Shown: piece by piece, positions 1 to 64,000 of the stretch
Layout of the letters: the number at the start of each line of letters is the position of its first letter
Numbering within the stretch: position 1 is the first letter of the stretch
IMG/VR virus record: IMGVR_UViG_3300037461_001438
Span: 26,477 to 90,476 of that record
Source: a virus
Taxonomy: Duplodnaviria > Caudoviricetes
DNA length: 64,000 nucleotides
Direction: 5' to 3' (one strand)
Notes under the pieces: model-generated
The model's input: only the letters and a program-made list of their open reading frames with translations
The model's database searches: none
What the model was told of the DNA's origin: nothing
Made by a program: the position numbers and the translations under genes

Positions 1-1
1 C

Positions 2-3000
2 AACCGCACAAAAGATGTCGAGGGCGGGAAACATCAACGCATCCCGATGCTTGAAAAGCAGCTTGAGGCGCATTGGGGCAAACAAACCGACGTCGGGAAA
101 GCGCTTGCACTTCTTCAGCGTGCGGCTACAGAAAAGACAATCGAGATTTCCCGCTACCCGAAAGTGTTCAATCCGGAAAGCAAGCCGCCGGACACAGATG
201 TCCACAAAGTCGATGCCCTTAAACGATTTCTTGAATCAAAGGGCGTCAAGGTCGGCGAACGCGAAGCCGGAAGCTACGGTTATCAAAGAGATGGGATCGT
301 CGCATCCCCGACGCGCGAGCAGAGCCTGAAACAGCTGCAGCGCATGTTCCGTGGCCAGGATATCCAGCAGACCGGCAAAGGCGCCTATGAGATCGTGACG
401 AAAGGCGGCGCGAGGCTCCCCTGGCAAACCGTCGGGGATCTGCCGCATCAGCGTGTGGGCCAGTACACCGTCGGCGAAGGCGTCAAGGTGCTGCGCGGCA
501 AAGGCACGCAGATGATCACCGGCTACCACGAGCAGGCGCACTGGCTCGAGGATACCGGCCTCATGCGGCCACAGCAGGCCGAAGCCCTCACAAAGCACCT
601 GCGCCAAATCGGCATGGCATCGGACGCAGAGAGCCGCGCACGCTTTTTGGGCGACACGATGTTCCGGCGCGCCTCCGGTGTTCGCCAGGATCTTCCTTCG
701 AAAATCGAGCGGCTCGTCCAGTCGATCGAGTCCGGCAAAATCTTCGAGAAGGCCCCGCTCTTTCCGAAAGGCGGCGGCATCGATGCGAACACGCGCTCCT
801 ACGGCATGGGACAAGATGAAATCCCGCCATATCAAAAGCGACTTGGCTCCAAACACGGGTTCTTTGAATCCCAAAAGAACGACCGCCGCATATGGTACGA
901 CTCACAGCTTGAACTTGGGCGCTTGATGCAGCTTGAGCAGGACCAGGCGGTTGCCGCTTACGGACGGGCACAGCGTCAAATCCCTTATGAGTATGGAGGA
1001 AAAAGATATTCCTACACGCCTGATCTTGAAGTCGTAAGATCCGACGGCAGCCGCATGGTCGAGGAGATAAAGCCGTCTGCGACCAAAGCCGGCATGATGT
1101 ACGGTTCGATCCCGAAGGAAACCGCTAAGGTCAATGCGGCCATCGAGTATTTGAAGAAAGCCGGGATCGGATACGACATCATTTCCGAAAAAGAGATCGG
1201 CCGCGATTTTATGAAGCAGGCGCGCGCGACCACACCATCTTACGGCATGACCGAAGATGAATTTTTGAAGCGATTTGCCGAATCCAAACGCGGATTAAAG
1301 CCAGAAGAAAGCGTCGTCAGGAGAGCCGAACCCGACTATAACGCGCTGGCCGAAAAAACGGCGCAGGGATACGTTGCAGAACAAAAAGCCGCTGAACAAA
1401 AAATAAGACAAACTCAAGGCGCCCAATTTGTTGAAATGGGCGGCAAAGAGAATCTTACAGAAGGCTACAACCTTCTTGGCGAAGACTTTAAAAAATTTCA
1501 GGACCAGCGCCGTGAGCTTGCCGACATGCTCATGCGTGGTGGGACAGCTCGCGACCTTGATGAAATTGAACGGATCTTCGGGGACGACAAAAAGTTCATC
1601 AAGGCATACAAGAAAAATCTTGGCGAAATCGCCATCATGCAGAAAGGACGAAGCAAGCAGGCGCTCGAAAGCGAAGCCTACTTCGCCTCGAAGGGCAAGC
1701 TTGAAGAAAACGAATATTACAAAAAGCAGGTTCTACGAAAAGGCGGCATCGGGAAAGCGTTTAATCAGCAAGTGGACCTGCTCAAACGTGATGGCAAAAC
1801 AGGCGAAGAGCTCTTCAGCGGAATCAAGACAGCCTACGACGAAGCTATGCGTTGGCGTCTTCTTGAAGACGTCAATGAAAAAGTCAAAAAGCAGATCGAG
1901 GCGGGCGCAAAGCAGGGCATTGTCGATGGTGTCGGTGCGGGCGTTGAGGCGACACAGGAAAAATCAAGAAAAGCAGGACAAGCCGCGACGTTTAAAACAG
2001 CGGCAGAAGCAGACGCAGCGCTTGCTGCCCAAAGAGGCGAACAGGCCAAATCCGTAGTCCCCGATAAATACAAAAAGAAACTCGATCAGTATGCCGAGAG
2101 AGTCGCCGATCTTGAAATGATGGCCCGAACTCCAGGGCAGCGGGATGTTGTGAAGGGCCTACGGACGCAGCTTGGTTCGATGCAGGCAGGAGTAATCGGC
2201 ACAGGCGGCATCGAAGCCTACGGCGCCGGCCTCAAGAAACTCGGCGGCGAGATCGACAAGACCCACAAAAAGATCATCGCCCTGAATGGCGGCATGCGTG
2301 GCGCAGGGGGAGGGGGCGCAGGTGCAGGCGGGTGGGGGATCATGCAAAAGTGGTCCCTCTACATGAGCGGCATCGCTGCAACACTCTTCGTCCTGCAGCA
2401 GGCCATCTCCTACATGCGTGCTCTGATCGGCGCCGGCCAGGAGTACGAAAAGATCCTGCGCACGACGGCGGCAGCGGCCGGCATGACAAAGAAGGAAATG
2501 CAGGGACTCGACGCTTCCTTCATGAACATCATGAAGTCCCAGGGCTACTCGCAGAAAGACCTGGCCGAAGCGGCAACCGAGCTCATGCGGCTTGGGTTGA
2601 GCTACGAGGACGCCCAAAAGAAAATGGGCGATGTCGCCAAGGTCGCCGAGGCGACCGGCATGAAGCCTGCCGAGGCCGCCCGCGCCGTGGCACAGGACGT
2701 TCACGGGCTCACCCAGGCGTATCTCGAGCAGGCCGAGCTTCTCGACGGCACCCTCGCCAAAGCAACAGACAAGGCCGGCAAGTCGATCACGGTCATGCTC
2801 ACGAAATGGTATCGCAGCAAAGAGCCCGATCTGATCAAGTTCCTCGAAAAGCTGATGAACTACATCGAGGCGAACCAGCCCAAGATCGAAAAGTTCCTCA
2901 ATGCATTTATGACCGGGCTTACCAAGATCGGCGAGTTGCTCGGCATGGTGATCGACAAGGCGATGAGCCTCACCATCGCCCTCGAGAAGGCTTTCAGCAA

Positions 3001-6000
3001 CCCGGCCTTCGGTGCGATCGCGGGTGGTGTGGGCGCAGGTCTTGTCGGCAAGTGGGCCCTTGGCAAAACTGCGGCAAAGCTGACAGCCTATGGCGCAAGC
3101 GAAGCGGTCGCCGGCGGCCTTGGTGCCACAGCGGCTGGCGCGGCGATGAAGACCGGTGCTGCCGCTGTCGGCGGAGCCGTTGCTGGAGTCGCGCTGCCGG
3201 TGACCGTTGCCGCCGGGACAATCTACGCCCTTACCAAATATGCCGAAGCACAACGTGAGGAAGAAGTCAGCTCGGCAATCGGAATCAAAGAACCGAATGC
3301 ACGACTCAATGCGTTGATGGCCATTCGCGACGAACGTGTCGGCGAGAAATACGGGATCGATATGGCCGAATGGCCATACCCGGAAGAGCTTGAAAAAATG
3401 CGTGAAGAGTCGGCCAACGCGACAGATGCGTTGAGTCTTCTGACCCAAGCAATCGAGGCGACGAAGACCGAACTTGATGCGTTCAAGGCAAGGGCGAAAA
3501 CCCTTCATGACATCCGCCGCGAAGTCGAGCCCGATGGGCGCAGTTACATGCGCTTCGACGACAAAGAACTCGATGCCCTCATAAAGGATATGTTTTCAAA
3601 GGGCGGCTTCGGCGAAAACACGTATGCCAAAGGCCTTGATGCAGAAATCAAACTTGCAAAACGACAGCTTGATCGACTGAAAGCAACACCTGGAACAGAA
3701 GAGCTACAGGCCGACTACGGCAAATTTATCGAACAAAAAGAATACGAAAAGTGGTTCACGCTGAGTCAGCGCAGAATGGGCGGCATACGCGAATACTCGC
3801 AAGTCTTCGGCGCCCCGGCCGCAACGATTCAGGAGCAGCCGCAGTTTGCGGCCCCGGCAAGCCGCTACGACGACATCTTCAAAGAGGCGGCCGACAAATT
3901 CAGTATTTCGGTCGACCTGCTCAAGGCCGTCGCCTGGCAGGAGTCGCGTTACAACCCGGTTGCAGTCTCCAAGGCAGGTGCCGTCGGCGTCATGCAGATC
4001 ATGCCGGATACGGCCAAGGAACTCGGCGTCACCGACCGCTACGACCCGCGGGAAAGCATCTTCGGCGGAGCCAAGTACCTTTCGCAGCAGATGAACCGCT
4101 TCGGCGGCGACACGGCCCTTGCCCTTGCAGCCTACAACGCAGGCCCTGGCGCTGTCATCAGAAACGGCGGCATCCCGCCCTACAAGGAAACACAAAACTA
4201 CGTCCAGAAGATCATGGGCGGTGTGGCCACAGCCGGTACGACCGACACCTTCCGGCCGATGATAGAAAAGACGGTCAGGAATGAAGTGGCGCAGCTTGGA
4301 CTCCCGCCGAAGCGGGCCGAGGAGCTCGTGCAGTCGAGGATCTTTGCCGAAGAGCAGAAGCTCAAGGCGCCGACGATGAGCTTCTACGAGCAGCTCTTCA
4401 ACATGACTGGTAAGACCGACGAAAAATACTGGGACAATGAGCTTGCGAAGATCAAGCAGGAGTCCCAGACGCTCGGCAAACAGGCAACGCCCGAACAGCA
4501 GGCTGCGTTCGAGTACCAGGCGGAATGGTTACAGAAAGAGCGACGGCGCGCGCCGCAGGTGAGGGCCCTTGAGGGGATCGAGGAGACAACCGGAGTAACA
4601 CCGAAGGCCCTGATCGACATCCGTAAAGAACGAGAGACGGAGGCTTATCGCACCAAAATCAATCAAGAATGGGTCAAAGGCAACCAGGAAACCATTGCCA
4701 AACTGGAAAAAGCCCATGCTATCGAGATGCTAAAACTCGACATGCAAGGATACGCCGGCCGCCTCAAGGCAAACGAGGACTTCTTCAGCGAGACAGGCCT
4801 CATGACAAAGGACTTCCAGTCGCTCGAGGTCAAGTCACTCGAAGACCACATCGAGATCTTAAGAAAGTCCGGCAAGTACAACGAGGACGAGCTCGCAAAA
4901 CTTTACGAATACCGCATGGAAAACCTGCGGCGGAAATTCATCGAGCCGGCCAAGCAGGAGCTTGAAAAGCTCTTCGGCGCGACCGGCCGCATGGCGCCCG
5001 AGCTCAAAAAGATGGAAGCCCTCGAAATCGAAGACGACGTCAAGAAAATGCAGGACAAGAACCTGCCGGAAGACCAGATCGAAGAGTACCGATGGCGCCG
5101 CTACCTCGATCTGAACGCGAAGGTGCTGGAGAGCACCGATGACGTCGCAAGCGGCATGCAGGCGGCCTGGCTGCGCTACCAGGCGACGGTCGAGCCGCTT
5201 GCGAAGTCGGTGTCCGACACATGGGTCAACGCGGCCCACAGCATGGAGTCGGCCTTCAAAGAAGGCTTCTTCGACATGATGGAGGCGAACTTCGACAACC
5301 TCCAGGAGACGGCCACGAACGCCCTCAAGATCATCCAGCGAGCCATGGCGGCAACCCTCTTTGATATGGTCAAAATGCCGATCATGGGTGCCGCCAAGAC
5401 TGGCATGGACAGTCTTTTCAAAAACATTTTTGGGCCATCAGGAGCCACTAAGACAACGCCAACCACCGGCGACCGTCTGATTCCAGATTTTGGAGTTGCA
5501 AAAGGTGGAGCCTTCACTCCAGGCGGCCATTACGCCTTCGAAAAGGGTGGGGTGGTCGACCGGCCGACCTACTTCCGCTTCGCCAAAGGCAAAGGCCTGA
5601 TGGGCGAGGCCGGCCCCGAGGCGGTGATGCCGCTCGAGAAGACGGCCGGCGGCGGCCTGGGCGTCAAGGCCTTAAGCGAAAAGCACGGCCCGATGATCAT
5701 GCCGCTGAAGCGCATGCCAGACGGCGACCTGGGAGTCCAGGCGCAATTTGCCGCCGGAGGCGTGTTCGGTGCCAACGAAACGTTACAACCGAATCCGCAG
5801 ATGGAAGCCGCCCAACAGGCCGCCCAGCCAGCAGCAGGAAGCGGTGGTGATGTGAAGGTCATCATCAACAACCATACCGGAGAGAAAGTCGAAGCCAAAG
5901 AGAGCCGTGGCCCCAGTGGCAACCGTGAGCTTGAAGTGATGATTGGTAATGCCTTGATGAAAGACGGGCCAGCCTCAAGGGCCCTGCAGCAGACTTACGG

Positions 6001-6031
6001 GTTGTCCCGGCGCGGCGTCATGAGAGGTTAA
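2..6031 (+). CDS. Tape measure protein, 5'-truncated by the window edge, with HExxH, TnsA-like nuclease and lytic transglycosylase (SLT) domains
   Basis: The frame is open from base 2 through the 47..6031 ORF. Central TP901/PhageMin_Tail-like segment (YEKILRTTAAAAGMTKKEMQGL...AATELMRLG); SLT motifs (AVAWQESRYNP, GAVGVMQIMP, ALAAYNAGPG); lambda-type C-terminus (FEKGGVV..PT...GLMGEAGPEAVMPL); directly upstream of tail-tip genes. Confidence 0.92.
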   Translation, partial: NRTKDVEGGKHQRIPMLEKQLEAHWGKQTDVGKALALLQRAATEKTIEISRYPKVFNPESKPPDTDVHKVDALKRFLESKGVKVGEREAGSYGYQRDGIVASPTREQSLKQLQRMFRGQDIQQTGKGAYEIVTKGGARLPWQTVGDLPHQRVGQYTVGEGVKVLRGKGTQMITGYHEQAHWLEDTGLMRPQQAEALTKHLRQIGMASDAESRARFLGDTMFRRASGVRQDLPSKIERLVQSIESGKIFEKAPLFPKGGGIDANTRSYGMGQDEIPPYQKRLGSKHGFFESQKNDRRIWYDSQLELGRLMQLEQDQAVAAYGRAQRQIPYEYGGKRYSYTPDLEVVRSDGSRMVEEIKPSATKAGMMYGSIPKETAKVNAAIEYLKKAGIGYDIISEKEIGRDFMKQARATTPSYGMTEDEFLKRFAESKRGLKPEESVVRRAEPDYNALAEKTAQGYVAEQKAAEQKIRQTQGAQFVEMGGKENLTEGYNLLGEDFKKFQDQRRELADMLMRGGTARDLDEIERIFGDDKKFIKAYKKNLGEIAIMQKGRSKQALESEAYFASKGKLEENEYYKKQVLRKGGIGKAFNQQVDLLKRDGKTGEELFSGIKTAYDEAMRWRLLEDVNEKVKKQIEAGAKQGIVDGVGAGVEATQEKSRKAGQAATFKTAAEADAALAAQRGEQAKSVVPDKYKKKLDQYAERVADLEMMARTPGQRDVVKGLRTQLGSMQAGVIGTGGIEAYGAGLKKLGGEIDKTHKKIIALNGGMRGAGGGGAGAGGWGIMQKWSLYMSGIAATLFVLQQAISYMRALIGAGQEYEKILRTTAAAAGMTKKEMQGLDASFMNIMKSQGYSQKDLAEAATELMRLGLSYEDAQKKMGDVAKVAEATGMKPAEAARAVAQDVHGLTQAYLEQAELLDGTLAKATDKAGKSITVMLTKWYRSKEPDLIKFLEKLMNYIEANQPKIEKFLNAFMTGLTKIGELLGMVIDKAMSLTIALEKAFSNPAFGAIAGGVGAGLVGKWALGKTAAKLTAYGASEAVAGGLGATAAGAAMKTGAAAVGGAVAGVALPVTVAAGTIYALTKYAEAQREEEVSSAIGIKEPNARLNALMAIRDERVGEKYGIDMAEWPYPEELEKMREESANATDALSLLTQAIEATKTELDAFKARAKTLHDIRREVEPDGRSYMRFDDKELDALIKDMFSKGGFGENTYAKGLDAEIKLAKRQLDRLKATPGTEELQADYGKFIEQKEYEKWFTLSQRRMGGIREYSQVFGAPAATIQEQPQFAAPASRYDDIFKEAADKFSISVDLLKAVAWQESRYNPVAVSKAGAVGVMQIMPDTAKELGVTDRYDPRESIFGGAKYLSQQMNRFGGDTALALAAYNAGPGAVIRNGGIPPYKETQNYVQKIMGGVATAGTTDTFRPMIEKTVRNEVAQLGLPPKRAEELVQSRIFAEEQKLKAPTMSFYEQLFNMTGKTDEKYWDNELAKIKQESQTLGKQATPEQQAAFEYQAEWLQKERRRAPQVRALEGIEETTGVTPKALIDIRKERETEAYRTKINQEWVKGNQETIAKLEKAHAIEMLKLDMQGYAGRLKANEDFFSETGLMTKDFQSLEVKSLEDHIEILRKSGKYNEDELAKLYEYRMENLRRKFIEPAKQELEKLFGATGRMAPELKKMEALEIEDDVKKMQDKNLPEDQIEEYRWRRYLDLNAKVLESTDDVASGMQAAWLRYQATVEPLAKSVSDTWVNAAHSMESAFKEGFFDMMEANFDNLQETATNALKIIQRAMAATLFDMVKMPIMGAAKTGMDSLFKNIFGPSGATKTTPTTGDRLIPDFGVAKGGAFTPGGHYAFEKGGVVDRPTYFRFAKGKGLMGEAGPEAVMPLEKTAGGGLGVKALSEKHGPMIMPLKRMPDGDLGVQAQFAAGGVFGANETLQPNPQMEAAQQAAQPAAGSGGDVKVIINNHTGEKVEAKESRGPSGNRELEVMIGNALMKDGPASRALQQTYGLSRRGVMRG

Positions 6032-6034
6032 AAG

Positions 6035-6391
6035 ATGGCAACAGCGTGGCCAACACAGAATTTGCCAAACTATCTGACGGATGAAGACGCGGTTGAAATA
6101 ATGCCAGACAATACGATCCGCGGCAAAATGGATGTCGGCCCGCCGAAACTTAGGCAACGCTCAACGTCGGCACCGACGATATTCCGAGGGTCGTTGCTTC
6201 TCAATAGTACGCAGGCGGGTTACTTCGAAACATTCTACAGATCGACCCTAAAGCACGGGAGCCTCCCGTTCACATGGGTCCACCCACGCACCCGGAATTC
6301 TGCCGATATGAACTTCGTCGGCCAACCTGAAATGATCTACGTCGGCGGCGGCTGGTGGAAGGTTAACCTTGTTCTGGAGATCCTTGTATGA
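6035..6391 (+). CDS. Distal tail (Dit-like) minor tail protein
   Basis: 118 aa directly after the tape measure protein; RGKMDVGPPKLRQR...FETFYRSTLKHGSLPFTWVHP pattern typical of lambdoid minor tail proteins. Confidence 0.7.
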   Translation: MATAWPTQNLPNYLTDEDAVEIMPDNTIRGKMDVGPPKLRQRSTSAPTIFRGSLLLNSTQAGYFETFYRSTLKHGSLPFTWVHPRTRNSADMNFVGQPEMIYVGGGWWKVNLVLEILV

Positions 6392-6861
6392 GCCGGAACG
6401 TCTCTTCGGTATTCAGGCAGGCTGCATATGCGCAGCAGACCGACCAGATCTATCTTGTCTGCCTTGAAATCAACCACGCAAGCCTCGCCCAGCCGATCCG
6501 CGTTGTGAACAACTATTCAAACATCACTTCGGGCGGCAACGAATACATCGGGTTCCCGTTCGATATCGAGCTGCCACAGGACTTCGAGGACGCACTGCCA
6601 AATGTCAACATTGCCATCTGCAATGTCGACCGGCAGATCGTCTACGCGATCCGAAGCCTCACCGGGCCACCGACGATCACGATGTTTGTCGTGCTCGCGT
6701 CAAGCCCCAACACGATTGAAGCCGGCCCCTACACCATGACATTGAGATCGGCCAATTATGATGCCATGGCCGTCTCTGGGACAATCGTACCAGAAATTGT
6801 GGCGGATGAAGCATTTCCCGGCGATTACTTCACGCCGGGAAACTTCCCGGGCCTCTTTTGA
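6388..6861 (+). CDS. DUF1833-like tail tip protein (gpL position)
   Basis: ATGA overlap; LEINH...PIRVVNN...FPFDIELP...NVDRQIV pattern; synteny. Confidence 0.75.
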   Translation: MSRNVSSVFRQAAYAQQTDQIYLVCLEINHASLAQPIRVVNNYSNITSGGNEYIGFPFDIELPQDFEDALPNVNIAICNVDRQIVYAIRSLTGPPTITMFVVLASSPNTIEAGPYTMTLRSANYDAMAVSGTIVPEIVADEAFPGDYFTPGNFPGLF

Positions 6862-7259
6862 TGCAGCCTGACCTGTCAAAATATGTCGGCATCCCTTTTG
6901 TAGACCACGGCCGCAACCTGGCCGGCTGTGACTGTTGGGGCCTTATCCGGCTTATTTATAAAAATGAGTTCGGTATCGACCTGCCGGACATGGGGCCGCT
7001 CTATAATCATGTTTCAGACATGAGCGGCATGGCGAATATTTATGTAGACCAGCTTCCGAAGTGGGAGAAAACGCAAGCTCCGAAAACGGGAGATGTCGTT
7101 TTACTGAGAATTCAATCTGTCCCGATCCATGTAGGGATCGTTCTTGATGGCAGCACAATGCTTCACGTCATGCAGGGCTGCGATGCGGTTGTTGAAAACT
7201 TTAATACGCCATTGTGGAAGAACCGTGTGGAAGGATTTTATCGATGGAAAAAGTCTTAG
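6858..7259 (+). CDS. NlpC/P60 tail assembly protein (gpK-like)
   Basis: YVGIPFVDHGRNLAGCDCWGL (catalytic Cys), GDVVLL, HVGIVL...MLH. Confidence 0.9.
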   Translation: MMQPDLSKYVGIPFVDHGRNLAGCDCWGLIRLIYKNEFGIDLPDMGPLYNHVSDMSGMANIYVDQLPKWEKTQAPKTGDVVLLRIQSVPIHVGIVLDGSTMLHVMQGCDAVVENFNTPLWKNRVEGFYRWKKS

Positions 7260-10200
7260 TCGCCTGCCGAAAAAATCCGTTCATTCCAGGCCATGCTGAC
7301 GTTGAACTGGCCGAAGGCGGCACCATCGCCGAAATCCTCGACCAGGTAGGCTTGATGAAAACGGCCGAAATCCACAGCGGGATTTTCGTTTTCATCGATG
7401 ACCGTCTGATAGAACGAGATGCGTGGCAAACCACAAAACCGACAAACGGCTCAACTGTTTCAATCGGTATTGCCCCAGGAGGGGGAGGCGGCGGTGGCGG
7501 CGGCAAGAATGCAATGCGCACGGTCGCAATGATCGCCGTAATGGTCATCGCGATCGCTGCAAGCTATGGCGCAGCGACAGTTTTGGCTCCAGGGATGGGT
7601 TTTGCCGCTGGCGGGCTTGGGGCAAGCATAATTGGAGGGATCGCCGGAGCAGCTGTCGGCATTGCCGGAGCCATGCTCGTCAACGCCCTTATCCCGCCGC
7701 CAACGCCCAAGAACAGCTCGGATAGTGGTCCCAACTATCTCTCCCGTATGGGGAACCGCATGGACCCTTACGGGCCTGTCCCGAAGATTTATGGAAAACA
7801 CAGAGTCTTCCCACGCTACGCCTCAATGCCTTACACAGAGCTAGTCGGCTCAAAGGAAAACTATCTCCATTGCCTGTTCTTGATTGGAAAAGGCAAATAC
7901 GATCTTTCCGATTTTAAAATCGGCGACACGGCGCTTTCATCGTACCAAGGCGTCGAAATGGCGATTTACAATACCGACTACACTCTCGACTTCCCATTAT
8001 TTCCAAATGACGTAGGTGAAGAATCGCTCTCGATCCTGCTTGAGCAAAATGTCCAGCATGTGAGGACGACCACGACAGATGTCGAGCACATCTCGCTTGA
8101 ATTCACCTTCCCAGAGGGACTCTATCGAATTTCAAGCAGCGGGGGCAGGCGCGCTACAACCGTTGAATTCACCATTGAATATTCACCTAAAAATCAAAAT
8201 AATTGGAAGGCCATGGGCGGCACAAGAATAAATGTCGCCAATAATCCCACAACCCTTCTTGCAGTCGGCCAAACCGCAACAAGCGCTACCGGCTCCGGAA
8301 CGATTGCAAAAATCCATTATTCGGTAATCCAGCAATTCGTCGAAACAATAGAAATAATCGAATCCTACGGCATCGGATGGTGCCCAGAATCCGGCGGCTG
8401 CTATAATGTGATTCGATACGAAGACGTCTATCAAGATGTAACCGTGGTGTCCGCGATCGATGTCTCGGTCACAAGCGGATCTTTCTCTGCCAGTCAGACT
8501 GTCCAGGTTGAATATTCCCCTGGTAATTACGTCAATTTGACATCGACAAGCGTCTACTTGAATCCGTCTACCGTTCATGATGAAAACGGCGCCCCTTTCA
8601 GATGGGGAACATCGTTCGATGTCCCCAAAGGCCAATACGATATCAGGGTTACCCGTACAAGCTCGCACTCGGAAAGCAACCATTATTACAGCACCTACTG
8701 GACAGTGCTCCGCGGCGTCACCAAGCAAGTACCCGTCACCCTCACCGGCTGTACTTTAGTTGCACTGCGGATCAAGGCGTCGAACCAGTTGAACGGCGTG
8801 CTTGATCAATTTAACTGCATGGCCGAAGGTTTTGTCGAAGTGTGGGATGGAGCTAATTGGACCCTTGCCAAAAGCAGGAGCCCCGTGTGGGCTTTTGTCG
8901 ATATTCTATGCGGAACGTCGAACAAGCGGCCAATCAGCAAATCACGAATCGATCTTGACGCCGCCATAGGATGGCATCACTACTGCGTGGAAGAAGGATT
9001 TAATTTTGATGCCATCATCGATTACAAGACAACCGTTTGGGAACTTCTGCGGCAAGTCTGTGCGGTTGGCCGTGGCAGCCCAGGCATGACCGACAACAAA
9101 TTCACTATCATCGGTGACATGCCAAAGCCGATGCCGGTCCAGCACTTCAGCCCGAGAAACTCGTGGGGCTTTTCCGGAAGCCGTGTCTTCCCCGATATCC
9201 CGCATGCGCTTCGCGTTCGCTTTCCGAACGAAGTAAAACAATACGAAGAAGACGAATGCATCATCTATGATGATGGCTACAATTCCGGCAATGCCACGAT
9301 CTACGAAACAATCGAATTCTTTGGCGTGACCAATTACAACCACTGCTGGAAACTTGGCCGCTACCATCTTGCCACACTCAGGCTCAGGCCGGAAACATAT
9401 CAATTCAATACCGATGTCGAGCACATGGTCTGCACCCGCGGCGACAGGGTGCGCTTGACGCATGACGTCCTGCTTGTTGGCCTTGGACAAGGGCGCATCA
9501 AGTCCATCTCGACCACATCGATCTCAATCGACGATGAAGTTGTAATGGTGACCGGAAAGACATACGGCTTTCAATTCAGGCGCTCGGACGGAACATTCAA
9601 GACATGTACTCTTACAACCGTAAACGGTACCCATCCGGCCGGGACTGCCTTGACCATCAGCCCAGCAATGAATCCTGCCGATCTGCCTGCCGTCGGGGAT
9701 CTTGCCTTCTGGGGTGAGTCCGAACATGAGGCAATCGAAGTCGTCGTTTCACGCATCGAGCCTGGGCCTGATCTTACCGCAAAGCTAACCTGCATTCCTT
9801 ACAATGAGGCCATCTACACAGCCGACCAAGGGACCATCCCGATATGGGATTCGAACATCACGTTGCCGCCTGTTGTCGACCGCAGGCCGCCAAAGCCCAA
9901 GATCGTCTCGTCGATTTATAACTACAGGCCAGAACAGCTCAACCCGGACGGCACAGTTGCCCTCATAATGAGCGTTGGCTTCTCGATGAACGCAACCGGA
10001 TTTCTTATTTCAGGCTATCCAGAAACAAGTGCCGGGTTCATTGCCCAATATCGGGAAGACGATGCTCAGTGGACAGAACTGCCGCACCTGTCCCGGGAGC
10101 AGCGAAAATTTGAGTTCCCTGTCAAAAACGGCCTTGTCTACGACATGCGGATCAGAAGCTTCAACTACCCAAACGGGCTGTCCGATTGGGATACGCTCGA

Positions 10201-13200
10201 AAACGTCACCGTCGACTTCGCGGCCCAACCGCCGTCGATGATTGCAAACCTTCGCTGTGTCGGCGGCGGGACAAGCTTCACGACCACAGATCTTGAGGTC
10301 ACCTGGGACACCGTTATCAACGAGTATGGCGGCGCATCCATTCTCGACTATAAGGTTGAAGTGCGATCAAGCGATGGGAACACCCTGCGGCGAACCGAAT
10401 TCGTTACGCAGAATTATTACATGTACGACTTCGATAAAAATGTCACCGATGGCGGCCCGACGCCGGCATTGCAGATTCGCGTGTGGGCGCGAAACAAATT
10501 CGACGTTCTCTCCGACACCTTTGCAAGCGCTGTCTTTACGAACCCGGCGCCGCAAAACCCAAGCGGGCTCACTTCATATTCTCCGATGGGCGGAGTTGAA
10601 TTCGGCTGGAACGCAAACACCGAAGCCGACTTCAGCCATTTCATCTATCGGTTTAAAATCGGTGACGACCCCGAGGAGCCCTGGAGCGGGTGGAAACTTG
10701 CTCCGGCAACGGCTTTCTTTAAAATGTTTTCTGAAGACGAAAAAGCGCTTTATGGAGAAACGCCTGAATTTTATTTCGAGATAAAAGCCGTCGATGTCTT
10801 TTTCCAGGAATCAGGTGCCACAGCGTCGAACCAGACTGCAGGTTCGCTCAATATCGACCTTACCGATATCGATGATTTCGCGATCAACGCTTCGAAGATC
10901 TTCATGAAAATTCCGGTCATTCAAAATTTGACCCTAACCGACAACTCGCCTTCAGCTGGACGCATTTCGTGGAGCGACTGCGAAATCTACTACAATGGCA
11001 ACAAGTATGAAATTAACGCTGGCAGCACGCCGGAAAACCCGGAGTCTCCAGCGCTTCCATACAGGTATATTTACTGGAAAGACCTTGCCACCGGAACCAG
11101 CTTCGCCACCGGCTTTCTCGTCTCGCAGGAGCACCCGGCTGACATCGAATCCGACTGGAAATCCGGTGAAGACTTCATCATCGCCGTCAACGTCAACGGG
11201 GTGGCCCAGGAGGCCTGGAACGCAATCGCAAACCAAGTGATCGGGTCAGCCTATATCATGAATGCCGCAATCGAAGATGCCCACATCAAAGAGCTGAACG
11301 GCTCAAAGATCATCGCCTCAAGCTCAATTGCGATCGGCAGCCGCACCTTTGGTGCAGGCGGCATGCAAATCGAATACGATGGCGACCACGGCGCACAATT
11401 TCATATCGGGAACGGATTGACCGGCGATGATGCTCGCTACATGAAATATATCGGAGGTGATGTTCTTCTCAAAGGAACCTTTATCCTCGAAGAAGGATCG
11501 ATGGGATTTGTGCATCTTTCGGATGCGCCAAAATTCTTCAACCAAGGCATAATGCCCACATCGACCCCCGGCGACCAAACAATAAACTTTGCCCTTCTTG
11601 GCCCAACACATGATGGTTATGGCTACGATCCGCAAGGCGGCCCCATATTCGAGCATCCGACATCGGGAACCTTTTCTACTTATTTCACAAAAAACGGATC
11701 AGCGGATTTTAGGACATATACCTATTTTACTTCCGGATCAAATTATTTAGTTTGGAACAATGAACCATCTTTCAACTGTGGGATGGATTCATCTAGTGAT
11801 TATGGAGCAGCTACTTGCGTGCCGGTAATCACAAGAAGCGGACCCGTAAATATCGACTTTACTTATCCATATAACAATTATGCCGATGAAGATGCGATAA
11901 CAAATCCACTTGATAGTTCATATGGGAAAACATGCGTTGCATTAACAAAAAGCTCTCCTTCATATAACGGAACCAACCCACCAGAATACGGGGTCGGATC
12001 GAATAGTGGCCTTTATTTGGTCCTCGGACTCAATTCCTCAGACTTGGGCGGCAATGCAAGCGGTAAATTAAGAGTCATCCAAAGGGTGAATGGGACAAAC
12101 ACAACTGTTGCAAGCGTTAACCATACCTATACAAACAGAAGAATCTACACCGGGTCATCAAATCCTTGGAGATATATATGGACAAATTCTGTCGACAATC
12201 CAACATACGCGTCATCAACCACTGAAAATTCAATCATTAGATTCCAAGACGGAGCTAAAAAAATAATAAAGCTAAGAATGTGGCGACAGGGCTCCAATCA
12301 AGTACCAAGTGCTGTTGAGATCCAAGGATCAAACACGGGTTCGTTCACAGGAGAACAAACAACAATTTACACAAACAGTTCACTTGGGACATGGTCTTAC
12401 CCGGCGTGGAAAGATCTTACTTTTGAAAATCTAAACAGCTATGAATATTATAAAATAATCCTAACCTTCCCGTCTGTGAACTGGACTAGCATGACTTCCA
12501 TGCAAATAATGGATGCAAGCAATATTAATCTTGGAACCCCAAAATTTTCAAGATTTAGCTGGTCAATTGACTTTGACGATCATACATTTTCAGTATATGA
12601 AGATGGGGCCACAGTCATCAGTAACCAAAGTTTTTCTTCGTCGATCGATTCTTATTTGACAAGCAATGTCCAATTTAGCTTCTACAATTTTCAAACATAC
12701 AAAGGCATGAAATGTTTCCAAAATGTTAAAATATGGGCAAATGAATTCAACCCTGATCCGAACTCAATAACTATCGGGAAGATCAGCTCTAATGCTGCAA
12801 GGGCATGGCTTAGATTTGAAAATGTAAATATTCCCAAAAATGCGACAATTAACTCTGCAAAATTAGTTTTTAATTCAAAATCGCAACTTTCAGGAACTGT
12901 TAATGTAAGAATCCAAATTGAGAATGCTGAAAACCCATTGGTGCCAGTGTATTATTCCGATCTTGTCGGAAGATCACTTGGAACTGCAAGTGACAAATCA
13001 ATCACTTCACAATGGAACGCTGAACAATCTTACGAGATAACAGGTCTTGAAGCCATTTTTGAAGAGCACTTTGGAAGATCATATTGGCAGGAAGGGAATA
13101 CAATCCAAATTCATATTCTGGACAATGGATCATCTTCCAGCGTCAATAGAATGATTTACTCTTACGAAGCAAACATAAATAAAAAAGCATATCTTGTCAT

Positions 13201-13813
13201 TAACGTCGACACCCAGGAATATACGTTGCGCGCCAAGGATCTGTGGCGAAACACGAACAACGGAACTCTTTATATTTACAGCGGGACTGAATGGCTCCCG
13301 GTGACAAACTCGGTTGAACTCGGTGACATCGCCTTCAATAACATCGTCAAAAAATACCATCTGGAATATGGCAATGTCGGCGGCCGGGTACTTGAATCGG
13401 TCACCGGGACATTCGTCCCCGGCTTTGTTTACATGGGCAACAAAACCGCCGCAACCGCCGTTACCACCAGCGCAACCGCTGTGGCCACAGCTGATGCGCT
13501 TACGGCATCCGGTGCCGATGACGAATTCTTCCTTGTCGTTGCCGATGGCGTTGGCACGGCTGGAAGCGACAACTCCGGTACCTTGACCTGGGCCAACACC
13601 TCTATCAAGCTTGAAGCGAAAGAAGGCGCCGGCTCCTGGACCCAGATCGGCGATACCTACACAATAAAAGACTGCGGTTACGGGAAGTCGCTTTCGATTA
13701 GCCATCTCTATACACCAACCGCCGCTGGAGCGACTCAGTTTAGGGCCACAATAGAGGGGGCCTCGGGGCTCTTGCAGACGGTAAATATTCAGGTTGTTCA
13801 TCATAAAGGTTGA
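7244..13813 (+). CDS. Central tail fibre / host-specificity J-like protein with N-terminal gpI-like domain and C-terminal carbohydrate-binding-like insert
   Basis: Start taken at 7244 (GGAAGGA Shine-Dalgarno). Gly linker, hydrophobic Gly/Ala stretch, GPVPKIYGKHRVFP, T(G/L)VALRIKASNQLNG, GDRVRLTHD and FN3-like repeats; the region near 11575-13220 is AT-rich. Confidence 0.9.
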   Translation: MEKVLVACRKNPFIPGHADVELAEGGTIAEILDQVGLMKTAEIHSGIFVFIDDRLIERDAWQTTKPTNGSTVSIGIAPGGGGGGGGGKNAMRTVAMIAVMVIAIAASYGAATVLAPGMGFAAGGLGASIIGGIAGAAVGIAGAMLVNALIPPPTPKNSSDSGPNYLSRMGNRMDPYGPVPKIYGKHRVFPRYASMPYTELVGSKENYLHCLFLIGKGKYDLSDFKIGDTALSSYQGVEMAIYNTDYTLDFPLFPNDVGEESLSILLEQNVQHVRTTTTDVEHISLEFTFPEGLYRISSSGGRRATTVEFTIEYSPKNQNNWKAMGGTRINVANNPTTLLAVGQTATSATGSGTIAKIHYSVIQQFVETIEIIESYGIGWCPESGGCYNVIRYEDVYQDVTVVSAIDVSVTSGSFSASQTVQVEYSPGNYVNLTSTSVYLNPSTVHDENGAPFRWGTSFDVPKGQYDIRVTRTSSHSESNHYYSTYWTVLRGVTKQVPVTLTGCTLVALRIKASNQLNGVLDQFNCMAEGFVEVWDGANWTLAKSRSPVWAFVDILCGTSNKRPISKSRIDLDAAIGWHHYCVEEGFNFDAIIDYKTTVWELLRQVCAVGRGSPGMTDNKFTIIGDMPKPMPVQHFSPRNSWGFSGSRVFPDIPHALRVRFPNEVKQYEEDECIIYDDGYNSGNATIYETIEFFGVTNYNHCWKLGRYHLATLRLRPETYQFNTDVEHMVCTRGDRVRLTHDVLLVGLGQGRIKSISTTSISIDDEVVMVTGKTYGFQFRRSDGTFKTCTLTTVNGTHPAGTALTISPAMNPADLPAVGDLAFWGESEHEAIEVVVSRIEPGPDLTAKLTCIPYNEAIYTADQGTIPIWDSNITLPPVVDRRPPKPKIVSSIYNYRPEQLNPDGTVALIMSVGFSMNATGFLISGYPETSAGFIAQYREDDAQWTELPHLSREQRKFEFPVKNGLVYDMRIRSFNYPNGLSDWDTLENVTVDFAAQPPSMIANLRCVGGGTSFTTTDLEVTWDTVINEYGGASILDYKVEVRSSDGNTLRRTEFVTQNYYMYDFDKNVTDGGPTPALQIRVWARNKFDVLSDTFASAVFTNPAPQNPSGLTSYSPMGGVEFGWNANTEADFSHFIYRFKIGDDPEEPWSGWKLAPATAFFKMFSEDEKALYGETPEFYFEIKAVDVFFQESGATASNQTAGSLNIDLTDIDDFAINASKIFMKIPVIQNLTLTDNSPSAGRISWSDCEIYYNGNKYEINAGSTPENPESPALPYRYIYWKDLATGTSFATGFLVSQEHPADIESDWKSGEDFIIAVNVNGVAQEAWNAIANQVIGSAYIMNAAIEDAHIKELNGSKIIASSSIAIGSRTFGAGGMQIEYDGDHGAQFHIGNGLTGDDARYMKYIGGDVLLKGTFILEEGSMGFVHLSDAPKFFNQGIMPTSTPGDQTINFALLGPTHDGYGYDPQGGPIFEHPTSGTFSTYFTKNGSADFRTYTYFTSGSNYLVWNNEPSFNCGMDSSSDYGAATCVPVITRSGPVNIDFTYPYNNYADEDAITNPLDSSYGKTCVALTKSSPSYNGTNPPEYGVGSNSGLYLVLGLNSSDLGGNASGKLRVIQRVNGTNTTVASVNHTYTNRRIYTGSSNPWRYIWTNSVDNPTYASSTTENSIIRFQDGAKKIIKLRMWRQGSNQVPSAVEIQGSNTGSFTGEQTTIYTNSSLGTWSYPAWKDLTFENLNSYEYYKIILTFPSVNWTSMTSMQIMDASNINLGTPKFSRFSWSIDFDDHTFSVYEDGATVISNQSFSSSIDSYLTSNVQFSFYNFQTYKGMKCFQNVKIWANEFNPDPNSITIGKISSNAARAWLRFENVNIPKNATINSAKLVFNSKSQLSGTVNVRIQIENAENPLVPVYYSDLVGRSLGTASDKSITSQWNAEQSYEITGLEAIFEEHFGRSYWQEGNTIQIHILDNGSSSSVNRMIYSYEANINKKAYLVINVDTQEYTLRAKDLWRNTNNGTLYIYSGTEWLPVTNSVELGDIAFNNIVKKYHLEYGNVGGRVLESVTGTFVPGFVYMGNKTAATAVTTSATAVATADALTASGADDEFFLVVADGVGTAGSDNSGTLTWANTSIKLEAKEGAGSWTQIGDTYTIKDCGYGKSLSISHLYTPTAAGATQFRATIEGASGLLQTVNIQVVHHKG

Positions 13814-13838
13814 CGTTCAATCTCTCATTTAGTAAGAT
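13810..13838 (+). promoter_or_regulatory. Sigma70-like promoter for the lysis block
   Basis: TTGACG-17 nt-TAAGAT, overlapping the J stop codon, 40 nt before the next ATG. Confidence 0.6.
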
Positions 13839-13877
13839 TGTCTAAACGGGGGAATACGCTTCCAGGAGCCTATAACA

Positions 13878-14297
13878 ATGGACAATTCCAGTGCCGTGAT
13901 ATCCACATTGTGGCCGTATATCATGACGGTTCTTGGCGGTATCCTGTCGATCATGGTCGCTGTTTTAATTAAGAAAATCGGCAACATAGACACTCTTACC
14001 GAAAAATTAAACAACCACCTTATCTCATTTGAAAAAACTCTTGCAGGCCTTGTCACCGACAATGACTGCCGGGCGGCCCGCGAAGCCTGCGTAAAGCTGA
14101 ATAAAGCCCTTATCCAGGCCCCTCTCGAAAAAGCCATTTCAGAACACGAAGAAGAATCTGCCGAAAGAATCGATGGCATCGAAAAAGATGTCGAAGAGCT
14201 CTGGTTTGCCGTTCGTCACCACATACATTCCAAGGAGGGAGTAATCGTTGAAGATACCCCGAAACGCTATTCCCCTCCCGGCATGAGGACGTCATGA
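13878..14297 (+). CDS. Single-TM protein with coiled coil (holin/antiholin-like)
   Basis: N-terminal TM helix (LWPYIMTVLGGILSIMVAVLI); first gene after the tail. Confidence 0.5.
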   Translation: MDNSSAVISTLWPYIMTVLGGILSIMVAVLIKKIGNIDTLTEKLNNHLISFEKTLAGLVTDNDCRAAREACVKLNKALIQAPLEKAISEHEEESAERIDGIEKDVEELWFAVRHHIHSKEGVIVEDTPKRYSPPGMRTS

Positions 14298-14620
14298 AAA
14301 ATCTTGCCCCTGGAATCAAGTCAAGCGAATTCATCGGCCTTGCCGCCTATCTCGTCTACATGATCCTCTCTGGCACCGGGCTGATCGAACCTGGTGGTCA
14401 CGCCGACATCGTGAAAGGCTTCGAGAAAGCCCCCGATGCAATCGCCGCCGTAATCCAGCTTGTTCAAAACTTCGGCGAGCAAACCCTTGTGGGTGGACTC
14501 CTCTGGGCCTACATCAAACGCAGGTCGGCCCTCAAGAACAACCAGATAAAAGTAGATGTCATTCAGGCTCAGGCACAGCTTGAAAAATACCGTGCGCTCT
14601 ATGTCCAGCAGCCTAAATGA
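14294..14620 (+). CDS. Putative holin
   Basis: 108 aa with PGIKSSEF start, two hydrophobic segments and a charged C-terminus; lies upstream of the endolysin. Confidence 0.55.
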   Translation: MKNLAPGIKSSEFIGLAAYLVYMILSGTGLIEPGGHADIVKGFEKAPDAIAAVIQLVQNFGEQTLVGGLLWAYIKRRSALKNNQIKVDVIQAQAQLEKYRALYVQQPK

Positions 14621-14810
14621 AAAAAAGATTTTTTGCACGCGTGTCATTCTCACCATTTGTGAGGCATACCCGCAGCGGACCCAGCACGAGTGCGCGCTTT
14701 ATGAGCCCAACCTGAGAAGGACACATTGCCGCTTCTTTTTAAGAGAAGGGCCGGGGTTATGTTCACACCCGTCAATCCCTCAACTCTTCAATCTGAAGGC
14801 GCCGATATGA
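14601..14810 (+). CDS. Small Cys-rich hypothetical protein
   Basis: Five spaced Cys in a frame that fills the gap and ends in an ATGA overlap with the next gene; start uncertain. Confidence 0.4.
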   Translation: MSSSLNEKKIFCTRVILTICEAYPQRTQHECALYEPNLRRTHCRFFLREGPGLCSHPSIPQLFNLKAPI

Positions 14811-15331
14811 TCTACCTCGATATCAAAGACGTTGAATCGATCAAGGAAGAAGACCTGCCGCTGCTTGTTTTGAGTTCCGATGCCAAAAGCTTCCTCGCCT
14901 GGGCGATCAGGCGGCGCACCAACTCCCATTACAGCCACCTCATGTGGCTCCACAGGCCCGGCTATTTCGCCTCGCAGGATCTCTGGTATCGCGAAGTGCC
15001 GATCATGAAATATGACGGTGTCCGACTGAAGCTGTGGCGCGGCAAGAACTGGACGGCAACCGACAAGCTGAACATCACCGCCCGCATCAACCAGGAACTC
15101 GCCAAACCGGCGCTCGACACCCGCTACGACATGCTGGCCATCGTCGGACAGCTCTTCGGCCTTGTCAGCATCCAGGTGCCCTGGACAAAAATCTGCTCCG
15201 ACTGGGCCGAGCTGCTCAAGATCGCCGACCCGTTCTACAACCTCAAGTGCCCCGATCCCGGCGACGTCAACCAATGGCTGAATGAAAGACAGGATCAGTA
15301 TGAATGTTTTGCGCGCTATATTCCTGATTAG
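14807..15331 (+). CDS. Permuted papain-like NlpC/P60 (YiiX/YebB-like) amidase
   Basis: LAWAIRRRTNSHYSHLM (His first), then YDMLAIVG...KICSDW (Cys later), the circularly permuted order. Confidence 0.75.
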   Translation: MIYLDIKDVESIKEEDLPLLVLSSDAKSFLAWAIRRRTNSHYSHLMWLHRPGYFASQDLWYREVPIMKYDGVRLKLWRGKNWTATDKLNITARINQELAKPALDTRYDMLAIVGQLFGLVSIQVPWTKICSDWAELLKIADPFYNLKCPDPGDVNQWLNERQDQYECFARYIPD

Positions 15332-15517
15332 CCTTCTTTGCGGCTGCTCAGTCGTCCAGACACCGCGGGAATACAATCTCTATTTGCACAACTGACAAGA
15401 CGTTACCGTGCGCTTGGAGGTCCAGGCGGAACACAAAGACCAGATAAAGCAAGATACGTCTCCGACAACCGATGCGAACATCCCGCTGTCGATCGTGCCA
15501 AAATAAAGGGGGAAAGG

Positions 15518-16090
15518 ATGGCGAACTTTGAACGAGCTTTTGCAAAAACATCCGCAATTGAAGGAGGCTATAGCGACAACCCTTCAGATCGTGGAGGGGA
15601 AACTTATCGCGGTATATCACGTCGACGATGGCCCCTCTGGCCAGGATGGGAACGAATCGACCAAATCAAAAAAGAGCCGGGGTTCCCGCAGACGGCCCAG
15701 TACCTTCAGCTGGAAGAAGACGTAAGGAAGCTCTACAAAATGCACTTTTGGGACATGCTCCATGGCGACATGAACCCGGCGCAATCGGTTGCCGAAGTAC
15801 TGTTTGATTTCGGCGTCAATGCCGGTGTGGCCACGGCCGTCCGGTACTTGCAGGAGTGCCTGAACGTCATGAACCGCATGGGCACCCGTTGGCCCGACAT
15901 CAAAGTCGACGGCAAGATGGGGCCCGCTACAATGCAGGCCATCGCCGCCTGCTGCCTGCAAAAATACAAATATGAAGACGTCCTGATCAAGATGTTCAAA
16001 GGCCGAATGCTGAACCATTACTATGCCATCATGGTCAACGATCAAAGCCAGGAGGAGTTTGCAATCGGATGGATTCGAAGAGCGTCGTAA
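15518..16090 (+). CDS. Endolysin, glycoside hydrolase family 108 with peptidoglycan-binding domain
   Basis: EGGYSDNPSDRGGETYRGIS signature, FDFGVNAG, VDGKMGPATM; strong Shine-Dalgarno before 15518. Confidence 0.92.
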   Translation: MANFERAFAKTSAIEGGYSDNPSDRGGETYRGISRRRWPLWPGWERIDQIKKEPGFPQTAQYLQLEEDVRKLYKMHFWDMLHGDMNPAQSVAEVLFDFGVNAGVATAVRYLQECLNVMNRMGTRWPDIKVDGKMGPATMQAIAACCLQKYKYEDVLIKMFKGRMLNHYYAIMVNDQSQEEFAIGWIRRAS

Positions 16091-16272
16091 CATGCCCAAG
16101 ATGCAAGTCGCCCCTTGAGAGAATGATGAACTCGAGGGACAAGTACAACTGCAAGAAATGCAGCGATGAGTCCGGGAAGTACATCATTTGGACAAATCAA
16201 TTTCTTGAAGGCTTTAAAATGGGAGTGGAGCAAACCCGTGGCGATCTACTCGGTGTTCAGCGACCTTGCTGA
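16069..16272 (+). CDS. Small zinc-ribbon protein
   Basis: CPRC...CKKC, 67 aa. Confidence 0.5.
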   Translation: MDSKSVVTCPRCKSPLERMMNSRDKYNCKKCSDESGKYIIWTNQFLEGFKMGVEQTRGDLLGVQRPC

Positions 16273-16297
16273 AAGCAAAAGTATCATCTACCCGTAC

Positions 16298-16669
16298 ATG
16301 CTGATCTATGACTCGCTGCACCCCGAGCTGCAGCGGCTCATCGACGCCGTCTCGCAACACTTCGACATTGTCCTTATCGAAGGCCACCGCAGCGAGGAAC
16401 GCCAAAACTCCATGCGCAAGGCCCGCAGGGCGAGGAGGCTTTTCCCGAAGAGCAAGCACAACCGGATGCCGTCCGAGGCCGTCGACCTGATGCCTTATCC
16501 GCTGAACTACAGAAACATCGCCCAGGTCGCCTTCCTTGCAGGGCACATAAGAATGACAGCTATCGCCCTCGGAATAAAAATCAAGTGGGACGCCGACCCG
16601 TACAACCAGAACTTGATCAGCGAAAAAATAAAACCATACCGCAGGATCCACCACTACGAGCTTGTATGA
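16298..16669 (+). CDS. M15-family (L-Ala-D-Glu) peptidase-like second endolysin
   Basis: LHPELQRL, IEGHRSEERQ, SKHN...AVDLMPYP and C-terminal HYEL, as in T5/Ply500-type endopeptidases. Confidence 0.8.
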   Translation: MLIYDSLHPELQRLIDAVSQHFDIVLIEGHRSEERQNSMRKARRARRLFPKSKHNRMPSEAVDLMPYPLNYRNIAQVAFLAGHIRMTAIALGIKIKWDADPYNQNLISEKIKPYRRIHHYELV

Positions 16670-17265
16670 ACATCGAAAACTTCATCGAAGAGTTCGACCA
16701 GGTGTTCCCGGAGTACGAGCGCTTTACCCCGTCGGTCGAAGGGTACCTTGACCCGGTGCCCGAGATTGCCGGCGTCTGCGCGCCGAAGCTCCTGTGGCTG
16801 CTGAACCTCGCCTATTCGTTCCTTGCGCCAAACGAGGCCTATCTCGAGATCGGCGCCCACCACGGCAAAGGGCTCATCTCGGCGATCCGGTACAACGACG
16901 AGCGGCCGATCTATGTATGCGACGATTTCTCCTGCAAACCGGAGGCGTGTGTGGAGTTTTCGAAAAACATGCGCAGGGCGCGGCTGACAGACCGGATCGT
17001 CTATTTCAATTCGGACCCGCTCAACATTCTCAACAAACGCTCGATCCCGCACAAGGTCGGGGCCTGTTTCGTGAACGACACCATTCACCCGCTCTCTGCC
17101 ATCGAGCCGGTGCTTGCCAAGGAATCGCTTGTCATCGTCGGCAAGGACGATATCCCAAGGCCGGCCGCCGGCTGGGAACTCCTCTACAATCTGCCATCCA
17201 TGCGGCCACACGACCCGCTTACCTGGTGGGACGGGGCCAGCGTTTTTTCATTCAAACAGCCATAG
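16666..17265 (+). CDS. Class I SAM-dependent methyltransferase (Methyltransf_24-like)
   Basis: YLEIGAHHGKGL motif I, VCDDFS, FVND; ATGA-type overlap with the previous gene. Confidence 0.7.
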   Translation: MNIENFIEEFDQVFPEYERFTPSVEGYLDPVPEIAGVCAPKLLWLLNLAYSFLAPNEAYLEIGAHHGKGLISAIRYNDERPIYVCDDFSCKPEACVEFSKNMRRARLTDRIVYFNSDPLNILNKRSIPHKVGACFVNDTIHPLSAIEPVLAKESLVIVGKDDIPRPAAGWELLYNLPSMRPHDPLTWWDGASVFSFKQP

Positions 17266-17273
17266 GAGGACAA

Positions 17274-17753
17274 ATGAAGGAAAAACTTATCATCATCGTC
17301 GTTGCGATCTTTATTCTTTTTGGGTGCGCCGGACTCGAGCCGTCGAAGTCGGTCTGCAACGAGGCGCGGCCGGCGCAATTCGTCGGCATGGAAAGTCATA
17401 TCTGCGCCACCGCGGCCATGGCCGGAATGGTACCCGAAGACATCGACGGTCTTCTTCTCGATGCGACGGCAATGGCCTTCGTGACTGATGCTGTCAAAAT
17501 CAAGGACATCGAGGTCTTCCTCAACAAGGCGCGCAAGTTCCTGAAGCCGGATCAGCAATGCGCCGGGGTAAGCTTCAATGCCTTTATCGATTTTATCGAC
17601 CTTGAGGCCGAGAAGGCCATCGTTCTCAAAAGCGTGATCAACCGCCGGGTCTACGCCTTCCGGTCGCTTAAGACGATCAACGCGTTTGATTGCTGGATGC
17701 TCGAGCAAAGCATGCTGCACCAGGCCGAGCAGTTTGGTTTGAAGGTGATGTGA
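17274..17753 (+). CDS. Lipoprotein of unknown function (spanin candidate by position)
   Basis: AGGAGG Shine-Dalgarno; signal peptide with lipobox LFGC. Confidence 0.65.
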   Translation: MKEKLIIIVVAIFILFGCAGLEPSKSVCNEARPAQFVGMESHICATAAMAGMVPEDIDGLLLDATAMAFVTDAVKIKDIEVFLNKARKFLKPDQQCAGVSFNAFIDFIDLEAEKAIVLKSVINRRVYAFRSLKTINAFDCWMLEQSMLHQAEQFGLKVM

Positions 17754-17941
17754 TGCCGCTCTATCAATATCGCTGCCAGGAGTGCCAACAAATATCCGAG
17801 GTGATCGCGCCGATGGAGAAGTCGAACGCCTCGGTGCAGTGCCCCTACTGCAAGGCGATCGCCACCCGGATCATTTCGCCCACTCCGACGGTCAGCCGGC
17901 TCAATGTCCGGATCGGGAAAAAACGGCGCCGAATCGCTTAA
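17753..17941 (+). CDS. FmdB-family zinc-ribbon protein
   Basis: MPLYQYRCQECQQISE...CPYC...RIIS signature. Confidence 0.85.
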   Translation: MPLYQYRCQECQQISEVIAPMEKSNASVQCPYCKAIATRIISPTPTVSRLNVRIGKKRRRIA

Positions 17942-17942
17942 A

Positions 17943-18161
17943 CCGCCGCCAGCACCCGCCGCCACCCATGACCATTGAAATTGTAACTATTTGATTTTAT
18001 TGGTCGGGGCGGTCAGATTTGAACTGACGGCCCCCTGCTCCCAAAGCAGGGGGCCCGTCCTTGGAAGCCTTATTTCCCAAGCTTTTCAGGCTTCCTCTTT
18101 CCGCCTGGACCCGCCGCCAAGGGCTTTTTTGGCCCAAATCCGCCGCCAGCAGCCGCCGCCA
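17943..18161 (+). repeat. Five direct CCGCCGCCA repeats flanking the att core (candidate integrase arm sites)
   Basis: Exact 9-mers at 17943, 17956, 18111, 18140 and 18153. Confidence 0.7.
18001..18050 (-). other. attP: attP core: 3' half of tRNA-Pro(UGG)
   Basis: The minus strand reads CCTGC-TTTGGGA-GCAGG...GTCAG-TTCAAAT-CTGAC-CGCCCCG-A-CCA (anticodon arm through CCA). There is no D-arm or 5' acceptor strand upstream. It lies 20 bp from the integrase stop. Confidence 0.9.
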
Positions 18162-19170
18162 GATCGAAAACCCCCTCGAGAGCCTGGGAGGCTGCCGCAG
18201 CACCCCCTGTAAGGCCCCTCAGATAGATCTCCGTCGTCCCCAGGCTCTTGTGGCCCAGCATGTCGCCGATCGACTTCCTGTCGACCTGGCAGGGGCCGGC
18301 AAGTGTGGATGCCACACAGTGCCGCAAGGCGTGGAAGGTGAAAGTCCGCGCAAGGCCGGCTTTCCTGCAAAGACTCTTGATCATCTTGAAGCGCCGGTTG
18401 TACTTGCGCCCGGTCTTTGGGTTCGGGAAGACGAGCTCACTGTCACACCCGCGGTGCGCATGGCACCACTTGAGCACCCGCTCGAGGCCGCCTGTGATCT
18501 TCGTTGTGATCGGGGCGAGGCTTCCGCCCTTTCTCTTCCTGGTGTAGCGGGTCACCGTCATCTGCACGAAATCGACATCCTGCCAGGTGAGCCGCTGGAT
18601 CTCGTCGACGCGGGCGCCCGTATAAAGCACCGCCAAAAGAAAGGCCCGCTGCCGCTCGCTTGCCACCTGCAGAAGCTTCAGGACATCCTCGATCGTTGGC
18701 ACATACTTCTGCGCTGGCGCGTGTGGGAGTCTCGCCACCTGTGAAACCGGGTTCTCCTCTATCAATTTCAAATTATTCTTTATGTAAGAAAATACAGACG
18801 ATAGGTCTTTGCGGTGGGCATTGAAGTTGTTGTTGGTTGGCCGGCCGAGCAGGTAGATCGTGATCTCGTGCGCCGTGTACTGATTGCACGGGCGGTTGCC
18901 GAGAACCCGGAGGAACTCTTTTACGACGAAAACTTTCTGTTTGTAAGTCTTGGCGACGAAGCGGGCGCGGGCTTCGTTCAGGTAGGCGGCGGCCGCGTAC
19001 CTAAATTCCGTGGACGGACGGATCAACTGCCGGGAGAGCTTCTTTTTGTGCTCCTCCCTTGCGGCGAGCGCGGCCGCCTTGGTCCTGAACCCCCGCCCCG
19101 TGTAGGCCCGGCTGCCGCGCTCGAACTTGTAGCACCAATGCTTGCGCTGCTTGTCCTTCCACAAGCCCAT
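18070..19170 (-). CDS. int: Tyrosine integrase
   Basis: Catalytic set R (TGARVDE), K, HALRH, LGH and Y (TTEIY); adjacent to attP. Confidence 0.95.
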   Translation of the reverse strand: MGLWKDKQRKHWCYKFERGSRAYTGRGFRTKAAALAAREEHKKKLSRQLIRPSTEFRYAAAAYLNEARARFVAKTYKQKVFVVKEFLRVLGNRPCNQYTAHEITIYLLGRPTNNNFNAHRKDLSSVFSYIKNNLKLIEENPVSQVARLPHAPAQKYVPTIEDVLKLLQVASERQRAFLLAVLYTGARVDEIQRLTWQDVDFVQMTVTRYTRKRKGGSLAPITTKITGGLERVLKWCHAHRGCDSELVFPNPKTGRKYNRRFKMIKSLCRKAGLARTFTFHALRHCVASTLAGPCQVDRKSIGDMLGHKSLGTTEIYLRGLTGGAAAASQALEGVFDLAAAAGGGFGPKKPLAAGPGGKRKPEKLGK

Positions 19171-19309
19171 CGATCGTATCGCTCCTGAAGCGTAGCACCT
19201 TGATCCCCGCCGGGTAAAACCCGCCCAGTCGGCGCTGGTGCTCATATACCGAACTTAACGATATTTTTAAGAGGGATGCAACCTCGGCTGGCGTCAGAAG
19301 CTCTTTCAT
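19001..19309 (-). CDS. xis: Excisionase / HTH_17-like DNA-binding protein
   Basis: LLTPAEVASLLKISLSSVY...LRF winged-helix pattern upstream of int; its frame overlaps the int start by 170 nt. Confidence 0.75.
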   Translation of the reverse strand: MKELLTPAEVASLLKISLSSVYEHQRRLGGFYPAGIKVLRFRSDTIDGLVEGQAAQALVLQVRARQPGLHGAGVQDQGGRARRKGGAQKEALPAVDPSVHGI

Positions 19310-19334
19310 ATTGCTAATCGTGAGATTTGTTGCC

Positions 19335-19370
19335 AAAAGAAAACCCCGGGAAGTGGGAGGCTTCCCGGGG
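19335..19370 (-). terminator. Intrinsic terminator upstream of xis
   Basis: Perfect 10-bp stem CCCCGGGAAG/CTTCCCGGGG followed on the minus strand by TTTTCTTTT. Confidence 0.8.
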
Positions 19371-19542
19371 CTACTCCTGTCCGTATGTCACGTTCACTGA
19401 ACAGCCATATGTCTGCCTGCGCGTATCCGGTAACCTTCTGTGGCCGCAGCCGACAGTGCCTATCCCGAATTCGCGCTTGGTGTGCCGGGACCGTACTGGC
19501 GTCATGGCCCCCGAAGGAGTGATAGGCATGCTGGCGAATTGT

Positions 19543-19707
19543 TTATACATGCAGCATACCACAATTCGGCATGAATGTCAACATCTGGCCATCAAACTCA
19601 TATTCTTCAATGATCTCGCGTACTTGATCAATTTTTTCGTAGTCTTTCGACTTTACCGCTTCGATGAACTTTTTAACGAGGTCCAAATCGATAAAATCCG
19701 TGTCCAT
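19543..19707 (-). CDS. Small acidic protein downstream of the repressor (54 aa, not in the ORF track)
   Basis: Manual translation MDTDFIDLDLVKKFIEAVKSKDYEKIDQVREIIEEYEFDGQMLTFMPNCGMLHV; GGAAGG upstream. Confidence 0.55.
   Translation of the reverse strand: MDTDFIDLDLVKKFIEAVKSKDYEKIDQVREIIEEYEFDGQMLTFMPNCGMLHV
19553..19581 (-). promoter_or_regulatory. Sigma70-like promoter, minus strand
   Basis: TTGACA-17 nt-TATGCT on the minus strand. Confidence 0.7.
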
Positions 19708-19807
19708 TTGAGGCCTTCCGCCGGGATGAGGTGGTTGTTAGATAACGCAAACTTCTGGCAACAGTTTCATACCTCACCTCCTTTCATCGTGATCGCGGTA
19801 TTATCGA

Positions 19808-20152
19808 CTACCCGAGAATCTTCTTGATCGCGGCGTAATAGGCGTTCGCTTTTTCCGAAGAGCCGCGGTCCTTCATGAGATTTACAAGCTTGACCAGCAA
19901 CTTAGCATCCTCCTCCGAGATGTCGATGTCCGACAGCAGAATCGGCAGGGGAACCCCGAGGATCTCGGCAAGTTTTGGCATCTTTTCGACATCGACGCCC
20001 CTGACCCCGTTTTCAATCTGGCTCAGCGTACCCGTCGACAGGTAGCCAAGCTCCTTCGCCAGTTCGACCTGGGTGATCCTCTTCAGCTTGCGGAACACCT
20101 GGATCTTGTGGCCCATTGCCTCCCTTACCACTTTTTGCATAACCCCTCCCAT
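19808..20152 (-). CDS. CI-like XRE helix-turn-helix repressor
   Basis: ITQVELAKELGYLSTGTLSQIENG HTH_3 pattern; divergent from the replication operon. Confidence 0.88.
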   Translation of the reverse strand: MGGVMQKVVREAMGHKIQVFRKLKRITQVELAKELGYLSTGTLSQIENGVRGVDVEKMPKLAEILGVPLPILLSDIDISEEDAKLLVKLVNLMKDRGSSEKANAYYAAIKKILG

Positions 20153-20182
20153 GGATTTATGCGCCGGGAGCCGTAAAATAGC

Positions 20183-20212
20183 TTGACTTAAAATCTCACT
20201 AATAGCTATAAT
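20183..20212 (+). promoter_or_regulatory. Rightward promoter with embedded AAATCTCACTAATAG operator
   Basis: TTGACT-18 nt-TATAAT; the 15-mer recurs at 19314 (minus), 28899 and 55720. Confidence 0.75.
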
Positions 20213-20318
20213 ACAAACTGCCCGGTAGCTCTCTCATAGTAAGACAGAATCCTGTTTGTCAAGAAAAATTTTTATTATTTCTGTTTTTGAATTCATACTA
20301 TTTTAATGGAGAAAGCCG

Positions 20319-21785
20319 TTGCAGTACCCCCCATCAAAGACCCCTCCGTGGCGTCATCAGGTCGAGTGCTGGAAAAGGGCCAAGGACGTCCCGGCGTTTT
20401 ATGTCGCACACGACATGGGTGCCGGAAAGTCGAAAGTCGCCGTCGACTACTGCAACGGGATCAACGCCAAAAAGGTCCTCATCATCTGTCCCAAAAAAGT
20501 AATCAGCGTCTGGCCCTCGCAATTTAACAAACACAGCCATGCCCGGTTCCGTTTGCTTGCGAAAGAAAATGGCTCTATAGCAAGCCAGTCTGAAGAAATA
20601 AAGAAATTTATCTCTACCTATGAAAATTATGGCGGCGTGGCCGTTGTCTTAAATTACGAGCGCTTCTGGCGAGCCCCGCTCGGCCCTTCCTACAACGAGA
20701 GAAACAGAATGGTCGACATCGGCCTTCTGTCGAAAATCCAGTGGGACCTTCTGATCGCAGACGAGGCCCACCGGATCAAAGCCCCGAACGGGCAGGCCGC
20801 CTGGGGCATGGCGCGGCTTGCGCAGCGCGTTCCGCGGCGGCTTTTTCTTTCCGGCACGCCGATGCCACACAGCCCGCTCGACATCTACTCGCAGTTTCGG
20901 GCACTCGCCCCGGAAGTCTTCGGCCGCAAATACACCGCCTTCAAAATGAATTACTGCATCATGGGTGGCTTCGAGAACCGGCAGGTTGTGGCATTTAAAA
21001 ATCTTGAAGACCTTCATAATAAATTTTACTCGATCGCTCACCGCGTCACCATCGAAGAGGCGGTCGACCTTCCCGAATTCAATGACGTCAACATTGATGT
21101 CGACCTGTCGCCCAAGGCAAAGAAAATCTACAGCCAGCTTGAGCGCGAGTTTATCGCCGAATGCGAAAACGGAGAAATAACCGCCGACAATTCGCTCACG
21201 AAGCTTCTGCGCCTGGCCCAGATCGCTGGCGGCAACCTCAAGCTTGACAGCGGCAGAGAGGAAATCATCGACTCCGGTAAAATCGACACTGCCGCGGAGA
21301 TCATTCAGGATCTTCCGCCGGATGAGCCGGTTGTCGTCTTCGCCCGGTTCCGGTCAGAAATAGAGCGGATGAAACAAGCCGTCACGGGGCTTGGCCGGAA
21401 ACCGGGCGAAATCACCGGCAGCCAGAACGATCTTAAGAAATGGGGCGCTGGCGAGATCGACACGGTCGTCGTGCAGATCCAGGCGTGCGGCGAAGGGATC
21501 GACCTCACAAGGTCGCGCTACTGCATTTATCTGTCAAAAGGCTACAGCCTGGGGCAGGTCATGCAAAGCCGCGCCAGGGTCCACCGGCCGGGGCAGTCCC
21601 GCAAGGTAACCTACTACCACATCAACGCCAAAGGCACGGTCGACGTCCTGATCGAGCGCGCCATCAAAACGAAACAGAAGATCACCAACGACGTTCTCGA
21701 TATCAAGGACATTGTCTTGAACGAACTCAAGGAGGAGTGCCATGTTGGACACCGAGAAACTGATGAAATACGCGAGGCTGTTTAG
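20319..21785 (+). CDS. SNF2-like SF2 helicase
   Basis: HDMGAGKS (motif I), IADEAHRIK (II), LSGTP (III), QSRARVHRPGQ (VI). Confidence 0.92.
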   Translation: MQYPPSKTPPWRHQVECWKRAKDVPAFYVAHDMGAGKSKVAVDYCNGINAKKVLIICPKKVISVWPSQFNKHSHARFRLLAKENGSIASQSEEIKKFISTYENYGGVAVVLNYERFWRAPLGPSYNERNRMVDIGLLSKIQWDLLIADEAHRIKAPNGQAAWGMARLAQRVPRRLFLSGTPMPHSPLDIYSQFRALAPEVFGRKYTAFKMNYCIMGGFENRQVVAFKNLEDLHNKFYSIAHRVTIEEAVDLPEFNDVNIDVDLSPKAKKIYSQLEREFIAECENGEITADNSLTKLLRLAQIAGGNLKLDSGREEIIDSGKIDTAAEIIQDLPPDEPVVVFARFRSEIERMKQAVTGLGRKPGEITGSQNDLKKWGAGEIDTVVVQIQACGEGIDLTRSRYCIYLSKGYSLGQVMQSRARVHRPGQSRKVTYYHINAKGTVDVLIERAIKTKQKITNDVLDIKDIVLNELKEECHVGHRETDEIREAV

Positions 21786-22143
21786 AGCAAGAAAGAAACT
21801 GAAGAAAAAATACGACGCGCTCGGCAAAGACCTTGAGTCCATGGGCTCCGGACTGATCGAGCATTTGTCGGAAAACCAGATCGACAAATGCAATCTCCAT
21901 GGAGGGTACGTCGTCTACATCGACACGAAGATCTGGCCAAAGCTCAAAGCCTCGCGCGAAAAAGTCGTCGAGGCCCTCAAGGCGGCCGGCCATGGCGACA
22001 TCGTCAACGAGACATTCAATACCAACTCCCTTGCATCATGGCTGCGCGAGCTCGACGCCCTCGACCAGGATGTCCCAGAGCCGCTGCAGGACTACATCGA
22101 AAAGAACCCGGTATCAACCCTGCTCGTCAAAAAGTTTAAATGA
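21742..22143 (+). CDS. Conserved phage replication-module protein
   Basis: Strong AGGAGGAG Shine-Dalgarno; coiled N-terminus; sits between the helicase and the SSB-like gene. Confidence 0.6.
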   Translation: MLDTEKLMKYARLFRARKKLKKKYDALGKDLESMGSGLIEHLSENQIDKCNLHGGYVVYIDTKIWPKLKASREKVVEALKAAGHGDIVNETFNTNSLASWLRELDALDQDVPEPLQDYIEKNPVSTLLVKKFK

Positions 22144-22261
22144 TGTTCTCTTATGACCTTTTTTCTCGCTATCCGCAAGATTCCCCAAGGAAGGGGGGAC
22201 GCAAGCTGCAGGGGGTTGGATAAGCGACTTGTGGCAAAAACACTCAAACGGAGAAAGTACA

Positions 22262-23032
22262 ATGTCCAGCAAATCGGTAGCCAAGAAAGAAGTGAACGGT
22301 AACGAGCTCATGGTCCCGACGCAATTCGCCATCATGGAGTTCCGCGACAAGGATGAAATCCAAAGCCTCATCAGGGAGAACCTGGGCGGCACGGGCATTT
22401 CCGCACAAGATCTGCCCAACATCACCGTCCCCGGTGGAGGCGGTCTTTCCTGGGAAGTCCCCGGGATCGACGGCGTTCAGAGCACCCCCTCGCTCGAGGG
22501 AATCATCATCGGCATCAAGGCCACACGCCGGTTCTACGAAAAGGACTTCAACGAAACCGGCGGCGGCACCCCTCCGGACTGCTTCAGCCCCGATGGCCTT
22601 ACAGGCTACGGGCGCCCTGGAGGCGACTGCATGGCCTGCCCCAACAATCAGTTCGAGCAGGATACCGATGGCACCACCAGCAAGCGCTGCAAGGAGCGCA
22701 AGCTGATCTTCATGGTTCTGAAGGATGACATTCTGCCGGTTGTAATCCATGCGCCGGTCATGAGCATCAAGCCGGTCACCCAGTATCAGATCAACCTCAC
22801 ATCCAAACGTCAGCGGCTGGAGCACGTCTACACGAAGCTGTCTCTCGCCAACGACAAAAGCAAGGGCAAGAACATCAAGTATTCGATGATCCAGCCCGTG
22901 AAGACCGGCGACGTCGAACTCGAAAAACGCGAAGTGATCGACGCCTACGTCGCTGCCATCAAGCCCTACCTCGTCAAGACGATCGACGATCTGGCCCGTT
23001 TCGGAAACGGTAACGGGCACGAGGAGAAGTAG
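22262..23032 (+). CDS. Putative ssDNA-binding/annealing protein with Cys cluster
   Basis: ITVPGGGG..W, PPDCFSPDG..G, CMACPNNQF...KRCK pattern seen in phage replication modules; function inferred. Confidence 0.55.
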   Translation: MSSKSVAKKEVNGNELMVPTQFAIMEFRDKDEIQSLIRENLGGTGISAQDLPNITVPGGGGLSWEVPGIDGVQSTPSLEGIIIGIKATRRFYEKDFNETGGGTPPDCFSPDGLTGYGRPGGDCMACPNNQFEQDTDGTTSKRCKERKLIFMVLKDDILPVVIHAPVMSIKPVTQYQINLTSKRQRLEHVYTKLSLANDKSKGKNIKYSMIQPVKTGDVELEKREVIDAYVAAIKPYLVKTIDDLARFGNGNGHEEK

Positions 23033-23102
23033 CACCGAATGCAATAACAAAGTGGGGTGAGGAAAAATTCTCACCCCATTTCCCATGGAAAGAGGTATGG
23101 CG

Positions 23103-23327
23103 ATGCAACTGTTCTGTAGATTCTGCTTTCGCACATCGCCCGTCTTCATCACCAAATCGAAATGTCACTTCGAAGCACAATGCCGCATCTGTAAAGCACA
23201 CATCAAATTCTTGAACAAAAAAGAAGTCTATCAATTTCTTGAAGAACTGTTGCGGGGCCAGGGATCATGGAGACAAAATGGATGCAAGACAATTCCTCAA
23301 CCAACTGTTCGGAGACAAGCCCGATGA
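23103..23327 (+). CDS. Small zinc-finger protein
   Basis: CRFC...H...CRIC..H. Confidence 0.5.
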   Translation: MQLFCRFCFRTSPVFITKSKCHFEAQCRICKAHIKFLNKKEVYQFLEELLRGQGSWRQNGCKTIPQPTVRRQAR

Positions 23328-25071
23328 TGCGCATGTCTGCATTTGGACATACCCGGCCAAACGATCCTACTTCTTCTCGGACGTAGACGCCGCCGCAGAC
23401 AAATCGGTTTTGCTCACTGGCAAGGAAGATGTCTACGTCGGATGCGGCCTTTACCGTAAAGACCTTGGGCCAAAAAACAGGGGCAGCAAGGAAGACGTTG
23501 TCGGCCTGCCCGGTTTCTGGATGGACATCGACGTCGCAGGAGACGCTCACAAAAAAAGCGATCTGCCCCCGACCGTCGATGATGCCGTAAAGCTGATTAC
23601 CGGAAACGGGTTCGACCCGACCATCATCGTTCACTCCGGAAACGGAGTTCACGCGTGGTGGCTCTTCAAGGAGCCGGTGATGTTCGGCGACGGCGCAACG
23701 CCGGACTCGCTTGAATACGCAAATGAGCGGCTCCAGCTGACGATAAGGTCAAAGGCTCAGGCAAAAGGCTGGAAGCTTGATTCAACCCACGACATTACCC
23801 GGATCCTGCGAATACCAGGAACCATAAATAAGAAAGGAGGTGCAAACAAGCCGGTCACCTGCATCAAATCAGACGGCCCCCGCTACGGCGGCCCCGAAGA
23901 TTTCGACCCCTTCATGGTGACCGACCTACCCACCCAATCCGCCAAAGTAACCAAAGAAGAAAAAAAGCAAGTTGCAAAAAGTATTGTCGTTGATCTGAAT
24001 GCACCGGCCCCGCCGCAGGTCGAAATCCTCATGAACGAACCGAAGTTCAGAGCGACCTGGATGGGCACGCGGGGCGATTTCGACAAGCAGTCGCCAAGCG
24101 AGTACGTCATGAGCGTCGCCTCTTTCGGCGCCCGTTGGGGAATGAGCGACCAGGAGATAACCGACATGATCGTCTCCTGGTATCGGTCGCACATCGAGAA
24201 CCCGAAGTTCAAGCTGCGCCAAAACCCGATCTCGATGGATAAGCTCCTGCGTCCCGACTACATCCCAGGGACCATCGCAAGGGCACGCCACCAATGCGAC
24301 CGAAACGACGCCAAAGAATTCATCCACGAGGCGGCCAACGCCACAGACCCGGCAGTCAGGGAGGCGCTGCACATCACCGCCGACCTTGCCCGCGAGAAGG
24401 TGTCGCAGGCTATCGGCATGAACATCGTCAAAATCGTCAAGTACAATCGCGGCGAAAAAGACCCTTACTACGACATGCACACATCGACGCATGTGATCCA
24501 GTTCAGAAAGCCGGACGATCTCTTCCGGCTGGATCGGTTCAAGCTAAGGGTCGCCGGTGTGGCCAACCTGCTGCCGGACATCACTTCAAAAGACTGGAAG
24601 GCGATCGCGCGGCTCTTCCATGAGTTCATGATCGAAGAGCACGTCGATGCCGACCAAGCGACCGTATCTGGCCGCGTCAAGTCATGGTCCGAGGGCTACC
24701 TTGAGGACAAGCCGGCCAGGAAATTAAGCGAGGTCACATTCGGCAACGAGCCCTTTGTCCACAACGGCCACTGGCATGTGTTTACCCGGCAATTCCAGCG
24801 ATTCGTCTGGCTGAGCTGCCGGGTCGCGGGCGATGCCAGCGACATCGAACTCGATCTTCGCCGCGCAGGTGCCGAAAAAATCTCATACAACTACGCACAC
24901 CCCACACGCGCAGGCGCCCGCCGCAAAATCATCGTGTGGAAACTCCCAACCGCAATCGCCTTCCCGCCGCCCATGCCGGTAGAAGACGACTGCGACCTCG
25001 GAAAGGAAACCCAAAGTGGATCAAAAAATCCTCGATCAAATCGCAGACCAAGTCGCGCAGTTAATGAATGA
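23278..25071 (+). CDS. RepB-type primase/polymerase (AEP superfamily) with C-terminal extension
   Basis: WMDIDV (DxD), PTIIVHSGNGVHAWW, THDITRILRIPGTIN. Confidence 0.8.
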   Translation: MDARQFLNQLFGDKPDDAHVCIWTYPAKRSYFFSDVDAAADKSVLLTGKEDVYVGCGLYRKDLGPKNRGSKEDVVGLPGFWMDIDVAGDAHKKSDLPPTVDDAVKLITGNGFDPTIIVHSGNGVHAWWLFKEPVMFGDGATPDSLEYANERLQLTIRSKAQAKGWKLDSTHDITRILRIPGTINKKGGANKPVTCIKSDGPRYGGPEDFDPFMVTDLPTQSAKVTKEEKKQVAKSIVVDLNAPAPPQVEILMNEPKFRATWMGTRGDFDKQSPSEYVMSVASFGARWGMSDQEITDMIVSWYRSHIENPKFKLRQNPISMDKLLRPDYIPGTIARARHQCDRNDAKEFIHEAANATDPAVREALHITADLAREKVSQAIGMNIVKIVKYNRGEKDPYYDMHTSTHVIQFRKPDDLFRLDRFKLRVAGVANLLPDITSKDWKAIARLFHEFMIEEHVDADQATVSGRVKSWSEGYLEDKPARKLSEVTFGNEPFVHNGHWHVFTRQFQRFVWLSCRVAGDASDIELDLRRAGAEKISYNYAHPTRAGARRKIIVWKLPTAIAFPPPMPVEDDCDLGKETQSGSKNPRSNRRPSRAVNE

Positions 25072-25279
25072 CTACAGCTCCGATCTTGAAAAAGGCCTCA
25101 AGGCCTCGCCCAAGGGGCTTCGAATCGGCTTCGGCGCCAAGGTGAAGCCGGAGAAGGAGCCCGGCAAGTTCAAGATCACAACCTCAATGTCCTTTTCCAC
25201 CCAGCCCAAGCAGCCGCCTGCCGGCCAGGTCAAGGACAAGATGGAAGTGGTCGTTAAATGTTCCAGCGACTCCAACTGA
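25016..25279 (+). CDS. Hypothetical protein
   Basis: GTG start with Shine-Dalgarno, 87 aa, overlaps the primase end by 56 nt. Confidence 0.55.
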   Translation: MDQKILDQIADQVAQLMNDYSSDLEKGLKASPKGLRIGFGAKVKPEKEPGKFKITTSMSFSTQPKQPPAGQVKDKMEVVVKCSSDSN

Positions 25280-25809
25280 TCCTGGCCTGGTTCACCAGGT
25301 TCAATTTCAGGCTCAAGTGGCTTGCGGTCTACATGTCGATCGTGGGCCTTGTGACCTTTCCCTTGTTTATCCACGAGGAGGCGCTGCAGACCATCATGTT
25401 CGGCACTTGGCAGGCGGCCGCAGCCGACCGCTACGACATCATCGCGAACGGCGCAAACATGATGGAGAAGATCAACCGGAGCATGAAAACCATCAACTAT
25501 GTCTTCGGCTGGGTAAACCCGTTGTCGTTCATGTCCTACGGCGCCTATGGCAACGCCACGGATTTTTACATCGAGGCCAGCCGGGCGAAGATCATGCGCA
25601 AGGCGCCGCACCTGGTCACAGGAGTCGAGGTCAGGGTTGATTTCAAGCCATCCAAGATCGAGCGGCTCATCGACGGAAGATGGCTTGGAATCGACGCCAG
25701 CAACATCGGCGTCATTTTCAACAACGAGCCAAAGCTGAACCAGACGATCCGCATCGAAGGCATCTACGAGATGCTCGACGGACGCCTGGTGATAAAGGAG
25801 AACGCATGA
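25258..25809 (+). CDS. Hypothetical membrane protein
   Basis: TM segment WLAVYMSIVGLVTFPLFI; coding-like codon bias. Confidence 0.6.
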   Translation: MFQRLQLILAWFTRFNFRLKWLAVYMSIVGLVTFPLFIHEEALQTIMFGTWQAAAADRYDIIANGANMMEKINRSMKTINYVFGWVNPLSFMSYGAYGNATDFYIEASRAKIMRKAPHLVTGVEVRVDFKPSKIERLIDGRWLGIDASNIGVIFNNEPKLNQTIRIEGIYEMLDGRLVIKENA

Positions 25810-25973
25810 AGACAGCAGGAAGACCCCCGGCAACAGGAAATTTCAAGACCAGGGAGCAGCTCGTGAAGTTCGTGACGAAGATGTCCAAGAAGGGAGCCCA
25901 CCCTAACGCGATCGCGAAGGAAGCCGGGCTGAGCGAATTCACCATCCGGAAGATATGCAAAAACGGAAAGTAA
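25806..25973 (+). CDS. Small HTH protein
   Basis: GRPP...HPNAIAKEAGLSEFTIRKI helix-turn-helix pattern; GGAG Shine-Dalgarno. Confidence 0.6.
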   Translation: MKTAGRPPATGNFKTREQLVKFVTKMSKKGAHPNAIAKEAGLSEFTIRKICKNGK

Positions 25974-26163
25974 TCATCGGCGTTCCAAAGCCATCATGGT
26001 CGAAAGGTAACGCCCTGTTCTCGCCGGACAGGGCGTACACCTTTACCCTTTATTACCCTAAGTGGGCGCCGACGTTTGAAGTCTACACGTTCACGGCAAA
26101 CAACGGCAAAAATTACATACTGCCATTATCCCAAATCGAAGAGGATTTCATATTGGTGTAGCC

Positions 26164-27879
26164 ATGGAGGAATACAGAATCTTCGGGCCGCCAGGGACCG
26201 GAAAGTCGACTATCCTGGCGACCAAGTATATCCCGGACGCCATCGCGAAATACGGCGCTGATGCGGTCATGGTGACAAGCTTCACGCGGGCCGCGGCGGC
26301 CGAGATCGCCTCGAAGAAGTCCCGTGAAACCGGCAGGACCATTGCGGTGCCGCAGTCAATGGTCGGCACCCTGCATTCGATCTGCTACAACGCGCTCGGG
26401 TGCCCCAACATCATCGAAACCGACGTCAAACTGATCCGCGAATGGAACATGCGCCATGAGCCTTGGGCCATTAATGGAAAAAATCTCGGCTCAATCGATG
26501 AGGGCGGCAAGGATTCCTATGGCGCCAACGGCAGCAACCACGGCGACAAGGTGTTCAATTCGATCAAGATTTTGCGAAACCGCATCTCCGACAAGCGGTT
26601 CTGGAGCATAGAGCAGATCGGGTTCATCGAAAAATGGAACGAATTCAAAAAGGAGACGGACTCGGTCGACTTCACCGATCTGGTCGAACTTGGGATCGAA
26701 CGGCTCCTGCACGCGCCAGGCAACCCGAAGGTCATCTTCGTCGACGAAGCCCAGGATTTCACTCGCCTCCAGCTCAAGCTGATCCGCAGCTGGGCGATGG
26801 ACATGGACTACATCGTCCTTGTGGGCGATGACGACCAGCAACTCTACTCGTGGGCCGGCACGAGCTCGGATGCGATGATCAAACCTGAGATCCCGGCCCA
26901 AAACAAGCGCGTCTTAAAGCAGTCCTACCGGGTGCCGCGTGCGATCCTCGAGCGGGCAACCCAGATGATCCAAAGGGTCGACACCCGGGAGCCCAAGGTC
27001 TACCTGCCAAGGGTTGACCGCAAGACCGGCTTGACCGCAGAAGGGCTCGTGGAGGAGCATCCAGCAAACTGGCGCGAGCCGGACGAACTGATCGACCATG
27101 TGCTCGGCAAAATATCCCAAAACAAGACCTGCATGATCTTGGCATCGTGCAGTTTTATGATCACCCCGATCAAGAAGCTTTTGATGGAGAACGGCATCCC
27201 GTTTGAGAACCGATACCGCCGCACACGGGCCGATTGGAACCCGCTCTTCAGGTCGGAGGCCAAGATCGAACGGGTCGATCCGGGGAACCTGCTGCTCGCC
27301 TTTCTTGGAAACGGTGTCGATCCGCCCTACTGGAACGTCGCCCAGCTTGTGATGTGGGCCCAGCACCTTACGACCAGCGACCAAGGGCTCAAACGCAAGG
27401 TCGGCCATGCCGGCATCGACGCCCTCAAGGCCGCCATCGAGGCCAAGGAGCACGGGCTCCACACCACGCGCGAGGTGCTTTCGCAGATCATGACCGAGAC
27501 GGCGGTCGAGCGGGCGCTGGCAAGAGATGTTTATTGGCTGCAAGACAACCTTAAGGCCGCCCGCCGGTCAGACACCTTCAACTACATGGTGAGGGTCCAC
27601 GACAAATTCGGGGCCGCTGCGATCGAGGAACCGCCCCTTGTCACCACAGGTACCATTCACAGCGTTAAAGGCGGAGAGGCGCAATGCGTCTATCTTTTCC
27701 CGGACATCAGCTTTCAAGCCGACAACGAAATGCAGAACCCGGATCCCGAGGGCCGCGATGCGATCTACCGGATGTTCTACGTCGGCATGACGCGGGCGAG
27801 CGAGGAGCTCTATCTTTGCAGCCCGGCATACAGCGGGCGCGACAAAAGCGGCCAGGCAAGAATGTTTGTCGAACTTTAA
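26164..27879 (+). CDS. UvrD/Rep-like SF1 helicase
   Basis: GPPGTGKS, VDEAQD, VGDDDQ, QSYRVP, TIHSVKGGEA, YVGMTRA. Confidence 0.93.
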   Translation: MEEYRIFGPPGTGKSTILATKYIPDAIAKYGADAVMVTSFTRAAAAEIASKKSRETGRTIAVPQSMVGTLHSICYNALGCPNIIETDVKLIREWNMRHEPWAINGKNLGSIDEGGKDSYGANGSNHGDKVFNSIKILRNRISDKRFWSIEQIGFIEKWNEFKKETDSVDFTDLVELGIERLLHAPGNPKVIFVDEAQDFTRLQLKLIRSWAMDMDYIVLVGDDDQQLYSWAGTSSDAMIKPEIPAQNKRVLKQSYRVPRAILERATQMIQRVDTREPKVYLPRVDRKTGLTAEGLVEEHPANWREPDELIDHVLGKISQNKTCMILASCSFMITPIKKLLMENGIPFENRYRRTRADWNPLFRSEAKIERVDPGNLLLAFLGNGVDPPYWNVAQLVMWAQHLTTSDQGLKRKVGHAGIDALKAAIEAKEHGLHTTREVLSQIMTETAVERALARDVYWLQDNLKAARRSDTFNYMVRVHDKFGAAAIEEPPLVTTGTIHSVKGGEAQCVYLFPDISFQADNEMQNPDPEGRDAIYRMFYVGMTRASEELYLCSPAYSGRDKSGQARMFVEL

Positions 27880-27895
27880 ATCGAAGGAGAAAAAC

Positions 27896-28393
27896 ATGTC
27901 CGGTGATACCGAAGAAAAAATCGTTCAGGAAATCCTGAAGCTTGCAATATTTTCATGCCTTTTGAAAAAAATTTCCGACTGGGGCAAGACCGGAAAGCTT
28001 GACGAAATGGCCGGAAAAACAGTTGAAGTCCCAATCGATGTCCCGGCTGCCTTTTTGGAGGCAACCGAAGATCTCGTCGCAGAACAACTAATCACCGAAA
28101 AGGAAGTCCAGGTCGTCTGCTCCAGGGCGCTCGATGAACATTGCAAGCGTTTTCAACTCAAAAAGCCGAAATCATTTTTCTACCCTGGGATAAAGGTTAG
28201 AAAAAACACAAAGCCGATCGATATTTTGAAAACGTTTATCACCACTGCCATCCGTCACGAAGTCCTTGGAGAAAGACAAATCATTAAAAGCCATACAGAA
28301 TTCACTAATTCGCTGGACATGATCGGGGCGCTGATCATGCAGCTAAACAAGGAGCGCGGCCAAAGTGAAACGGGGAATCAAACTCTCCATTAA
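27896..28393 (+). CDS. Hypothetical protein
   Basis: AGGAG Shine-Dalgarno, 165 aa. Confidence 0.55.
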   Translation: MSGDTEEKIVQEILKLAIFSCLLKKISDWGKTGKLDEMAGKTVEVPIDVPAAFLEATEDLVAEQLITEKEVQVVCSRALDEHCKRFQLKKPKSFFYPGIKVRKNTKPIDILKTFITTAIRHEVLGERQIIKSHTEFTNSLDMIGALIMQLNKERGQSETGNQTLH

Positions 28394-28745
28394 CGAAGGC
28401 GAAGTCGTCGGCGTATCCACCGAAGAAGACGGAAACGGCCCTTGTGTTGCCGGCATTAAATCATGCCGGCACTCAGACAACTACTTCTGCAAGGCCGAAG
28501 GTGGCGGCATGTACGCCTTTGCGATGCTCAAGTGCCCGCTCGATAAGTGGCGCATCATCGACTACACGCTCGATAAAACGCCCGCCAAAAAACGACCGGA
28601 GGAAGAAGGCGCCTGCAGCCGCTGCGGAGAAAAAATCTTCTGGAGGCTTCCGACAAGCGACCATCTTGTCTGCATGACCTGCTCGCCGCCGGCCGTTGAC
28701 AACTACATCGTCGTCAGAGAGGGGGTCGAAGGAAATGGGGGGTGA
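28365..28745 (+). CDS. Cys-rich hypothetical protein
   Basis: Several Cys, including CSRC...CMTC. Confidence 0.5.
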   Translation: MKRGIKLSINEGEVVGVSTEEDGNGPCVAGIKSCRHSDNYFCKAEGGGMYAFAMLKCPLDKWRIIDYTLDKTPAKKRPEEEGACSRCGEKIFWRLPTSDHLVCMTCSPPAVDNYIVVREGVEGNGG

Positions 28746-28915
28746 GTTCAACCTTGATGATGATGTCTTTTTTAGCTATAAACACAGGACATTATATGGC
28801 ACCATCATCGGGTTTGCAGGCGACCGCTACCGGGTCCGGCTCTTCAACAGCGAGCGGGTTTTCCGGGTAATACCATCGGCGTTAAAACTCTTGACACCAA
28901 ATCTCACTGATAGTA

Positions 28916-29275
28916 ATGCAGCAGAAGGTACTTGAGAAAAATATCGCAAAGCGCATCATCTCCGCCCTGAACAAAATACCGATGACCAGGGTCTGGAAGC
29001 GACGCGCCGGGCCGTTCGAAAAAGGCCGTGCCGACATTACCGGCGCAAGCCGTGGCGTCCGAGTCGAGATCGAAGTAAAACGCCCCGGCGAACAGCCGAC
29101 CGATCTTCAGGCCAAGTGGCTGCGCGAGATGCGCGAGCTCGGCTGCATCAGTGGTGTGGCTTACTCGGAGGAGGACGCGATTGAAATTCTCGAAAGCTTT
29201 TTTCCCGCACAAACGACCGCTTGTCAAAGTTCTTGTTGTCGTGATCGAAGAGACATTGCGGCTTATAAGAACTGA
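28916..29275 (+). CDS. VRR-NUC domain nuclease
   Basis: GRADITG...VEIEVKRPGEQPTDLQ..W PD-(D/E)xK pattern. Confidence 0.85.
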   Translation: MQQKVLEKNIAKRIISALNKIPMTRVWKRRAGPFEKGRADITGASRGVRVEIEVKRPGEQPTDLQAKWLREMRELGCISGVAYSEEDAIEILESFFPAQTTACQSSCCRDRRDIAAYKN

Positions 29276-29897
29276 AGGTGATATTATTCTCGAGAAGGAA
29301 TTCTGCATCACTGGCGAAGGCAAATACCCTAAAAATTTTGTGTTAAATACGCCTACGGAACTGGTGATGCCCAAATGGTACGCAATCAAAACGACCTTGC
29401 CGTTTACCGAATTGGAAGAATAATTCGCTATCACATTACCGTTGCCGACTCCGGCAACACCATCTGCAACTGCAAAAGAATCGAAAACACCGGCAAACTG
29501 ATGACGCTTACTGAAGTCTCCGAAGCGTTTCAAAAAACAAACAAAGGCTGCCTTATCTGTGGAAAAGTTCTCCAAAAGTTCATGGCAAACGCCAAAGCAT
29601 ATAAGGATAACAAGGTTTCACTACGCGAATGTCATGGAATACCAAATAGCCCTTAATAAAGCCGAGGGTATTTTTTTCCAAGAGAAGATAATCGGAGACA
29701 ACTATAAGTGCGGCATCTTCATGAAGCTTGTTGCAGCAATTGACCCATCTCCAAATAATTTTCTATACATCGTCGGCGTCAAATACGAAGAGGCCTCGAC
29801 GCTGACGATGGAGCAAACCATGTTCTGGATAAATGTCTTTAATGAAAAGTTTAAAGGAAAAACTATTTTTGATGTATCTTAATGAAAGGGTATTGAA

Positions 29898-30347
29898 ATG
29901 AGAAAGTTTTTCAATGCGGTTTTCATGCTATCTGTGATTGCCATCTCCGTTGCATCTTTGTATGAGGTGTGGTGGTGGGCTATTTTATTAGCTCAGATCT
30001 CGAGCATCGTTGTCTTACTTGGCATCATCTGCGCATTCAAATTGGCCAAAACAGACACATTCACAAATCTCAAACAAATCACCATAAAGAAAAATATCAT
30101 TCAAGCCTATCTCTGTGGCCAGCATTTCCCCGTATATCTTGACTTCGCATTCTACGCAATCGTTATCGTCTTGTTCTCGATTTCAAGCAATTTCTTTCTT
30201 AGCACGATATGGCTCGCAATGGCATTCTTTGACTTCAAGCTGCGCGAATACGCACATTGTGAAGAAGCCGTTCTTTTCGTTTCCGTCGCAGATCAATATT
30301 ATGCATACATCGAAAAAATCCTTGCCGAGGAGAGTGAAAGAAAATGA
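29898..30347 (+). CDS. Multi-pass membrane protein
   Basis: About four hydrophobic helices; AT-rich. Confidence 0.6.
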   Translation: MRKFFNAVFMLSVIAISVASLYEVWWWAILLAQISSIVVLLGIICAFKLAKTDTFTNLKQITIKKNIIQAYLCGQHFPVYLDFAFYAIVIVLFSISSNFFLSTIWLAMAFFDFKLREYAHCEEAVLFVSVADQYYAYIEKILAEESERK

Positions 30348-30688
30348 TCTGCCCCCATTGCGGAAAACACATCGATCAGGTCAGGAAAAAGGAATATTCC
30401 GGCGGCAAGCAGCAGGAAAAGAAGTTCATCGAGTTCAGCTTCAAGATCAAGCGTGAAACCGCAAAGGCCATCGGCGTCGACTGGCTGGGAGAAGAGACGC
30501 TGTGGCTGCCCAAAAGCCAGTGCCGCCACACCACCGGGGAGGCCATCGGGGAGGATGACTTTGACGAAGGCCAGGTTGTCAGCCTCAACCTAACCGAATG
30601 GATCGCAAAGGAAAAAGGACTAATCGAGGAAAACGGCGAGGCGAAGCCCAAGCCGAAACCTAAAGAAGAGGATGACATCCCCTTCTAA
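30344..30688 (+). CDS. Hypothetical protein ending in an SSB-like acidic tail (EEDDIPF)
   Basis: ETAKAI...WLPKSQ...EWIAKEKGL core plus C-terminal DDIPF. Confidence 0.65.
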   Translation: MICPHCGKHIDQVRKKEYSGGKQQEKKFIEFSFKIKRETAKAIGVDWLGEETLWLPKSQCRHTTGEAIGEDDFDEGQVVSLNLTEWIAKEKGLIEENGEAKPKPKPKEEDDIPF

Positions 30689-30709
30689 AAACCTAAAAGG
30701 AGAAACACC

Positions 30710-31345
30710 ATGGAAGAGCTGGCAGTTGTCAATGTCACCCAGGAGTTCAGCATCGACAAGCAAGACGTCGTCACCGTCGCGATTGCCCGCGGTGAGGCGA
30801 AGATCAAAAACAAAATCCGCATGCTCCAGGCCCAGATCGCCGACCTGAAAAAGTCAAACGAGGCGATTGAGGCCGAATACAAGGCGATCGGCGAAAAGGA
30901 AGTCATGTCCCGGCTTGCCGGCAAGCACAAGGCCGCTGAAAAAGTTGTCGATGCCATTCGAAACGATCTTGGCATCGAAAAGACTTCATGCACCATCGAG
31001 ACGCAAGTCTACACCGTAGCAAATTCCAGCGTGAAGCTTGTTAATTCCGGCACTCTCTTTATCAAAATCAACTCAGACAAAAGCGATGTCGAAAGAATCG
31101 CTTTCGAAGCGACCGCAAAGCAGCGGGAGCTTTCGGAAAAATTTTCCGCCAACGAACAGCAAATTTCCGAACTTACCGCCGAGGCTGTCTCTTGGAAGCG
31201 CAAGCTTTCCGACATGCCTGCTTTCGAGCGCCAGATGCGCGCAGCGATCGTGGAGCAGCAGCTCGAGAAGACCGTCGCCGGTCGTGAAATCCTCGAATCG
31301 CTGGGCAAAAATTTCGAAGAATCGATCAAGATGATCGGCGCATGA
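30710..31345 (+). CDS. Coiled-coil hypothetical protein
   Basis: AGGAG Shine-Dalgarno, 211 aa, heptad-rich. Confidence 0.65.
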   Translation: MEELAVVNVTQEFSIDKQDVVTVAIARGEAKIKNKIRMLQAQIADLKKSNEAIEAEYKAIGEKEVMSRLAGKHKAAEKVVDAIRNDLGIEKTSCTIETQVYTVANSSVKLVNSGTLFIKINSDKSDVERIAFEATAKQRELSEKFSANEQQISELTAEAVSWKRKLSDMPAFERQMRAAIVEQQLEKTVAGREILESLGKNFEESIKMIGA

Positions 31346-32433
31346 TTGCTTTCATTAAAAAAGACTCAGGCGACTGGGTCTTTACAGAAAATCAAAACAG
31401 CATCCTTGAATCCGATCATGTCATGTTTGTCGATGAAGAGGAGATCAACCAGGCAGGCAGAGGCTACGATGGCATGCGTGAGCTGTTCACAAAAAAATAC
31501 AAGCTCTTGAAGCCTGACATAGATGCGTTTGTTTTTGAAAAATACGAGCCGATTTGCTCGATCAACAACGGTGCCGCACCTGGATCGCATCGTGTCGTTA
31601 TCGCAAACGAAAAAAATGTTTCATTTGGAATCTTGAAAGTTATTTGCGATGCAATCGATTCTTACGATCTTCAAACATGGGGCAAGGTTGCTACTTTTTT
31701 TGAAGATGGTGTTACCGAATCGCTCTGCGCTTTCATATCAAACGAACTTTTAGGGCGCGTTGAAGGCAGACTGCCAAGCGATAAACACTCTTACCTTTGT
31801 GCCAGCGGCCTGCTCAAAAGAGGGCCAGTCCCGCATCGCACGCTCAGGGCTATCGCAAAAAAATTCAACGAAAACGGCTATCATTTCCATGTTGAAATAA
31901 CACCCGACGAAAAAGGGCGAAATGCAACCGCATGCGGCGGGATCAGATTCGTCCTTGAGGAAAACAAGGCCGCAGCCGAAAAGCAGCTTGAACAGATCAA
32001 CAAAGCCAAGGCTGCCATTGAAAAAAGAAAAAGGCCGCCTAAAAAACAAAAGGAAGATAGCTATAATTTTAGCAGGGATGACATTTATCAACTTATCAAT
32101 TTTATTCAAAAGGATCTGAAGGATTACTTTTCCGACAAGTTCAAGTTCGATCAATACGATCCAGTACGGTTTTGGCCGCAAGCCGGGCCACTCACCAATT
32201 CATATAAAATGCTTCGCGCCTACATGCTGATGAGCTACCATGACATGACCCACCAGCTCAGACGGAGGCGCAGGCAAGGCGAATGGCAAATGATCATGAA
32301 CCGCTGGCGCAAAACGCCGCAGAAGCGCAAGGAAGCTCTCACGAAAGAGCTTAGCAACGCCACCACCATCATTAGATATTTTGACGAAGAGGCGAAATCC
32401 ACCAAAAAACACTTGACAAAAATTCTTACTTAA
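31342..32433 (+). CDS. Hypothetical protein (363 aa)
   Basis: Long ORF with ATGA-type overlap; no motif recognised. Confidence 0.65.
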   Translation: MIAFIKKDSGDWVFTENQNSILESDHVMFVDEEEINQAGRGYDGMRELFTKKYKLLKPDIDAFVFEKYEPICSINNGAAPGSHRVVIANEKNVSFGILKVICDAIDSYDLQTWGKVATFFEDGVTESLCAFISNELLGRVEGRLPSDKHSYLCASGLLKRGPVPHRTLRAIAKKFNENGYHFHVEITPDEKGRNATACGGIRFVLEENKAAAEKQLEQINKAKAAIEKRKRPPKKQKEDSYNFSRDDIYQLINFIQKDLKDYFSDKFKFDQYDPVRFWPQAGPLTNSYKMLRAYMLMSYHDMTHQLRRRRRQGEWQMIMNRWRKTPQKRKEALTKELSNATTIIRYFDEEAKSTKKHLTKILT

Positions 32434-32624
32434 GGAAAGAATGATTTATGCGCGCCGCCGGAGACACCATCTTTTCCAAACTGAAAAGCAAGACGATCCT
32501 CTCACGCAAGCCGAACCTCAAGATCTGTTCGAACCATCAAAAGGACGAAGGCCCAAGGGTCTATCGGTACTGGGATTCAATGGTGAAAGGCACGGCTTAC
32601 TCCGACGGCAAAGGCTGGTACATC

Positions 32625-32699
32625 AGCGGGGTAGCCAAACGGTAAGGCAGCGGATCGATAATCCGTCATTTGCAGGTTCGATTCCTGCCCTCGCTACCA
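32625..32699 (+). tRNA. tRNA-Ile(GAU), atypical
   Basis: AGCGGGG/CCTCGCT acceptor, GCC-AAACGGTAA-GGC D-arm, GCGGA-TCGATAA-TCCGT anticodon arm, GCAGG-TTCGATT-CCTGC T-arm, A73 and encoded CCA. Confidence 0.85.
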
Positions 32700-32703
32700 A
32701 ATT

Positions 32704-32882
32704 GGGGGATTCATCCAACCGGGAATGAATACCGGCGAAAAGGCACAATCGGAGCAAGGCCGAAAAGCTCCGCAACCTCAGAGAGGCAGGCAAAGTACGC
32801 TTTTGGGCCCAAAAGCGAGAAATGCCAAAAAAGGACCCGACTTTTTTAAGCGGAAATGCGGGTTCAAATCCCGCATCCCCCA
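32704..32882 (+). ncRNA. tRNA-like RNA with the anticodon arm replaced by a ~105-nt structured insertion
   Basis: Perfect GGGGGAT/ATCCCCC acceptor stem, canonical GCGGG-TTCAAAT-CCCGC T-arm, D-arm-like 5' segment, internal hairpins; starts 4 nt after the tRNA-Ile CCA. Confidence 0.7.
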
Positions 32883-32888
32883 ATCTCT

Positions 32889-33182
32889 ATGGACTTAATA
32901 GACGCTCCAAGATGGATCATTGAAAGATTCTCGAAAAACACTATTGCCCCTGGTTTTTATCTCGTTGCTGTTGCATGCATAAAGGAATGCATCATTTATG
33001 GAGCACGATCATTCAACTTCATTAAATGCTACCCCCCGCAAATTTATTTCATTGCGGTGCATGTCAACCACGGCTTGAATTGGTTTTTTCTTTACAACAA
33101 AGACAACCCGAAACAAATAGGCATGTTTTTAGACGAAAGCGATTTCAAAGAAAACTTCATGATTGTGGAGAGACTTCTATGA
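32889..33182 (+). CDS. Hypothetical protein (AT-rich)
   Basis: ORF between the tRNA cluster and the next gene. Confidence 0.45.
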   Translation: MDLIDAPRWIIERFSKNTIAPGFYLVAVACIKECIIYGARSFNFIKCYPPQIYFIAVHVNHGLNWFFLYNKDNPKQIGMFLDESDFKENFMIVERLL

Positions 33183-33532
33183 AAACCTGCTACTACGCGC
33201 ACTCGGTCGCACTCTACGGAACTCCGCAGGAATCCCGCGACATCGAGATGCTCCAAAAAATGTTCTTCGTCTTGAACCCGAGCGAGGCGATCCATCAGGA
33301 GGCCTACAAGACCAGGGGCGGAATGCAATACTTCAAGGAGATCGTGCAGAAGTGCGATCTGCTCGCCTTCCGCGCTCATGTTGACGGTAAGATCGGCGCC
33401 GGAGTTGCTACTGAAATCGAGTGGGCCCTGGCGGCGGATCTTCCGGTTATCGAACTGCCGACGATGATGTTCGCAAGGTTTCTATCTATCGATAGCACAA
33501 AGCAGTACCTGAAGGAGATCGGCCAAAGATGA
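33179..33532 (+). CDS. Nucleoside 2-deoxyribosyltransferase-like / TIR-like Rossmannoid protein
   Basis: YYAHS...NPS...CDLLAF...IGAGVATEIEWA...LPV pattern. Confidence 0.7.
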   Translation: MKTCYYAHSVALYGTPQESRDIEMLQKMFFVLNPSEAIHQEAYKTRGGMQYFKEIVQKCDLLAFRAHVDGKIGAGVATEIEWALAADLPVIELPTMMFARFLSIDSTKQYLKEIGQR

Positions 33533-34204
33533 CTACCGAAGATGCCGGCCTCTCCGTAGCAACACACAATCTGCAGGGATCGTGACGATGGAATTCTTGG
33601 TCTTCCACAGCACATACGGCAGGGCGATCTGGTCGCGGCGGCTCTCGCGCATGACTTCGTCGAACCAGGCCTCGCCGACCGTCACCGACCGCGGGTGGTT
33701 GTGGCGTCTCAAAATGATACCGCCCATCCAAAGGCCGCTCGATTCGGGGCAACCCTCGGAGCGGTACCTTTCAACCTGCCGGCGGATGACTTCCGAGTTG
33801 TCCTTGCCGTTCCGGATGCAGAGGGCCGCCTCATGATAGAGATTCGAATGGACCGCTCCCTTCGGGGCATAGCGAGCGACGTCGTAGGCCTGCTGCGCAT
33901 GAAAATGGCCAGGCTTCACAAGATACCTGTCAACAAGGATTCTCGGGTCCTCGAGGAGCGCCATATCCCCGTCGATCCAAACGCTAAAGTCGTATCCGGG
34001 GAAGTGGCGGTGCGGCATGAGCTTGAAAAAGCGAGACGATCGTGATGGGTCGCCCGCGACAGGAAGCGCCGGGCAATACCGGCCTTGCCACGCGGGGGAG
34101 CTGAACGGCCGGTCGGTGAACATGCAGTAGTCGGCGCCGCCTGGCTGATCGTGGGCGATCGCGTCCTTGCCGCCGAAGATAGCCGAGAAGACGATGATTT
34201 TCAT
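33533..34204 (-). CDS. DUF616 (TOD1/MUCI70-like) putative glycosyltransferase
   Basis: IVFSAIFGGKD, YCMFTD, SRFFKLMPHRHFPGYDFSVWIDGD (DxD), W...RDQIALPYVLW. Confidence 0.8.
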   Translation of the reverse strand: MKIIVFSAIFGGKDAIAHDQPGGADYCMFTDRPFSSPAWQGRYCPALPVAGDPSRSSRFFKLMPHRHFPGYDFSVWIDGDMALLEDPRILVDRYLVKPGHFHAQQAYDVARYAPKGAVHSNLYHEAALCIRNGKDNSEVIRRQVERYRSEGCPESSGLWMGGIILRRHNHPRSVTVGEAWFDEVMRESRRDQIALPYVLWKTKNSIVTIPADCVLLRRGRHLR

Positions 34205-34234
34205 TGCCTAAACTTATCACAAAAGGTGAGAAAA

Positions 34235-34474
34235 ATGAAGCGTTTACTCGATGCCTGCCTTGCCGGGGCAGCCATATTTGCCTTTCTGATATTAATCTTT
34301 TCTGTCTGCTTTTCGGCCTACATGGGATTCTACGTCACAAACAACTACGACCGCGTCAACGACGAAATAATCCGAGTTACCGCCCACATGAAGGCCTGTG
34401 TTGATCGGTTCGACGCCCAGGCCCTGCACTTTAACCGCAAACTTGCCCAGTTTGAAAAGGCATCCAAGAGGTAG
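34235..34474 (+). CDS. Small membrane protein
   Basis: N-terminal TM helix, GGTGAG Shine-Dalgarno. Confidence 0.5.
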   Translation: MKRLLDACLAGAAIFAFLILIFSVCFSAYMGFYVTNNYDRVNDEIIRVTAHMKACVDRFDAQALHFNRKLAQFEKASKR

Positions 34475-34476
34475 CC

Positions 34477-34971
34477 ATGGTCCTTATCAAGTTCAAAAAG
34501 GTTCACCCCAACGCGGTCATCCCGAAGTACCAGACGTTCGGCGCGGCCGGGTTCGACCTGCACGCAGTTGAGTTCACACGGCTTAACTCGGCGCGTGGCG
34601 TAACACTTGTGCGTACCGGGCTTGCCGTCGAGATCCCGAAGGAGATCACCATACGGGATCTGTTTTCGTTCAAGGCAGAGCTCATGCTCCGGCCGCGAAG
34701 CGGACTTTCAACCAAGGGCCTCATGATCGTGAACTCGCCTGGGACGATCGACTCCGACTACAGAGGCGAAATCATGGTCCCGATGCGGCTTCTGCCCGGC
34801 GATGAAAGAACGCAGCCTGCCAAGGACATGCCCTGGACGCATGACATCCATCCTGGCGACCGTATCGCCCAGGGGGTCATCAACATCATCCTGACGCCGT
34901 GGATCATCGAGGCGGAAGAGCTCTCGAGCACGGCCCGAGGCGCCGGCGGTTTCGGAAGCACGGGGGTATGA
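34477..34971 (+). CDS. dut: dUTP diphosphatase (trimeric)
   Basis: AGFDL, RPRSGL, GTIDSDYRGEI, GDRIAQG, RGAGGFGSTG. Confidence 0.96.
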   Translation: MVLIKFKKVHPNAVIPKYQTFGAAGFDLHAVEFTRLNSARGVTLVRTGLAVEIPKEITIRDLFSFKAELMLRPRSGLSTKGLMIVNSPGTIDSDYRGEIMVPMRLLPGDERTQPAKDMPWTHDIHPGDRIAQGVINIILTPWIIEAEELSSTARGAGGFGSTGV

Positions 34972-35173
34972 CATGAAAATCAGCGTTGCCGGCAGCAAGA
35001 CTTATTCGGTGCGGGAGTTCATCCAAATTACCGCCCAAAAAGTCGATATAACCGTCGAGGTGCTTGATGGCTACCCAGTCATTCCTGAAGATCATGACTG
35101 GCCGCACGAAATCGTCAAGGTTATCAAGTTGCTTCGATGTATCCCGTGCGAATCGAGATCGAGGACGAAATAG

Positions 35174-35446
35174 ATGGGCTTCGAATACGTCTGCGTTCAC
35201 CCTGAAAACTGCAAGTGGCGCTCGTACCGGCTGAATACCGACGTCGAACATGACGGAGCGCTGTGTCCCGGCTGCAGCCAGCCCCTTGTGAAACGAATCT
35301 ATGGCTTCAAGGAGGAGCCTGTTGCCGAGGCCGTTCCTCCGATGGCCAAGACTGCAAAAAGGACAAAGAAAAATGAGCTCTCAGAAGTCGACCGCCTCAA
35401 TCTTGCCAGAGAAGAAGCCAATCTACGCGGCGGGGGGTCTTTATAG
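35174..35446 (+). CDS. Zinc-ribbon hypothetical protein
   Basis: YVCVHPENC...CPGC. Confidence 0.5.
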   Translation: MGFEYVCVHPENCKWRSYRLNTDVEHDGALCPGCSQPLVKRIYGFKEEPVAEAVPPMAKTAKRTKKNELSEVDRLNLAREEANLRGGGSL

Positions 35447-35732
35447 GTCCGGCGGTGAGTTGCGGTTCTGTCTCGTGAAACCAAGCGGTAGAAACGCACT
35501 ACCATACATTACCCAAAACAGCATGGTAACGCTTTTCAGCTCGACAAAACATCATGCGCACCTCTACGAACTCGAAGTGGGAGAGCTCTATGTTACCGCA
35601 AAGCTCAGCATGCGGTCTTATGAGGCGGAGGTGTACGGTGTTGAGACATATATGACTCATCAACTGCCGACAGAGGAGGCATGTCTTGTCTGGTCGGCAA
35701 TCAAAAACAACAAATACTGGGAGGTGGATTGA

Positions 35733-36182
35733 ATGGAAGGGCTTCCGATGGAAGAACGCATGCGCCGGTTCGAGGAGTTCCAGCAGGAGATGGCGAAGCT
35801 CCTGCGCGGCAAAGGAGCCGACTACACCGCCGGCAAAAAGGACGAGGACAGCCTCTACAATTTCAGGGCGATCGCCAAATTTCTCGAGGGGGCGCCGATC
35901 ACCCCATATACCGTGGCCATGATCTATATGCTGAAGCATACCTTCAGCCTGATTACCTTCGCCAAGACCGGCGTGCAGGAGTCCGGCGAAGGGATCCGCG
36001 GACGCCACATCGACCAGGCAAACTACACCTTTTTGCTGAACGAGCTTGCGAAAGAACATGCCGCCATCTGCCAACGACAACTATTTCGAGCACGGGTACG
36101 GGCTTGTCACTCAGCATTACCGGAAAAGGAAGGCGATCAGGAGCGCCAAGACGATCGAAAAGTATCTGGTGATATGCATTAA
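35733..36182 (+). CDS. All-alpha NTP-pyrophosphatase-like / DUF1599-like nucleotide-modification-associated protein
   Basis: LRGKGADY....SLYNF...MLKH...RHIDQANY pattern; located near dut. Confidence 0.55.
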   Translation: MEGLPMEERMRRFEEFQQEMAKLLRGKGADYTAGKKDEDSLYNFRAIAKFLEGAPITPYTVAMIYMLKHTFSLITFAKTGVQESGEGIRGRHIDQANYTFLLNELAKEHAAICQRQLFRARVRACHSALPEKEGDQERQDDRKVSGDMH

Positions 36183-36471
36183 CCCTTACCAGGAAACTGT
36201 TTTTGGCTTCACGAACGAGCCGATGCCAAAGCCAACAAAGACCATATCCTTCGGGCTGCTTGGCGTCTATCGTGCCGCAAAGATAAGAATCACCAGCGCC
36301 TGGAAAAGAAAGTACATCAAAAACATCTACGTTGTCTGCGAGAACCCGAGCGGTGAGCCGATCTTCGCAAGCATGATGGACGGCACCGACTTTAACAAAA
36401 GGTTCAGAATTATCCGAGAAATCGAAAAACGCCCCCCAAAAATTTAGGGGGTCAAAAGGTTCGGGGGTCAA

Positions 36472-36774
36472 ATGCCATCCGGAAAAAACTACAAACGCGA
36501 CTACAAGCAGGAGCGCAAGACCGCGAAGAAGCGCGGCGAAACAGGCGTCGGCTCGAAATCGGGAGACGCCAAGCGGCACCGGGCCCGCCGCAAGGTGGCC
36601 AAAACCAAAAGTGTTGCCGGCAAGGACGTTCATCATAAGAAGAGCATCAAATCGGGCGGATCGAACAAGGCCTCAAACCTTGCCGTCGTCTCAAAAAGAA
36701 AGAACCGCTCCGCCGGCGGCAAATCCGGCAACCGCCGCGGCAAAGCTGCCGGCGGCAGAAAAGGCAAACGATGA
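36472..36774 (+). CDS. Basic HNH-like endonuclease
   Basis: KDVHHKK...GGSNKASNLAVVSKRKNRS. Confidence 0.7.
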   Translation: MPSGKNYKRDYKQERKTAKKRGETGVGSKSGDAKRHRARRKVAKTKSVAGKDVHHKKSIKSGGSNKASNLAVVSKRKNRSAGGKSGNRRGKAAGGRKGKR

Positions 36775-37010
36775 CAACCAAGGTAATCCACCTCAAAAAA
36801 GAAACTGAAACCCAGGAGTTCCTGAAAAAACTTTACGACCTGGTCGGCTCCGGAGAGGTAACCGACCTCGTCGTCATGGCCAGATACAAGGACAAAACGT
36901 CCGAATATTCATGGTTCGGCGACGATTCCTCGTTCAAATGCCTTGGCATGGCAACCTATATGGTGAACCGAATCGATGACTACATTACCGAAAACGAAGT
37001 CGAAGTCTAA
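36771..37010 (+). CDS. Hypothetical protein
   Basis: ATGA overlap, 79 aa. Confidence 0.6.
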   Translation: MTTKVIHLKKETETQEFLKKLYDLVGSGEVTDLVVMARYKDKTSEYSWFGDDSSFKCLGMATYMVNRIDDYITENEVEV

Positions 37011-37643
37011 AAAAGGGGGAGCGCAGGTGCAGGGGGTTATTTTTCAATATACCTGCAGCTGCACCGGGGACGACTCAAAGAAATGCGAAACGCACAAGAA
37101 AAGCGTCCATCGTGTTTTTGCAAAATGCAAAATCTGCGGCGAAGAAATCGTTCTGAAGCTTTCCCAATACAACCCCTCGAGCCTGTTTCTTTGCCGCAGG
37201 CACAAGGCGACCCGCGAACGCTACATGAACTTTGTCGCCCAACATCAGCGCCGCGGAACAAAAACCATCGTCCCGAGCTGGGATGAGTATCTCTTAAGAT
37301 ACGAAGAAAGAGACGCAACATGTGGACCACAACGTTAGCTGTTATCGCAGTTTTTGCCTACCTTCTTGTTGGCTTTGCCGCAACAGTTCTTTACCCATGG
37401 CCAATGCCAATCAAATTCAAAATCAAGCTCTGCTTGTTGTGGCTGCCTGCTTTTGTTTCAAACAGGTTTTGGAATTATCTGCATTCATAAATTTTTAAGT
37501 ATGTAACTTTTTGAAACTGTTTTCCGCCAATCCGCCATGGGTGAACCTTGTGGGAATTGCCGCAAACAATTAATAGACACAAGCCTGATCGATGAAAAAA
37601 CGGCAGGTTGCGCAGGGGGCGGAAAAATCAAACCGGAGGAGAC

Positions 37644-37979
37644 ATGAAAAAGAAGGTGAAATTTTACGATCGCATCACCGTCGTTGCCCTGGTCGCTGAA
37701 AAGTACGCATCGATCGGCTTTGCCGTATGCGACGAGCAGGACAAGTTCAATGCTGAATTAGGCGAAAGGATCGCCGAGGGGCGCGCACGGCTTGCTCTTG
37801 GCGCCGCCAAAGGCCAGAACTTCCGCCGGCCGGATGTCTGGGGCGACTTCGCACTCTGCGGCCTCGATGTCAGAAACATGAAGGCCCTTCCCAAGTCGAT
37901 CTTCATCAACTCCAACTCGATTCCACCGTCCTCGATTCGCGTGCTCCCGGCTGCAATGATCAAACGGATTACGGCATGA
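37644..37979 (+). CDS. Hypothetical protein
   Basis: GGAGGAG Shine-Dalgarno; IGFAVCDEQDKFNAELGERIAEGRA pattern common in phage proteins. Confidence 0.65.
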   Translation: MKKKVKFYDRITVVALVAEKYASIGFAVCDEQDKFNAELGERIAEGRARLALGAAKGQNFRRPDVWGDFALCGLDVRNMKALPKSIFINSNSIPPSSIRVLPAAMIKRITA

Positions 37980-38269
37980 CGCTTGAAGAAGCCAGACACC
38001 TTTTTTATACCCGCATCGGAAAAGGAAGCGGCCACTCTTTAGAACAAATCGTAGGGCCAGAAAACTGGCGCATATTGACTGATGTTGAAAAATGTAGGAA
38101 CTGCGGGCAATCATGGGGTAAACATTACGATTGGGATTGTCACCCAAAATGGATTACTACGAAAAGTTCCATCTATTCACCACCGGATCATTTCATGACA
38201 ATTTGCAAAAGAATACTCAGCCATGACACCGAACGAAGCAAGAATTCTTTACGAAACAATGGTTCATAA
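37976..38269 (+). CDS. Cys/His zinc-binding protein, tandem paralog 1
   Basis: EAR.LFY...CRNC...H...C...DHFMTIC. Confidence 0.65.
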   Translation: MTLEEARHLFYTRIGKGSGHSLEQIVGPENWRILTDVEKCRNCGQSWGKHYDWDCHPKWITTKSSIYSPPDHFMTICKRILSHDTERSKNSLRNNGS

Positions 38270-38498
38270 AGATGGTGCTTCTGCTTTTCAACACGCTATA
38301 GGCCTAAATAATTGGCAACAAATAAGAGACGATATCTGTGCCAATTGTAAAAAAACGCGCGGCGATCATTTTGATGGCAAATGTTCTTTTTATAAATCAT
38401 CAAAAAAATTTAAATACTACGACGACTTTATTCTTATTTGCATGGAAGCGATTAAATGGACGCCGATGAAGCAAGATTCTTCTACGACGACGCCTTAG
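38223..38498 (+). CDS. Cys/His zinc-binding protein, tandem paralog 2
   Basis: EARILY...DICANC...H...C...DDFILIC. Confidence 0.65.
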   Translation: MTPNEARILYETMVHKDGASAFQHAIGLNNWQQIRDDICANCKKTRGDHFDGKCSFYKSSKKFKYYDDFILICMEAIKWTPMKQDSSTTTP

Positions 38499-38755
38499 CA
38501 AATAATTGGTCTGTTTCCGATATCAAACAAAAAATCGGCTTAGAGGCATGGGCAGAAATTTGTAAAGACATCTGCGCAAACTGCGGCGGCCTTCGAGGTG
38601 CCTGCCACTGGAACGGCCGCTGTGGCCAATCATTATCAAAAAAGATGTTCAAGCTTAAAGAAGACCCGTTTATCCTGACTTGCAAAAAAATCATAAGGAG
38701 AACAAATGAAAGCCTGGCCACAACTTTACGCGATCGCATCGACCGGCAAAGTTAA
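38456..38755 (+). CDS. Cys/His zinc-binding protein, tandem paralog 3
   Basis: EARFFY...DICANC...H...C...DPFILTC. Confidence 0.65.
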   Translation: MDADEARFFYDDALANNWSVSDIKQKIGLEAWAEICKDICANCGGLRGACHWNGRCGQSLSKKMFKLKEDPFILTCKKIIRRTNESLATTLRDRIDRQS

Positions 38756-39800
38756 GACCTGGCGGATCGCCGTCGAAGAGTCAAACGACGGCGCCGTCAT
38801 CAAGGTCAAGCACGGCTACATCGACGGAAAGCTCACCGAGCAGGTGAAGCTCGTCAAGTCTGGCAAGAATATCGGCAAGGCGAACGAGACGACCCCGGTC
38901 GAACAGGCCATCAGCGAGGCGGCGAGCGCGTTTCAGGAGAAACTCGACAAAAAGTATATCACCGAGATCCCCAACGGAAACAACCTGCTGGCGATCATCC
39001 TGCCGATGCTCGCGCAGGATTACCGCAAACGCGCCCATGACATCGTCTTCCCGGCCTACGTCCAGCCGAAGTTCAACGGCGTGCGCTGCCTGGCCCACAA
39101 GGTCGCCGATGACAAAATTGAATTCATCAGCCGCAAGGGCAAAAGCTACAATAACGTCTGCGAACACATCCTGTGCACGCTCTTGCCTGTCATGGAGGTC
39201 GGGGAGATCCTTGACGGAGAGCTCTATCATCACGACTGGAGCTTCCAGAAGATCCTGCGAACGGTTAAAAAACAAAGGCCCTGGGGCCAACAGCTGCAGT
39301 ATCATATTTATGACATGGCCGACGAATCGATGACATTCACCGAGCGCCTGGCAAAGCTGGTTCGTTTTGAATACGAACCAACCGTCATCGTCGTTCCGAC
39401 GCTCATGGCCGAAAACGACGAAGCCGTCAAATCGTGCCACAACATGTGGGCCTCGGCCGGGTTCGAGGGTGTCATCATCAGAAACGCCATCGGCAAATAC
39501 AAATTCGACTATCGGTCGAAAGACCTGCAAAAGTACAAGGAATTCATCGACAAAGAGTTCCAGATTGTCGGGTTCGACGCGGAGCCCGTGGTCGACAAGA
39601 AGGCGATCATCTTCATCTGCAAGCTCGAGAACGGCAACACCTTCAGCGTTCGCCCACGCGGGTCGATCTTGACCCGCATCAATTGGTATGCCGAAGGCGA
39701 AACGTTCATCGGCAAGCAGCTGACCGTCCGGTACCAAGAGCTCTCCGAGGACAGCGTCCCGATCTTCCCTGTCGGGATCGCTGTGAGGGATTACGAATAA
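38706..39800 (+). CDS. lig: ATP-dependent DNA ligase with N-terminal WGR-like domain
   Basis: QPKFNGVRC (motif I), LDGELY (III), EGVIIR (IV), KYK (V), LTVRYQELS...PIFP. Confidence 0.92.
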   Translation: MKAWPQLYAIASTGKVKTWRIAVEESNDGAVIKVKHGYIDGKLTEQVKLVKSGKNIGKANETTPVEQAISEAASAFQEKLDKKYITEIPNGNNLLAIILPMLAQDYRKRAHDIVFPAYVQPKFNGVRCLAHKVADDKIEFISRKGKSYNNVCEHILCTLLPVMEVGEILDGELYHHDWSFQKILRTVKKQRPWGQQLQYHIYDMADESMTFTERLAKLVRFEYEPTVIVVPTLMAENDEAVKSCHNMWASAGFEGVIIRNAIGKYKFDYRSKDLQKYKEFIDKEFQIVGFDAEPVVDKKAIIFICKLENGNTFSVRPRGSILTRINWYAEGETFIGKQLTVRYQELSEDSVPIFPVGIAVRDYE

Positions 39801-40093
39801 TGCCATACGGACATCTTACCTGGCCGGAATACGAATCTGCCGAAGAAATCGTCATCGAGTCCGGGGTTCCTATTCCGGAAACCCATGTCGTCAGGCGTGA
39901 ACCAAAATATGAGTACCCATTTTTTGAAATGAAAGTGGGGGATTCTTTTTTGATTAAATCCGACGACCCAGACCATACGGAAATGTTTCGCGGCAGGGCG
40001 TTGTCATGTGCAAGAGATTATAAGCTTTTCAATATGAAATTTACAACACGCGTCATTGGATACAAAACGGTTCGTGTCTGGAGAACGCAATGA
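39800..40093 (+). CDS. Small phage DNA-binding-like protein (paralog of 40387)
   Basis: IESGVPIP...YPFFEMKVGDSF...VRVWR. Confidence 0.65.
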   Translation: MPYGHLTWPEYESAEEIVIESGVPIPETHVVRREPKYEYPFFEMKVGDSFLIKSDDPDHTEMFRGRALSCARDYKLFNMKFTTRVIGYKTVRVWRTQ

Positions 40094-40386
40094 ACACTCT
40101 AAAGAAAATATCCGTCACCAACACGAAGCTTTCAAAGCTGCTTGCAGTCATCACGATCGACCCGAGCCGCGAGCCCGAGCTGCGCCGCGTGCTTGCCGAA
40201 ATCAAAAGGGAAGCCAATGAGTACCTCAAAACAGAAAAAGCGGCGTAAGTTCATGGTCATCGAAAGCTGTGATGAATGCAAGCACTACGAGGTATTTGGT
40301 CATGAGGTGTGGTGTTTCGAGCTCAGCCGGCAATTGAAAAGCAAGACATACAGGATTCCCAAAGATTGCCCATTGGATGACGACCC

Positions 40387-40641
40387 ATGCATCAAATAAA
40401 AATAGAAAAAGGTATCCCTGTCCCTGAAGTCAAACAGACGACCCGCCGCAGGTACCCAACCGACATCATGAAAGTCGGCGAGTCGTTCTTCATCTGGTGC
40501 AACAACTGGGAAAGTGCTGCACGAATCCGGAACACGGTCTATTCGTCCGGCTATCACCTGCGCAAAGAAGGTAAAAAATTCGTCGTGAAAATCGTTGTCG
40601 AAAACGACCAAACCGGAGTTCGCTGCTGGAGGGTCAAATAA
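40387..40641 (+). CDS. Small phage DNA-binding-like protein (paralog of 39800)
   Basis: IEKGIPVP...YPTDIMKVGESF...VRCWR. Confidence 0.65.
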   Translation: MHQIKIEKGIPVPEVKQTTRRRYPTDIMKVGESFFIWCNNWESAARIRNTVYSSGYHLRKEGKKFVVKIVVENDQTGVRCWRVK

Positions 40642-40905
40642 ATGCCTGAACTTCACAGATACAATTGCGGATGCATCGGATTTGCGGCGGATGAAAACGG
40701 CAACGCCATCATCGTCGACGTCTGCGACGACTCTGACGGGACACCTCACACATTCACATGGCGCGACATGTCGGGGAAGGATTCCGAGGTATTGAGCCCC
40801 GAGGAGGCGAACGAAATCTTCATGGAAATCGATTTCCTCATTGCCCAGGGATATCGTCTGAGGGAAATCAGATTTCTCATGGGCATCAAGACGGAGACTC
40901 TATGA
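40642..40905 (+). CDS. Hypothetical protein
   Basis: Abuts the previous stop codon; coding-like. Confidence 0.55.
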   Translation: MPELHRYNCGCIGFAADENGNAIIVDVCDDSDGTPHTFTWRDMSGKDSEVLSPEEANEIFMEIDFLIAQGYRLREIRFLMGIKTETL

Positions 40906-41150
40906 AAAAAATAGCCATCATCCTATTTGTACTGCTTCTGGCCGCCTGCACCGACCCCTCTGTCGCCCGCCGCGTTCTCGAATCAAACGGCTACACCCAG
41001 ATCGAGATCACAGGCTACAACATGTTCGACTGCTCAAAGGACGACTTCTATCACACCGGATTCCGCGCGAAGGCCCCTGGCGGGAAGGTCGTGTCGGGTA
41101 CGGTTTGCAGCGGGCTTTTCTTCAAGGGCAACACGATCAGATTTGATTAA
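40902..41150 (+). CDS. Small lipoprotein
   Basis: MKKIAIILFVLLLAAC lipobox; conserved-looking CSKDD..HTGF...SGTVCSG. Confidence 0.75.
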   Translation: MKKIAIILFVLLLAACTDPSVARRVLESNGYTQIEITGYNMFDCSKDDFYHTGFRAKAPGGKVVSGTVCSGLFFKGNTIRFD

Positions 41151-41181
41151 AATACGCAAACAAAAAGAAAGGAAAGTGAAA

Positions 41182-41406
41182 ATGGGAGAGCTGCGATGCC
41201 TTAATGAAACCGGCGACACCAAGATGATCTGGGACCCCGACAATAAGGATGAGGTCGAGGTCGCCGAGAATCAGTTCAACGCCCTCAAAAAGAAAGGCTT
41301 CCAGGCCTATTCCGTCAAGAAGGGCGGCGAGAAGAACAAGCCGATCGACAAGTTCGACCCGGACGCCGGCATGATCATCATGGTGCCCAAAATCGTAGGG
41401 GGGTGA
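41182..41406 (+). CDS. 74-aa protein ending in di-Gly, candidate ubiquitin-like (beta-grasp) protein
   Basis: GAAAGG Shine-Dalgarno; C-terminus MIIMVPKIVGG-stop. Confidence 0.7.
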   Translation: MGELRCLNETGDTKMIWDPDNKDEVEVAENQFNALKKKGFQAYSVKKGGEKNKPIDKFDPDAGMIIMVPKIVGG

Positions 41407-41410
41407 TGCC

Positions 41411-42034
41411 GTGGCAACGTACTATTACGACACGAGCGACACTTGGGGCAACTGGACAGGTTCAACCAGCACCATCAGCTATTCAAACTCAGCATGGACC
41501 ACCTGGACAAGCGCTGGAACAGGCACGGCCACTTCCACCACCAGCGACTACTACATCTGGACCACCTGGGCGGATGTCTCCGAAGCCCAGAAGGAAACCC
41601 GAGAGCAGCGCCGCGCGCGCGAGGCCCAGGCCAAGATCGAGGCACAGGAGCGGGATGCCGTCATCGAGGCGAGAAAGCAGGCCGAGCTGACGGCGCAGAA
41701 GCTTCTTGAAGATCTTTTGAACGCCGAAGAAGCGGAGGTCTACCGGGAAACCGGCCGCGTCCTCATCAAGGGCCAAAAGCACGACTACATCCTGACCAAG
41801 GGCTATCAGACCGGGGTTCTGAAGATTGAAAAAGGCAAGGTGATCGACCTGAAATCCCACATCGGACGCGTGCGCGGCCGGCGTCTTTGCGTTCACCCGG
41901 TCGACCTGTCGAAGCTGCCCGATACCGACAAGGTCATCGCCATGAAAGTCGCCCTCGAGGCCGAAGAGGACAGGATGCTCAAACTGGCGAACGATCACGG
42001 CGAGCAGGAGCTCAACCTGGCTGCAAATGGGTAA
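41411..42034 (+). CDS. Hypothetical protein with Ser/Thr/Trp-rich N-terminus and C-terminal LCVHP...PDTD domain
   Basis: GTG start 4 nt after the -GG gene; 207 aa. Confidence 0.7.
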   Translation: MATYYYDTSDTWGNWTGSTSTISYSNSAWTTWTSAGTGTATSTTSDYYIWTTWADVSEAQKETREQRRAREAQAKIEAQERDAVIEARKQAELTAQKLLEDLLNAEEAEVYRETGRVLIKGQKHDYILTKGYQTGVLKIEKGKVIDLKSHIGRVRGRRLCVHPVDLSKLPDTDKVIAMKVALEAEEDRMLKLANDHGEQELNLAANG

Positions 42035-42038
42035 AATA

Positions 42039-42196
42039 ATACCGTGCGGCGTGGAAGGACACGCAAAGCAAAGGCCGTAAAGGCTACAAACTTACAACGG
42101 CGAACGTTTAGCCCGGTACCTCGAGCACTGTCGGGTGTAAACAGGGTTATAGCCCCAATGTCCGTTGCAGCCGGTACTCAAGCCCGACCACGGTAT
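42039..42196 (+). ncRNA. Second tRNA-like RNA with expanded central domain
   Basis: 8-bp closing stem ATACCGTG/CACGGTAT; D-arm GCGT-GGAAGGAC-ACGC at the canonical offset; T-arm-like GCCGG-TACTCAAGC-CCGAC; internal stems CAACGG/CCGTTG and CCCG/CGGG; occupies the whole intergenic gap. Confidence 0.6.
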
Positions 42197-42220
42197 ATTA
42201 AACCTAAAGGAGAAAAACAA

Positions 42221-42439
42221 ATGAAAGTCTTCGTTTGGAGACGCATTGGACAGGCAACCAATAATTATCATTCAGAAGGTGGCGTTGTCGTCTTTGCAAA
42301 AAGCGAGAAACGCGCACGAGAGATCGCCAACGCCGTTGACGGCTGCTGCATCGAGGACTCCGAGGCACCCAACGACGTCCGTGATGTCACCGACGGCAAA
42401 GAGGCGGTCTACATCATGCCCGATGCGGGGTGCTGCTGA
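42221..42439 (+). CDS. Small hypothetical protein
   Basis: AAAGGAG Shine-Dalgarno; GGVVVFAKSEKRAREIA...PDAGCC. Confidence 0.65.
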   Translation: MKVFVWRRIGQATNNYHSEGGVVVFAKSEKRAREIANAVDGCCIEDSEAPNDVRDVTDGKEAVYIMPDAGCC

Positions 42440-43227
42440 AGATGGCTCATAATTCATCCAACTACAGCCAGCGCGGGACACCGGCCTCAAGTCAGATCAT
42501 TTTTCTGGAAGACAAGGTCAAAAAGCTCGAGGAACTTCTGGAATCGGCGGAGAAAAAGAATCGGCAGCTGTCTCTCTCGGTCGCCTTGCTGGAGATACAG
42601 CTCAAATGCGCCAAAGAACTTTGCCAGGTTTATTACAATATGGCCATGGAAGGCAAAGAGGAAGACGAACGATGGATGCGGCTTTTTACCTAACAATTCC
42701 ATCCATATGAGAAAATAATGGCCCCAAAAATTAAAAACTGGACTTTATTTGTCGAATATGAATGCCCTGTCGGCAAAAAGAAAACCATGGCAAAAGGCCA
42801 TGTCGGCTGGAATATTGGCCTTGGTGGCGACAGCGGTTTTGCGGCAAACTTCATTCTATAATTAAAATAGATTCATGGTGAACATTATGTATAACGATCT
42901 TAAAGAATCCATCGAAGGCATTACCAGCAGAAAAATATCGAGCTGCACCCAAAAGGACATCACAATAATCCACCAGGAGTATTTCACGCTGCTCCAGGCT
43001 TACGAGAACGCCGTCAAAAATCTTGATCTGATGGAGATCTGGCATCACCTGAACAAGCTACAGACCGACTGGGACTGCCTTTTAATGGACATGCAATCGA
43101 GCCACGATCAACGGCTGCCGAAGCATGCTCTCGACATGATGGCAAAATACACAAGCAAGAGTCTCCAAGAGGCAAAGAGCAAACTTTCCGACCAAATGAA
43201 AATAATCGAAACAGGAGGACTTCTACC

Positions 43228-44511
43228 GTGAGCCATTTTCTCGTTCTTGTTGTTGGCGATGACGTCGAAGGGCAGCTTGCGCCGTTTCAGGAAAACAACA
43301 ATGGCGACTGTCCGCAAGAGTACCTGGCGTTCAATGACTGTACCGAGGAGGTCATGAACGACTGGGAGAACGAGATGAACCAAGAGTTCTACCCAAACCG
43401 TTCCTACCAGGATCCGGAAGCCTTCGAGGCGTTCGAAGGCGGCATCTACCATGTTAAAAATCTCTATGGCGAATTTAACCCCGACGAAATCTTCTGTATC
43501 TACGGCGCCGACAGGGAAACCCAGAAGCTCTGGTTCAAGGTTGTCTCAGCCTCGATGACCGATGACACCCGCCGCAACCATGAGCTTGTCCTCGAAAAGA
43601 TCGACCCGCCGATCATGACCCCCGTCAAGGAGGTCTACGCAAACATCGACGAGTATGCCGAAGAGAAAGGCTACAAAAAAGAGAACGGCCGCTACGGGTA
43701 CTATGAAAACCCCAACGCCAAGTGGGATTGGTATATCGTCGGCGGCCGTTGGAGCCACTGCCTGAAGCTCAAAAAGAACGAAGACGTACAGTTCGACCCC
43801 TCGCCATTCACCATGAAAGAGGTCGAAGAGCTCGTCGAAATGCTTGGCGTCGACGGCAAAAAGTTTTCCCAGTACATCGATGGCTACATGACCAAAAGAA
43901 CGGCAATCCTCGACACCGTCGCCAAATACATCGACGCCCATTGGCCGACCGATTACATCATTGGCGGTCTTGGCGTTTTTGACGACTTGGCGATTAAAAA
44001 AGGCGACAAAAACATTTTTGACATAAAAGTCCCCGGCTATTGCGACGGCACCAGAAAGCAGCACATCGACGTCGAAGGCATGGAGGCCCCTAAGCGTGAA
44101 CGCTTCTCCGAGGTCTGGGATGGCTTTCATCAAAAGCGTGAAACAATCGGCATGAGCTACGCCGATCTTGTCAACTCTATGGACGAGCCGACCGACGAAA
44201 AGCCCTTCAGGGACACCTGGAAGAGCGTGCCGGAAGAATTTAAGAAATGGATCGACGACAACCTTGGGTTTTTCCATGGATATAAAGAGCTGAAAGAACT
44301 CGCGATCATGTCCAAAGACGAGTACGTCGCCTGCCAAAGCGCCTGGTGCCCTTACGCGCTCCTCTGGAACGGCAAGTGGTATTCCCGTGGCGATATGATC
44401 TGGTTCGGGATTTCGATCCGCGAGGAGAGCCAGTGGACCGGATCGTTTCGAGAGCTCTGGAAGGAGATTCCCGACGACGCAATGATCACTGCGGTCGACT
44501 GTCACATTTAG
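43228..44511 (+). CDS. Conserved phage hypothetical protein (427 aa)
   Basis: MSHFLVLV...QLAPFQEN, ENPNAKWDWYIVGGRW, YALL..GKWYSRG.M.WFG, VDCHI pattern common in phage genomes. Confidence 0.8.
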   Translation: MSHFLVLVVGDDVEGQLAPFQENNNGDCPQEYLAFNDCTEEVMNDWENEMNQEFYPNRSYQDPEAFEAFEGGIYHVKNLYGEFNPDEIFCIYGADRETQKLWFKVVSASMTDDTRRNHELVLEKIDPPIMTPVKEVYANIDEYAEEKGYKKENGRYGYYENPNAKWDWYIVGGRWSHCLKLKKNEDVQFDPSPFTMKEVEELVEMLGVDGKKFSQYIDGYMTKRTAILDTVAKYIDAHWPTDYIIGGLGVFDDLAIKKGDKNIFDIKVPGYCDGTRKQHIDVEGMEAPKRERFSEVWDGFHQKRETIGMSYADLVNSMDEPTDEKPFRDTWKSVPEEFKKWIDDNLGFFHGYKELKELAIMSKDEYVACQSAWCPYALLWNGKWYSRGDMIWFGISIREESQWTGSFRELWKEIPDDAMITAVDCHI

Positions 44512-44519
44512 GAGGCGTC

Positions 44520-47500
44520 ATGAAATTTTGTCTCGAGATTGATCTGTCGAAGATTGAGGACTCCAAGTCGCAATGGGCTATCATCGTCCGGCAACGCCTC
44601 GAGTGGGTCCAGGATCGCCTGCGTCATGATGAACCCAACGGCCCGATCACATACTACGGCGTGGGGGAGGTCGGCAGGTACTGGATGGAGGGGGAATCCT
44701 GAGTCGATGACAACAAAAATCTACGACGCAAATGGGAACCCGATCCCGGCCGAGTTCGACCCTGAAACCCGCGTGTGGCCACACGGCGTGCATGTGGTGC
44801 ATTCAGACCCCGGGAGTCTTTCGATCCGCTATGGCGTCAAGCCAGCGTCCGACTTTGGACTGATGGCGGCGGCGATCCTGAAGCGCGACCGGATCGAGAA
44901 GGCAATCGAGTGGGGTTATACCCTTAAATCAAGGGAAACCCTGACGCTCGAGCAACGGCTCTTGTTCGAAAAATTTGTCAGGGCCGGCGGCTGCAGGACG
45001 CTTTATTCGTGCAGCATCGCGCAGATTTACGACAAGATCATCGAGGAGCTGACGTCATGACGACTGATGCGGCTTTTTATGGCCCCGATGACCGCTCGCC
45101 TAACTCTGTTTTCTTCATCGAGAATCAGATGCCGAACGGCCGGTGGCTTATCGACGGCAGCTACGATTTTTCATGGTTCAGAACCAGGGAAGAGGCCGAA
45201 ACATTCGCCGCCAGTTTATATGTTGAAGGCATCAAGTGGCGTGTTGTTGAATTCAGGAGAATGCCAGAATGCTCATCACAAAAATATTCGTAAACGAAAA
45301 GCAAATCGACGAAATCTGGATTAGCAGCACCGGAGAGTTCCGTAAAGGAATCTATACATATGACATCGTCAAGCCCGAGCTCCCGGAGCCGGAAAGGGAG
45401 ATCATCCACGAGCGCGCCAAGGGATACGAAAGCCTTCTCATCCAGGCGTTGTCACGAGTGGAACTTGTACGACTGCGACCTGTGCAAAAACAGGGTGGGG
45501 TCGAGCCCGATGGGAAGTCTTGTCTTGATGAGGCCCGATGAAGTACCGGCCCGATTTCATGACAAGCGCCTGGGTCAGTATGCATTTTGCCGCGGTTGGT
45601 GCGCACTCATTGTGAAGGCGATGAAGGACTACGAGGTCAATCATGTGTAATCATACTCATAAGAATTCCAAGGTCCCCAAAAAGAAAGAAGGCATCGGCT
45701 ACAAAATCTTCAAAAGGTCCAGTGACGGCGAGCTTTTACCGCTTGTCGGTTTCGGGAGATATGACCGCAATCAGGATGGGACGATCGGATGGAATCCTGC
45801 TTTTGGGTCCAGATTGAACGGCGGTGACGACTATGGTTTCTGCTGTTTCGCAAGCCTGAGAGAGGCTTCCGACGCACTCTCTTCGTGGGGCCACAACCGC
45901 GACTTGCGAAGCCACAACCTAGGCATCTATAAAATCATGTATTTCGACGCCATCGCGCGCCATCTCGAAACGTCGATGTGCGACCGCTTCTTTTATCACC
46001 CCGGCAGCCCGAAGACTGGCTTTCGGGTCCTTCTCGTCAAAAAATTCAAGGTGGTGGCGAAAGTCTCGGAGGATGTGCAATGAATAAAATTATAGACTCA
46101 TGTTATGCCCTGGTAATGCTTTGGTCAAAGCATTGTATCAATTCAGATGAATTCGCTCGAGAGTTTAATAGTCTTTGCAGAGAGCTGCAGGAATACGATG
46201 AAGATAGATATATGACTGCTTTCCGGGAGGGGATGCACCGTGAAACACATATCGATCAGCCTTGAAGTTAAAGTGGTGGTAAAGGCCACTGATGATGCTT
46301 CGCTGCAAGATGTCGAATCCGCTCTCGTTTGGGGCATGAGCGGCACGGAAAACATTCGCAACGGCAGCATTGAAAGCTGCGAAGTTCAGCAATATCACAT
46401 GCTGGAATCGGAGGCGCCGTGAACCTGAAAAGTCTTAATGATTTACATCGTGAAACAGAACTTAAAATTCACAAAGCCCGGCTCGAGCTCTGTGAAAAGC
46501 TGCAGTCCTGGAACCGGGCATTGCCGGGCGTCACGCCGCTCGGGAAGAACGCGGCCGCAAGCCTCGTGAACGGCAAGCTCACCGCACGGATCTACATCGC
46601 CGAGGCCCAGATGAGCCGGGTTACAGAAATCATCATGAAAACGCCGGTGGACCAGATCTGGCCGGTCATCAAGAAAGAGCCGCTGCACCCGGCGTTTCTG
46701 AACTTTATCCGTGAGTGCATCGGCGAGGAACCGGATGCGTGAAGGTAATCTGCATAAGCCGCTTTTCAAATCTCGTGCTTTTCAGTTTCTTCAAGATCTA
46801 TGATTTTGAGATTCTTCCGCAATATGCGCCATATCAAATTACGGCACCCGTATCGAAGTCCCCAAGGGCTTTTTTGAAGAGCATTTCGTATCTTTTGAGG
46901 AGGAAGGTTCATGGCAATGTATATCCACAGCTGGTGCTGCAACGCGCACTGGGAACTCGTGATCAACGGGGATAACAGCCTGGCTGTCGTCTGCGAAGAG
47001 TGCGGCGCGTTCGGCGCCATAATCCCGGGCCTGTATCGCAAGGACGGCACCCAGATGATCTTCCGCCATGACCAATGCCAGTGCGAGGTGTGTAAACATG
47101 AAACCTGAACCGGTCGAAGACCATCAGTGGCACTCGCTGAAGCTCCGGCTTAATAAAGAACCGAGATGGTTCTGCGAAACCTGCAATCGTGAGGTCGGGC
47201 CGCTGATCGTTGATTTCTATTATGAAGACCCGTGGGTCGAGTTGCGGCCCATGGCTCCACGGAGATAGGCTATGGCCATCAAAGTTAAAGACCTGAAAAC
47301 CTTCCTCGAGCAGCTCGACCCGGATGACTATGTCGGGATCAGCAACATTATCGATTTGACGTCTGTAAATCGGTTTACGTCGGATCTCAGCATGTCTCAA
47401 CCGAAGAGCTCGACGGGCTTGTCAACAAGGATTCATTGAATGGTGCCGTCAGAGGCATCTACATGAACCAGGCGACAGCTGTAGGGCCCCATACCCAAAT

Positions 47501-48420
47501 CGATACTATTATAAATCATCTCGGGCATTTAGAAGGCCAGCGGCTAATCATCTCAATTGCAAATGCCGAAAGGAGGCAACGTGACACCCAAGCAGCGCGC
47601 AAAGAAGATTCATAAGATCATCAAACACCATTATGACCCGCGTGATCATGAGACATCGCTCGTCGACCTGGTCGCCGACGCGATGCATTTCGCGGTTCGA
47701 AACCAGATTTCCATGGACGACGTCAGGAGCCGGGCCATGGTGCACTATGAGGCGGAGGTGAACGGTGAATATTGATCTTTCCAAGATGACCTATAAGGAG
47801 GTCGAGTCCCTTTACCATCGTGTCATAACGGAGTTCAGGGCCAGGCGCCAGCTTGAGGACTCCAGGGCGATGATGGCTTTTTCCAATGGCGACAAGGTCG
47901 AGTTCGATGGCCGGCGTGGTCGGCTGATCACCGGCACCGTCGAGCGCGTCAACCAGAAGACCGTTTCGGTCACAAACTGCTCCGACGGACGATCGTGGCG
48001 CGTCCCGGGGAGCCTGCTGAGGAAGATATGAACCCGGAGGCCTTGAAGAAGCTCGAGCTCGCCCATCAGTATCTCAGGAAAGCGGCTGATATGTGCGCAG
48101 GCCTTGAGGGGGCTCCAGAGGCCACACAAGCCATCGTGGCGGCAATCCAGGGTCATCCATGGTTCAACGGCGAGAACGTGCCGTCCTGCGCCCGCCAGTG
48201 GGTAAAGGACGCGATCTATAACGCCTTTGCCAGGTACACCCCGGAGGCGAACTGTGGCGCCCAGCTCCTCGAGGTCCAAAAGCAGCTCAAGGCGTGCTAT
48301 TTCCCGAGCGGGATGCTCAACGTATTGAGCGCTGTTTCGAGTGGCGAAAAGTACCACGAGGAGGTACGAAATTTGGCCAAAAAGCTCTATGACAAATATT
48401 TGGCCAAAATCGGTCCGTGA
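44520..48420 (+). other. Dense array of about 12 small co-oriented hypothetical genes (e.g. 44707-45060, 45643-46083, 46419-46742, 47765-48031 SH3-like, 48028-48420)
   Basis: Abutting or overlapping ORFs of 60-150 aa, many with Shine-Dalgarno sequences; mosaic GC content. Confidence 0.7.
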
Positions 48421-49260
48421 GTCGTAATGTATGGCAAAACAAAAAAAGGTACCCTAACGGAGTGAGGTGGAGGTACCCTGATGAAACAATGCTTCACTTT
48501 TACTCAAGACAACTTTTTTACAAAAAAAAATAATAAAAACAGGTATTTTAGGATCAATCCCTTAAAAACTCATCAATTACTCAAAAATACTCAGTTAAGG
48601 GCTTAGGCCAGCCTTTGACCCGACTGTGGAATGGGTTAAATTTTTAGATTTTCCCATAAGGGGTTGATTCGCCTGTGGAAACGCGTGAAAGTGTGGGATT
48701 TCTGCACACCACAAGATATAGTATGCCAAAATGGACTACACCATATGTTGTGCTTTTTTTCCTTACCGGCGGTCGGTGTAGTTTGAGGCATTGGCGATAA
48801 CGATTATCCGTTAGAGCTATAAGTGCTTGAATAGATTGGTTCGAGGCTGTTTTGACACTTTTTCGGTTTCTGAATGATATTTGGCGTTTCTCGAAATATG
48901 AGACACTTTTGGGTAGTTTAGGTAATACTTTTTGAGGCGCTGAGTCAAAGTGAGTCGTTCTGAGTCGTTTCTGAGTTTTTTCGTTTCCGAGAAAATACCC
49001 TGTTTTGATGGGGTTGTAAGTAGCTGATTTTATTAGAACCGGATTTTGTGGTTTTTTTCGCCAAATGTTGGTGAAATTCACCGCAGCCCGAGCATCGACC
49101 CGCCCCTGGGGACCCCTGCTTTTTGCGGCGATTTCCAAGCTCATCGAACAGAGTTCAAAGACCATTGTAAAAAGTATTTTGAATCCTGCCTAAAGCCCTC
49201 GATGCGACCAAAAACCACTTTTTAGGTCTTTTTTTGACCCATTTCATATCGTTTTAGGAG
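48421..49260. other. Large non-coding region, candidate replication origin or packaging/terminus region
   Basis: No credible ORF; A-rich left and T-rich right; phased TGAGT repeats in inverted arrays; NrdR-box-like pair. Confidence 0.55.
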
Positions 49261-49266
49261 GATTTC

Positions 49267-49668
49267 ATGTTCTGTGAGTGGAAAACACCAATCGATGCCG
49301 GGGATTTTATCGTGATCGTTCTCGATAGATGCATGATCGAGGACAAAGACGTCGAAATGCAGGCCGTCTACGCCAGCAAAACAGGCAAAAAAGTCTTCGC
49401 GGTCATCGAAAAAGGTGGCCAGCCGGCGGCCTACATGCACGATCTCAAAGGCTTCATGTGGGAGCCGTTCGATCCGGACAGCGCGATGTCGTTCAAGAAG
49501 GCCGTGGCCAAGCTGATTTCCAGGCACAAAGAGGCGATGGAGTTCGAGGCCGGGCCGAAATTCATCTGTTATTTGACGCCCGCCGTGGCGCCGCTGGTCT
49601 TCCGGCAAATCTCACCGCGGGGAAGAAACAAGCAGGAGGGGGCCGCAAGCTCGACGGGGGCTGGGTGA
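49267..49668 (+). CDS. Hypothetical protein, weakly NDT/TIR-like
   Basis: AGGAGG Shine-Dalgarno; DFIVIV...EMQAVYA...GKKVFAV. Confidence 0.55.
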   Translation: MFCEWKTPIDAGDFIVIVLDRCMIEDKDVEMQAVYASKTGKKVFAVIEKGGQPAAYMHDLKGFMWEPFDPDSAMSFKKAVAKLISRHKEAMEFEAGPKFICYLTPAVAPLVFRQISPRGRNKQEGAASSTGAG

Positions 49669-49743
49669 TTCCACGATGCATGGCGGGGCTTACTACTATG
49701 ACGCTTTCGGTACCCCGCCATTGCCATTCGATCTGCGAAGCTC

Positions 49744-49849
49744 CGATTAAAAAGTAATCAGTATGTATTTTCCGAACCTGAACCCTTATTCGCGGTGCGA
49801 CAGCGATGCTGCGACACTGCGATTAAAAAGTGTTCAGGATGTATTTTTG
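49744..49849 (+). repeat. Tandem 29-bp direct repeats, 77 bp apart
   Basis: CGATTAAAAAGTaaTCAGtATGTATTTTT at 49744 and CGATTAAAAAGTgtTCAGgATGTATTTTT at 49821. Confidence 0.85.
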
Positions 49850-49974
49850 TGAATCTGGTTCTTTGTGTGGGCCGGTCATCAGAAGGGAGGTGATGCGAGC
49901 TGACGGCAGCGCAGAGAACGAACTCCGGGTGGGCCGGAGCAATGACAACAGGCATTACGAAACGGGAGGATACG

Positions 49975-50661
49975 ATGAAGAAAGAGATTGAGAGTGTCAA
50001 TCGGTTCAAGCTGGTAGGCAATTTGGACGAGGTGAAAGGCGACAAGGCGATCATCACGACCGTCGTCCCGGGTGTCACGGGTCGGGCTTACACGAACACG
50101 TTCCCGATCGAGGTGAGCACCGAGCAGGCCGAAATGCTGGCCCCGCTCCAGGGAACCACGGTCGGCGTGATCGGTCACGTCGAGAAGACGCTGGAGTCGC
50201 AGACCGCCTGGCTGAAGGCGCTGGAAGTGAAGGCGCTGCCGAACGCGGCGCACTCGAACCGGGCGGAATTCACCGGACCCGTCTACGGCGCCGACATCAT
50301 GGGCCGCACGGACGGAAAACGGCAGATGGCGAACATCACCTTCGTCATCGGCAGCCGGGTCGTGAACGCCGTGTCCTGGCGGGGAGCGGTCACAGAGCTC
50401 CGCCACAAGAACGTGCGCCGCGACTCGATCGTAACGCTCAAAGGCCGGGTTCGCCTGCGCGAGTACGAGCAGAACGGTGAGCTGTATGAGACGATTGAGC
50501 TCACCTGCGACCAATCGGCCGACGTGAAGGTGCATTACGTGCCGGACGACGCGGACGACTTCACCTTCGACGCAGCCGAGAAGCCCGCAGGAACGGCGCC
50601 AACAGCTCCGATTCCAGCCGGCAGAAACCCGAGCCGCCGCAGCAAAGCGCGCGCGGTCTAA
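49975..50661 (+). CDS. Tandem OB-fold SSB/PriB-like protein
   Basis: Two SSB-like halves (NRFKLVGNL...VGVIGHVEK; NRAEFTG...NAVSW...VTLKGRVRLREYEQNG...TIEL); GGGAGG Shine-Dalgarno. Confidence 0.7.
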   Translation: MKKEIESVNRFKLVGNLDEVKGDKAIITTVVPGVTGRAYTNTFPIEVSTEQAEMLAPLQGTTVGVIGHVEKTLESQTAWLKALEVKALPNAAHSNRAEFTGPVYGADIMGRTDGKRQMANITFVIGSRVVNAVSWRGAVTELRHKNVRRDSIVTLKGRVRLREYEQNGELYETIELTCDQSADVKVHYVPDDADDFTFDAAEKPAGTAPTAPIPAGRNPSRRSKARAV

Positions 50662-50747
50662 CCCATGCCCGGCCGGCGGGGACTTCGATGAGGTAGTACG
50701 CCCCGCCGGCCGGCCACACATCCGACATGAAAGGACATTCGAGACAT

Positions 50748-51119
50748 ATGAAAACGAGCGTCGTTTGCGCAATTGGAGTTCTGGCCATTCTCGGTTTTCT
50801 GTTCTGTTCCACCCCCGCCCTCGCCGCCGAGGAGCTGACGGTGAAGGCCGACGGCGTAGAGTTCAAGCTCGACAAGAACGGCAAGGAGTACGGGATCATC
50901 CGGTTTTCGATGGAGCGGAATACCGGCAAGTTGAAATATACCGACAGCGTGATCGCGGTCGTGCCGAGCTGGCAGGCCGATGCGCTGAAGGTGCTGAAGA
51001 GCGTGAAGCCCGGCCAGCAGATCACGATGGCCGGCAACTGGAACACGTTCAACGGCAGTGATAGTTTTAAAGTGAAAGCGGTCGGCATCGACAAGCCGGC
51101 CTCAGCGAAAACGAACTAA
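50748..51119 (+). CDS. Exported protein with OB-like fold
   Basis: Signal peptide ending ALA-AEE; LKSVKPGQQITMAG..NTFNG...VKAV beta pattern. Confidence 0.65.
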   Translation: MKTSVVCAIGVLAILGFLFCSTPALAAEELTVKADGVEFKLDKNGKEYGIIRFSMERNTGKLKYTDSVIAVVPSWQADALKVLKSVKPGQQITMAGNWNTFNGSDSFKVKAVGIDKPASAKTN

Positions 51120-51140
51120 CCGTCAAGCGACACAGCCGGA

Positions 51141-51172
51141 AGCCGGGGGTGCGAGAGCACCTCCGGCTTTTT
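51141..51172 (+). terminator. Intrinsic terminator
   Basis: AGCCGGGGGTGC-GAGA-GCACCTCCGGCT followed by a T run. Confidence 0.7.
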
Positions 51173-51208
51173 GCGTTCCAGGGCAAATCCCAACACAGGA
51201 GGTGTCGC

Positions 51209-51382
51209 ATGATTGGACTCGTGTACCTGGCAAAGGCGCTGACGTTTATCTCGGCAATGATCTTAATCGGGATCCCGATCGCCGTCGCCTGGGCCTCGCT
51301 CAGGGGATCTGTCATCGTCCCGGCAATCACCTGGATGACGATGTTGCTGACGGGGATCCTGTGGACAGGAGGTGCCCTATGA
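51209..51382 (+). CDS. Small two-TM membrane protein
   Basis: AGGAGG Shine-Dalgarno; almost entirely hydrophobic. Confidence 0.65.
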   Translation: MIGLVYLAKALTFISAMILIGIPIAVAWASLRGSVIVPAITWMTMLLTGILWTGGAL

Positions 51383-51789
51383 TGCGCTGGCTCGCGATCA
51401 TAAGTGCGTCGATCTTCATGGCGGCGGTCTTCAGCCTGGTCGACTTCGCCTGGCCGCAGAACGTGCGCTACGAGACATCGCCGTGTCCGGAGATCTTCGA
51501 GGTCGTCAACCACGAGCAAGACCGTGACGGCAACGAAGTCTGGCAGATCCTCGTGACCCCGTACATGCAGGAGAACGGCACCGATTCGATGTGCCTCTAC
51601 TTCGCCCGCTGTGTGGGGAAACTCATCCGGTCTGCCGACGGCATGGGCGCTGTGCAGATCGTCAACCCGGAGAACGAGTGGGTGCCGTCGGCCTGGCGCT
51701 GGATCGAATCAAGCCGGCTCGCCCTGCTCGAAGACGATGAAGATGCGATCGAGTACGTCTTTGGTTACTACGAACATTTCGAAGATTAG
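51379..51789 (+). CDS. Exported or membrane-anchored hypothetical protein
   Basis: AGGAGG Shine-Dalgarno, N-terminal hydrophobic helix. Confidence 0.65.
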   Translation: MMRWLAIISASIFMAAVFSLVDFAWPQNVRYETSPCPEIFEVVNHEQDRDGNEVWQILVTPYMQENGTDSMCLYFARCVGKLIRSADGMGAVQIVNPENEWVPSAWRWIESSRLALLEDDEDAIEYVFGYYEHFED

Positions 51790-51958
51790 CCCCCTGTCCT
51801 TCAGTGCTGCAGCGTCGCATCCGGATGGGGGCATCCTGTACCGTCGGCATAGCCGGGCTCGCGAAAGCGGGCGCCGGCTATCCGTATTTAATGCGAGCCA
51901 TTGAATGCGACAATGCGTAGGGTACGAGGCATTATTACACACACACTCTTCCCATTAT

Positions 51959-52046
51959 ATCAGGGGGGTCAAAGCTGGCGTCAAGAAAAATAGTTCTCAA
52001 ATAAAAGAATTAGAACGATTTTTCTTGACCCCAGCACCCCCCTGAT
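51959..52046. repeat. 88-nt imperfect inverted repeat
   Basis: ATCAGGGGGGT/ACCCCCCTGAT, GCTGG/CCAGC, TCAAGAAAAAT/ATTTTTCTTGA and GTTCT/AGAAC are nested. Confidence 0.9.
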
Positions 52047-52128
52047 TTGTCCCCCCAAAAAAATGTGTGTTGCGGTGGTTGCGATGGGCGCGGCCAACGT
52101 GACATGCGAAGCATCCGAGGAGGACGAT

Positions 52129-53679
52129 ATGCGAAAGTTGTCTGGTGATTATCTGGTTTGGGCGCAGGAGATCGCGGCAATTGCCAAGGGCGAGTTTTCG
52201 GTGAACGAAGCTCCGAGACTCGCCGACCTGACCAAGCGAGGCGAGGACTTCCACTCGCCGATCTGGGAGTTCACCGACAATCGGGTCTACGAAGAGGCGA
52301 TAGAGGAGACGCCGATATGGGAATTCGGCAAGCGGCACTTCGCCAAGGAGCTTGTCCGAAAAGAGTCGATGCAACCGCTCAACGTCGATGTGCCCGACGA
52401 CAAATATCTGTACGAGATGGGTTGTGGGCTGAGGCGCAATGAAAGCCTCGATCATCGGGCCATGGACGATCGTGACTTTCGGGAGCGCTGCATCGTGGTG
52501 AACGGCAGGCTGTATGCCCTCTACGAAAAACGAAAGGTTGACCTGCAACCAAGGTCGGATCTGCGGCAGGAGGTCGTTGCGGGCATGCTGCCGGACGCCA
52601 ACTACGAAGACGTCGATCGGTTCGTGCGCTTCTGCCGGTCGATGCGCTTCTCGCGAAAGACGGTGCTTGCGCTGATTCACGGCTACGTCCGACCCGATGA
52701 AGACGGCACGATCGCCAGGTCATCCGGACTGAAGGCCCTCGATGCCGCCGAGTTCGCGGAGATTGTTGATGAGCTCGAGGCGCAGCAGGCCGAGCTTGCC
52801 GAGTACGACATCCCAGAGCCGGAGACGAACATGCCGCGGACGCTCAATGACGAGCGTGCGTATTGGCACGATGTCGCACTGCGGCTCTACGACCAGGGCA
52901 AGTTCGGCGACGGGTTCCCGGGACTGCTCGCCCAGATCCGCTTCATCGAGACGAACGCGCGGCGGGACTTCGATGAGGGCTACTACGAAGATCCCGCAAG
53001 GACGCCCGATTCGTTCACGATTTACACGACCGAAGAGGGCGTCGAGGACACGGTTCTCGATCCGATGAACGAGGAGGAGGAGCTGCTCGAATGGGATCCC
53101 GAGATGGAGAAGGTCGCGATGGCGATCGACTCGAACGCGTTCGGGGCGCACCCGCTCTACGATGAGACGAGCTGCCTCTCCGATGAGTTCATCAACGAGA
53201 TCAAGGCCGCCGACTGGAAGAGCTTGTCCGAGGTCAAGTCGTTCCTGATGAGCGGCGAGAGCTGGTACCTGACGAGCGACCAACGCAAGATCGCATGGTC
53301 GTTCGTGAAGGGCCGGGAGAACGGGCTGATCGCGGAGTCGATGAAGCGGCCGATCGCACACTTGGTCGGGTCGTACATCACGAAGACCGACGACGCGAAG
53401 CGGGCATGTGCGCTGCTGTTCGCATGGAAGAACGGCGAGCGGTTCGACACCGAGGACACGGTCTTCAAGTTCGACGAGGAACGCTCGCTTGAGGAAGACC
53501 TGGTTGCGGCCTGGACGATCTTCCGCCGGGAGCACCGCGACCATCAGCGTCAGCGCAGAATCGAGAAGGCGAAGGCGAACTTCCGGTTCTTCGCCTACCG
53601 CGACAGGAAGCCGGGCGAGCGAGGCGCACGCCGGGTTGCGGTGCAGCGCGCGACGCCGCTTGAGCTCGAGGCGGCGTGA
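52129..53679 (+). CDS. Acidic hypothetical protein (516 aa)
   Basis: GAGGAGG Shine-Dalgarno, strong codon bias, no motif recognised; ends LELEAA. Confidence 0.75.
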   Translation: MRKLSGDYLVWAQEIAAIAKGEFSVNEAPRLADLTKRGEDFHSPIWEFTDNRVYEEAIEETPIWEFGKRHFAKELVRKESMQPLNVDVPDDKYLYEMGCGLRRNESLDHRAMDDRDFRERCIVVNGRLYALYEKRKVDLQPRSDLRQEVVAGMLPDANYEDVDRFVRFCRSMRFSRKTVLALIHGYVRPDEDGTIARSSGLKALDAAEFAEIVDELEAQQAELAEYDIPEPETNMPRTLNDERAYWHDVALRLYDQGKFGDGFPGLLAQIRFIETNARRDFDEGYYEDPARTPDSFTIYTTEEGVEDTVLDPMNEEEELLEWDPEMEKVAMAIDSNAFGAHPLYDETSCLSDEFINEIKAADWKSLSEVKSFLMSGESWYLTSDQRKIAWSFVKGRENGLIAESMKRPIAHLVGSYITKTDDAKRACALLFAWKNGERFDTEDTVFKFDEERSLEEDLVAAWTIFRREHRDHQRQRRIEKAKANFRFFAYRDRKPGERGARRVAVQRATPLELEAA

Positions 53680-54073
53680 TTCGAAAATGCGGGCCGGTCG
53701 CTCATGCGGAAGGGGCGACCGGCTCGGGGATGGATTCTCCGATCTGCGAACCACGGGGAGGGGAGCAAGCCAGGGAGGGGATTCTCATCGTTGCGATTGG
53801 GGCCCAGGGCTCTCACGGCGAAACCTTACGGTTTCCCTCTTCCCTTATGGGCGCCTTCGGCGGGAAGGCTGCCGCCTTCCCCGGCTACCGCCGGCCCCCC
53901 ACGCTTCGGGCCTAACGGCCCGGCTGTATTATGGCGCGCCTCGCTTCGCTCCGCGCTAAGGCCTGGCGGCCTTAGCCCTGCGGGCGCCACGCACGGCCCT
54001 TCGGGCCGGCTTTCGGCGGCCTGCGGCCGCCGGCAGTTCGCCGCCGCTTCGCTCTGGCCAAGCTGCGTTGTCT

Positions 54074-54249
54074 GGGCTAAGGCAGTCTAAAGCGAAACGG
54101 CCAGACCGAGCCGGTCGGCGAAAGCCGGCCGGCTTCTTCTGGGCCAATCCTGCTTCGCCTGTTGTCGGATTGGCCCGCCAGAAGCCGTCCGTCTTTCTGT
54201 TGTGCCGACCGGCTCGGTCTGGCCGTTTCGCTTTAGACTGCCTTAGCCC
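54074..54249. repeat. 176-nt hairpin with perfect 46-bp arms
   Basis: 54074-54119 is the exact reverse complement of 54204-54249; the spacer also pairs imperfectly. Confidence 0.97.
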
Positions 54250-54706
54250 GCGCCCGGCGGGAAGGCCGAGCGGCGTTAACTGCGGGACTAATGCGGCCAT
54301 GATCGCCAATCACGCGCAGTTGGAACACACTATCAATCCGCGCCTTAAACTTGCGCTCCGGTGTGCCGTCTGGCCGATTGTAAATGTAGCTCGAAAGTCT
54401 TGGACGCAGCACGGACACCCACTGCCCCGGCTTGGGCGGTTGATAGTCCACCGCCGCGCCGCCGTTGTCAGGATCGAACAGCGGCCACTCAGGCGAAAAG
54501 CCCGAAGGATCGCTAATTTCCAGATCAAACCGATGGCCGAGCTTGGTTGTCGCGTTCAAAGCGACAAACACCCTACCGTCCTTTTCACAGCGGCGATACC
54601 CGCCGCCATCTTTGTCGGCCCCTTTGACCTGGAGCGCCAGTTCCACTTCAAACTGCACCGACTTAGCACCAACCACCAGCCCCGCCAGAATCGTGTAAAT
54701 GTCCAT
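54233..54706 (-). CDS. Hypothetical beta-rich, possibly OB-fold ssDNA-binding protein
   Basis: GGAAGGG Shine-Dalgarno, TTGACA upstream on the minus strand; its stop codon lies inside the hairpin arm. Confidence 0.65.
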   Translation of the reverse strand: MDIYTILAGLVVGAKSVQFEVELALQVKGADKDGGGYRRCEKDGRVFVALNATTKLGHRFDLEISDPSGFSPEWPLFDPDNGGAAVDYQPPKPGQWVSVLRPRLSSYIYNRPDGTPERKFKARIDSVFQLRVIGDHGRISPAVNAARPSRRARAKAV

Positions 54707-55042
54707 GTTGCCCTTCCTTCCTGCGCCTTGCGCGCTTTGTGAGATTCGCTGGAGAACCTCCAGCGTTAAGATCATTCTCTCACAGGATGGGGTAAATGTC
54801 AAGCACTATTTCTGGCGTTTTGGGGCGGCCGGCTGGCTCGCCTTCGGCTCGCCACCGGCAAAGAACTTGTGGTACCGGCCTTCGGCCGGTAGGACGGGAC
54901 GGCTTCGAGGCTTTTTCTCTGGTACAAGGTATGTTATCTCTTTTTACATACAGCCAGGGCCCTCACCCCTCCCCGAAAATTTACCATTGCAAAAGGTCCA
55001 CTTAAAATTTATAATTATTTAACTTTACGAGAGGATAAGATT

Positions 55043-55381
55043 ATGAACCTAAAGCTCCCAGTCGTCGCCAAAATGCTCGGCATCCCGCTCCAGACATTCT
55101 ACTCGCTGGTCAAGTCGGGCACAGTCACCCATTACCAGGAGCTCGGCCGCCGCCGGGACCGCTATGCCTTCAGCGTCGACGACGTCGCAGCCTTCCTGCT
55201 GTCGCGCACGCTGGTCGAGGAGTTCGGCTTCGGCCGTCAGATCGCCGCCGATGCCACCGACGAGATTGTGGCGAACGGCAAGTTCGAAAAAGACGGCGTC
55301 ATGATCAAGGCCAACATGGCCCAATTCAAAAAACAGGCTCAAAAATTTTTTGCGGAAGCGAGGGACCCCAACGATGAATGA
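55043..55381 (+). CDS. MerR/Xis-like HTH DNA-binding protein
   Basis: LPVVAKMLGIPLQTFYSLVKSG...YAFS..DV; GAGGA Shine-Dalgarno. Confidence 0.7.
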   Translation: MNLKLPVVAKMLGIPLQTFYSLVKSGTVTHYQELGRRRDRYAFSVDDVAAFLLSRTLVEEFGFGRQIAADATDEIVANGKFEKDGVMIKANMAQFKKQAQKFFAEARDPNDE

Positions 55382-55649
55382 AGAACAAGTCGTGCTCTAC
55401 GACGGCATGAACCCGATCGGTACGATAAAATTTGTTGACAACCTCCGCACCAAAGGGCTACTGCTCTATAGCAGCGTGGTCGGCCTGTGGCAGATCGAAA
55501 ACGGCGATTTTTACATCTGCGAAGAAGATGCCGCCGGCAGGAAACGGGCCAAACTCATCTCAGAGCCTGAAGCCAGATACCACGCCGTCAAAAACATCGA
55601 AGTCTTCAACAGGTTCTTCGGAGAGCTGCCGCAACTGAAATGTGCGTAG
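55374..55649 (+). CDS. Hypothetical protein
   Basis: Coupled to the HTH gene and followed by a terminator. Confidence 0.6.
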   Translation: MNEEQVVLYDGMNPIGTIKFVDNLRTKGLLLYSSVVGLWQIENGDFYICEEDAAGRKRAKLISEPEARYHAVKNIEVFNRFFGELPQLKCA

Positions 55650-55663
55650 GCTCTCTCCTCCCG

Positions 55664-55703
55664 GGCCCGGCCTGCAGCCCACCTGCAGCCGGGCCTTTTT
55701 TTT
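55664..55703 (+). terminator. Intrinsic terminator
   Basis: GGCCCGGC(C)TGCAG / CTGCAGCCGGGCC stem plus 8 T. Confidence 0.8.
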
Positions 55704-55753
55704 CTTGACATCCGCTTAAAAATCTCACAGATAGTAATAAACAGGAGACGACC

Positions 55754-56008
55754 ATGCTCGATCCGGAAGCACTGCTGCGCCATCTGAACTGCGACGTCGA
55801 GATAAATTCATACGACGACGGCTGCGTCACCCTCGAATGCAACACCTGCGGGGCCATCATCCTGTCGACCAAATCAGACCCGATTGAAAAAGAAGAGGAA
55901 ACACCCGAATTCGACGGCTCAAACGGCGACGACAGCGAAATTGTCAACGCCGTCTTTTCAGAAGAGGCCAAGCAGACGAATTCGATCAAGCTCGCCGAAG
56001 GAGCGTAA
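55754..56008 (+). CDS. Small acidic zinc-ribbon-like protein
   Basis: HLNC...ECNTCG; AGGAG Shine-Dalgarno. Confidence 0.6.
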   Translation: MLDPEALLRHLNCDVEINSYDDGCVTLECNTCGAIILSTKSDPIEKEEETPEFDGSNGDDSEIVNAVFSEEAKQTNSIKLAEGA

Positions 56009-56063
56009 AAGACAAAATTATGTAATTAATTGAGTTAATTATAATTCTCATGGGAGGAGAAAA

Positions 56064-57119
56064 ATGCCTGACGCAACAGCCATCACCACGAAGTACCCGG
56101 AAGTGAAACCCTCGGATTTGATCGAGCTGGGGATCGCCCTCGCCAAATCACGCCAACCGCTGCTCGTCATCGGTCGGCCGGGGATCGGCAAGACCGACAT
56201 CATCAAGAAGATCGGCTCGACCATCGACTACGATGTCAGAATCTCGCACCCAGTGGTCGACGACCCGGTCGACTACAAGGGCATGCCGTTCACCTGGGCC
56301 GACAAGATAGCCAAGCGCCAGAAAGCCGGCTTCCTGCCGTTCGGCGACCTGGAGTTCCTGATCGAGGCGAAGAAGCCGACGATCCACTTTGCCGACGACC
56401 TGGGCCAGGCGGCCAAGCTGACGCAGGCAGCCTACATGCAGCTCATGCTGACCCGCGCAGTCAACGGCCACAAAATCTCGGATTTCATCGTCTTTTTCAG
56501 CGCCTCGAACCGTAAAGAAGACAAGGCCGGCGTCGGCGGCATGCTCGAGCCCCTGAAAGACCGCTTCGCCACGATCGTCGAGCTCGTCCCGGATGTGGAC
56601 GACTGGGTCGGCTGGGCGATTCAGGCCGACATGCCCTTCGAGCTGATCAGCTATGTTCGCTACAGGCCAGAGATTCTCGCCGATTTCAAACCGACGTCCG
56701 ATTTCACGAGAACGGCGACCCCGCGGGCCCTCGAGGGGGTCGGCAAAATGATGAAAGCCGGCATCCCGAGCCACCTGCAGCGTCGGGCCTTCAGCGGCGC
56801 CATCGGCAAGGAGCGTGCGAGCGAATTTGTTGGATTCCTGGGGATCTACAAAGACCTGCCGGACCCGATGGACGTCATTCTGAACCCGAAGACGGCCCCG
56901 CTGCCCAAGGACGCCGCGGCGACATACGCCCTGTGCGGTGCGCTGTCGGCGAGAGCGACCGACCAGACGATCGAGGCCATCATCGAGTACAGCAACCGCC
57001 TCAAGGACGAGTTCAGCGTCCTGCTGGTGCGCGACTCGATCATGCGCGACCGCGACGGGCTGTGCAAAAACAAGAACTTCATCACCTGGGTCCACAAGCA
57101 TCAGGACGTTTTGATCTAA
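56064..57119 (+). CDS. MoxR/AAA_5-like ATPase
   Basis: GRPGIGKT, DYKGMP, FADDLGQA, SASNRKED, RFATI, TPRALE. Confidence 0.88.
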   Translation: MPDATAITTKYPEVKPSDLIELGIALAKSRQPLLVIGRPGIGKTDIIKKIGSTIDYDVRISHPVVDDPVDYKGMPFTWADKIAKRQKAGFLPFGDLEFLIEAKKPTIHFADDLGQAAKLTQAAYMQLMLTRAVNGHKISDFIVFFSASNRKEDKAGVGGMLEPLKDRFATIVELVPDVDDWVGWAIQADMPFELISYVRYRPEILADFKPTSDFTRTATPRALEGVGKMMKAGIPSHLQRRAFSGAIGKERASEFVGFLGIYKDLPDPMDVILNPKTAPLPKDAAATYALCGALSARATDQTIEAIIEYSNRLKDEFSVLLVRDSIMRDRDGLCKNKNFITWVHKHQDVLI

Positions 57120-57162
57120 TCGACGCAGTCGATTAGATCATTTTCGAAAAAAGGCACCCAAA

Positions 57163-57504
57163 ATGTTCCTCGCCGAAGCAACCAACTTCAAAGACATCGA
57201 GCTCAAGGACCAACCAGACTGGCTGGCCGATCACACAGTCCCATGCCCGAAATGCAAAGGCCACGGATACTGGAATCTCACGCTCGACGCCTACGGACCA
57301 GGCAAGCACTTCCAGTCCCTCTGTGGCTAGTGCAACGGGCATGGCTGGGTAAACAGCCCGGAAGACGCCAGATGCGTGCACGATCTGAAGGAGATCACGC
57401 CGGATCGCGTCCTGGAGCTCGGCTTCCGACACATGGGAATGTTCGATCATTGGTTTGAATGCCAAAAATGCGGAGCCACAAAGGCCTACGACTCGTCGGG
57501 ATAA
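57163..57504 (+). pseudogene. Zinc-finger protein gene interrupted by an in-frame TAG (codon 56)
   Basis: Manual translation: CPKCKGHGYW...LCG*CNGHGWV...CVH...CQKCG...YDSSG; the frame stays open on both sides of the TAG at 57328-57330. Confidence 0.8.
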
Positions 57505-57507
57505 AAA

Positions 57508-57975
57508 ATGAGCGACCGATCATACTGCCAAATGCACATAAGGCCAGCTGATTTGCCGCTGTTCCAAAAAGTGGCGAATGGGAATCTCGAGCCTGAAAAA
57601 TATTCAACAAAAATTCCAGATATTATTACTTTTGAAGATGCGTCCGGAGGCGCCGAGAACGAAGAGTTTGATGACTTCGTGAATGAAAGGCTCACCTTTC
57701 TTGTTTATGACAGCGGCTGTCCGGGAGTTTGGATGCCATGTATCCGCGCATCGTGGTTCGGGGATGACCTGACGAGAATAACAACCGACTTCGACGAATT
57801 TTTCGTAACCGTCGACAAAGACGGGAACCCAAACCAAAAAGAAATTGAAGATTTAAAGATTTTTCTTAAAATTTACAACAAAGTCATGTCTTACATTTCC
57901 AACGATTTTTATTCAGACAAAAAACTCAAAGCTGAAATCGCCAAACAGGTCATCCTGGGAAATGCGCGCGCATGA
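57508..57975 (+). CDS. Hypothetical protein
   Basis: 155-aa AT-rich ORF abutting its neighbours. Confidence 0.6.
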   Translation: MSDRSYCQMHIRPADLPLFQKVANGNLEPEKYSTKIPDIITFEDASGGAENEEFDDFVNERLTFLVYDSGCPGVWMPCIRASWFGDDLTRITTDFDEFFVTVDKDGNPNQKEIEDLKIFLKIYNKVMSYISNDFYSDKKLKAEIAKQVILGNARA

Positions 57976-58370
57976 TCCAATTCAACCAATGGAACAAGAC
58001 CACAATCCAGGTCGGTCTTGAAGGAGCGGTTTTCATATTCGTCCATCGCCTGCCCTTTGCAATACGCGCCAAGGAAGACAAAACGACATTCATCAACGCG
58101 GCCATGTGCCAGATGGGGTCCGACGCGCTCGAATGCTACGAAAAGCTCCAGATGATGAACTGGAAAACGGAAAAGCTTCTGCCAGATCAGTTCCGCGAAA
58201 AGGCAAAAGAGGCCTACGCCGGAGCGATTCTCGACGGCGCGCGGCGGATCGGAATGGAATGCATCAACTTGAAGGAGAAGGAAAATGACAATCTCGACAA
58301 AGGCCGTTCTGGTCACGTTACAAATCGAAATGCTCGGAACCGAAGAGCGCGATCGAAAACTGTCGGCTGA
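57972..58370 (+). CDS. Hypothetical protein
   Basis: ATGA overlap with the previous gene. Confidence 0.55.
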   Translation: MIQFNQWNKTTIQVGLEGAVFIFVHRLPFAIRAKEDKTTFINAAMCQMGSDALECYEKLQMMNWKTEKLLPDQFREKAKEAYAGAILDGARRIGMECINLKEKENDNLDKGRSGHVTNRNARNRRARSKTVG

Positions 58371-59148
58371 CGTCAACCTGAACTATCTCACCGTCAACGC
58401 CGGCTTCTACCACAAATGCAAAATTGACAAGCGGCACCTGCGCCCGGTGCGCGCGGCCGCCCACGTGGCAAGGATCTATCATCGCAAAAACACCGTGCCG
58501 TGGGATGGCTACGCGCGGCTTCTTGTGGCGAGCAAGGCGCTCGAATACGCCAACAAGATGTCCGAATTCAAGATCGGCTTTGAGAACGCCGTCAACGACC
58601 TGAAGCTTGCCTGGCCGTCGATCGTCCAGGCCGAGCAGGTACGGCTTGGCGGCAATCTGTTCAATCCGGCTGATTATCCGAATCAGGCCGAGCTCGATAA
58701 ATATTTTTCATTCGGCCACCAGATTGAGCCGGTGCCGGACAAGAGCCACCTCGTGCTGGACATCGAAAATGAGGTCCTGGAGGAGATCAAGAACAAGCTC
58801 GACCAGGAAAACAAAAACCGTATCGAGGACGCCAAGAAGGAGATGTACGTGAAGCTCCTCGAGCCGGTCAGCCGCATGGCCAACATCTGCACGAACGACA
58901 AGAAAGTCTACGACACCATGATCAAGGACGTCGTGGAGGTGACATCGCTTCTGACCGAGCTCTCGAACGCGTCAATCGGCGACAAGGAGCTGCTCAAAAA
59001 GCTCGAAGACGTCAAAGTGAAACTCGTCGGCTACACCCCTGGCCAAATCCGGAATGACAAAAAGCTCAAAAAGCAGCTCGGGGCCCATGCAAGCGTGATT
59101 GCCAATGAAATCCAAAATAAGCTCGGGATGGCGCCACAGCCAAACTGA
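58285..59148 (+). CDS. Conserved MoxR-module accessory protein (DUF3150-like)
   Basis: AVLVTLQI...RDRKLS...HRKNTVPWDG...FNPADYP pattern; sits between the AAA and vWA genes. Confidence 0.65.
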   Translation: MTISTKAVLVTLQIEMLGTEERDRKLSADVNLNYLTVNAGFYHKCKIDKRHLRPVRAAAHVARIYHRKNTVPWDGYARLLVASKALEYANKMSEFKIGFENAVNDLKLAWPSIVQAEQVRLGGNLFNPADYPNQAELDKYFSFGHQIEPVPDKSHLVLDIENEVLEEIKNKLDQENKNRIEDAKKEMYVKLLEPVSRMANICTNDKKVYDTMIKDVVEVTSLLTELSNASIGDKELLKKLEDVKVKLVGYTPGQIRNDKKLKKQLGAHASVIANEIQNKLGMAPQPN

Positions 59149-59598
59149 AAAAGTGGAGCTTGTAACAATAAATGCGGTATCGAGGCAGTCTTCCCATTGG
59201 ATAACTCAAGATCAATTCATCAACAGGCCGCTGTTTTTAAGCTACATCCATGGGGACATTCTGCGCGTTAAAGACCCGCTGGCGCTCTATTGCCCGGGAA
59301 AATGGTTCGCCGTGATCGTAAGAAGCTATGAAAACCATAACATATCTTAAAGAAGAAATTCATGAAACAGGTGGGATAATTCAAATACTCAAAATGTCCA
59401 CCGGGTCGGTTTGGCATCATAGAAAAAACGAAATAGAGGGGATCATCGTCCAATTAAAAGGCATAAACAGGTCTTTATATTTTGCAGCATACATCATTGG
59501 ATATAAAGACATCTTAAATTTAATTCCATCGGAAATAAAACAAAGCAAAACGCTTACAATAGAGTCTTACATGACAATCCCCGAAGGGAGAATCTACA

Positions 59599-60939
59599 AT
59601 GCCGCAACTACCCCCCGACAGAATGGTCAGTAAAGCACTGATCAAACTGACAACCAATGACCCGTTTTTCGGCTGCATCGCCATGCGGTTGAACGTCGAG
59701 CCGGTAGACGAGCACTTCATGAAGATCTTCAAGAGCACCCGCGGCTTTGATTTCACCATGGCGACCGACGGCAAGAGCCTGAAATACAGCCCCGATTGGG
59801 TCGCTCAGCAGCAGTTAAACGACCTGGTCGGCGTCCTGGCGCACGAGGCGGCCCATGTCGCGCTTAAACACAATGTCCGGCGCGGCGCCCGCGACATCAA
59901 TAAATGGAACATCGCCTGCGATCTTGCGATAAACGGCCACCTGGTCGAATCGGGCTATTCGTTGCCGGGCTACGATGACGACGCAAAAAAGCAGTCGCTG
60001 CAGCAGTACACCAGCATGTCGGCAGAAAAGATCTACGCGACCATTCCGGACGGGCCTCCAGGCGGGCAGAACCCGCCGCCGCAAGGCCAGAACCCGCCGC
60101 CGCCAGGAGGGGACGGGGGAGGATCTGCCCCTGAACCTGACGAAAATCAAAATCAACAGAAACAAGATCCTTGGCAAAATGCACCGCAGCCGCCAGGCGG
60201 GATTCTCGACCACCCGGAACTCAACCCGAAAAACCCAAACAGCCAAAAGGAGATCGAGGAGCAGCAGGACGGCGAGATCGAGGCTGCCTACAATGCGGCG
60301 AAGATGGCCGGCAACACCCCCGGCTGGGTCGACCGACTCATCAAGGGCCGGCGCAAGGTCATCACCGACTATCGCGAGCTTCTGCGCGACTGGATGGAGA
60401 AGTCGATCTTCAAGGGTGACTATTCCTGGTCGGTGCCGAACCGGCGCTACATTCCGCACGGGTTCTGTTTGCCAGGGTTTGCGCCGGAGCTCGACGAGCC
60501 GAACATCATCTTTGTGATGGACACATCCGGCTCGATCGGAGACGAAGAGGAGGAAGAGTTCGCAAGCCACATCAACTCGGTGCTCGAGGAATTCCCGTCG
60601 AGCTATACCATTATTTTCACGGACACACGCGTCCGCGGCCGGCAGGAGATTTCCCACGACGATCTGCCGATCGAGCTGCAGACAAAAGGCGGCGGCGGTA
60701 CGAACTTCAGCGACGTCATGCGGGTCATCAAAGAGGAATACGTCAAAAGCGACAGGCCGCCGCAGGGGGTTCTCTTCTTTACCGACATGGAAACGGGCTC
60801 CTTCGGCGACGACCCTGGCATCCCGGTACTGTGGCTTGTGCATTCAGTCTATGGCGACAACACACCGGAGGCACCGTTCGGCAAGGTTGTCGTCTGCAAA
60901 TCCCAAAAACAGCTCGAGGAAGAAAATGATAGCGTTTGA
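59599..60939 (+). CDS. DUF2201-like metallopeptidase plus vWA domain protein
   Basis: TMATDG, AHEAAHVALKH (HExxH), WNIACDLAIN, Pro/Gln linker, MDTSGSI (MIDAS), GGGGTNF, FFTD. Confidence 0.9.
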   Translation: MPQLPPDRMVSKALIKLTTNDPFFGCIAMRLNVEPVDEHFMKIFKSTRGFDFTMATDGKSLKYSPDWVAQQQLNDLVGVLAHEAAHVALKHNVRRGARDINKWNIACDLAINGHLVESGYSLPGYDDDAKKQSLQQYTSMSAEKIYATIPDGPPGGQNPPPQGQNPPPPGGDGGGSAPEPDENQNQQKQDPWQNAPQPPGGILDHPELNPKNPNSQKEIEEQQDGEIEAAYNAAKMAGNTPGWVDRLIKGRRKVITDYRELLRDWMEKSIFKGDYSWSVPNRRYIPHGFCLPGFAPELDEPNIIFVMDTSGSIGDEEEEEFASHINSVLEEFPSSYTIIFTDTRVRGRQEISHDDLPIELQTKGGGGTNFSDVMRVIKEEYVKSDRPPQGVLFFTDMETGSFGDDPGIPVLWLVHSVYGDNTPEAPFGKVVVCKSQKQLEEENDSV

Positions 60940-61504
60940 CATAGACGGATGTTTCTTGGATGTCATGCCCCGCATGCGGCAGGAGCTTTCATTGCGCAGC
61001 TATAAAGTCATCAGCGGGGAAAACGATTACTGGGTCAAAACGGCCCCGTCGATCGAGGACCATGAATGGACGAATCTGTGGGAGCATGTGTTCCTCGATT
61101 TCAAAAGCACCAAGCCCTACGACGGGGCCGTTGACTTCATGATGGAGCTCTACGGCAAAACCCAAAAGCCGATCTATTTCATCACCTCGCGAAACGCCCG
61201 GCACGCCACATCGACATACCGGGCCATCCGGCATTATTTGAAAGTCCCCTTCACGGTTGCCTTCGCGAACAGGCCGTTTCGCAAGGTCGATTACATGCAG
61301 AATTGCAGATGGATCGTCGAGGACAACCCGGAAGAAATCATGATGCTGAATGCAAACGGTTATCAGGTCATCATGCCAGAGCGCCCGTGGAACAAGAAGA
61401 TTCAGGAACTGAACAACAACCCGATGTCGACCATACGGATTCCGACGTTTGAAATCGGCCAACTTTCAAGACACATCATCATGTTTACCGAGGCCAACAA
61501 ATGA
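60926..61504 (+). CDS. HAD-superfamily 5'(3')-deoxyribonucleotidase-like protein
   Basis: IAFDIDGCFLD (DxD), YFITSR, IVEDNP, PWN. Confidence 0.82.
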   Translation: MIAFDIDGCFLDVMPRMRQELSLRSYKVISGENDYWVKTAPSIEDHEWTNLWEHVFLDFKSTKPYDGAVDFMMELYGKTQKPIYFITSRNARHATSTYRAIRHYLKVPFTVAFANRPFRKVDYMQNCRWIVEDNPEEIMMLNANGYQVIMPERPWNKKIQELNNNPMSTIRIPTFEIGQLSRHIIMFTEANK

Positions 61505-61592
61505 TTGAGCTTATCGCCAAATTGATTTTCGAGACGCTTCCGCCAAAAGGCGACCCGCAGCGGAAACTTGCAAAGACAGTAGCGGAGATAGC

Positions 61593-61883
61593 ATGGCAAA
61601 CGGGAAATTCCTCTTCAAATATTTCTGCAAAGGCATCAGTGAAGAACAGCTGAAGCGGCAGACAGAGATCGAAAGCCTGGCCTGCATGAGTCTTGATATG
61701 TTCAGGACCATGCTGAACAACATCGAGCTGATTGAGCGGCTCGTTAAATTGCTGGACCAGGAGAGCTACAGCGATTTCTTCGAAGCCCACCCGGTCAAAA
61801 AATGGCTGCTTGAGCGCGCGGTCTATGAGCTGTCGCTTTATAAAATGAAGATTACTGAGCCACCCATTGTAGAACGACGATGA
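61593..61883 (+). CDS. Hypothetical protein
   Basis: GGAG Shine-Dalgarno, 96 aa. Confidence 0.5.
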   Translation: MANGKFLFKYFCKGISEEQLKRQTEIESLACMSLDMFRTMLNNIELIERLVKLLDQESYSDFFEAHPVKKWLLERAVYELSLYKMKITEPPIVERR

Positions 61884-62233
61884 AGGACTTCGATTTCAAG
61901 AAAAACGATTACGAAGAGAAAACGGCGTCTGCCTACACGTCAATTTCATTTAACACATATTTAGACAGCACAATTAGATGGATACCCGCTACCGTCAAAT
62001 CAAAAACAGAGGCCATAGAATTGTTGAACAAAGAAACAATACCAATCATATTGCGGCAAATCGAAAATGTAGAAGTAATGAAACTGATCTGCGAGCTGTT
62101 TCAGGAAAAAGATGAAGCCATAAAGAAATTGGCAAAGTCGAGGCCGATCGTCTACAAACTAATCAAAATGGCCAAATCCCAATTTTTAACAGAAATTTTA
62201 ATGAGAGATATAAAAATTGAAAATAAAAATTAA
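61880..62233 (+). CDS. Hypothetical protein (AT-rich)
   Basis: ATGA overlap, 117 aa. Confidence 0.5.
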   Translation: MKDFDFKKNDYEEKTASAYTSISFNTYLDSTIRWIPATVKSKTEAIELLNKETIPIILRQIENVEVMKLICELFQEKDEAIKKLAKSRPIVYKLIKMAKSQFLTEILMRDIKIENKN

Positions 62234-62319
62234 ATCGGGCCCACACAAAGGCAAAACCGTAACTCTCATCAGGCGAGGAGTGTCCGGCTGGTTTGTGGAG
62301 GGCCCGATCGAATATGTCT

Positions 62320-63636
62320 TCAACGATGAATTAGATTTGAAGTTATGTGATTTACAACCCCACGATCCTTCTGCCACAAAAAACCCTCGGCGGCGCGCAC
62401 GGCGTCGATGAAACCGAACTTATAGTGCCACGCGTCGATGGCAGACAAGGCCGGAATACGTCGGATCAGCACACCTGCCACTGTCTGGACTGGGAAATAC
62501 TTTTCCTCGTCTTTCTTGTGGATATGCCCGATGTGCCATTCCTTGAACCGGGCCTTCGCCATCAATCCCGGCCACTCAACCATCATCAGATTTGGCAGCT
62601 TTGCGATCTTCTCGTTTGCGCCATGGGCGAACGCCAGAAGCGAGTCGCCATAAATGATTGCCTTCCTATGCGCAGGCGAGATGTCGACCGAAAGATGCTT
62701 CTCGCCGCGGCCCTCGTAATAGGCCTTGATGACCCGCATCAGAAAGTAGCTCGTTTCAGGATCATGATTTCCCGGCACCCAGATCAACTCGGTCGGCGCC
62801 ACTTGGAGGCACATGTCGACCGCCTTGAAAACTGCCATCAAACCGGCCTCGAAGATTTTCGGCATCCGGGTGTCCATGTCGAGCTGGTGTTTTCCCTGCG
62901 GGGTGAAGCCTTCGGGGTTGTTAATATGAAAGAAGTCCTGGCCGATCGGAAACACGATTTTCTCGATGTTCTGGTTCGTCGCCCTCGAAATAATGTCCTC
63001 GCAGGCATCGACGTAAACCCTCTCGGCGATCTCGGTATCGTAGTCTTCCTGGCGTGTTTCCTTCGCCCAGGCAAGCTTTCCGAAGTGGGCATCGTAGAGA
63101 GCGATCTCGAGCATGCAAGCGTCAAGCGAGGTTTTGTATTTTCGGGGGCTGCTTTTAATCGGATTCTCAATAAGGCGGGTGACAAGCTGGTTTAATGCGG
63201 CATCGATGGGTTTTACAATTCGCGGGACAAGATCGATTCGGACTTGATAGTTTGTTCTTTGAACGATTCTTTCGGGACCGTCTTTTGTGTCCCTTATTTT
63301 CATACTAACTTGCCATGAATTGACCCTGCTTTGCTTGACCTGCCAGACATCCAGATCGACATTGGCCGCTGCAAGCGCTTCGTCGACCGTGCTGATCGTC
63401 AACGATTCGACGACCAGCTGGAACTTGTCGTCCTCGATGATTCTCTTGATCGTTTCGCTTTCTTCTTTGAAAGACTCTGTTTCGCACGACAAACCGTTCT
63501 TCAGAACGGACATGACGCGGTAGGACTCGCGGACGTCGAGCCCTACCGCTGAGGCAGCCTTGAGAACATTTGGCCACGTACCGTGTTTTTCCCGGTGTTC
63601 CTTGGCTAATTGGATTAGCCGCTCTTTTTTGGTCAT
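62320..63636 (-). CDS. Calcineurin-like metallophosphoesterase / exonuclease with N-terminal HTH
   Basis: YDAHFGK (DxH), GQDFFH (GD), VPGNHD, FAHG, IGHIHK. Confidence 0.85.
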   Translation of the reverse strand: MTKKERLIQLAKEHREKHGTWPNVLKAASAVGLDVRESYRVMSVLKNGLSCETESFKEESETIKRIIEDDKFQLVVESLTISTVDEALAAANVDLDVWQVKQSRVNSWQVSMKIRDTKDGPERIVQRTNYQVRIDLVPRIVKPIDAALNQLVTRLIENPIKSSPRKYKTSLDACMLEIALYDAHFGKLAWAKETRQEDYDTEIAERVYVDACEDIISRATNQNIEKIVFPIGQDFFHINNPEGFTPQGKHQLDMDTRMPKIFEAGLMAVFKAVDMCLQVAPTELIWVPGNHDPETSYFLMRVIKAYYEGRGEKHLSVDISPAHRKAIIYGDSLLAFAHGANEKIAKLPNLMMVEWPGLMAKARFKEWHIGHIHKKDEEKYFPVQTVAGVLIRRIPALSAIDAWHYKFGFIDAVRAAEGFLWQKDRGVVNHITSNLIHR

Positions 63637-63670
63637 TCATGCTGTCCCTTCCGCCCCGTCTTGAAAATCA

Positions 63671-64000
63671 TTATTTCGCGCTTGTGTCCTTAACGGCATT
63701 GGCGCCAGTCTTGAACTTTGGTTGATCGCCGCCAACAGGCTTCGGGAGACTCATCTCCTCATCCCCGTCCGGGGTATGGGTTGAAATCTCGCTACGGATC
63801 TGCGCCAAATCCTGCGGGGAGCAGTCCGGTGTCACCGTTTTGACGATCTTGTCCTGAACGATCTCGCGGAAGCGCTTGCTCTTGACCGAATCCATGGCGG
63901 TAACGGCGTTGTCGAGTGCGACCGCAAGGTCATCGATCGAAAACTCGGTCGTCCGGCTGATGTGGACGTCTTTGATGATTTTTTCCTGGCCGGCCCACTT
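63671..64000 (-). CDS. Partial gene running off the window end
   Basis: The minus frame of 63671..63895 stays open to the window edge (KWAGQEKIIKDVHIS...). Confidence 0.6.
   Translation of the reverse strand, partial: KWAGQEKIIKDVHISRTTEFSIDDLAVALDNAVTAMDSVKSKRFREIVQDKIVKTVTPDCSPQDLAQIRSEISTHTPDGDEEMSLPKPVGGDQPKFKTGANAVKDTSAK

Follow-up and report, generated by a model that had tools for sequence, protein, structure and literature searches.

A tRNA-derived element with a 108-nt D-loop insert beside a phage tRNA-Ile gene: a candidate tRNA-framed stable RNA

INTRODUCTION

Stable RNAs built on a tRNA frame have been known from phage tRNA clusters since the 1970s, with RNA C and RNA D of T4 as examples, and their roles are unknown. 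A tRNA frame carrying other RNA is also familiar from engineered tRNA scaffold RNAs, the tRNA-miRNA units of MHV68 and mascRNA; there the frame brings in RNase P, RNase Z and CCA addition and shields the passenger RNA, which either replaces the anticodon arm or follows the tRNA. RNA C, or species 1 RNA, the product of rnaC, occupies 139 nt within the T4 tRNA cluster (NC_000866, 70908-71046). It is an expressed and validated late RNA (PMC9697503), and its function is unknown (PMC3014915, PMC9697503).

Among the tRNAs themselves, tRNA-Lys has become a main battleground between phages and host nucleases; it is a target of defence, and phages answer with tRNA-Lys variants (PMC11464382, PMC12409363). 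tRNA-Lys genes carried by phages counter the PARIS system (PMC11464382).

We consider here an element that lies directly behind the tRNA-Ile gene of a phage without close sequenced kin, and that combines the top half of a tRNA, a long insert in the D loop and a degenerate remnant of an anticodon arm. The stretch analysed (the window) is 64,000 nt long and comprises bases 26477-90476 of a 90,476-bp IMG/VR virus record (IMGVR_UViG_3300037461_001438), which is complete by CheckV rating.

THE PHAGE AND THE LOCUS

The phage looks like a temperate siphovirus. In addition to the tail, integrase, dUTPase and ligase genes of Table 1, both of its helicases are encoded within the window, and the terminase, portal and major head genes lie upstream of it. 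Neither the two helicases nor the terminase or the J-like protein led to close kin in protein searches. Among cultured phages the tail fibre comes closest, at ~33% identity, to those of Bradyrhizobium, Rhizobium and Rhodobacter phages, which points to a host that is probably a proteobacterium. Near the element, the 363-aa protein encoded upstream is an orphan in homologue searches, the 117-aa protein encoded downstream has family relatives at no more than 58% identity (three further contigs encode an identical protein), and no tRNA-related domain was found in the neighbouring proteins. A CCA-adding enzyme or an RNA ligase, either of which might have been a partner of the RNA, was sought in the phage genome and not found.

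The tRNA-Ile(GAU) gene is a normal one with the anticodon loop U32 C33 GAU A37 A38, and its CCA is encoded at 32697-32699. The first-pass annotation had placed the start of the element four nucleotides after that CCA and had thought co-transcription and processing plausible; the spacing is indeed AATT, and the tRNA shape of the element together with its place directly behind tRNA-Ile supports the suggestion. A sigma-70-like site upstream (Table 1) could drive both, although it is a consensus match only, of a kind that shuffled sequence supplies at a mean of 1.6 per 2-kb region. No terminator was predicted on the plus strand between 31800 and 33800.

Table 1. Coordinates, in window numbering, of the element, its parts and the surrounding features
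Feature	Position	Strand	Details and basis
Tape measure protein	47-6031		
J-like central tail fibre	7214-13813		
Integrase	18070-19245	-	
Promoter candidate, sigma-70-like	32413-32442	+	TTGACA-18-AAGAAT; 10/12 consensus matches
tRNA-Ile(GAU)	32625-32699	+	CCA encoded; ARAGORN; Rfam RF00005, 64 bits, E = 1.4e-11
Spacer, tRNA-Ile CCA to element G1	32700-32703	+	AATT, 4 nt; sequence read
tRNA-derived element	32704-32882	+	179 nt including discriminator A; CCA not encoded
Acceptor stem, 5' strand	32704-32710	+	GGGGGAU; perfect complement of 32875-32881
U8, C9, D-stem 5' strand and D loop	32711-32724	+	AUCC, then AACCGGGA; sequence read and ARAGORN cloverleaf
Insert	32725-32832	+	108 nt, between D-loop position 21 and D-stem 3' strand; ARAGORN deletion scan
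Hairpin B	32750-32772	+	6-bp stem CGGAGC/GCUCCG (32750-32755 / 32767-32772), 11-nt loop AAGGCCGAAAA; probability ~0.55
Hairpin C	32776-32786	+	CCUC-AGA-GAGG; probability at least 0.98
Hairpin D	32789-32826	+	Outer stem GGCA/UGCC, two 5-nt internal loops, inner stem of 7-8 bp
D-stem 3' strand	32833-32836	+	GGAC; pairs with UCC 32714-32716; 10:25 is an A-C mismatch
Degenerate anticodon-like arm	32837-32853	+	Three G-C pairs; A-G and C-A mismatches
Variable region	32854-32857	+	AAAU, 4 nt; sequence and ARAGORN spliced forms
T arm	32858-32874	+	GCGGG-UUCAAAU-CCCGC, canonical; G53-C61; loop pattern TTCRANY
Acceptor stem, 3' strand, and discriminator	32875-32882	+	AUCCCCC and A32882; followed by AUC, not CCA
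dUTPase	34477-34971		
ATP-dependent ligase	38706-39800		

THE TOP HALF OF A tRNA

A perfect 7-bp acceptor stem, a textbook T arm and a D-arm-like segment had been described at first pass, and all three descriptions are accurate. Acceptor pairs 1-5 and the T stem each have predicted pairing probabilities of 0.99-1.0, while pairs 6-7 compete with an extension of the T stem and with a local hairpin A. Along with the two stems, of 7 and 5 bp, and the TTCRANY loop, U8 is present, and in the D loop A14, A15, G18, G19 and A21 are all in their canonical places. U48 of the variable region could form a Levitt pair with A15.

This likeness to tRNA is not a product of chance. We calculate that the bases following a T arm would have a perfect 7-nt complement within 200 nt upstream in ~1% of cases, and its position abutting the end of a tRNA makes such a complement rarer still. 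A descriptor for sequences longer than 95 nt in all, with a T arm and a terminal stem of 7 bp, was also scanned over 1.08 Mb of phage loci and the window. It gave 13 long matches, 11 of them in or adjoining tRNA clusters (ten in four tRNA-array loci and one in the jumbo-phage locus L092). Within a cluster a long match can arise from two adjacent tRNAs, and an origin of that kind was confirmed in sequence for three designs in the four loci, which recur as nine of the matches. Two matches are left unexplained, the present element and a 130-nt candidate in L092.

Likeness to tRNA does not amount to recognition as one. The checks proposed at first pass, ARAGORN and Rfam, were run: ARAGORN called only tRNA-Ile, and with its default, intron, tmRNA and relaxed options gave nothing in the element except a 66-nt artefact at ps80, and the element matches no family of Rfam 15. 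The tRNA model RF00005 gave a local match over the T arm (model positions 43-63) with 15.4 bits against a gathering score of 29. Neither at gathering score nor at E up to 10 was any relevant family returned, whether Y-RNA/YrlA, introns or ribozymes.

Could the element be a tmRNA-like RNA in reduced form, entering ribosomes that have stalled? In favour of this are a top half like that of a tRNA, a D stem that is weak or absent and a long internal domain; one of its frames ends in UAA (32847-32849), and the only Rfam tmRNA match is a weak one, to the tmRNA_permuted model at 12.3 bits. That match, however, falls well short of the gathering score of 47 and extends over the 3' end of tRNA-Ile; the alanine identity pair G3-U70 is missing, as had been claimed earlier, with G3-C70 in its place; ARAGORN in tmRNA mode (-m) finds nothing; and nothing like a P2 helix, a resume-codon context or an Ala-rich tag can be seen. 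The reading is scarcely credible and close to refuted, and the first-pass judgement against a typical tmRNA stands. A tandem of two tRNAs is rejected on reading the sequence: a T loop and a 3' acceptor strand are missing from the 5' half, and a 5' acceptor strand from the 3' half.

AN INSERT IN THE D LOOP

The first-pass annotation had the anticodon arm replaced by a branched domain of ~105 nt. On that point a deletion scan gives a different picture. ARAGORN was run on all 1,995 in-silico deletions of the element that leave 66-95 nt, and it called a tRNA in 19 of them; 17 of the 19 remove approximately element positions 20-127 and the other two approximately 32-138. All calls but one are tRNA-Lys(UUU), the exception being ambiguous with a two-base anticodon. 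Excision of approximately positions 22-129 leaves a 71-nt cloverleaf that ARAGORN takes at default settings as tRNA-Lys(UUU), and with that cloverleaf as the yardstick the distance between D-stem 3' strand and T stem departs by no more than 1 nt from the canonical one. Since tRNA-Lys is called only after such excision, the domain is an insert in the D loop, and the anticodon arm was not replaced; it is degenerate and present. The boundary of the 108-nt insert is ambiguous by ~3 nt, with GGA on both sides.

Taken at face value, the scan might suggest an intron-containing tRNA-Lys gene whose transcript loses 108 nt from the D loop to give a 71-nt decoding tRNA. Spliced forms made in silico do satisfy ARAGORN under its default options, Lys accounts for 6.8% of the phage codons counted, and phage tRNA-Lys genes are of use against PARIS (PMC11464382). 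We nevertheless consider this quite unlikely. A length of 108 nt is too short for a group I intron, just as the whole element had been judged at first pass too short for a tRNA with such an intron, and no intron or ribozyme in Rfam is matched at E up to 10, which together with the D-loop position also disposes of a small ribozyme. No bulge-helix-bulge is seen, on inspection by eye, at 32724/32725 and 32832/32833, and the phages nearest in their tail fibre infect bacteria. The known bacterial tRNA introns sit in the anticodon loop. The spliced product, moreover, would have three proper anticodon-stem pairs, U37 and no position 26.

The insert is predicted to form three hairpins. The CGGAGC/GCTCCG hairpin and the perfect 20-bp palindrome reported at first pass are both present, the former as the stem of hairpin B and the latter, CGCTTTTGGGCCCAAAAGCG at 32798-32817, as the core of the inner stem of hairpin D. 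Pairing probabilities in hairpin D are at least 0.98 for the inner stem and 0.92-0.99 for the four outer pairs. By our own arithmetic a 10+10 palindrome without spacer is expected ~0.06 times per 64 kb. The apex of hairpin D is the self-complementary GGGCCC, to which GGCC in the loop of hairpin B is complementary; GGCC turns up in a shuffled hairpin B loop with a chance of ~0.013, the feature having been noted post hoc. As read from the sequence, GGCC and GGGCCC would allow an internal loop-loop contact or dimerisation between molecules.

A palindrome with such a centre is open to another construction, that the locus acts as DNA or as a coding region and that its tRNA likeness is incidental. 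It could then be a protein-binding site, an attP-type copy of a host tRNA end or the gene of a small basic protein. The perfect 20-bp palindrome with GGGCCC, the integrase gene and a basic 57-codon ORF (32725-32898) can each be cited in favour of one of these variants. Against the second, the integrase gene is 13.5 kb away, the 3' 24-mer of the element occurs in none of 185,579 species genomes, and a 5' acceptor strand and a D loop are present that an attP copy does not need. Against the third, no homologue of the ORF was found and, by reading, its ATG has no properly spaced Shine-Dalgarno sequence; the ORF is probably non-coding. Overall a DNA-level or coding role is very improbable.

The insert has no repeat elsewhere in the phage genome and no terminal inverted repeats as read by eye, and so does not look like a mobile element; the element as a whole is likewise present in one copy in the 90.5-kb genome, which rejects a mobile element repeated within the phage. 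An antisense regulator of phage genes is not obvious either, the longest complementarity being 12 nt, the same as in shuffles.

THE LOWER HALF

The loop region of the anticodon-like arm, CUUUUUUAA, is that of tRNA-Lys(UUU), CUUUUAA, with two extra U; CUUUUAA is the loop of E. coli tRNA-Lys. A decoding arm would have a 5-bp stem, a 7-nt loop, U33 and a purine at position 37, and what is found here is a loop UUUUUUA with U37; in the spliced form position 26 is absent.

There are thus four to five visible defects (A10-C25, A-G, C-A, the two extra U and the missing position 26), and all of them are in the D/anticodon half. The 12 bp of the acceptor and T stems are free of them, as are the T loop and the conserved D-loop bases. 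A rough estimate of our own puts the chance of the defects splitting in this way at ~0.03-0.08. The asymmetry fits selection acting on the top half only.

FOLDING

The whole element folds with a minimum free energy of -66.6 kcal/mol (z = -3.9; one of 200 shuffles as good), and its flanks are unstructured, with z = 0.0 for the 182 nt before tRNA-Ile and z = +0.8 for the 148 nt after the element. The prediction is robust for acceptor pairs 1-5, for the T arm and for hairpins C and D. Elsewhere there is competition. When the acceptor stem and T arm are enforced, the margin of hairpin A (32711-32728) over the long-range D stem is just 0.4 kcal/mol. The anticodon-like hairpin and an A6G/CU6 hairpin at 32827-32847 share the ensemble ~50:50, and several folds of the element lie within 2.4 kcal/mol of one another. 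The insert alone folds at -30 kcal/mol with a modest z of -1.8, its minus strand folds at least as well, and the stems of the element contain no G-U pairs, which would mark the RNA strand. Similarity of the element to a second structured region of the window, at 42039-42197, is not significant.

THE SEARCH FOR RELATIVES

In the databases searched the element is a singleton, judged by sequence and pattern matching. Against INPHARED (50,697 phage records) blastn gave only short non-significant pieces, mostly over the T arm; against PLSDB it gave no homologue; an exact 24-mer search of IMG/VR had no match, and the 3' 24-mer had none in the GTDB species genomes mentioned above. A pattern anchored on the D and T loops had five matches in IMG/VR, all of them chance occurrences in tRNA arrays, and 89 in JGI metagenomes, the best of the 80 scored being ordinary tRNAs or chance. 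One of the JGI matches in this ordinary-tRNA or chance class (locus L116) lies upstream of a tRNA-Glu gene.

The single-sequence covariance model R1, built on the element, was searched over ~180 loci and 55 complete virus records. It found ordinary tRNAs only, in 80 dUTPase loci, in 21 loci of the downstream gene family and in the 55 virus records; those 21 IMG/VR loci had been found with the alignment of the downstream 117-aa family, and the element is absent from them. As no homologue was found, the element offers no conservation or covariation by which to tell a working RNA from a broken tRNA gene.

A WORKING RNA OR A BROKEN GENE?

What was the ancestor? A phage tRNA gene, and most likely one for tRNA-Lys(UUU). 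One account of its subsequent fate is that a 108-bp insertion in the D loop, together with slippage in the U run, killed it, so that what we see is a recent pseudogene without function, even if passively transcribed. Two disabling lesions and the stem mismatches do fall in the decoding half, the sequence as it stands is not taken for a tRNA by ARAGORN or by the Rfam model, the element is a singleton with no detectable relatives and the insert by itself has the modest z given above. What this account leaves awkward is that acceptor stem, T arm and D-loop signature are flawless next to a damaged other half, that the insert, with its perfect 20-bp palindrome and perfect 6-bp and 4-bp stems, is atypical of junk, and that it is unlike a mobile element in having neither terminal repeats (by eye) nor a second copy in the phage. 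We regard a dead gene as the main rival of the reading that follows, a real possibility though a doubtful one.

The explanation that we put foremost, with an about even chance of being right, is that the element is a processed, non-decoding, tRNA-framed stable RNA. Its anatomy, its position and its absence from the known families are established above; its expression, its processing and each of its functional steps are what we infer, and the sequence of events would be as follows. A tRNA-Lys gene gained a hairpin-rich insert of 108 nt at the 3' edge of its D loop, and lost a competent anticodon arm. Transcription from the promoter-like site at 32413-32442 would yield tRNA-Ile and the element together; an RNase P cut at G32704 would also free the 3' trailer of tRNA-Ile, and the 3' end of the element would be trimmed after A32882 and given CCA by the host enzyme. 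The minihelix of acceptor stem and T arm, along with the elbow of D loop and T loop, would then serve processing and stability, with the three hairpins of the insert as the working part. These may be a protein-binding, decoy or dimerising module, and dimerisation might proceed through the GGGCCC apex, or through a GGCC:GGCC contact with hairpin B.

The best internal argument for a stable RNA is that damage is confined to the lower half. To this are added the perfect acceptor stem and T arm, the D-loop signature, the 4-nt spacing behind tRNA-Ile, on its strand and downstream of a promoter-like site with no terminator predicted, the tRNA-Lys calls restored by deletion, a z of -3.9 set against unstructured flanks, the complementarity of the loops of hairpins B and D, the ORF without homologue and the 3' 24-mer absent from the species genomes; and T4 rnaC demonstrates that phages do make RNAs of this sort. 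Against it are the failure to find a homologue, the z of the insert and a minus strand that folds at least as well, the alternative folds within so narrow an energy range, stems devoid of strand-marking G-U pairs, a phage with no CCA-adding enzyme or RNA ligase and no antisense target beyond chance.

A more specific function can be imagined for such a stable RNA, namely that this non-decoding derivative of tRNA-Lys is a decoy for, or an inhibitor of, immunity that cuts tRNA-Lys, of the PrrC type or the AriB type of PARIS. The Lys-like U-rich loop, displayed on an intact top half, would act as the decoy or inhibitor, a further capacity for binding or dimerisation would come from the D-loop insert and its GGGCCC apex, and the RNA would be matured and stabilised like a tRNA, making it a natural 'tRNA scaffold' employed in counter-defence. 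Given that tRNA-Lys is a target of defence and that phages carry tRNA-Lys variants, the idea fits current knowledge; we think it unlikely all the same.

COMPARISON WITH KNOWN SYSTEMS

Several non-decoding RNAs invite comparison with the element. With tmRNA and YrlA it shares a tRNA-like T arm and elbow, and, if our proposal is correct, the lack of a decoding role. G3-U70, a P2 helix and a tag frame are all required in a tmRNA and all missing from the element, and the termini of YrlA lie in its Ro-binding stem rather than in an acceptor stem. Compared with tRNA scaffold RNAs, the MHV68 units and mascRNA, the difference is one of place, the candidate passenger of the element being in the D loop.

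Canonical tRNA-Lys(UUU) is nearer. G1-C72, G2-C71, G3-C70 and A73 are common to both, as are the loop core CUUUU..AA, a type I variable loop of 4 nt, the T arm and the D loop. The element differs from it in the 108-nt insert between positions 21 and 22, in having three of the five anticodon-stem pairs, two extra U and no position 26, and in that neither ARAGORN nor RF00005 recognises it in its native form.

Of the known designs, that of T4 species 1 RNA comes closest. Both RNA genes are in or adjoin phage tRNA genes on the same strand; both have a 7-bp acceptor-like terminal stem with a canonical T arm directly before its 3' strand; and in both there is no usable anticodon arm and a body of stable hairpins with loops that are complementary in sequence. 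With this precedent for the same general plan, the suggestion at first pass of a possibly uncatalogued class was too strong. The resemblance is one of architecture and not of sequence homology: blastn finds nothing between the two, and R1 scores rnaC at 9.3 bits (the alignment was not inspected), below two ordinary T4 tRNAs. In detail, too, they diverge. The loop complementarity of rnaC is 6 nt and exact (TTGACG/CGTCAA), whereas that of the element is 4 nt (GGCC/GGGCCC) and was recognised post hoc; the acceptor-like stem of rnaC, CGAUUCG/CGUUUCG, has two U-U mismatches where that of the element is perfect; and rnaC has two arms and no D-loop signature, in contrast to the three insert hairpins and canonical D loop of the element. 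The element, unlike rnaC, also retains the relic of a Lys-like anticodon arm, so that more of the tRNA has been kept.

A broken tRNA gene, if that is all the element is, would matter for annotation and little else. If instead its RNA is made, that would argue for such RNAs as a recurrent phage invention, an unrelated temperate phage having independently turned a Lys-type tRNA gene into an RNA that keeps only the top half and adds a new domain. It is also a compact object for testing, with clear mutational handles in the U-rich loop, the GGGCCC apex and the 108-nt insert. On the analogy with T4, we would place it among the tRNA-framed stable RNAs of phage tRNA clusters, as one with a new anatomy.

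Further candidate structured RNAs

On the jumbo-phage contig L092, a descriptor scan for a T arm plus a 7-bp terminal stem found a candidate that may be a further long tRNA-framed RNA. Its ends, GCCCTCA and TGGGGGC, pair over 7 bp, one of them G-U, its T arm is canonical and a tRNA cluster adjoins it; ARAGORN makes no call on it. ARAGORN does call a tRNA-Arg(GCG) elsewhere in the genome of the phage under study (handle L089), which is probably a false positive, and the call sits within a 229-codon ORF.

Within the window, a stretch closed by an 8-bp stem, ATACCGTG/CACGGTAT, has a folding energy of -52.7 kcal/mol. A T loop is missing from it, and inspection showed no tRNA signature; an Rfam search with E up to 5 gave no match to it, and its similarity to the 179-nt tRNA-derived gene is not significant.

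Features considered, with coordinates
Feature	Position	Strand	Length	Setting or detail
363-aa protein gene	window 31342-32433			just upstream of the tRNA region
tRNA-Ile(GAU)	window 32625-32699			anticodon loop U32 C33 G A U A37 A38
117-aa protein gene	window 33179-33532			downstream of the tRNA-derived gene
Stretch without ORF	window 42039-42197		159 nt	after the 207-aa gene
Long candidate	L092:8208-8337	+	130 nt	203-kb IMG/VR jumbo-phage contig
tRNA-Arg(GCG)	L089:14738-14830		93 nt	upstream of the window; ARAGORN call

Neighbouring proteins and the adjacent tRNA

The 117-aa protein is a member of a small family carried by phages, with the invariant motifs Y..QE.RD and AGV..E and no Pfam match; in L092 tRNA genes surround its homologue. 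The 363-aa protein, whose C-terminus is very basic, is a complete orphan: Pfam and PHROG searches were without match, and among 5.8 billion proteins searched the sole match was its own sequence.

Alignment places C at position 33 of the phage tRNA-Ile(GAU), where U is nearly universal. The Ile codon most used by the phage is ATC, at 44 per 1000 by codon count. Anticodon-loop changes in phage tRNAs have been linked with escape from anticodon nucleases.

Follow-up and report, generated by a model that had tools for sequence, protein, structure and literature searches.

The locus analysed here contains a gene of 74 codons whose product ends in two glycines, followed by a gene for a larger protein with a conserved cysteine. 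It raises the question of whether these genes form a ubiquitin-like (Ubl) system in a phage and, if so, which components belong to it. We studied the locus within a 64,000-nucleotide stretch of the genome of this uncultured phage (hereafter, the window). A preliminary description of the window had proposed a three-part system composed of a GG-ending Ubl, a Cys/His partner and a tRNA-like RNA. Of this proposal, the two-protein idea stands by fold, by conservation of the GG end and of the cysteine, and by co-occurrence of the genes, whereas the RNA component found no support. Up to now, bacterial tagging of the ubiquitin type has been described as a host system with an E1, an E2 and a deubiquitinase that is employed in sulfur metabolism or anti-phage defence.

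Gene layout and linkage

The features of the locus are as follows.

41170..41176, plus strand: Shine-Dalgarno sequence AGGAAAG of the Ubl gene, read from the sequence; it ends 5 nt 5′ of the ATG
41182..41406, plus strand: ORF A, encoding the 74-aa ubiquitin-like (predicted beta-grasp) protein with the tail I-I-M-V-P-K-I-V-G-G, then the stop codon
41398..41403, plus strand: the two terminal Gly codons GGG GGG, predicted by codon comparison across 20 loci to be also the Shine-Dalgarno sequence of the partner gene
41411..42034, plus strand: ORF B, encoding the 207-aa partner protein, with a GTG start (ORF and homologs)
41411..41584, plus strand: partner residues 1-58 with three W-x-x-W motifs (homolog motifs; AF2 confidence low)
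41600..41716, plus strand: a charged helix of some length in the partner (residues 64-102) that probably forms a coiled-coil stalk (AF2 helix)
41723..42031, plus strand: partner residues 105-207, an E2/RWD-like alpha/beta domain (AF2 model and VIA-align)
41888..41890, plus strand: Cys160 codon TGC, at the end of strand 4 (invariant in 36/36 homologs)
42035..42220, no strand: 186-nt intergenic gap, not counted in the module (ARAGORN, Rfam, folding, relatives)

Both ORFs lie where the preliminary description had placed them, separated by 4 nt (TGCC). The sequence GRRLCVHPVDLSKLPDTD lies within ORF B. The cassette is situated 3′ of a DNA ligase gene, amid small accessory genes.

Across loci, the spacers between the Ubl and partner genes are 1-8 nt long, and GGA-GGN or GGG-GGN was found 1-8 nt 5′ of the partner start in 15 of 20 loci. 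We conclude that the two genes are a translationally coupled two-gene module whose products are made together. As judged from the codons, the GG codons of the Ubl gene double as the Shine-Dalgarno sequence of the partner. A downstream ribosome-binding site could account for part of the conservation of these codons. It was rejected as the sole cause, because the GG outlasts both non-Shine-Dalgarno codons (L017, L022 and L010; GGC-GGC and GGT-GGT were seen) and the loss of an adjacent partner. A programmed frameshift joining both ORFs was also rejected, because the frame relation varies: it is +1 in the window and -1 in the closest relatives, L001 and L002.

The preliminary description had made its proposal depend on the two genes occurring together elsewhere, and this adjacency was found widely. 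The partner lies directly downstream of the Ubl in 19 of 20 IMG/VR loci, counting two in which an HNH homing-endonuclease ORF is all that stands between them; in the sole locus without a partner, the Ubl is truncated. The pair is the only conserved neighbourhood across the loci. Its linkage was also detected at ~30% identity in the phage records KX853510 and LR756511, and on Bradyrhizobium plasmids, where the partner consists of the C-terminal domain alone and the pair adjoins recombinases and IS elements. The partner domain also occurs in additional, 'orphan' copies.

The pair was found on phage contigs and plasmids only. No Ubl relatives were detected in 185,579 species genomes with the peptide patterns used for the scans. 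In tblastn against cultured-phage records, three weak matches to the Ubl and none to the partner domain were obtained, and blastn of the region gave no match. No described phage Ubl/E2 pair was found in the literature.

An E1/ThiF or JAB gene, which had not been recognised in the window, is missing from the whole genome: ThiF, Prok-JAB and UQ_con were all negative in the complete 90-kb genome of this phage. PF00899 (ThiF) was also absent from five relatives, three of them complete. The positive control of the E1 search was detected in 14 of 14 genomes.

Predicted folds and conserved residues

The AF2 model of the small protein (pLDDT 81) has the element order beta-beta-alpha-beta-beta-beta (E2-6, E13-17, H22-37, E41-45, E53-55 and E64-68), as expected from the residue pattern in the preliminary description. 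The last 4 residues are floppy, with a pLDDT of 48 at the terminal residues. In VIA-align, in which a Z below 8 may be a common arrangement, no match exceeded a Z of 5.7 (Ubl) or 5.3 (partner). The top matches of the Ubl were protein L/G (Z 5.0-5.7), followed by PB1, UFM1, RBD, Ubl and MoaD (Z 3.4-4.8); MoaD and a ThiS-like archaeal protein appeared at Z 3.4-4.2. Foldseek matches of the Ubl had E ~0.1 and TM ~0.4, and neither the Ubl nor the partner model matched anything in the PDB at E<=0.001. The structural matches of the Ubl, though weak, are almost all beta-grasp proteins. The small protein is modelled as a beta-grasp protein, at fold level only.

A profile search (E<=1e-3) collected 2228 cluster representatives of the Ubl family, and in most of them the match reaches the last residue of the protein. 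Among the 149 best representatives of the 2228, 125 (84%) end exactly in GG. In 17 of the other 24, the same P-x-h-x-G-G tail is followed by 1-118 further residues, resembling ubiquitin precursors. The terminal GG is also kept in all 19 full-length close homologs. Conservation of the terminal GG, and of the partner cysteine described below, is far beyond chance.

The family consensus of the tail, h-I-h-V-P-P-h-x-G-G, looks like that of MoaD/ThiS and can be aligned with ...FFPPVTGG of E. coli MoaD. When the Ubl profile was compared with E. coli MoaD by hhalign, only the last 22 columns were aligned, with a probability of 4%, which is not significant. No Pfam match was obtained for the Ubl of the window at E<=1, and none of 150 family members matched ThiS (PF02597) or ubiquitin at E<=0.01. 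PDB searches by sequence with three profiles, that of the Ubl among them, were negative, and no meaningful family emerged when both proteins and their 150 and 36 homologs were scanned against Pfam, PHROGs, NCBIfam and PADLOC. In the ESM Atlas, only unnamed viral clusters were found; the nearest Pfam-carrying cluster, ThiS, scored 0.77 and serves as no more than a lead. The Ubl family is very large (thousands of clusters) and has no domain-library match, and we found no published description of it.

In the partner protein, the N-terminal M-A-T is conserved, and the relatives start with GTG, TTG or ATG. Residues 1-58 are uncharged, rich in Ser, Thr and Gly, and free of Lys and Arg; their pLDDT is below 50. 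Nearly all full-length homologs carry 2-4 W-x-x-W motifs in a region consisting of 55-75% S/T/G/N/A, and W15 and W29 are invariant in the homolog alignment. The helix at residues 64-102 was modelled with a pLDDT of ~90. The best Foldseek rows for the partner were weak matches to the stalk-plus-head proteins Csm1 and Mad1, with E-values of 0.1 or worse. The model suggests that the partner is probably a stalked protein with a C-terminal head.

The predicted head is composed of a helix, four strands, two helices and one strand (H105-114, E116-120, E125-129, E135-139, E153-160, H171-184 and H186-192 among them), with a pLDDT of 83-94 over residues 105-200 that drops to 70 in the final seven. Its top VIA-align match was Ubc9 (rmsd 3.4, 86 aligned residues, at the Z of 5.3 given above), and 11 of the first 13 rows were E2 or RWD domains. 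Five RWD-domain entries matched at Z 3.9-4.8, along with KNL1 and the RWD of RNF25, and CdnG-E2 (8hsb_B) matched at Z 3.5. UBE2E1, FANCL, BubCD, the Tsg101 UEV and Cap2 were found lower, and Ube2V1, Mms2 and E2S were also among the matches. Since the Z values are modest, we describe the head as having a modest E2/RWD fold resemblance, not proven homology. UQ_con, RWD, UEV and Prok-E2_A-E of Pfam were not matched by any of the 36 partner homologs at E<=0.05, and the partner domain had no NCBIfam, PADLOC or PDB sequence-profile match. This E2/RWD likeness was not foreseen in the preliminary description.

In true E2s, strand 4 is followed by a long active-site flap that carries the catalytic Cys, and the HPN motif precedes this Cys. 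The partner head has no HPN motif, and Cys160, which is part of C-x-(H)-x, sits where strand 4 ends. A loop of only ~10 residues joins this strand to the helix that follows, as in non-catalytic RWD domains. Because this loop is short and has no active-site flap, Cys160 appears in the model to be off the canonical position of the E2 cysteine.

Cys160 itself is invariant in the 36 aligned homologs, and is also retained in the distant L021 and L022 partners and in the Bradyrhizobium plasmid partners. Asp173 and Asn194 are invariant in the homolog alignment; in one plasmid copy of the partner, Asn194 is replaced by Arg. His162 is less constant: R, Q or V takes its place in 4 of the 36 homologs and V or L in the most distant ones, and it is replaced in the distant and plasmid forms. 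Thus, of the Cys-x-His site that had been suggested for conjugation or cleavage, the cysteine is maintained and the histidine is dispensable.

Possible functions of the pair

Our tentative reading is that the pair is a minimal Ubl/E2-like module, in which a GG-ending Ubl would be loaded on Cys160 of a stalked E2/RWD-like partner after activation from outside. Covalent loading on Cys160 is the leading hypothesis. The partner head would bind the Ubl, and the C-terminal glycine of the Ubl would be loaded on Cys160 as a thioester, with the invariant Asp173 and Asn194 backing the cysteine. The Ubl would be activated by an enzyme encoded elsewhere than in the cassette, in the simplest case a host adenylating enzyme of the MoeB/ThiF type; a host E1 is possible. 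In the minority members with residues past the GG, the partner Cys could instead attack the peptide bond, like the lone E2 of E2-CBASS. The Ubl would then be handed to a target picked by the variable N-terminal part of the partner, which here comprises the WxxW repeats and the stalk. There are precedents for E2s that work without an E1 (10.1101/2022.05.25.493364; PMC12948482) and for bacterial E2-like proteins without the classical HPN histidine (PMC1779556).

Several observations speak against this reading of a loaded Ubl/E2-like module. All the structural matches are weak, and no sequence profile links the proteins to ThiS, ubiquitin, UQ_con, RWD or Prok-E2. The loop is short and RWD-like, His162 is dispensable, and Asn194 is Arg in one plasmid copy. 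Furthermore, a free carboxylate requires ATP-dependent activation, yet no candidate activating enzyme is linked to the pair at any locus.

A possible, if less probable, explanation is that the pair is a non-covalent adaptor. The E2/RWD-like head would be a non-catalytic binder that holds the beta-grasp protein, comparable to UEV or RWD domains and to kinetochore proteins in which a stalk carries an RWD, the GG and Cys160 would be structural contacts, and the complex would be a scaffold anchored in the cell by the WxxW/stalk part. The closest matches after Ubc9 are indeed non-catalytic RWD domains, the strand-4-to-helix loop is short as in these domains, and a stalk-plus-head architecture like that of Csm1, Mad1 and KNL1 emerged from both structural searches. 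No E1 was found in the phage, and tight translational coupling is typical of stoichiometric complexes. However, an adaptor leaves two features unexplained: the mandatory GG end in 84% of the representatives, most of the others looking like precursors with short extensions, and the single Cys that stays invariant from phages to plasmids amid varying surroundings.

A stronger form of the covalent idea would be a minimal phage ubiquitination, either parasitic on a host E1 or self-sufficient, in which the Ubl is moved as a Cys160 thioester from a stripped-down E2 to its target. We consider this rather unlikely. For this subfamily, whose E2-like head is held by a stalk and whose N-terminus is uncharged, Trp-rich and interface-seeking, even a membrane lipid, for example phosphatidylethanolamine, could be that target, as with ATG3/ATG8.

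It is quite improbable that the pair is a counter-defence decoy that jams or hijacks host Bil, Bub or CBASS Cap2/Cap3 by competing for E1/E2 or by capping targets. Such host immune pathways are described as Gly-ending Ubls with E1, E2 and JAB enzymes (PMC10557695, PMC11601596, PMC10097602). The phage supplies exactly those parts that might plug into a host E1, from a cassette amid small accessory genes after DNA ligase, and the pair was found only on mobile elements (phages and plasmids), with none in the pattern scans of species genomes. It has, however, no similarity to any PADLOC defence model, it is far commoner than expected for a counter to relatively rare systems, and no literature link between the pair and these pathways was found.

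Two further explanations are very unlikely. As a sulfur-carrier pair, the Ubl would be a thiocarboxylate carrier of the MoaD/ThiS type and Cys160 would carry a persulfide for a phage-specific thiolation. The MoaD-like tail P-P-h-x-G-G fits this, as do the structural matches to MoaD and the ThiS-like archaeal protein (Z 3.4-4.2, in the range that may be a common arrangement) and the Atlas cluster ThiS, whose score is only 0.77. Against it, ThiS of Pfam is unmatched in the 150 members, the partner is E2/RWD-like in its predicted fold and has no rhodanese, MoaE or ThiG-like features, and no E1/MoeB was found in the phage. Alternatively, in an inhibitor-enzyme (toxin-antitoxin-like) pair, the GG tail of the Ubl would plug the Cys/Asp/Asn site of the partner. 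The small-then-larger gene order, the 1-8 nt spacers, the occurrence on phages and on plasmids beside recombinases and IS elements, and the orphan copies of the partner domain would agree with this arrangement, but the Ubl lacks a DNA-binding fold, large virulent-looking phages carry the pair as well, and no similarity to known toxin families was seen.

The proposal that the 186-nt stretch is a tRNA-like RNA working with both proteins is hardly credible: a long-range closing stem can be drawn in its minimum-energy fold, but ARAGORN found no tRNA or tmRNA in 42035-42220 even with relaxed settings, Rfam gave nothing at E<=10, the minimum free energy (-53 kcal/mol) was close to that of shuffled sequences (-48.6 +/- 4.1 kcal/mol; z -1.09; 32 of 200 shuffles folded equally well), the gap is missing in L001 and L002, where the next gene directly adjoins, and no look-alike occurs in any fetched locus. 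The gap is ordinary intergenic DNA, not an RNA component.

Comparison with known systems

In E2-CBASS (type II 'short' CBASS), a lone E2 acts on the C-terminus of CdnG/cGAS (10.1101/2022.05.25.493364; PMC12948482). The two systems have in common an E2-fold protein with a Cys (predicted in the pair), the C-terminal glycine of an operon partner, and no E1 or JAB gene. In E2-CBASS, however, the E2 acts on a nucleotidyltransferase and draws its energy from removal of the residues after the Gly, whereas the pair has a 74-aa protein of predicted beta-grasp fold, and 84% of the representatives are already GG-ended. The pair also differs in having no CD-NTase or effector gene and no sequence similarity, and in being located in a phage, not a defence island. 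Features of E2-CBASS were not seen at the loci, where the only conserved neighbour is the 74-aa protein, and PADLOC gave no match.

The Bil (BilABCD) and Bub operons, classes 6a-6e of Iyer 2006, combine a Gly-ending Ubl with an HPN-less E2-like protein, as the pair appears to do (PMC1779556, PMC10557695, PMC11601596). BubCD and a bacterial Ubl-DUB complex were among the weak structural matches of the pair. Those operons, which serve host defence, always contain both an E1 and a JAB peptidase; for the pair, the two enzymes are missing from the whole phage genome. The pair has no Pfam Prok-E2 or PADLOC match, and its Cys is predicted to sit where strand 4 ends and not within a flap at the active site.

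RWD/UEV domains (GCN2, RWDD1/2, KNL1, Csm1, Tsg101, Mms2) are the best neighbours of the head after Ubc9. They share with the partner model the compact strand-4-to-helix connection and a long helical stalk followed by an RWD-type head. In contrast to the partner, they lack both a conserved cysteine and a dedicated partner gene with a GG-ended product, and they show no similarity to it in sequence. UEV domains are non-covalent binders of ubiquitin.

ATG3/ATG10 are HPN-less E2-fold proteins with an H-P-C motif, in which, as in the partner, the Cys stands beside a His-Pro turn (10.1101/2023.07.17.549391). ATG3 senses membranes through an element at its N-terminus, and the acceptor of its Ubl is a lipid. 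In the partner, however, the residues are ordered C-x-H-P, and both His and Pro vary among homologs. The likeness is one of motif and architecture only.

What travels together in the pair is only a Ubl and an E2/RWD-like cysteine protein. If the covalent reaction is true, it would be the smallest Ubl system known, and would ask whether the activation energy comes from host MoeB/ThiF or by a new route. If there is binding only, the pair would be a new phage adaptor made from parts of the ubiquitin system. Tagging of lipid or protein, if true, would be a two-gene viral counterpart, in the bacterial world, of Ubl lipidation or protein tagging. Either outcome matters for understanding how Ubl pathways are used or subverted by phages, and how E2 and RWD domains evolved early on.

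Phage-encoded Ubls are already known (TAPI). Like the Ubl of the pair as modelled, MoaD/ThiS and the lambda tail-assembly Ubl gpI (TAPI) are beta-grasp proteins of small size that have a hydrophobic strand and a Pro-Pro segment and end in GG. The pair differs from them in its partner, which is not MoeB, MoaE or gpK (JAB/NlpC), and has no relation to the J-protein domain: hhalign gave no significant match between the Ubl profile and the ThiS-like N-terminus of the J protein that this phage encodes. The J-like tail protein of the same phage seems to begin with a TAPI-like domain.

Gene arrangement and predicted folds of the pair

Both ORFs lie where the preliminary description had placed them, the first encoding 74 residues that end in IVGG and the second, 4 nt later, 207 residues. 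The spacer between them consists of the four bases TGCC, and the translated product of ORF B contains GRRLCVHPVDLSKLPDTD. The features are as follows.

41170-41176, + strand: AGGAAAG, ribosome-binding site of ORF A (from sequence)
41182 (ATG) to 41404-41406 (TGA), + strand: ORF A, encoding the ubiquitin-like protein (Ubl), 74 residues ending ...IIMVPKIVGG
41411 (GTG) to 42032-42034 (TAA), + strand: ORF B, encoding the partner, 207 residues
42221 (ATG): next credible gene 3' of ORF B, with a strong AAAGGAG site ahead
Partner residues 1-58: three W-x-x-W motifs; Ser/Thr/Gly-rich, without Lys or Arg
Partner residues 64-102: single long charged helix, the stalk (AF2 prediction)
Partner residues 105-207: helix, four strands, two helices and final strand, the head (AF2 prediction, pLDDT 83-94)

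Ubl matched none of the Pfam, PHROG, NCBIfam and PADLOC models. Its AF2 model (pLDDT 81, pTM 0.68) has the order strand-strand-helix-strand-strand-strand, with low confidence in the final four residues. Foldseek gave only weak rows for this model (E about 0.1, TM about 0.4), and nearly all of them were ubiquitin, NEDD8, Ras-binding, PB1 and bacterial Ubl entries. In VIA-align, the protein L and protein G B1 domains led (Z 5.0-5.7), and PB1, UFM1, Raf RBD, Ddi1 UBL, Mth1743, MoaD, ISG15, SUMO and BubA were found at Z 3.4-4.8; all of these are beta-grasp folds. Thus, the strand order of the model and the weak but consistent matches make the beta-grasp assignment suggested earlier a reasonable one. 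Since no ThiS or ubiquitin Pfam match was found among 150 Ubl family members, the assignment applies at the level of the fold only and does not extend to homology with one particular Ubl family.

No family match was obtained for the partner in the Pfam, PHROG, NCBIfam, PADLOC and PDB sequence searches. AF2 gave no confident structure for residues 1-58, and the pLDDT falls to 70 over the last seven residues. Foldseek detected nothing significant with the partner model, the best rows being the stalk-plus-head proteins Csm1 and Mad1. VIA-align against 48,161 PDB representatives placed Ubc9 at the top (Z 5.3, rmsd 3.4, 86 aligned). RWD rows appeared at Z 3.9-4.8 (RWDD2, GCN2 twice, RWDD1 and RWDD2B). 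Three KNL1 C-terminal entries, the RNF25 RWD and the RQC complex were listed as well, as was a bacterial complex, CdnG-E2 (Z 3.5), and the lower rows contained UBE2E1, FANCL, BubCD, Ubc8, Tsg101 UEV, Cap2 and UBE2F; re-examination of the Foldseek candidates added Ube2V1, Mms2 and E2S. The Z-scores are modest and, according to the warning given by VIA-align, such values may reflect a common arrangement. Since 11 of the 13 top VIA-align rows belong to one superfamily, an E2/RWD-like fold of residues 105-207 is accepted at the level of the model.

The predicted head is closer to RWD than to canonical E2: the link from strand 4 to the helix has only about 10 residues, the HPN motif is missing, and strand 4 ends at Cys160. 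In an alignment of 36 partner homologs, with identity down to 22%, only W15, W29, C160, D173 and N194 are invariant. Thus, of the Cys-x-His site proposed in the preliminary description, the cysteine is retained and the histidine is not. His162 is replaced by R, Q, Q and V in four of the homologs, and at this position the most distant partners, from phages and plasmids, have V or L. Bacterial E2-like families deviating from the classical histidine have been recorded (PMC1779556), and the cysteine of ATG3 and ATG10 is next to a His-Pro turn (10.1101/2023.07.17.549391); so, by analogy, a non-canonical active site is conceivable in the partner head.

Conservation and linkage of the two genes

A word-seeded search detected 21 close relatives of Ubl. 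The profile search, performed against 1.84 billion cluster representatives, gave 2228 representatives at E<=1e-3 and 884 at E<=1e-10, showing that the family is very large. Most rows had the final residue of the protein aligned with the last column of the profile. The terminal GG is conserved, being the exact end in 125 of the 149 best representatives. Seventeen of the other 24 possess the same tail followed by 1-118 extra residues, much like ubiquitin precursors. The tail consensus, [ILM]-I-[ML]-[VA]-P-[PQA]-[MIL]-[VA]-G-G, resembles the end of E. coli MoaD (...FFPPVTGG). G11, D12, W17, E24, A28, F32, A42, G49 and F58 are also near-invariant.

A scan of IMG/VR gave 20 loci, in 19 of which the partner is next downstream (in L015 and L016 with an HNH ORF between). 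In L020, the sole locus without a partner, Ubl is truncated and chimeric. The HNH ORF lies exactly in the Ubl/partner junction (in L015 at 5226-5714, from the Ubl stop codon to the partner start), like a homing endonuclease that landed there. In all-against-all neighbourhood clustering, Ubl and the partner were the only conserved neighbours. The adjacency is also kept in Virus Rctr197k and a 595-kb uncultured phage, whose Ubl proteins are only about 30% identical. It is likewise seen in eleven Bradyrhizobium plasmids. These plasmids encode a 73-aa ...RLVGG protein followed by a partner of about 140 aa that consists of the C-terminal domain only, and the pairs adjoin recombinases and IS elements. 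Therefore, Ubl and the E2/RWD-like domain make up the core of the module. In this phage subfamily, the W-x-x-W repeats and stalk are accessory to it; nearly all full-length partner homologs have 2-4 W-x-x-W motifs and 55-75% S/T/G/N/A.

The Ubl-partner spacers are 1-8 nt across the loci, and in 15 of the 20 loci GG is encoded by GGA-GGN or GGG-GGN (41398-41403 in the window). Lying this close ahead of the partner start, these codons therefore also function as its Shine-Dalgarno sequence. GG is kept with GGC-GGC and GGT-GGT codons, and also where the partner is not adjacent. Thus, the constraint acts on the protein, and ribosome binding is a secondary use.

Several loci have unusual forms. The plasmid short form is found at L042 5983-6645 (CP126019.1, Bradyrhizobium japonicum USDA 123 plasmid) and L041 5983-6647, where the partner CDS is absent from the PLSDB listing. 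L021 (Virus Rctr197k, KX853510.1) encodes at 3806-4237 a tandem double beta-grasp Ubl ending in Pro-Gly, with the partner next; an annotated CRISPR repeat region and transposase genes lie 1.5-3 kb upstream of this Ubl. In L019 (6771-7562; 208-kb phage) and L021 (6141-6980; 197-kb phage), the main pair is followed 1-2 kb downstream by an orphan extra copy of the partner domain with an unrelated N-terminus. L037 is scrambled at 2453-2980: the Ubl frame continues directly into the final third of the partner domain, whose middle part is on the opposite strand, by inversion or assembly artefact.

Activating enzymes and possible mechanism

The window covers 64 kb of a viral record of 90,476 bp, which is rated complete by CheckV. 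ThiF (E1) and Prok-JAB were absent from this complete genome, and both positive controls matched; the absence noted earlier for the window thus holds for the whole phage. UQ_con also gave no match, and its positive control matched nowhere either. ThiF was likewise missing in five records of related phages, of which three are complete, and neighbourhood clustering linked no ATP-using enzyme to the pair at any locus. These results show a co-translated pair, borne by mobile elements with neither E1 nor JAB, in which a protein of predicted beta-grasp fold with an obligatory free GG end is combined with an invariant-Cys protein of predicted E2/RWD-like fold. We class it as a Ubl/E2 system that is reduced to two genes and occurs in phages and plasmids. 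Our literature search found no paper describing it.

We tentatively regard as the most likely mechanism that the Ubl glycine is loaded on Cys160 with activation from outside the cassette. The head would bind Ubl, and the C-terminal glycine would be transferred onto Cys160. Because the Ubl tail is MoaD-like, a host MoeB/ThiF-type enzyme would be the simplest candidate for the activation. In the precursor-like minority, the peptide bond that follows GG could be a target of the partner cysteine; in E2-CBASS, a lone E2 cysteine attacks the peptide bond after Gly (10.1101/2022.05.25.493364; PMC12948482). The variable N-terminal part of the partner would select the place or target.

The main rival, a wholly non-covalent Ubl/RWD adaptor, agrees with the RWD-like loop of the partner and with the absence of E1; however, it leaves the strictly required free GG end unexplained, and we consider it somewhat less likely. 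Lesser alternatives to loading on Cys160 are that the pair acts as a decoy against Ubl-type defences of the host, that it carries sulfur, or that it consists of an enzyme and its inhibitor. New in the window are the W-x-x-W-repeat and stalk architecture of the partner, GG codons that double as a ribosome-binding site, and a MoaD-like tail consensus with precursor-like minority forms, along with the clear rejection of an RNA component.

The 186-nt gap and the surrounding phage genome

The preliminary description had placed a tRNA-like RNA in the 186-nt gap between ORF B and the next gene (42035-42220). ARAGORN detected no tRNA there, even at a relaxed threshold, and Rfam gave no match within 40000-44000 at E<=10, with three chance snoRNA rows elsewhere only. 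The minimum-energy fold of the gap (-53 kcal/mol) was compared with dinucleotide shuffles (-48.6 +/- 4.1; z -1.09), and 32 of 200 shuffles folded equally well. The gap is absent from L001 and L002, the nearest relatives (Ubl 93% identical), where the next gene starts straight after the partner stop codon, and no look-alike was found in the window or any fetched locus. Based on these results, the RNA component is rejected, and the gap is regarded as plain intergenic DNA that lies at a mosaic junction. A second tRNA-shaped RNA had been claimed at 32704-32882, directly after tRNA-Ile (32625-32699), which is the sole ARAGORN call in the whole window.

The genome carries a single Ubl gene and a single partner gene, located shortly after the ligase gene amid small unnamed genes. 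It also encodes SNF2 and UvrD helicases besides the DNA ligase, and a lambda-like tail module with an SLT-domain tape measure, a minor tail protein and a J-like central fibre. This fibre (7214-13813, + strand, 2199 aa) belongs to PHROG 31 and has Pfam FNIII-A_GpJ and Phage-tail_3 matches. Its residues 29-91 gave a sub-threshold ThiS-like match (PF02597, E 4.5e-4, 21.1 bits; cut-off 22.5), and the N-terminus resembles a lambda gpI (TAPI)-type Ubl fused to J (Iyer et al. 2006). The genome yielded no JAB-domain gpK, and hhalign detected no relation between this N-terminus and the 74-aa GG protein.

Immediately upstream of Ubl (40902-41150, + strand) is a predicted lipoprotein of 82 aa, MKKIAIILFVLLLAAC..., a member of PHROG 902 (E 4.8e-30; PHROG function unknown) with a faint signal-peptide match, Cor superinfection-exclusion-like. 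At 59599-60939 (+ strand), a 446-aa protein matches DUF2201_N (putative metallopeptidase, E 4.7e-42) and VWA-like DUF2201 (E 4.1e-24); its PHROGs label, 'HNH endonuclease', is an apparent mislabel.
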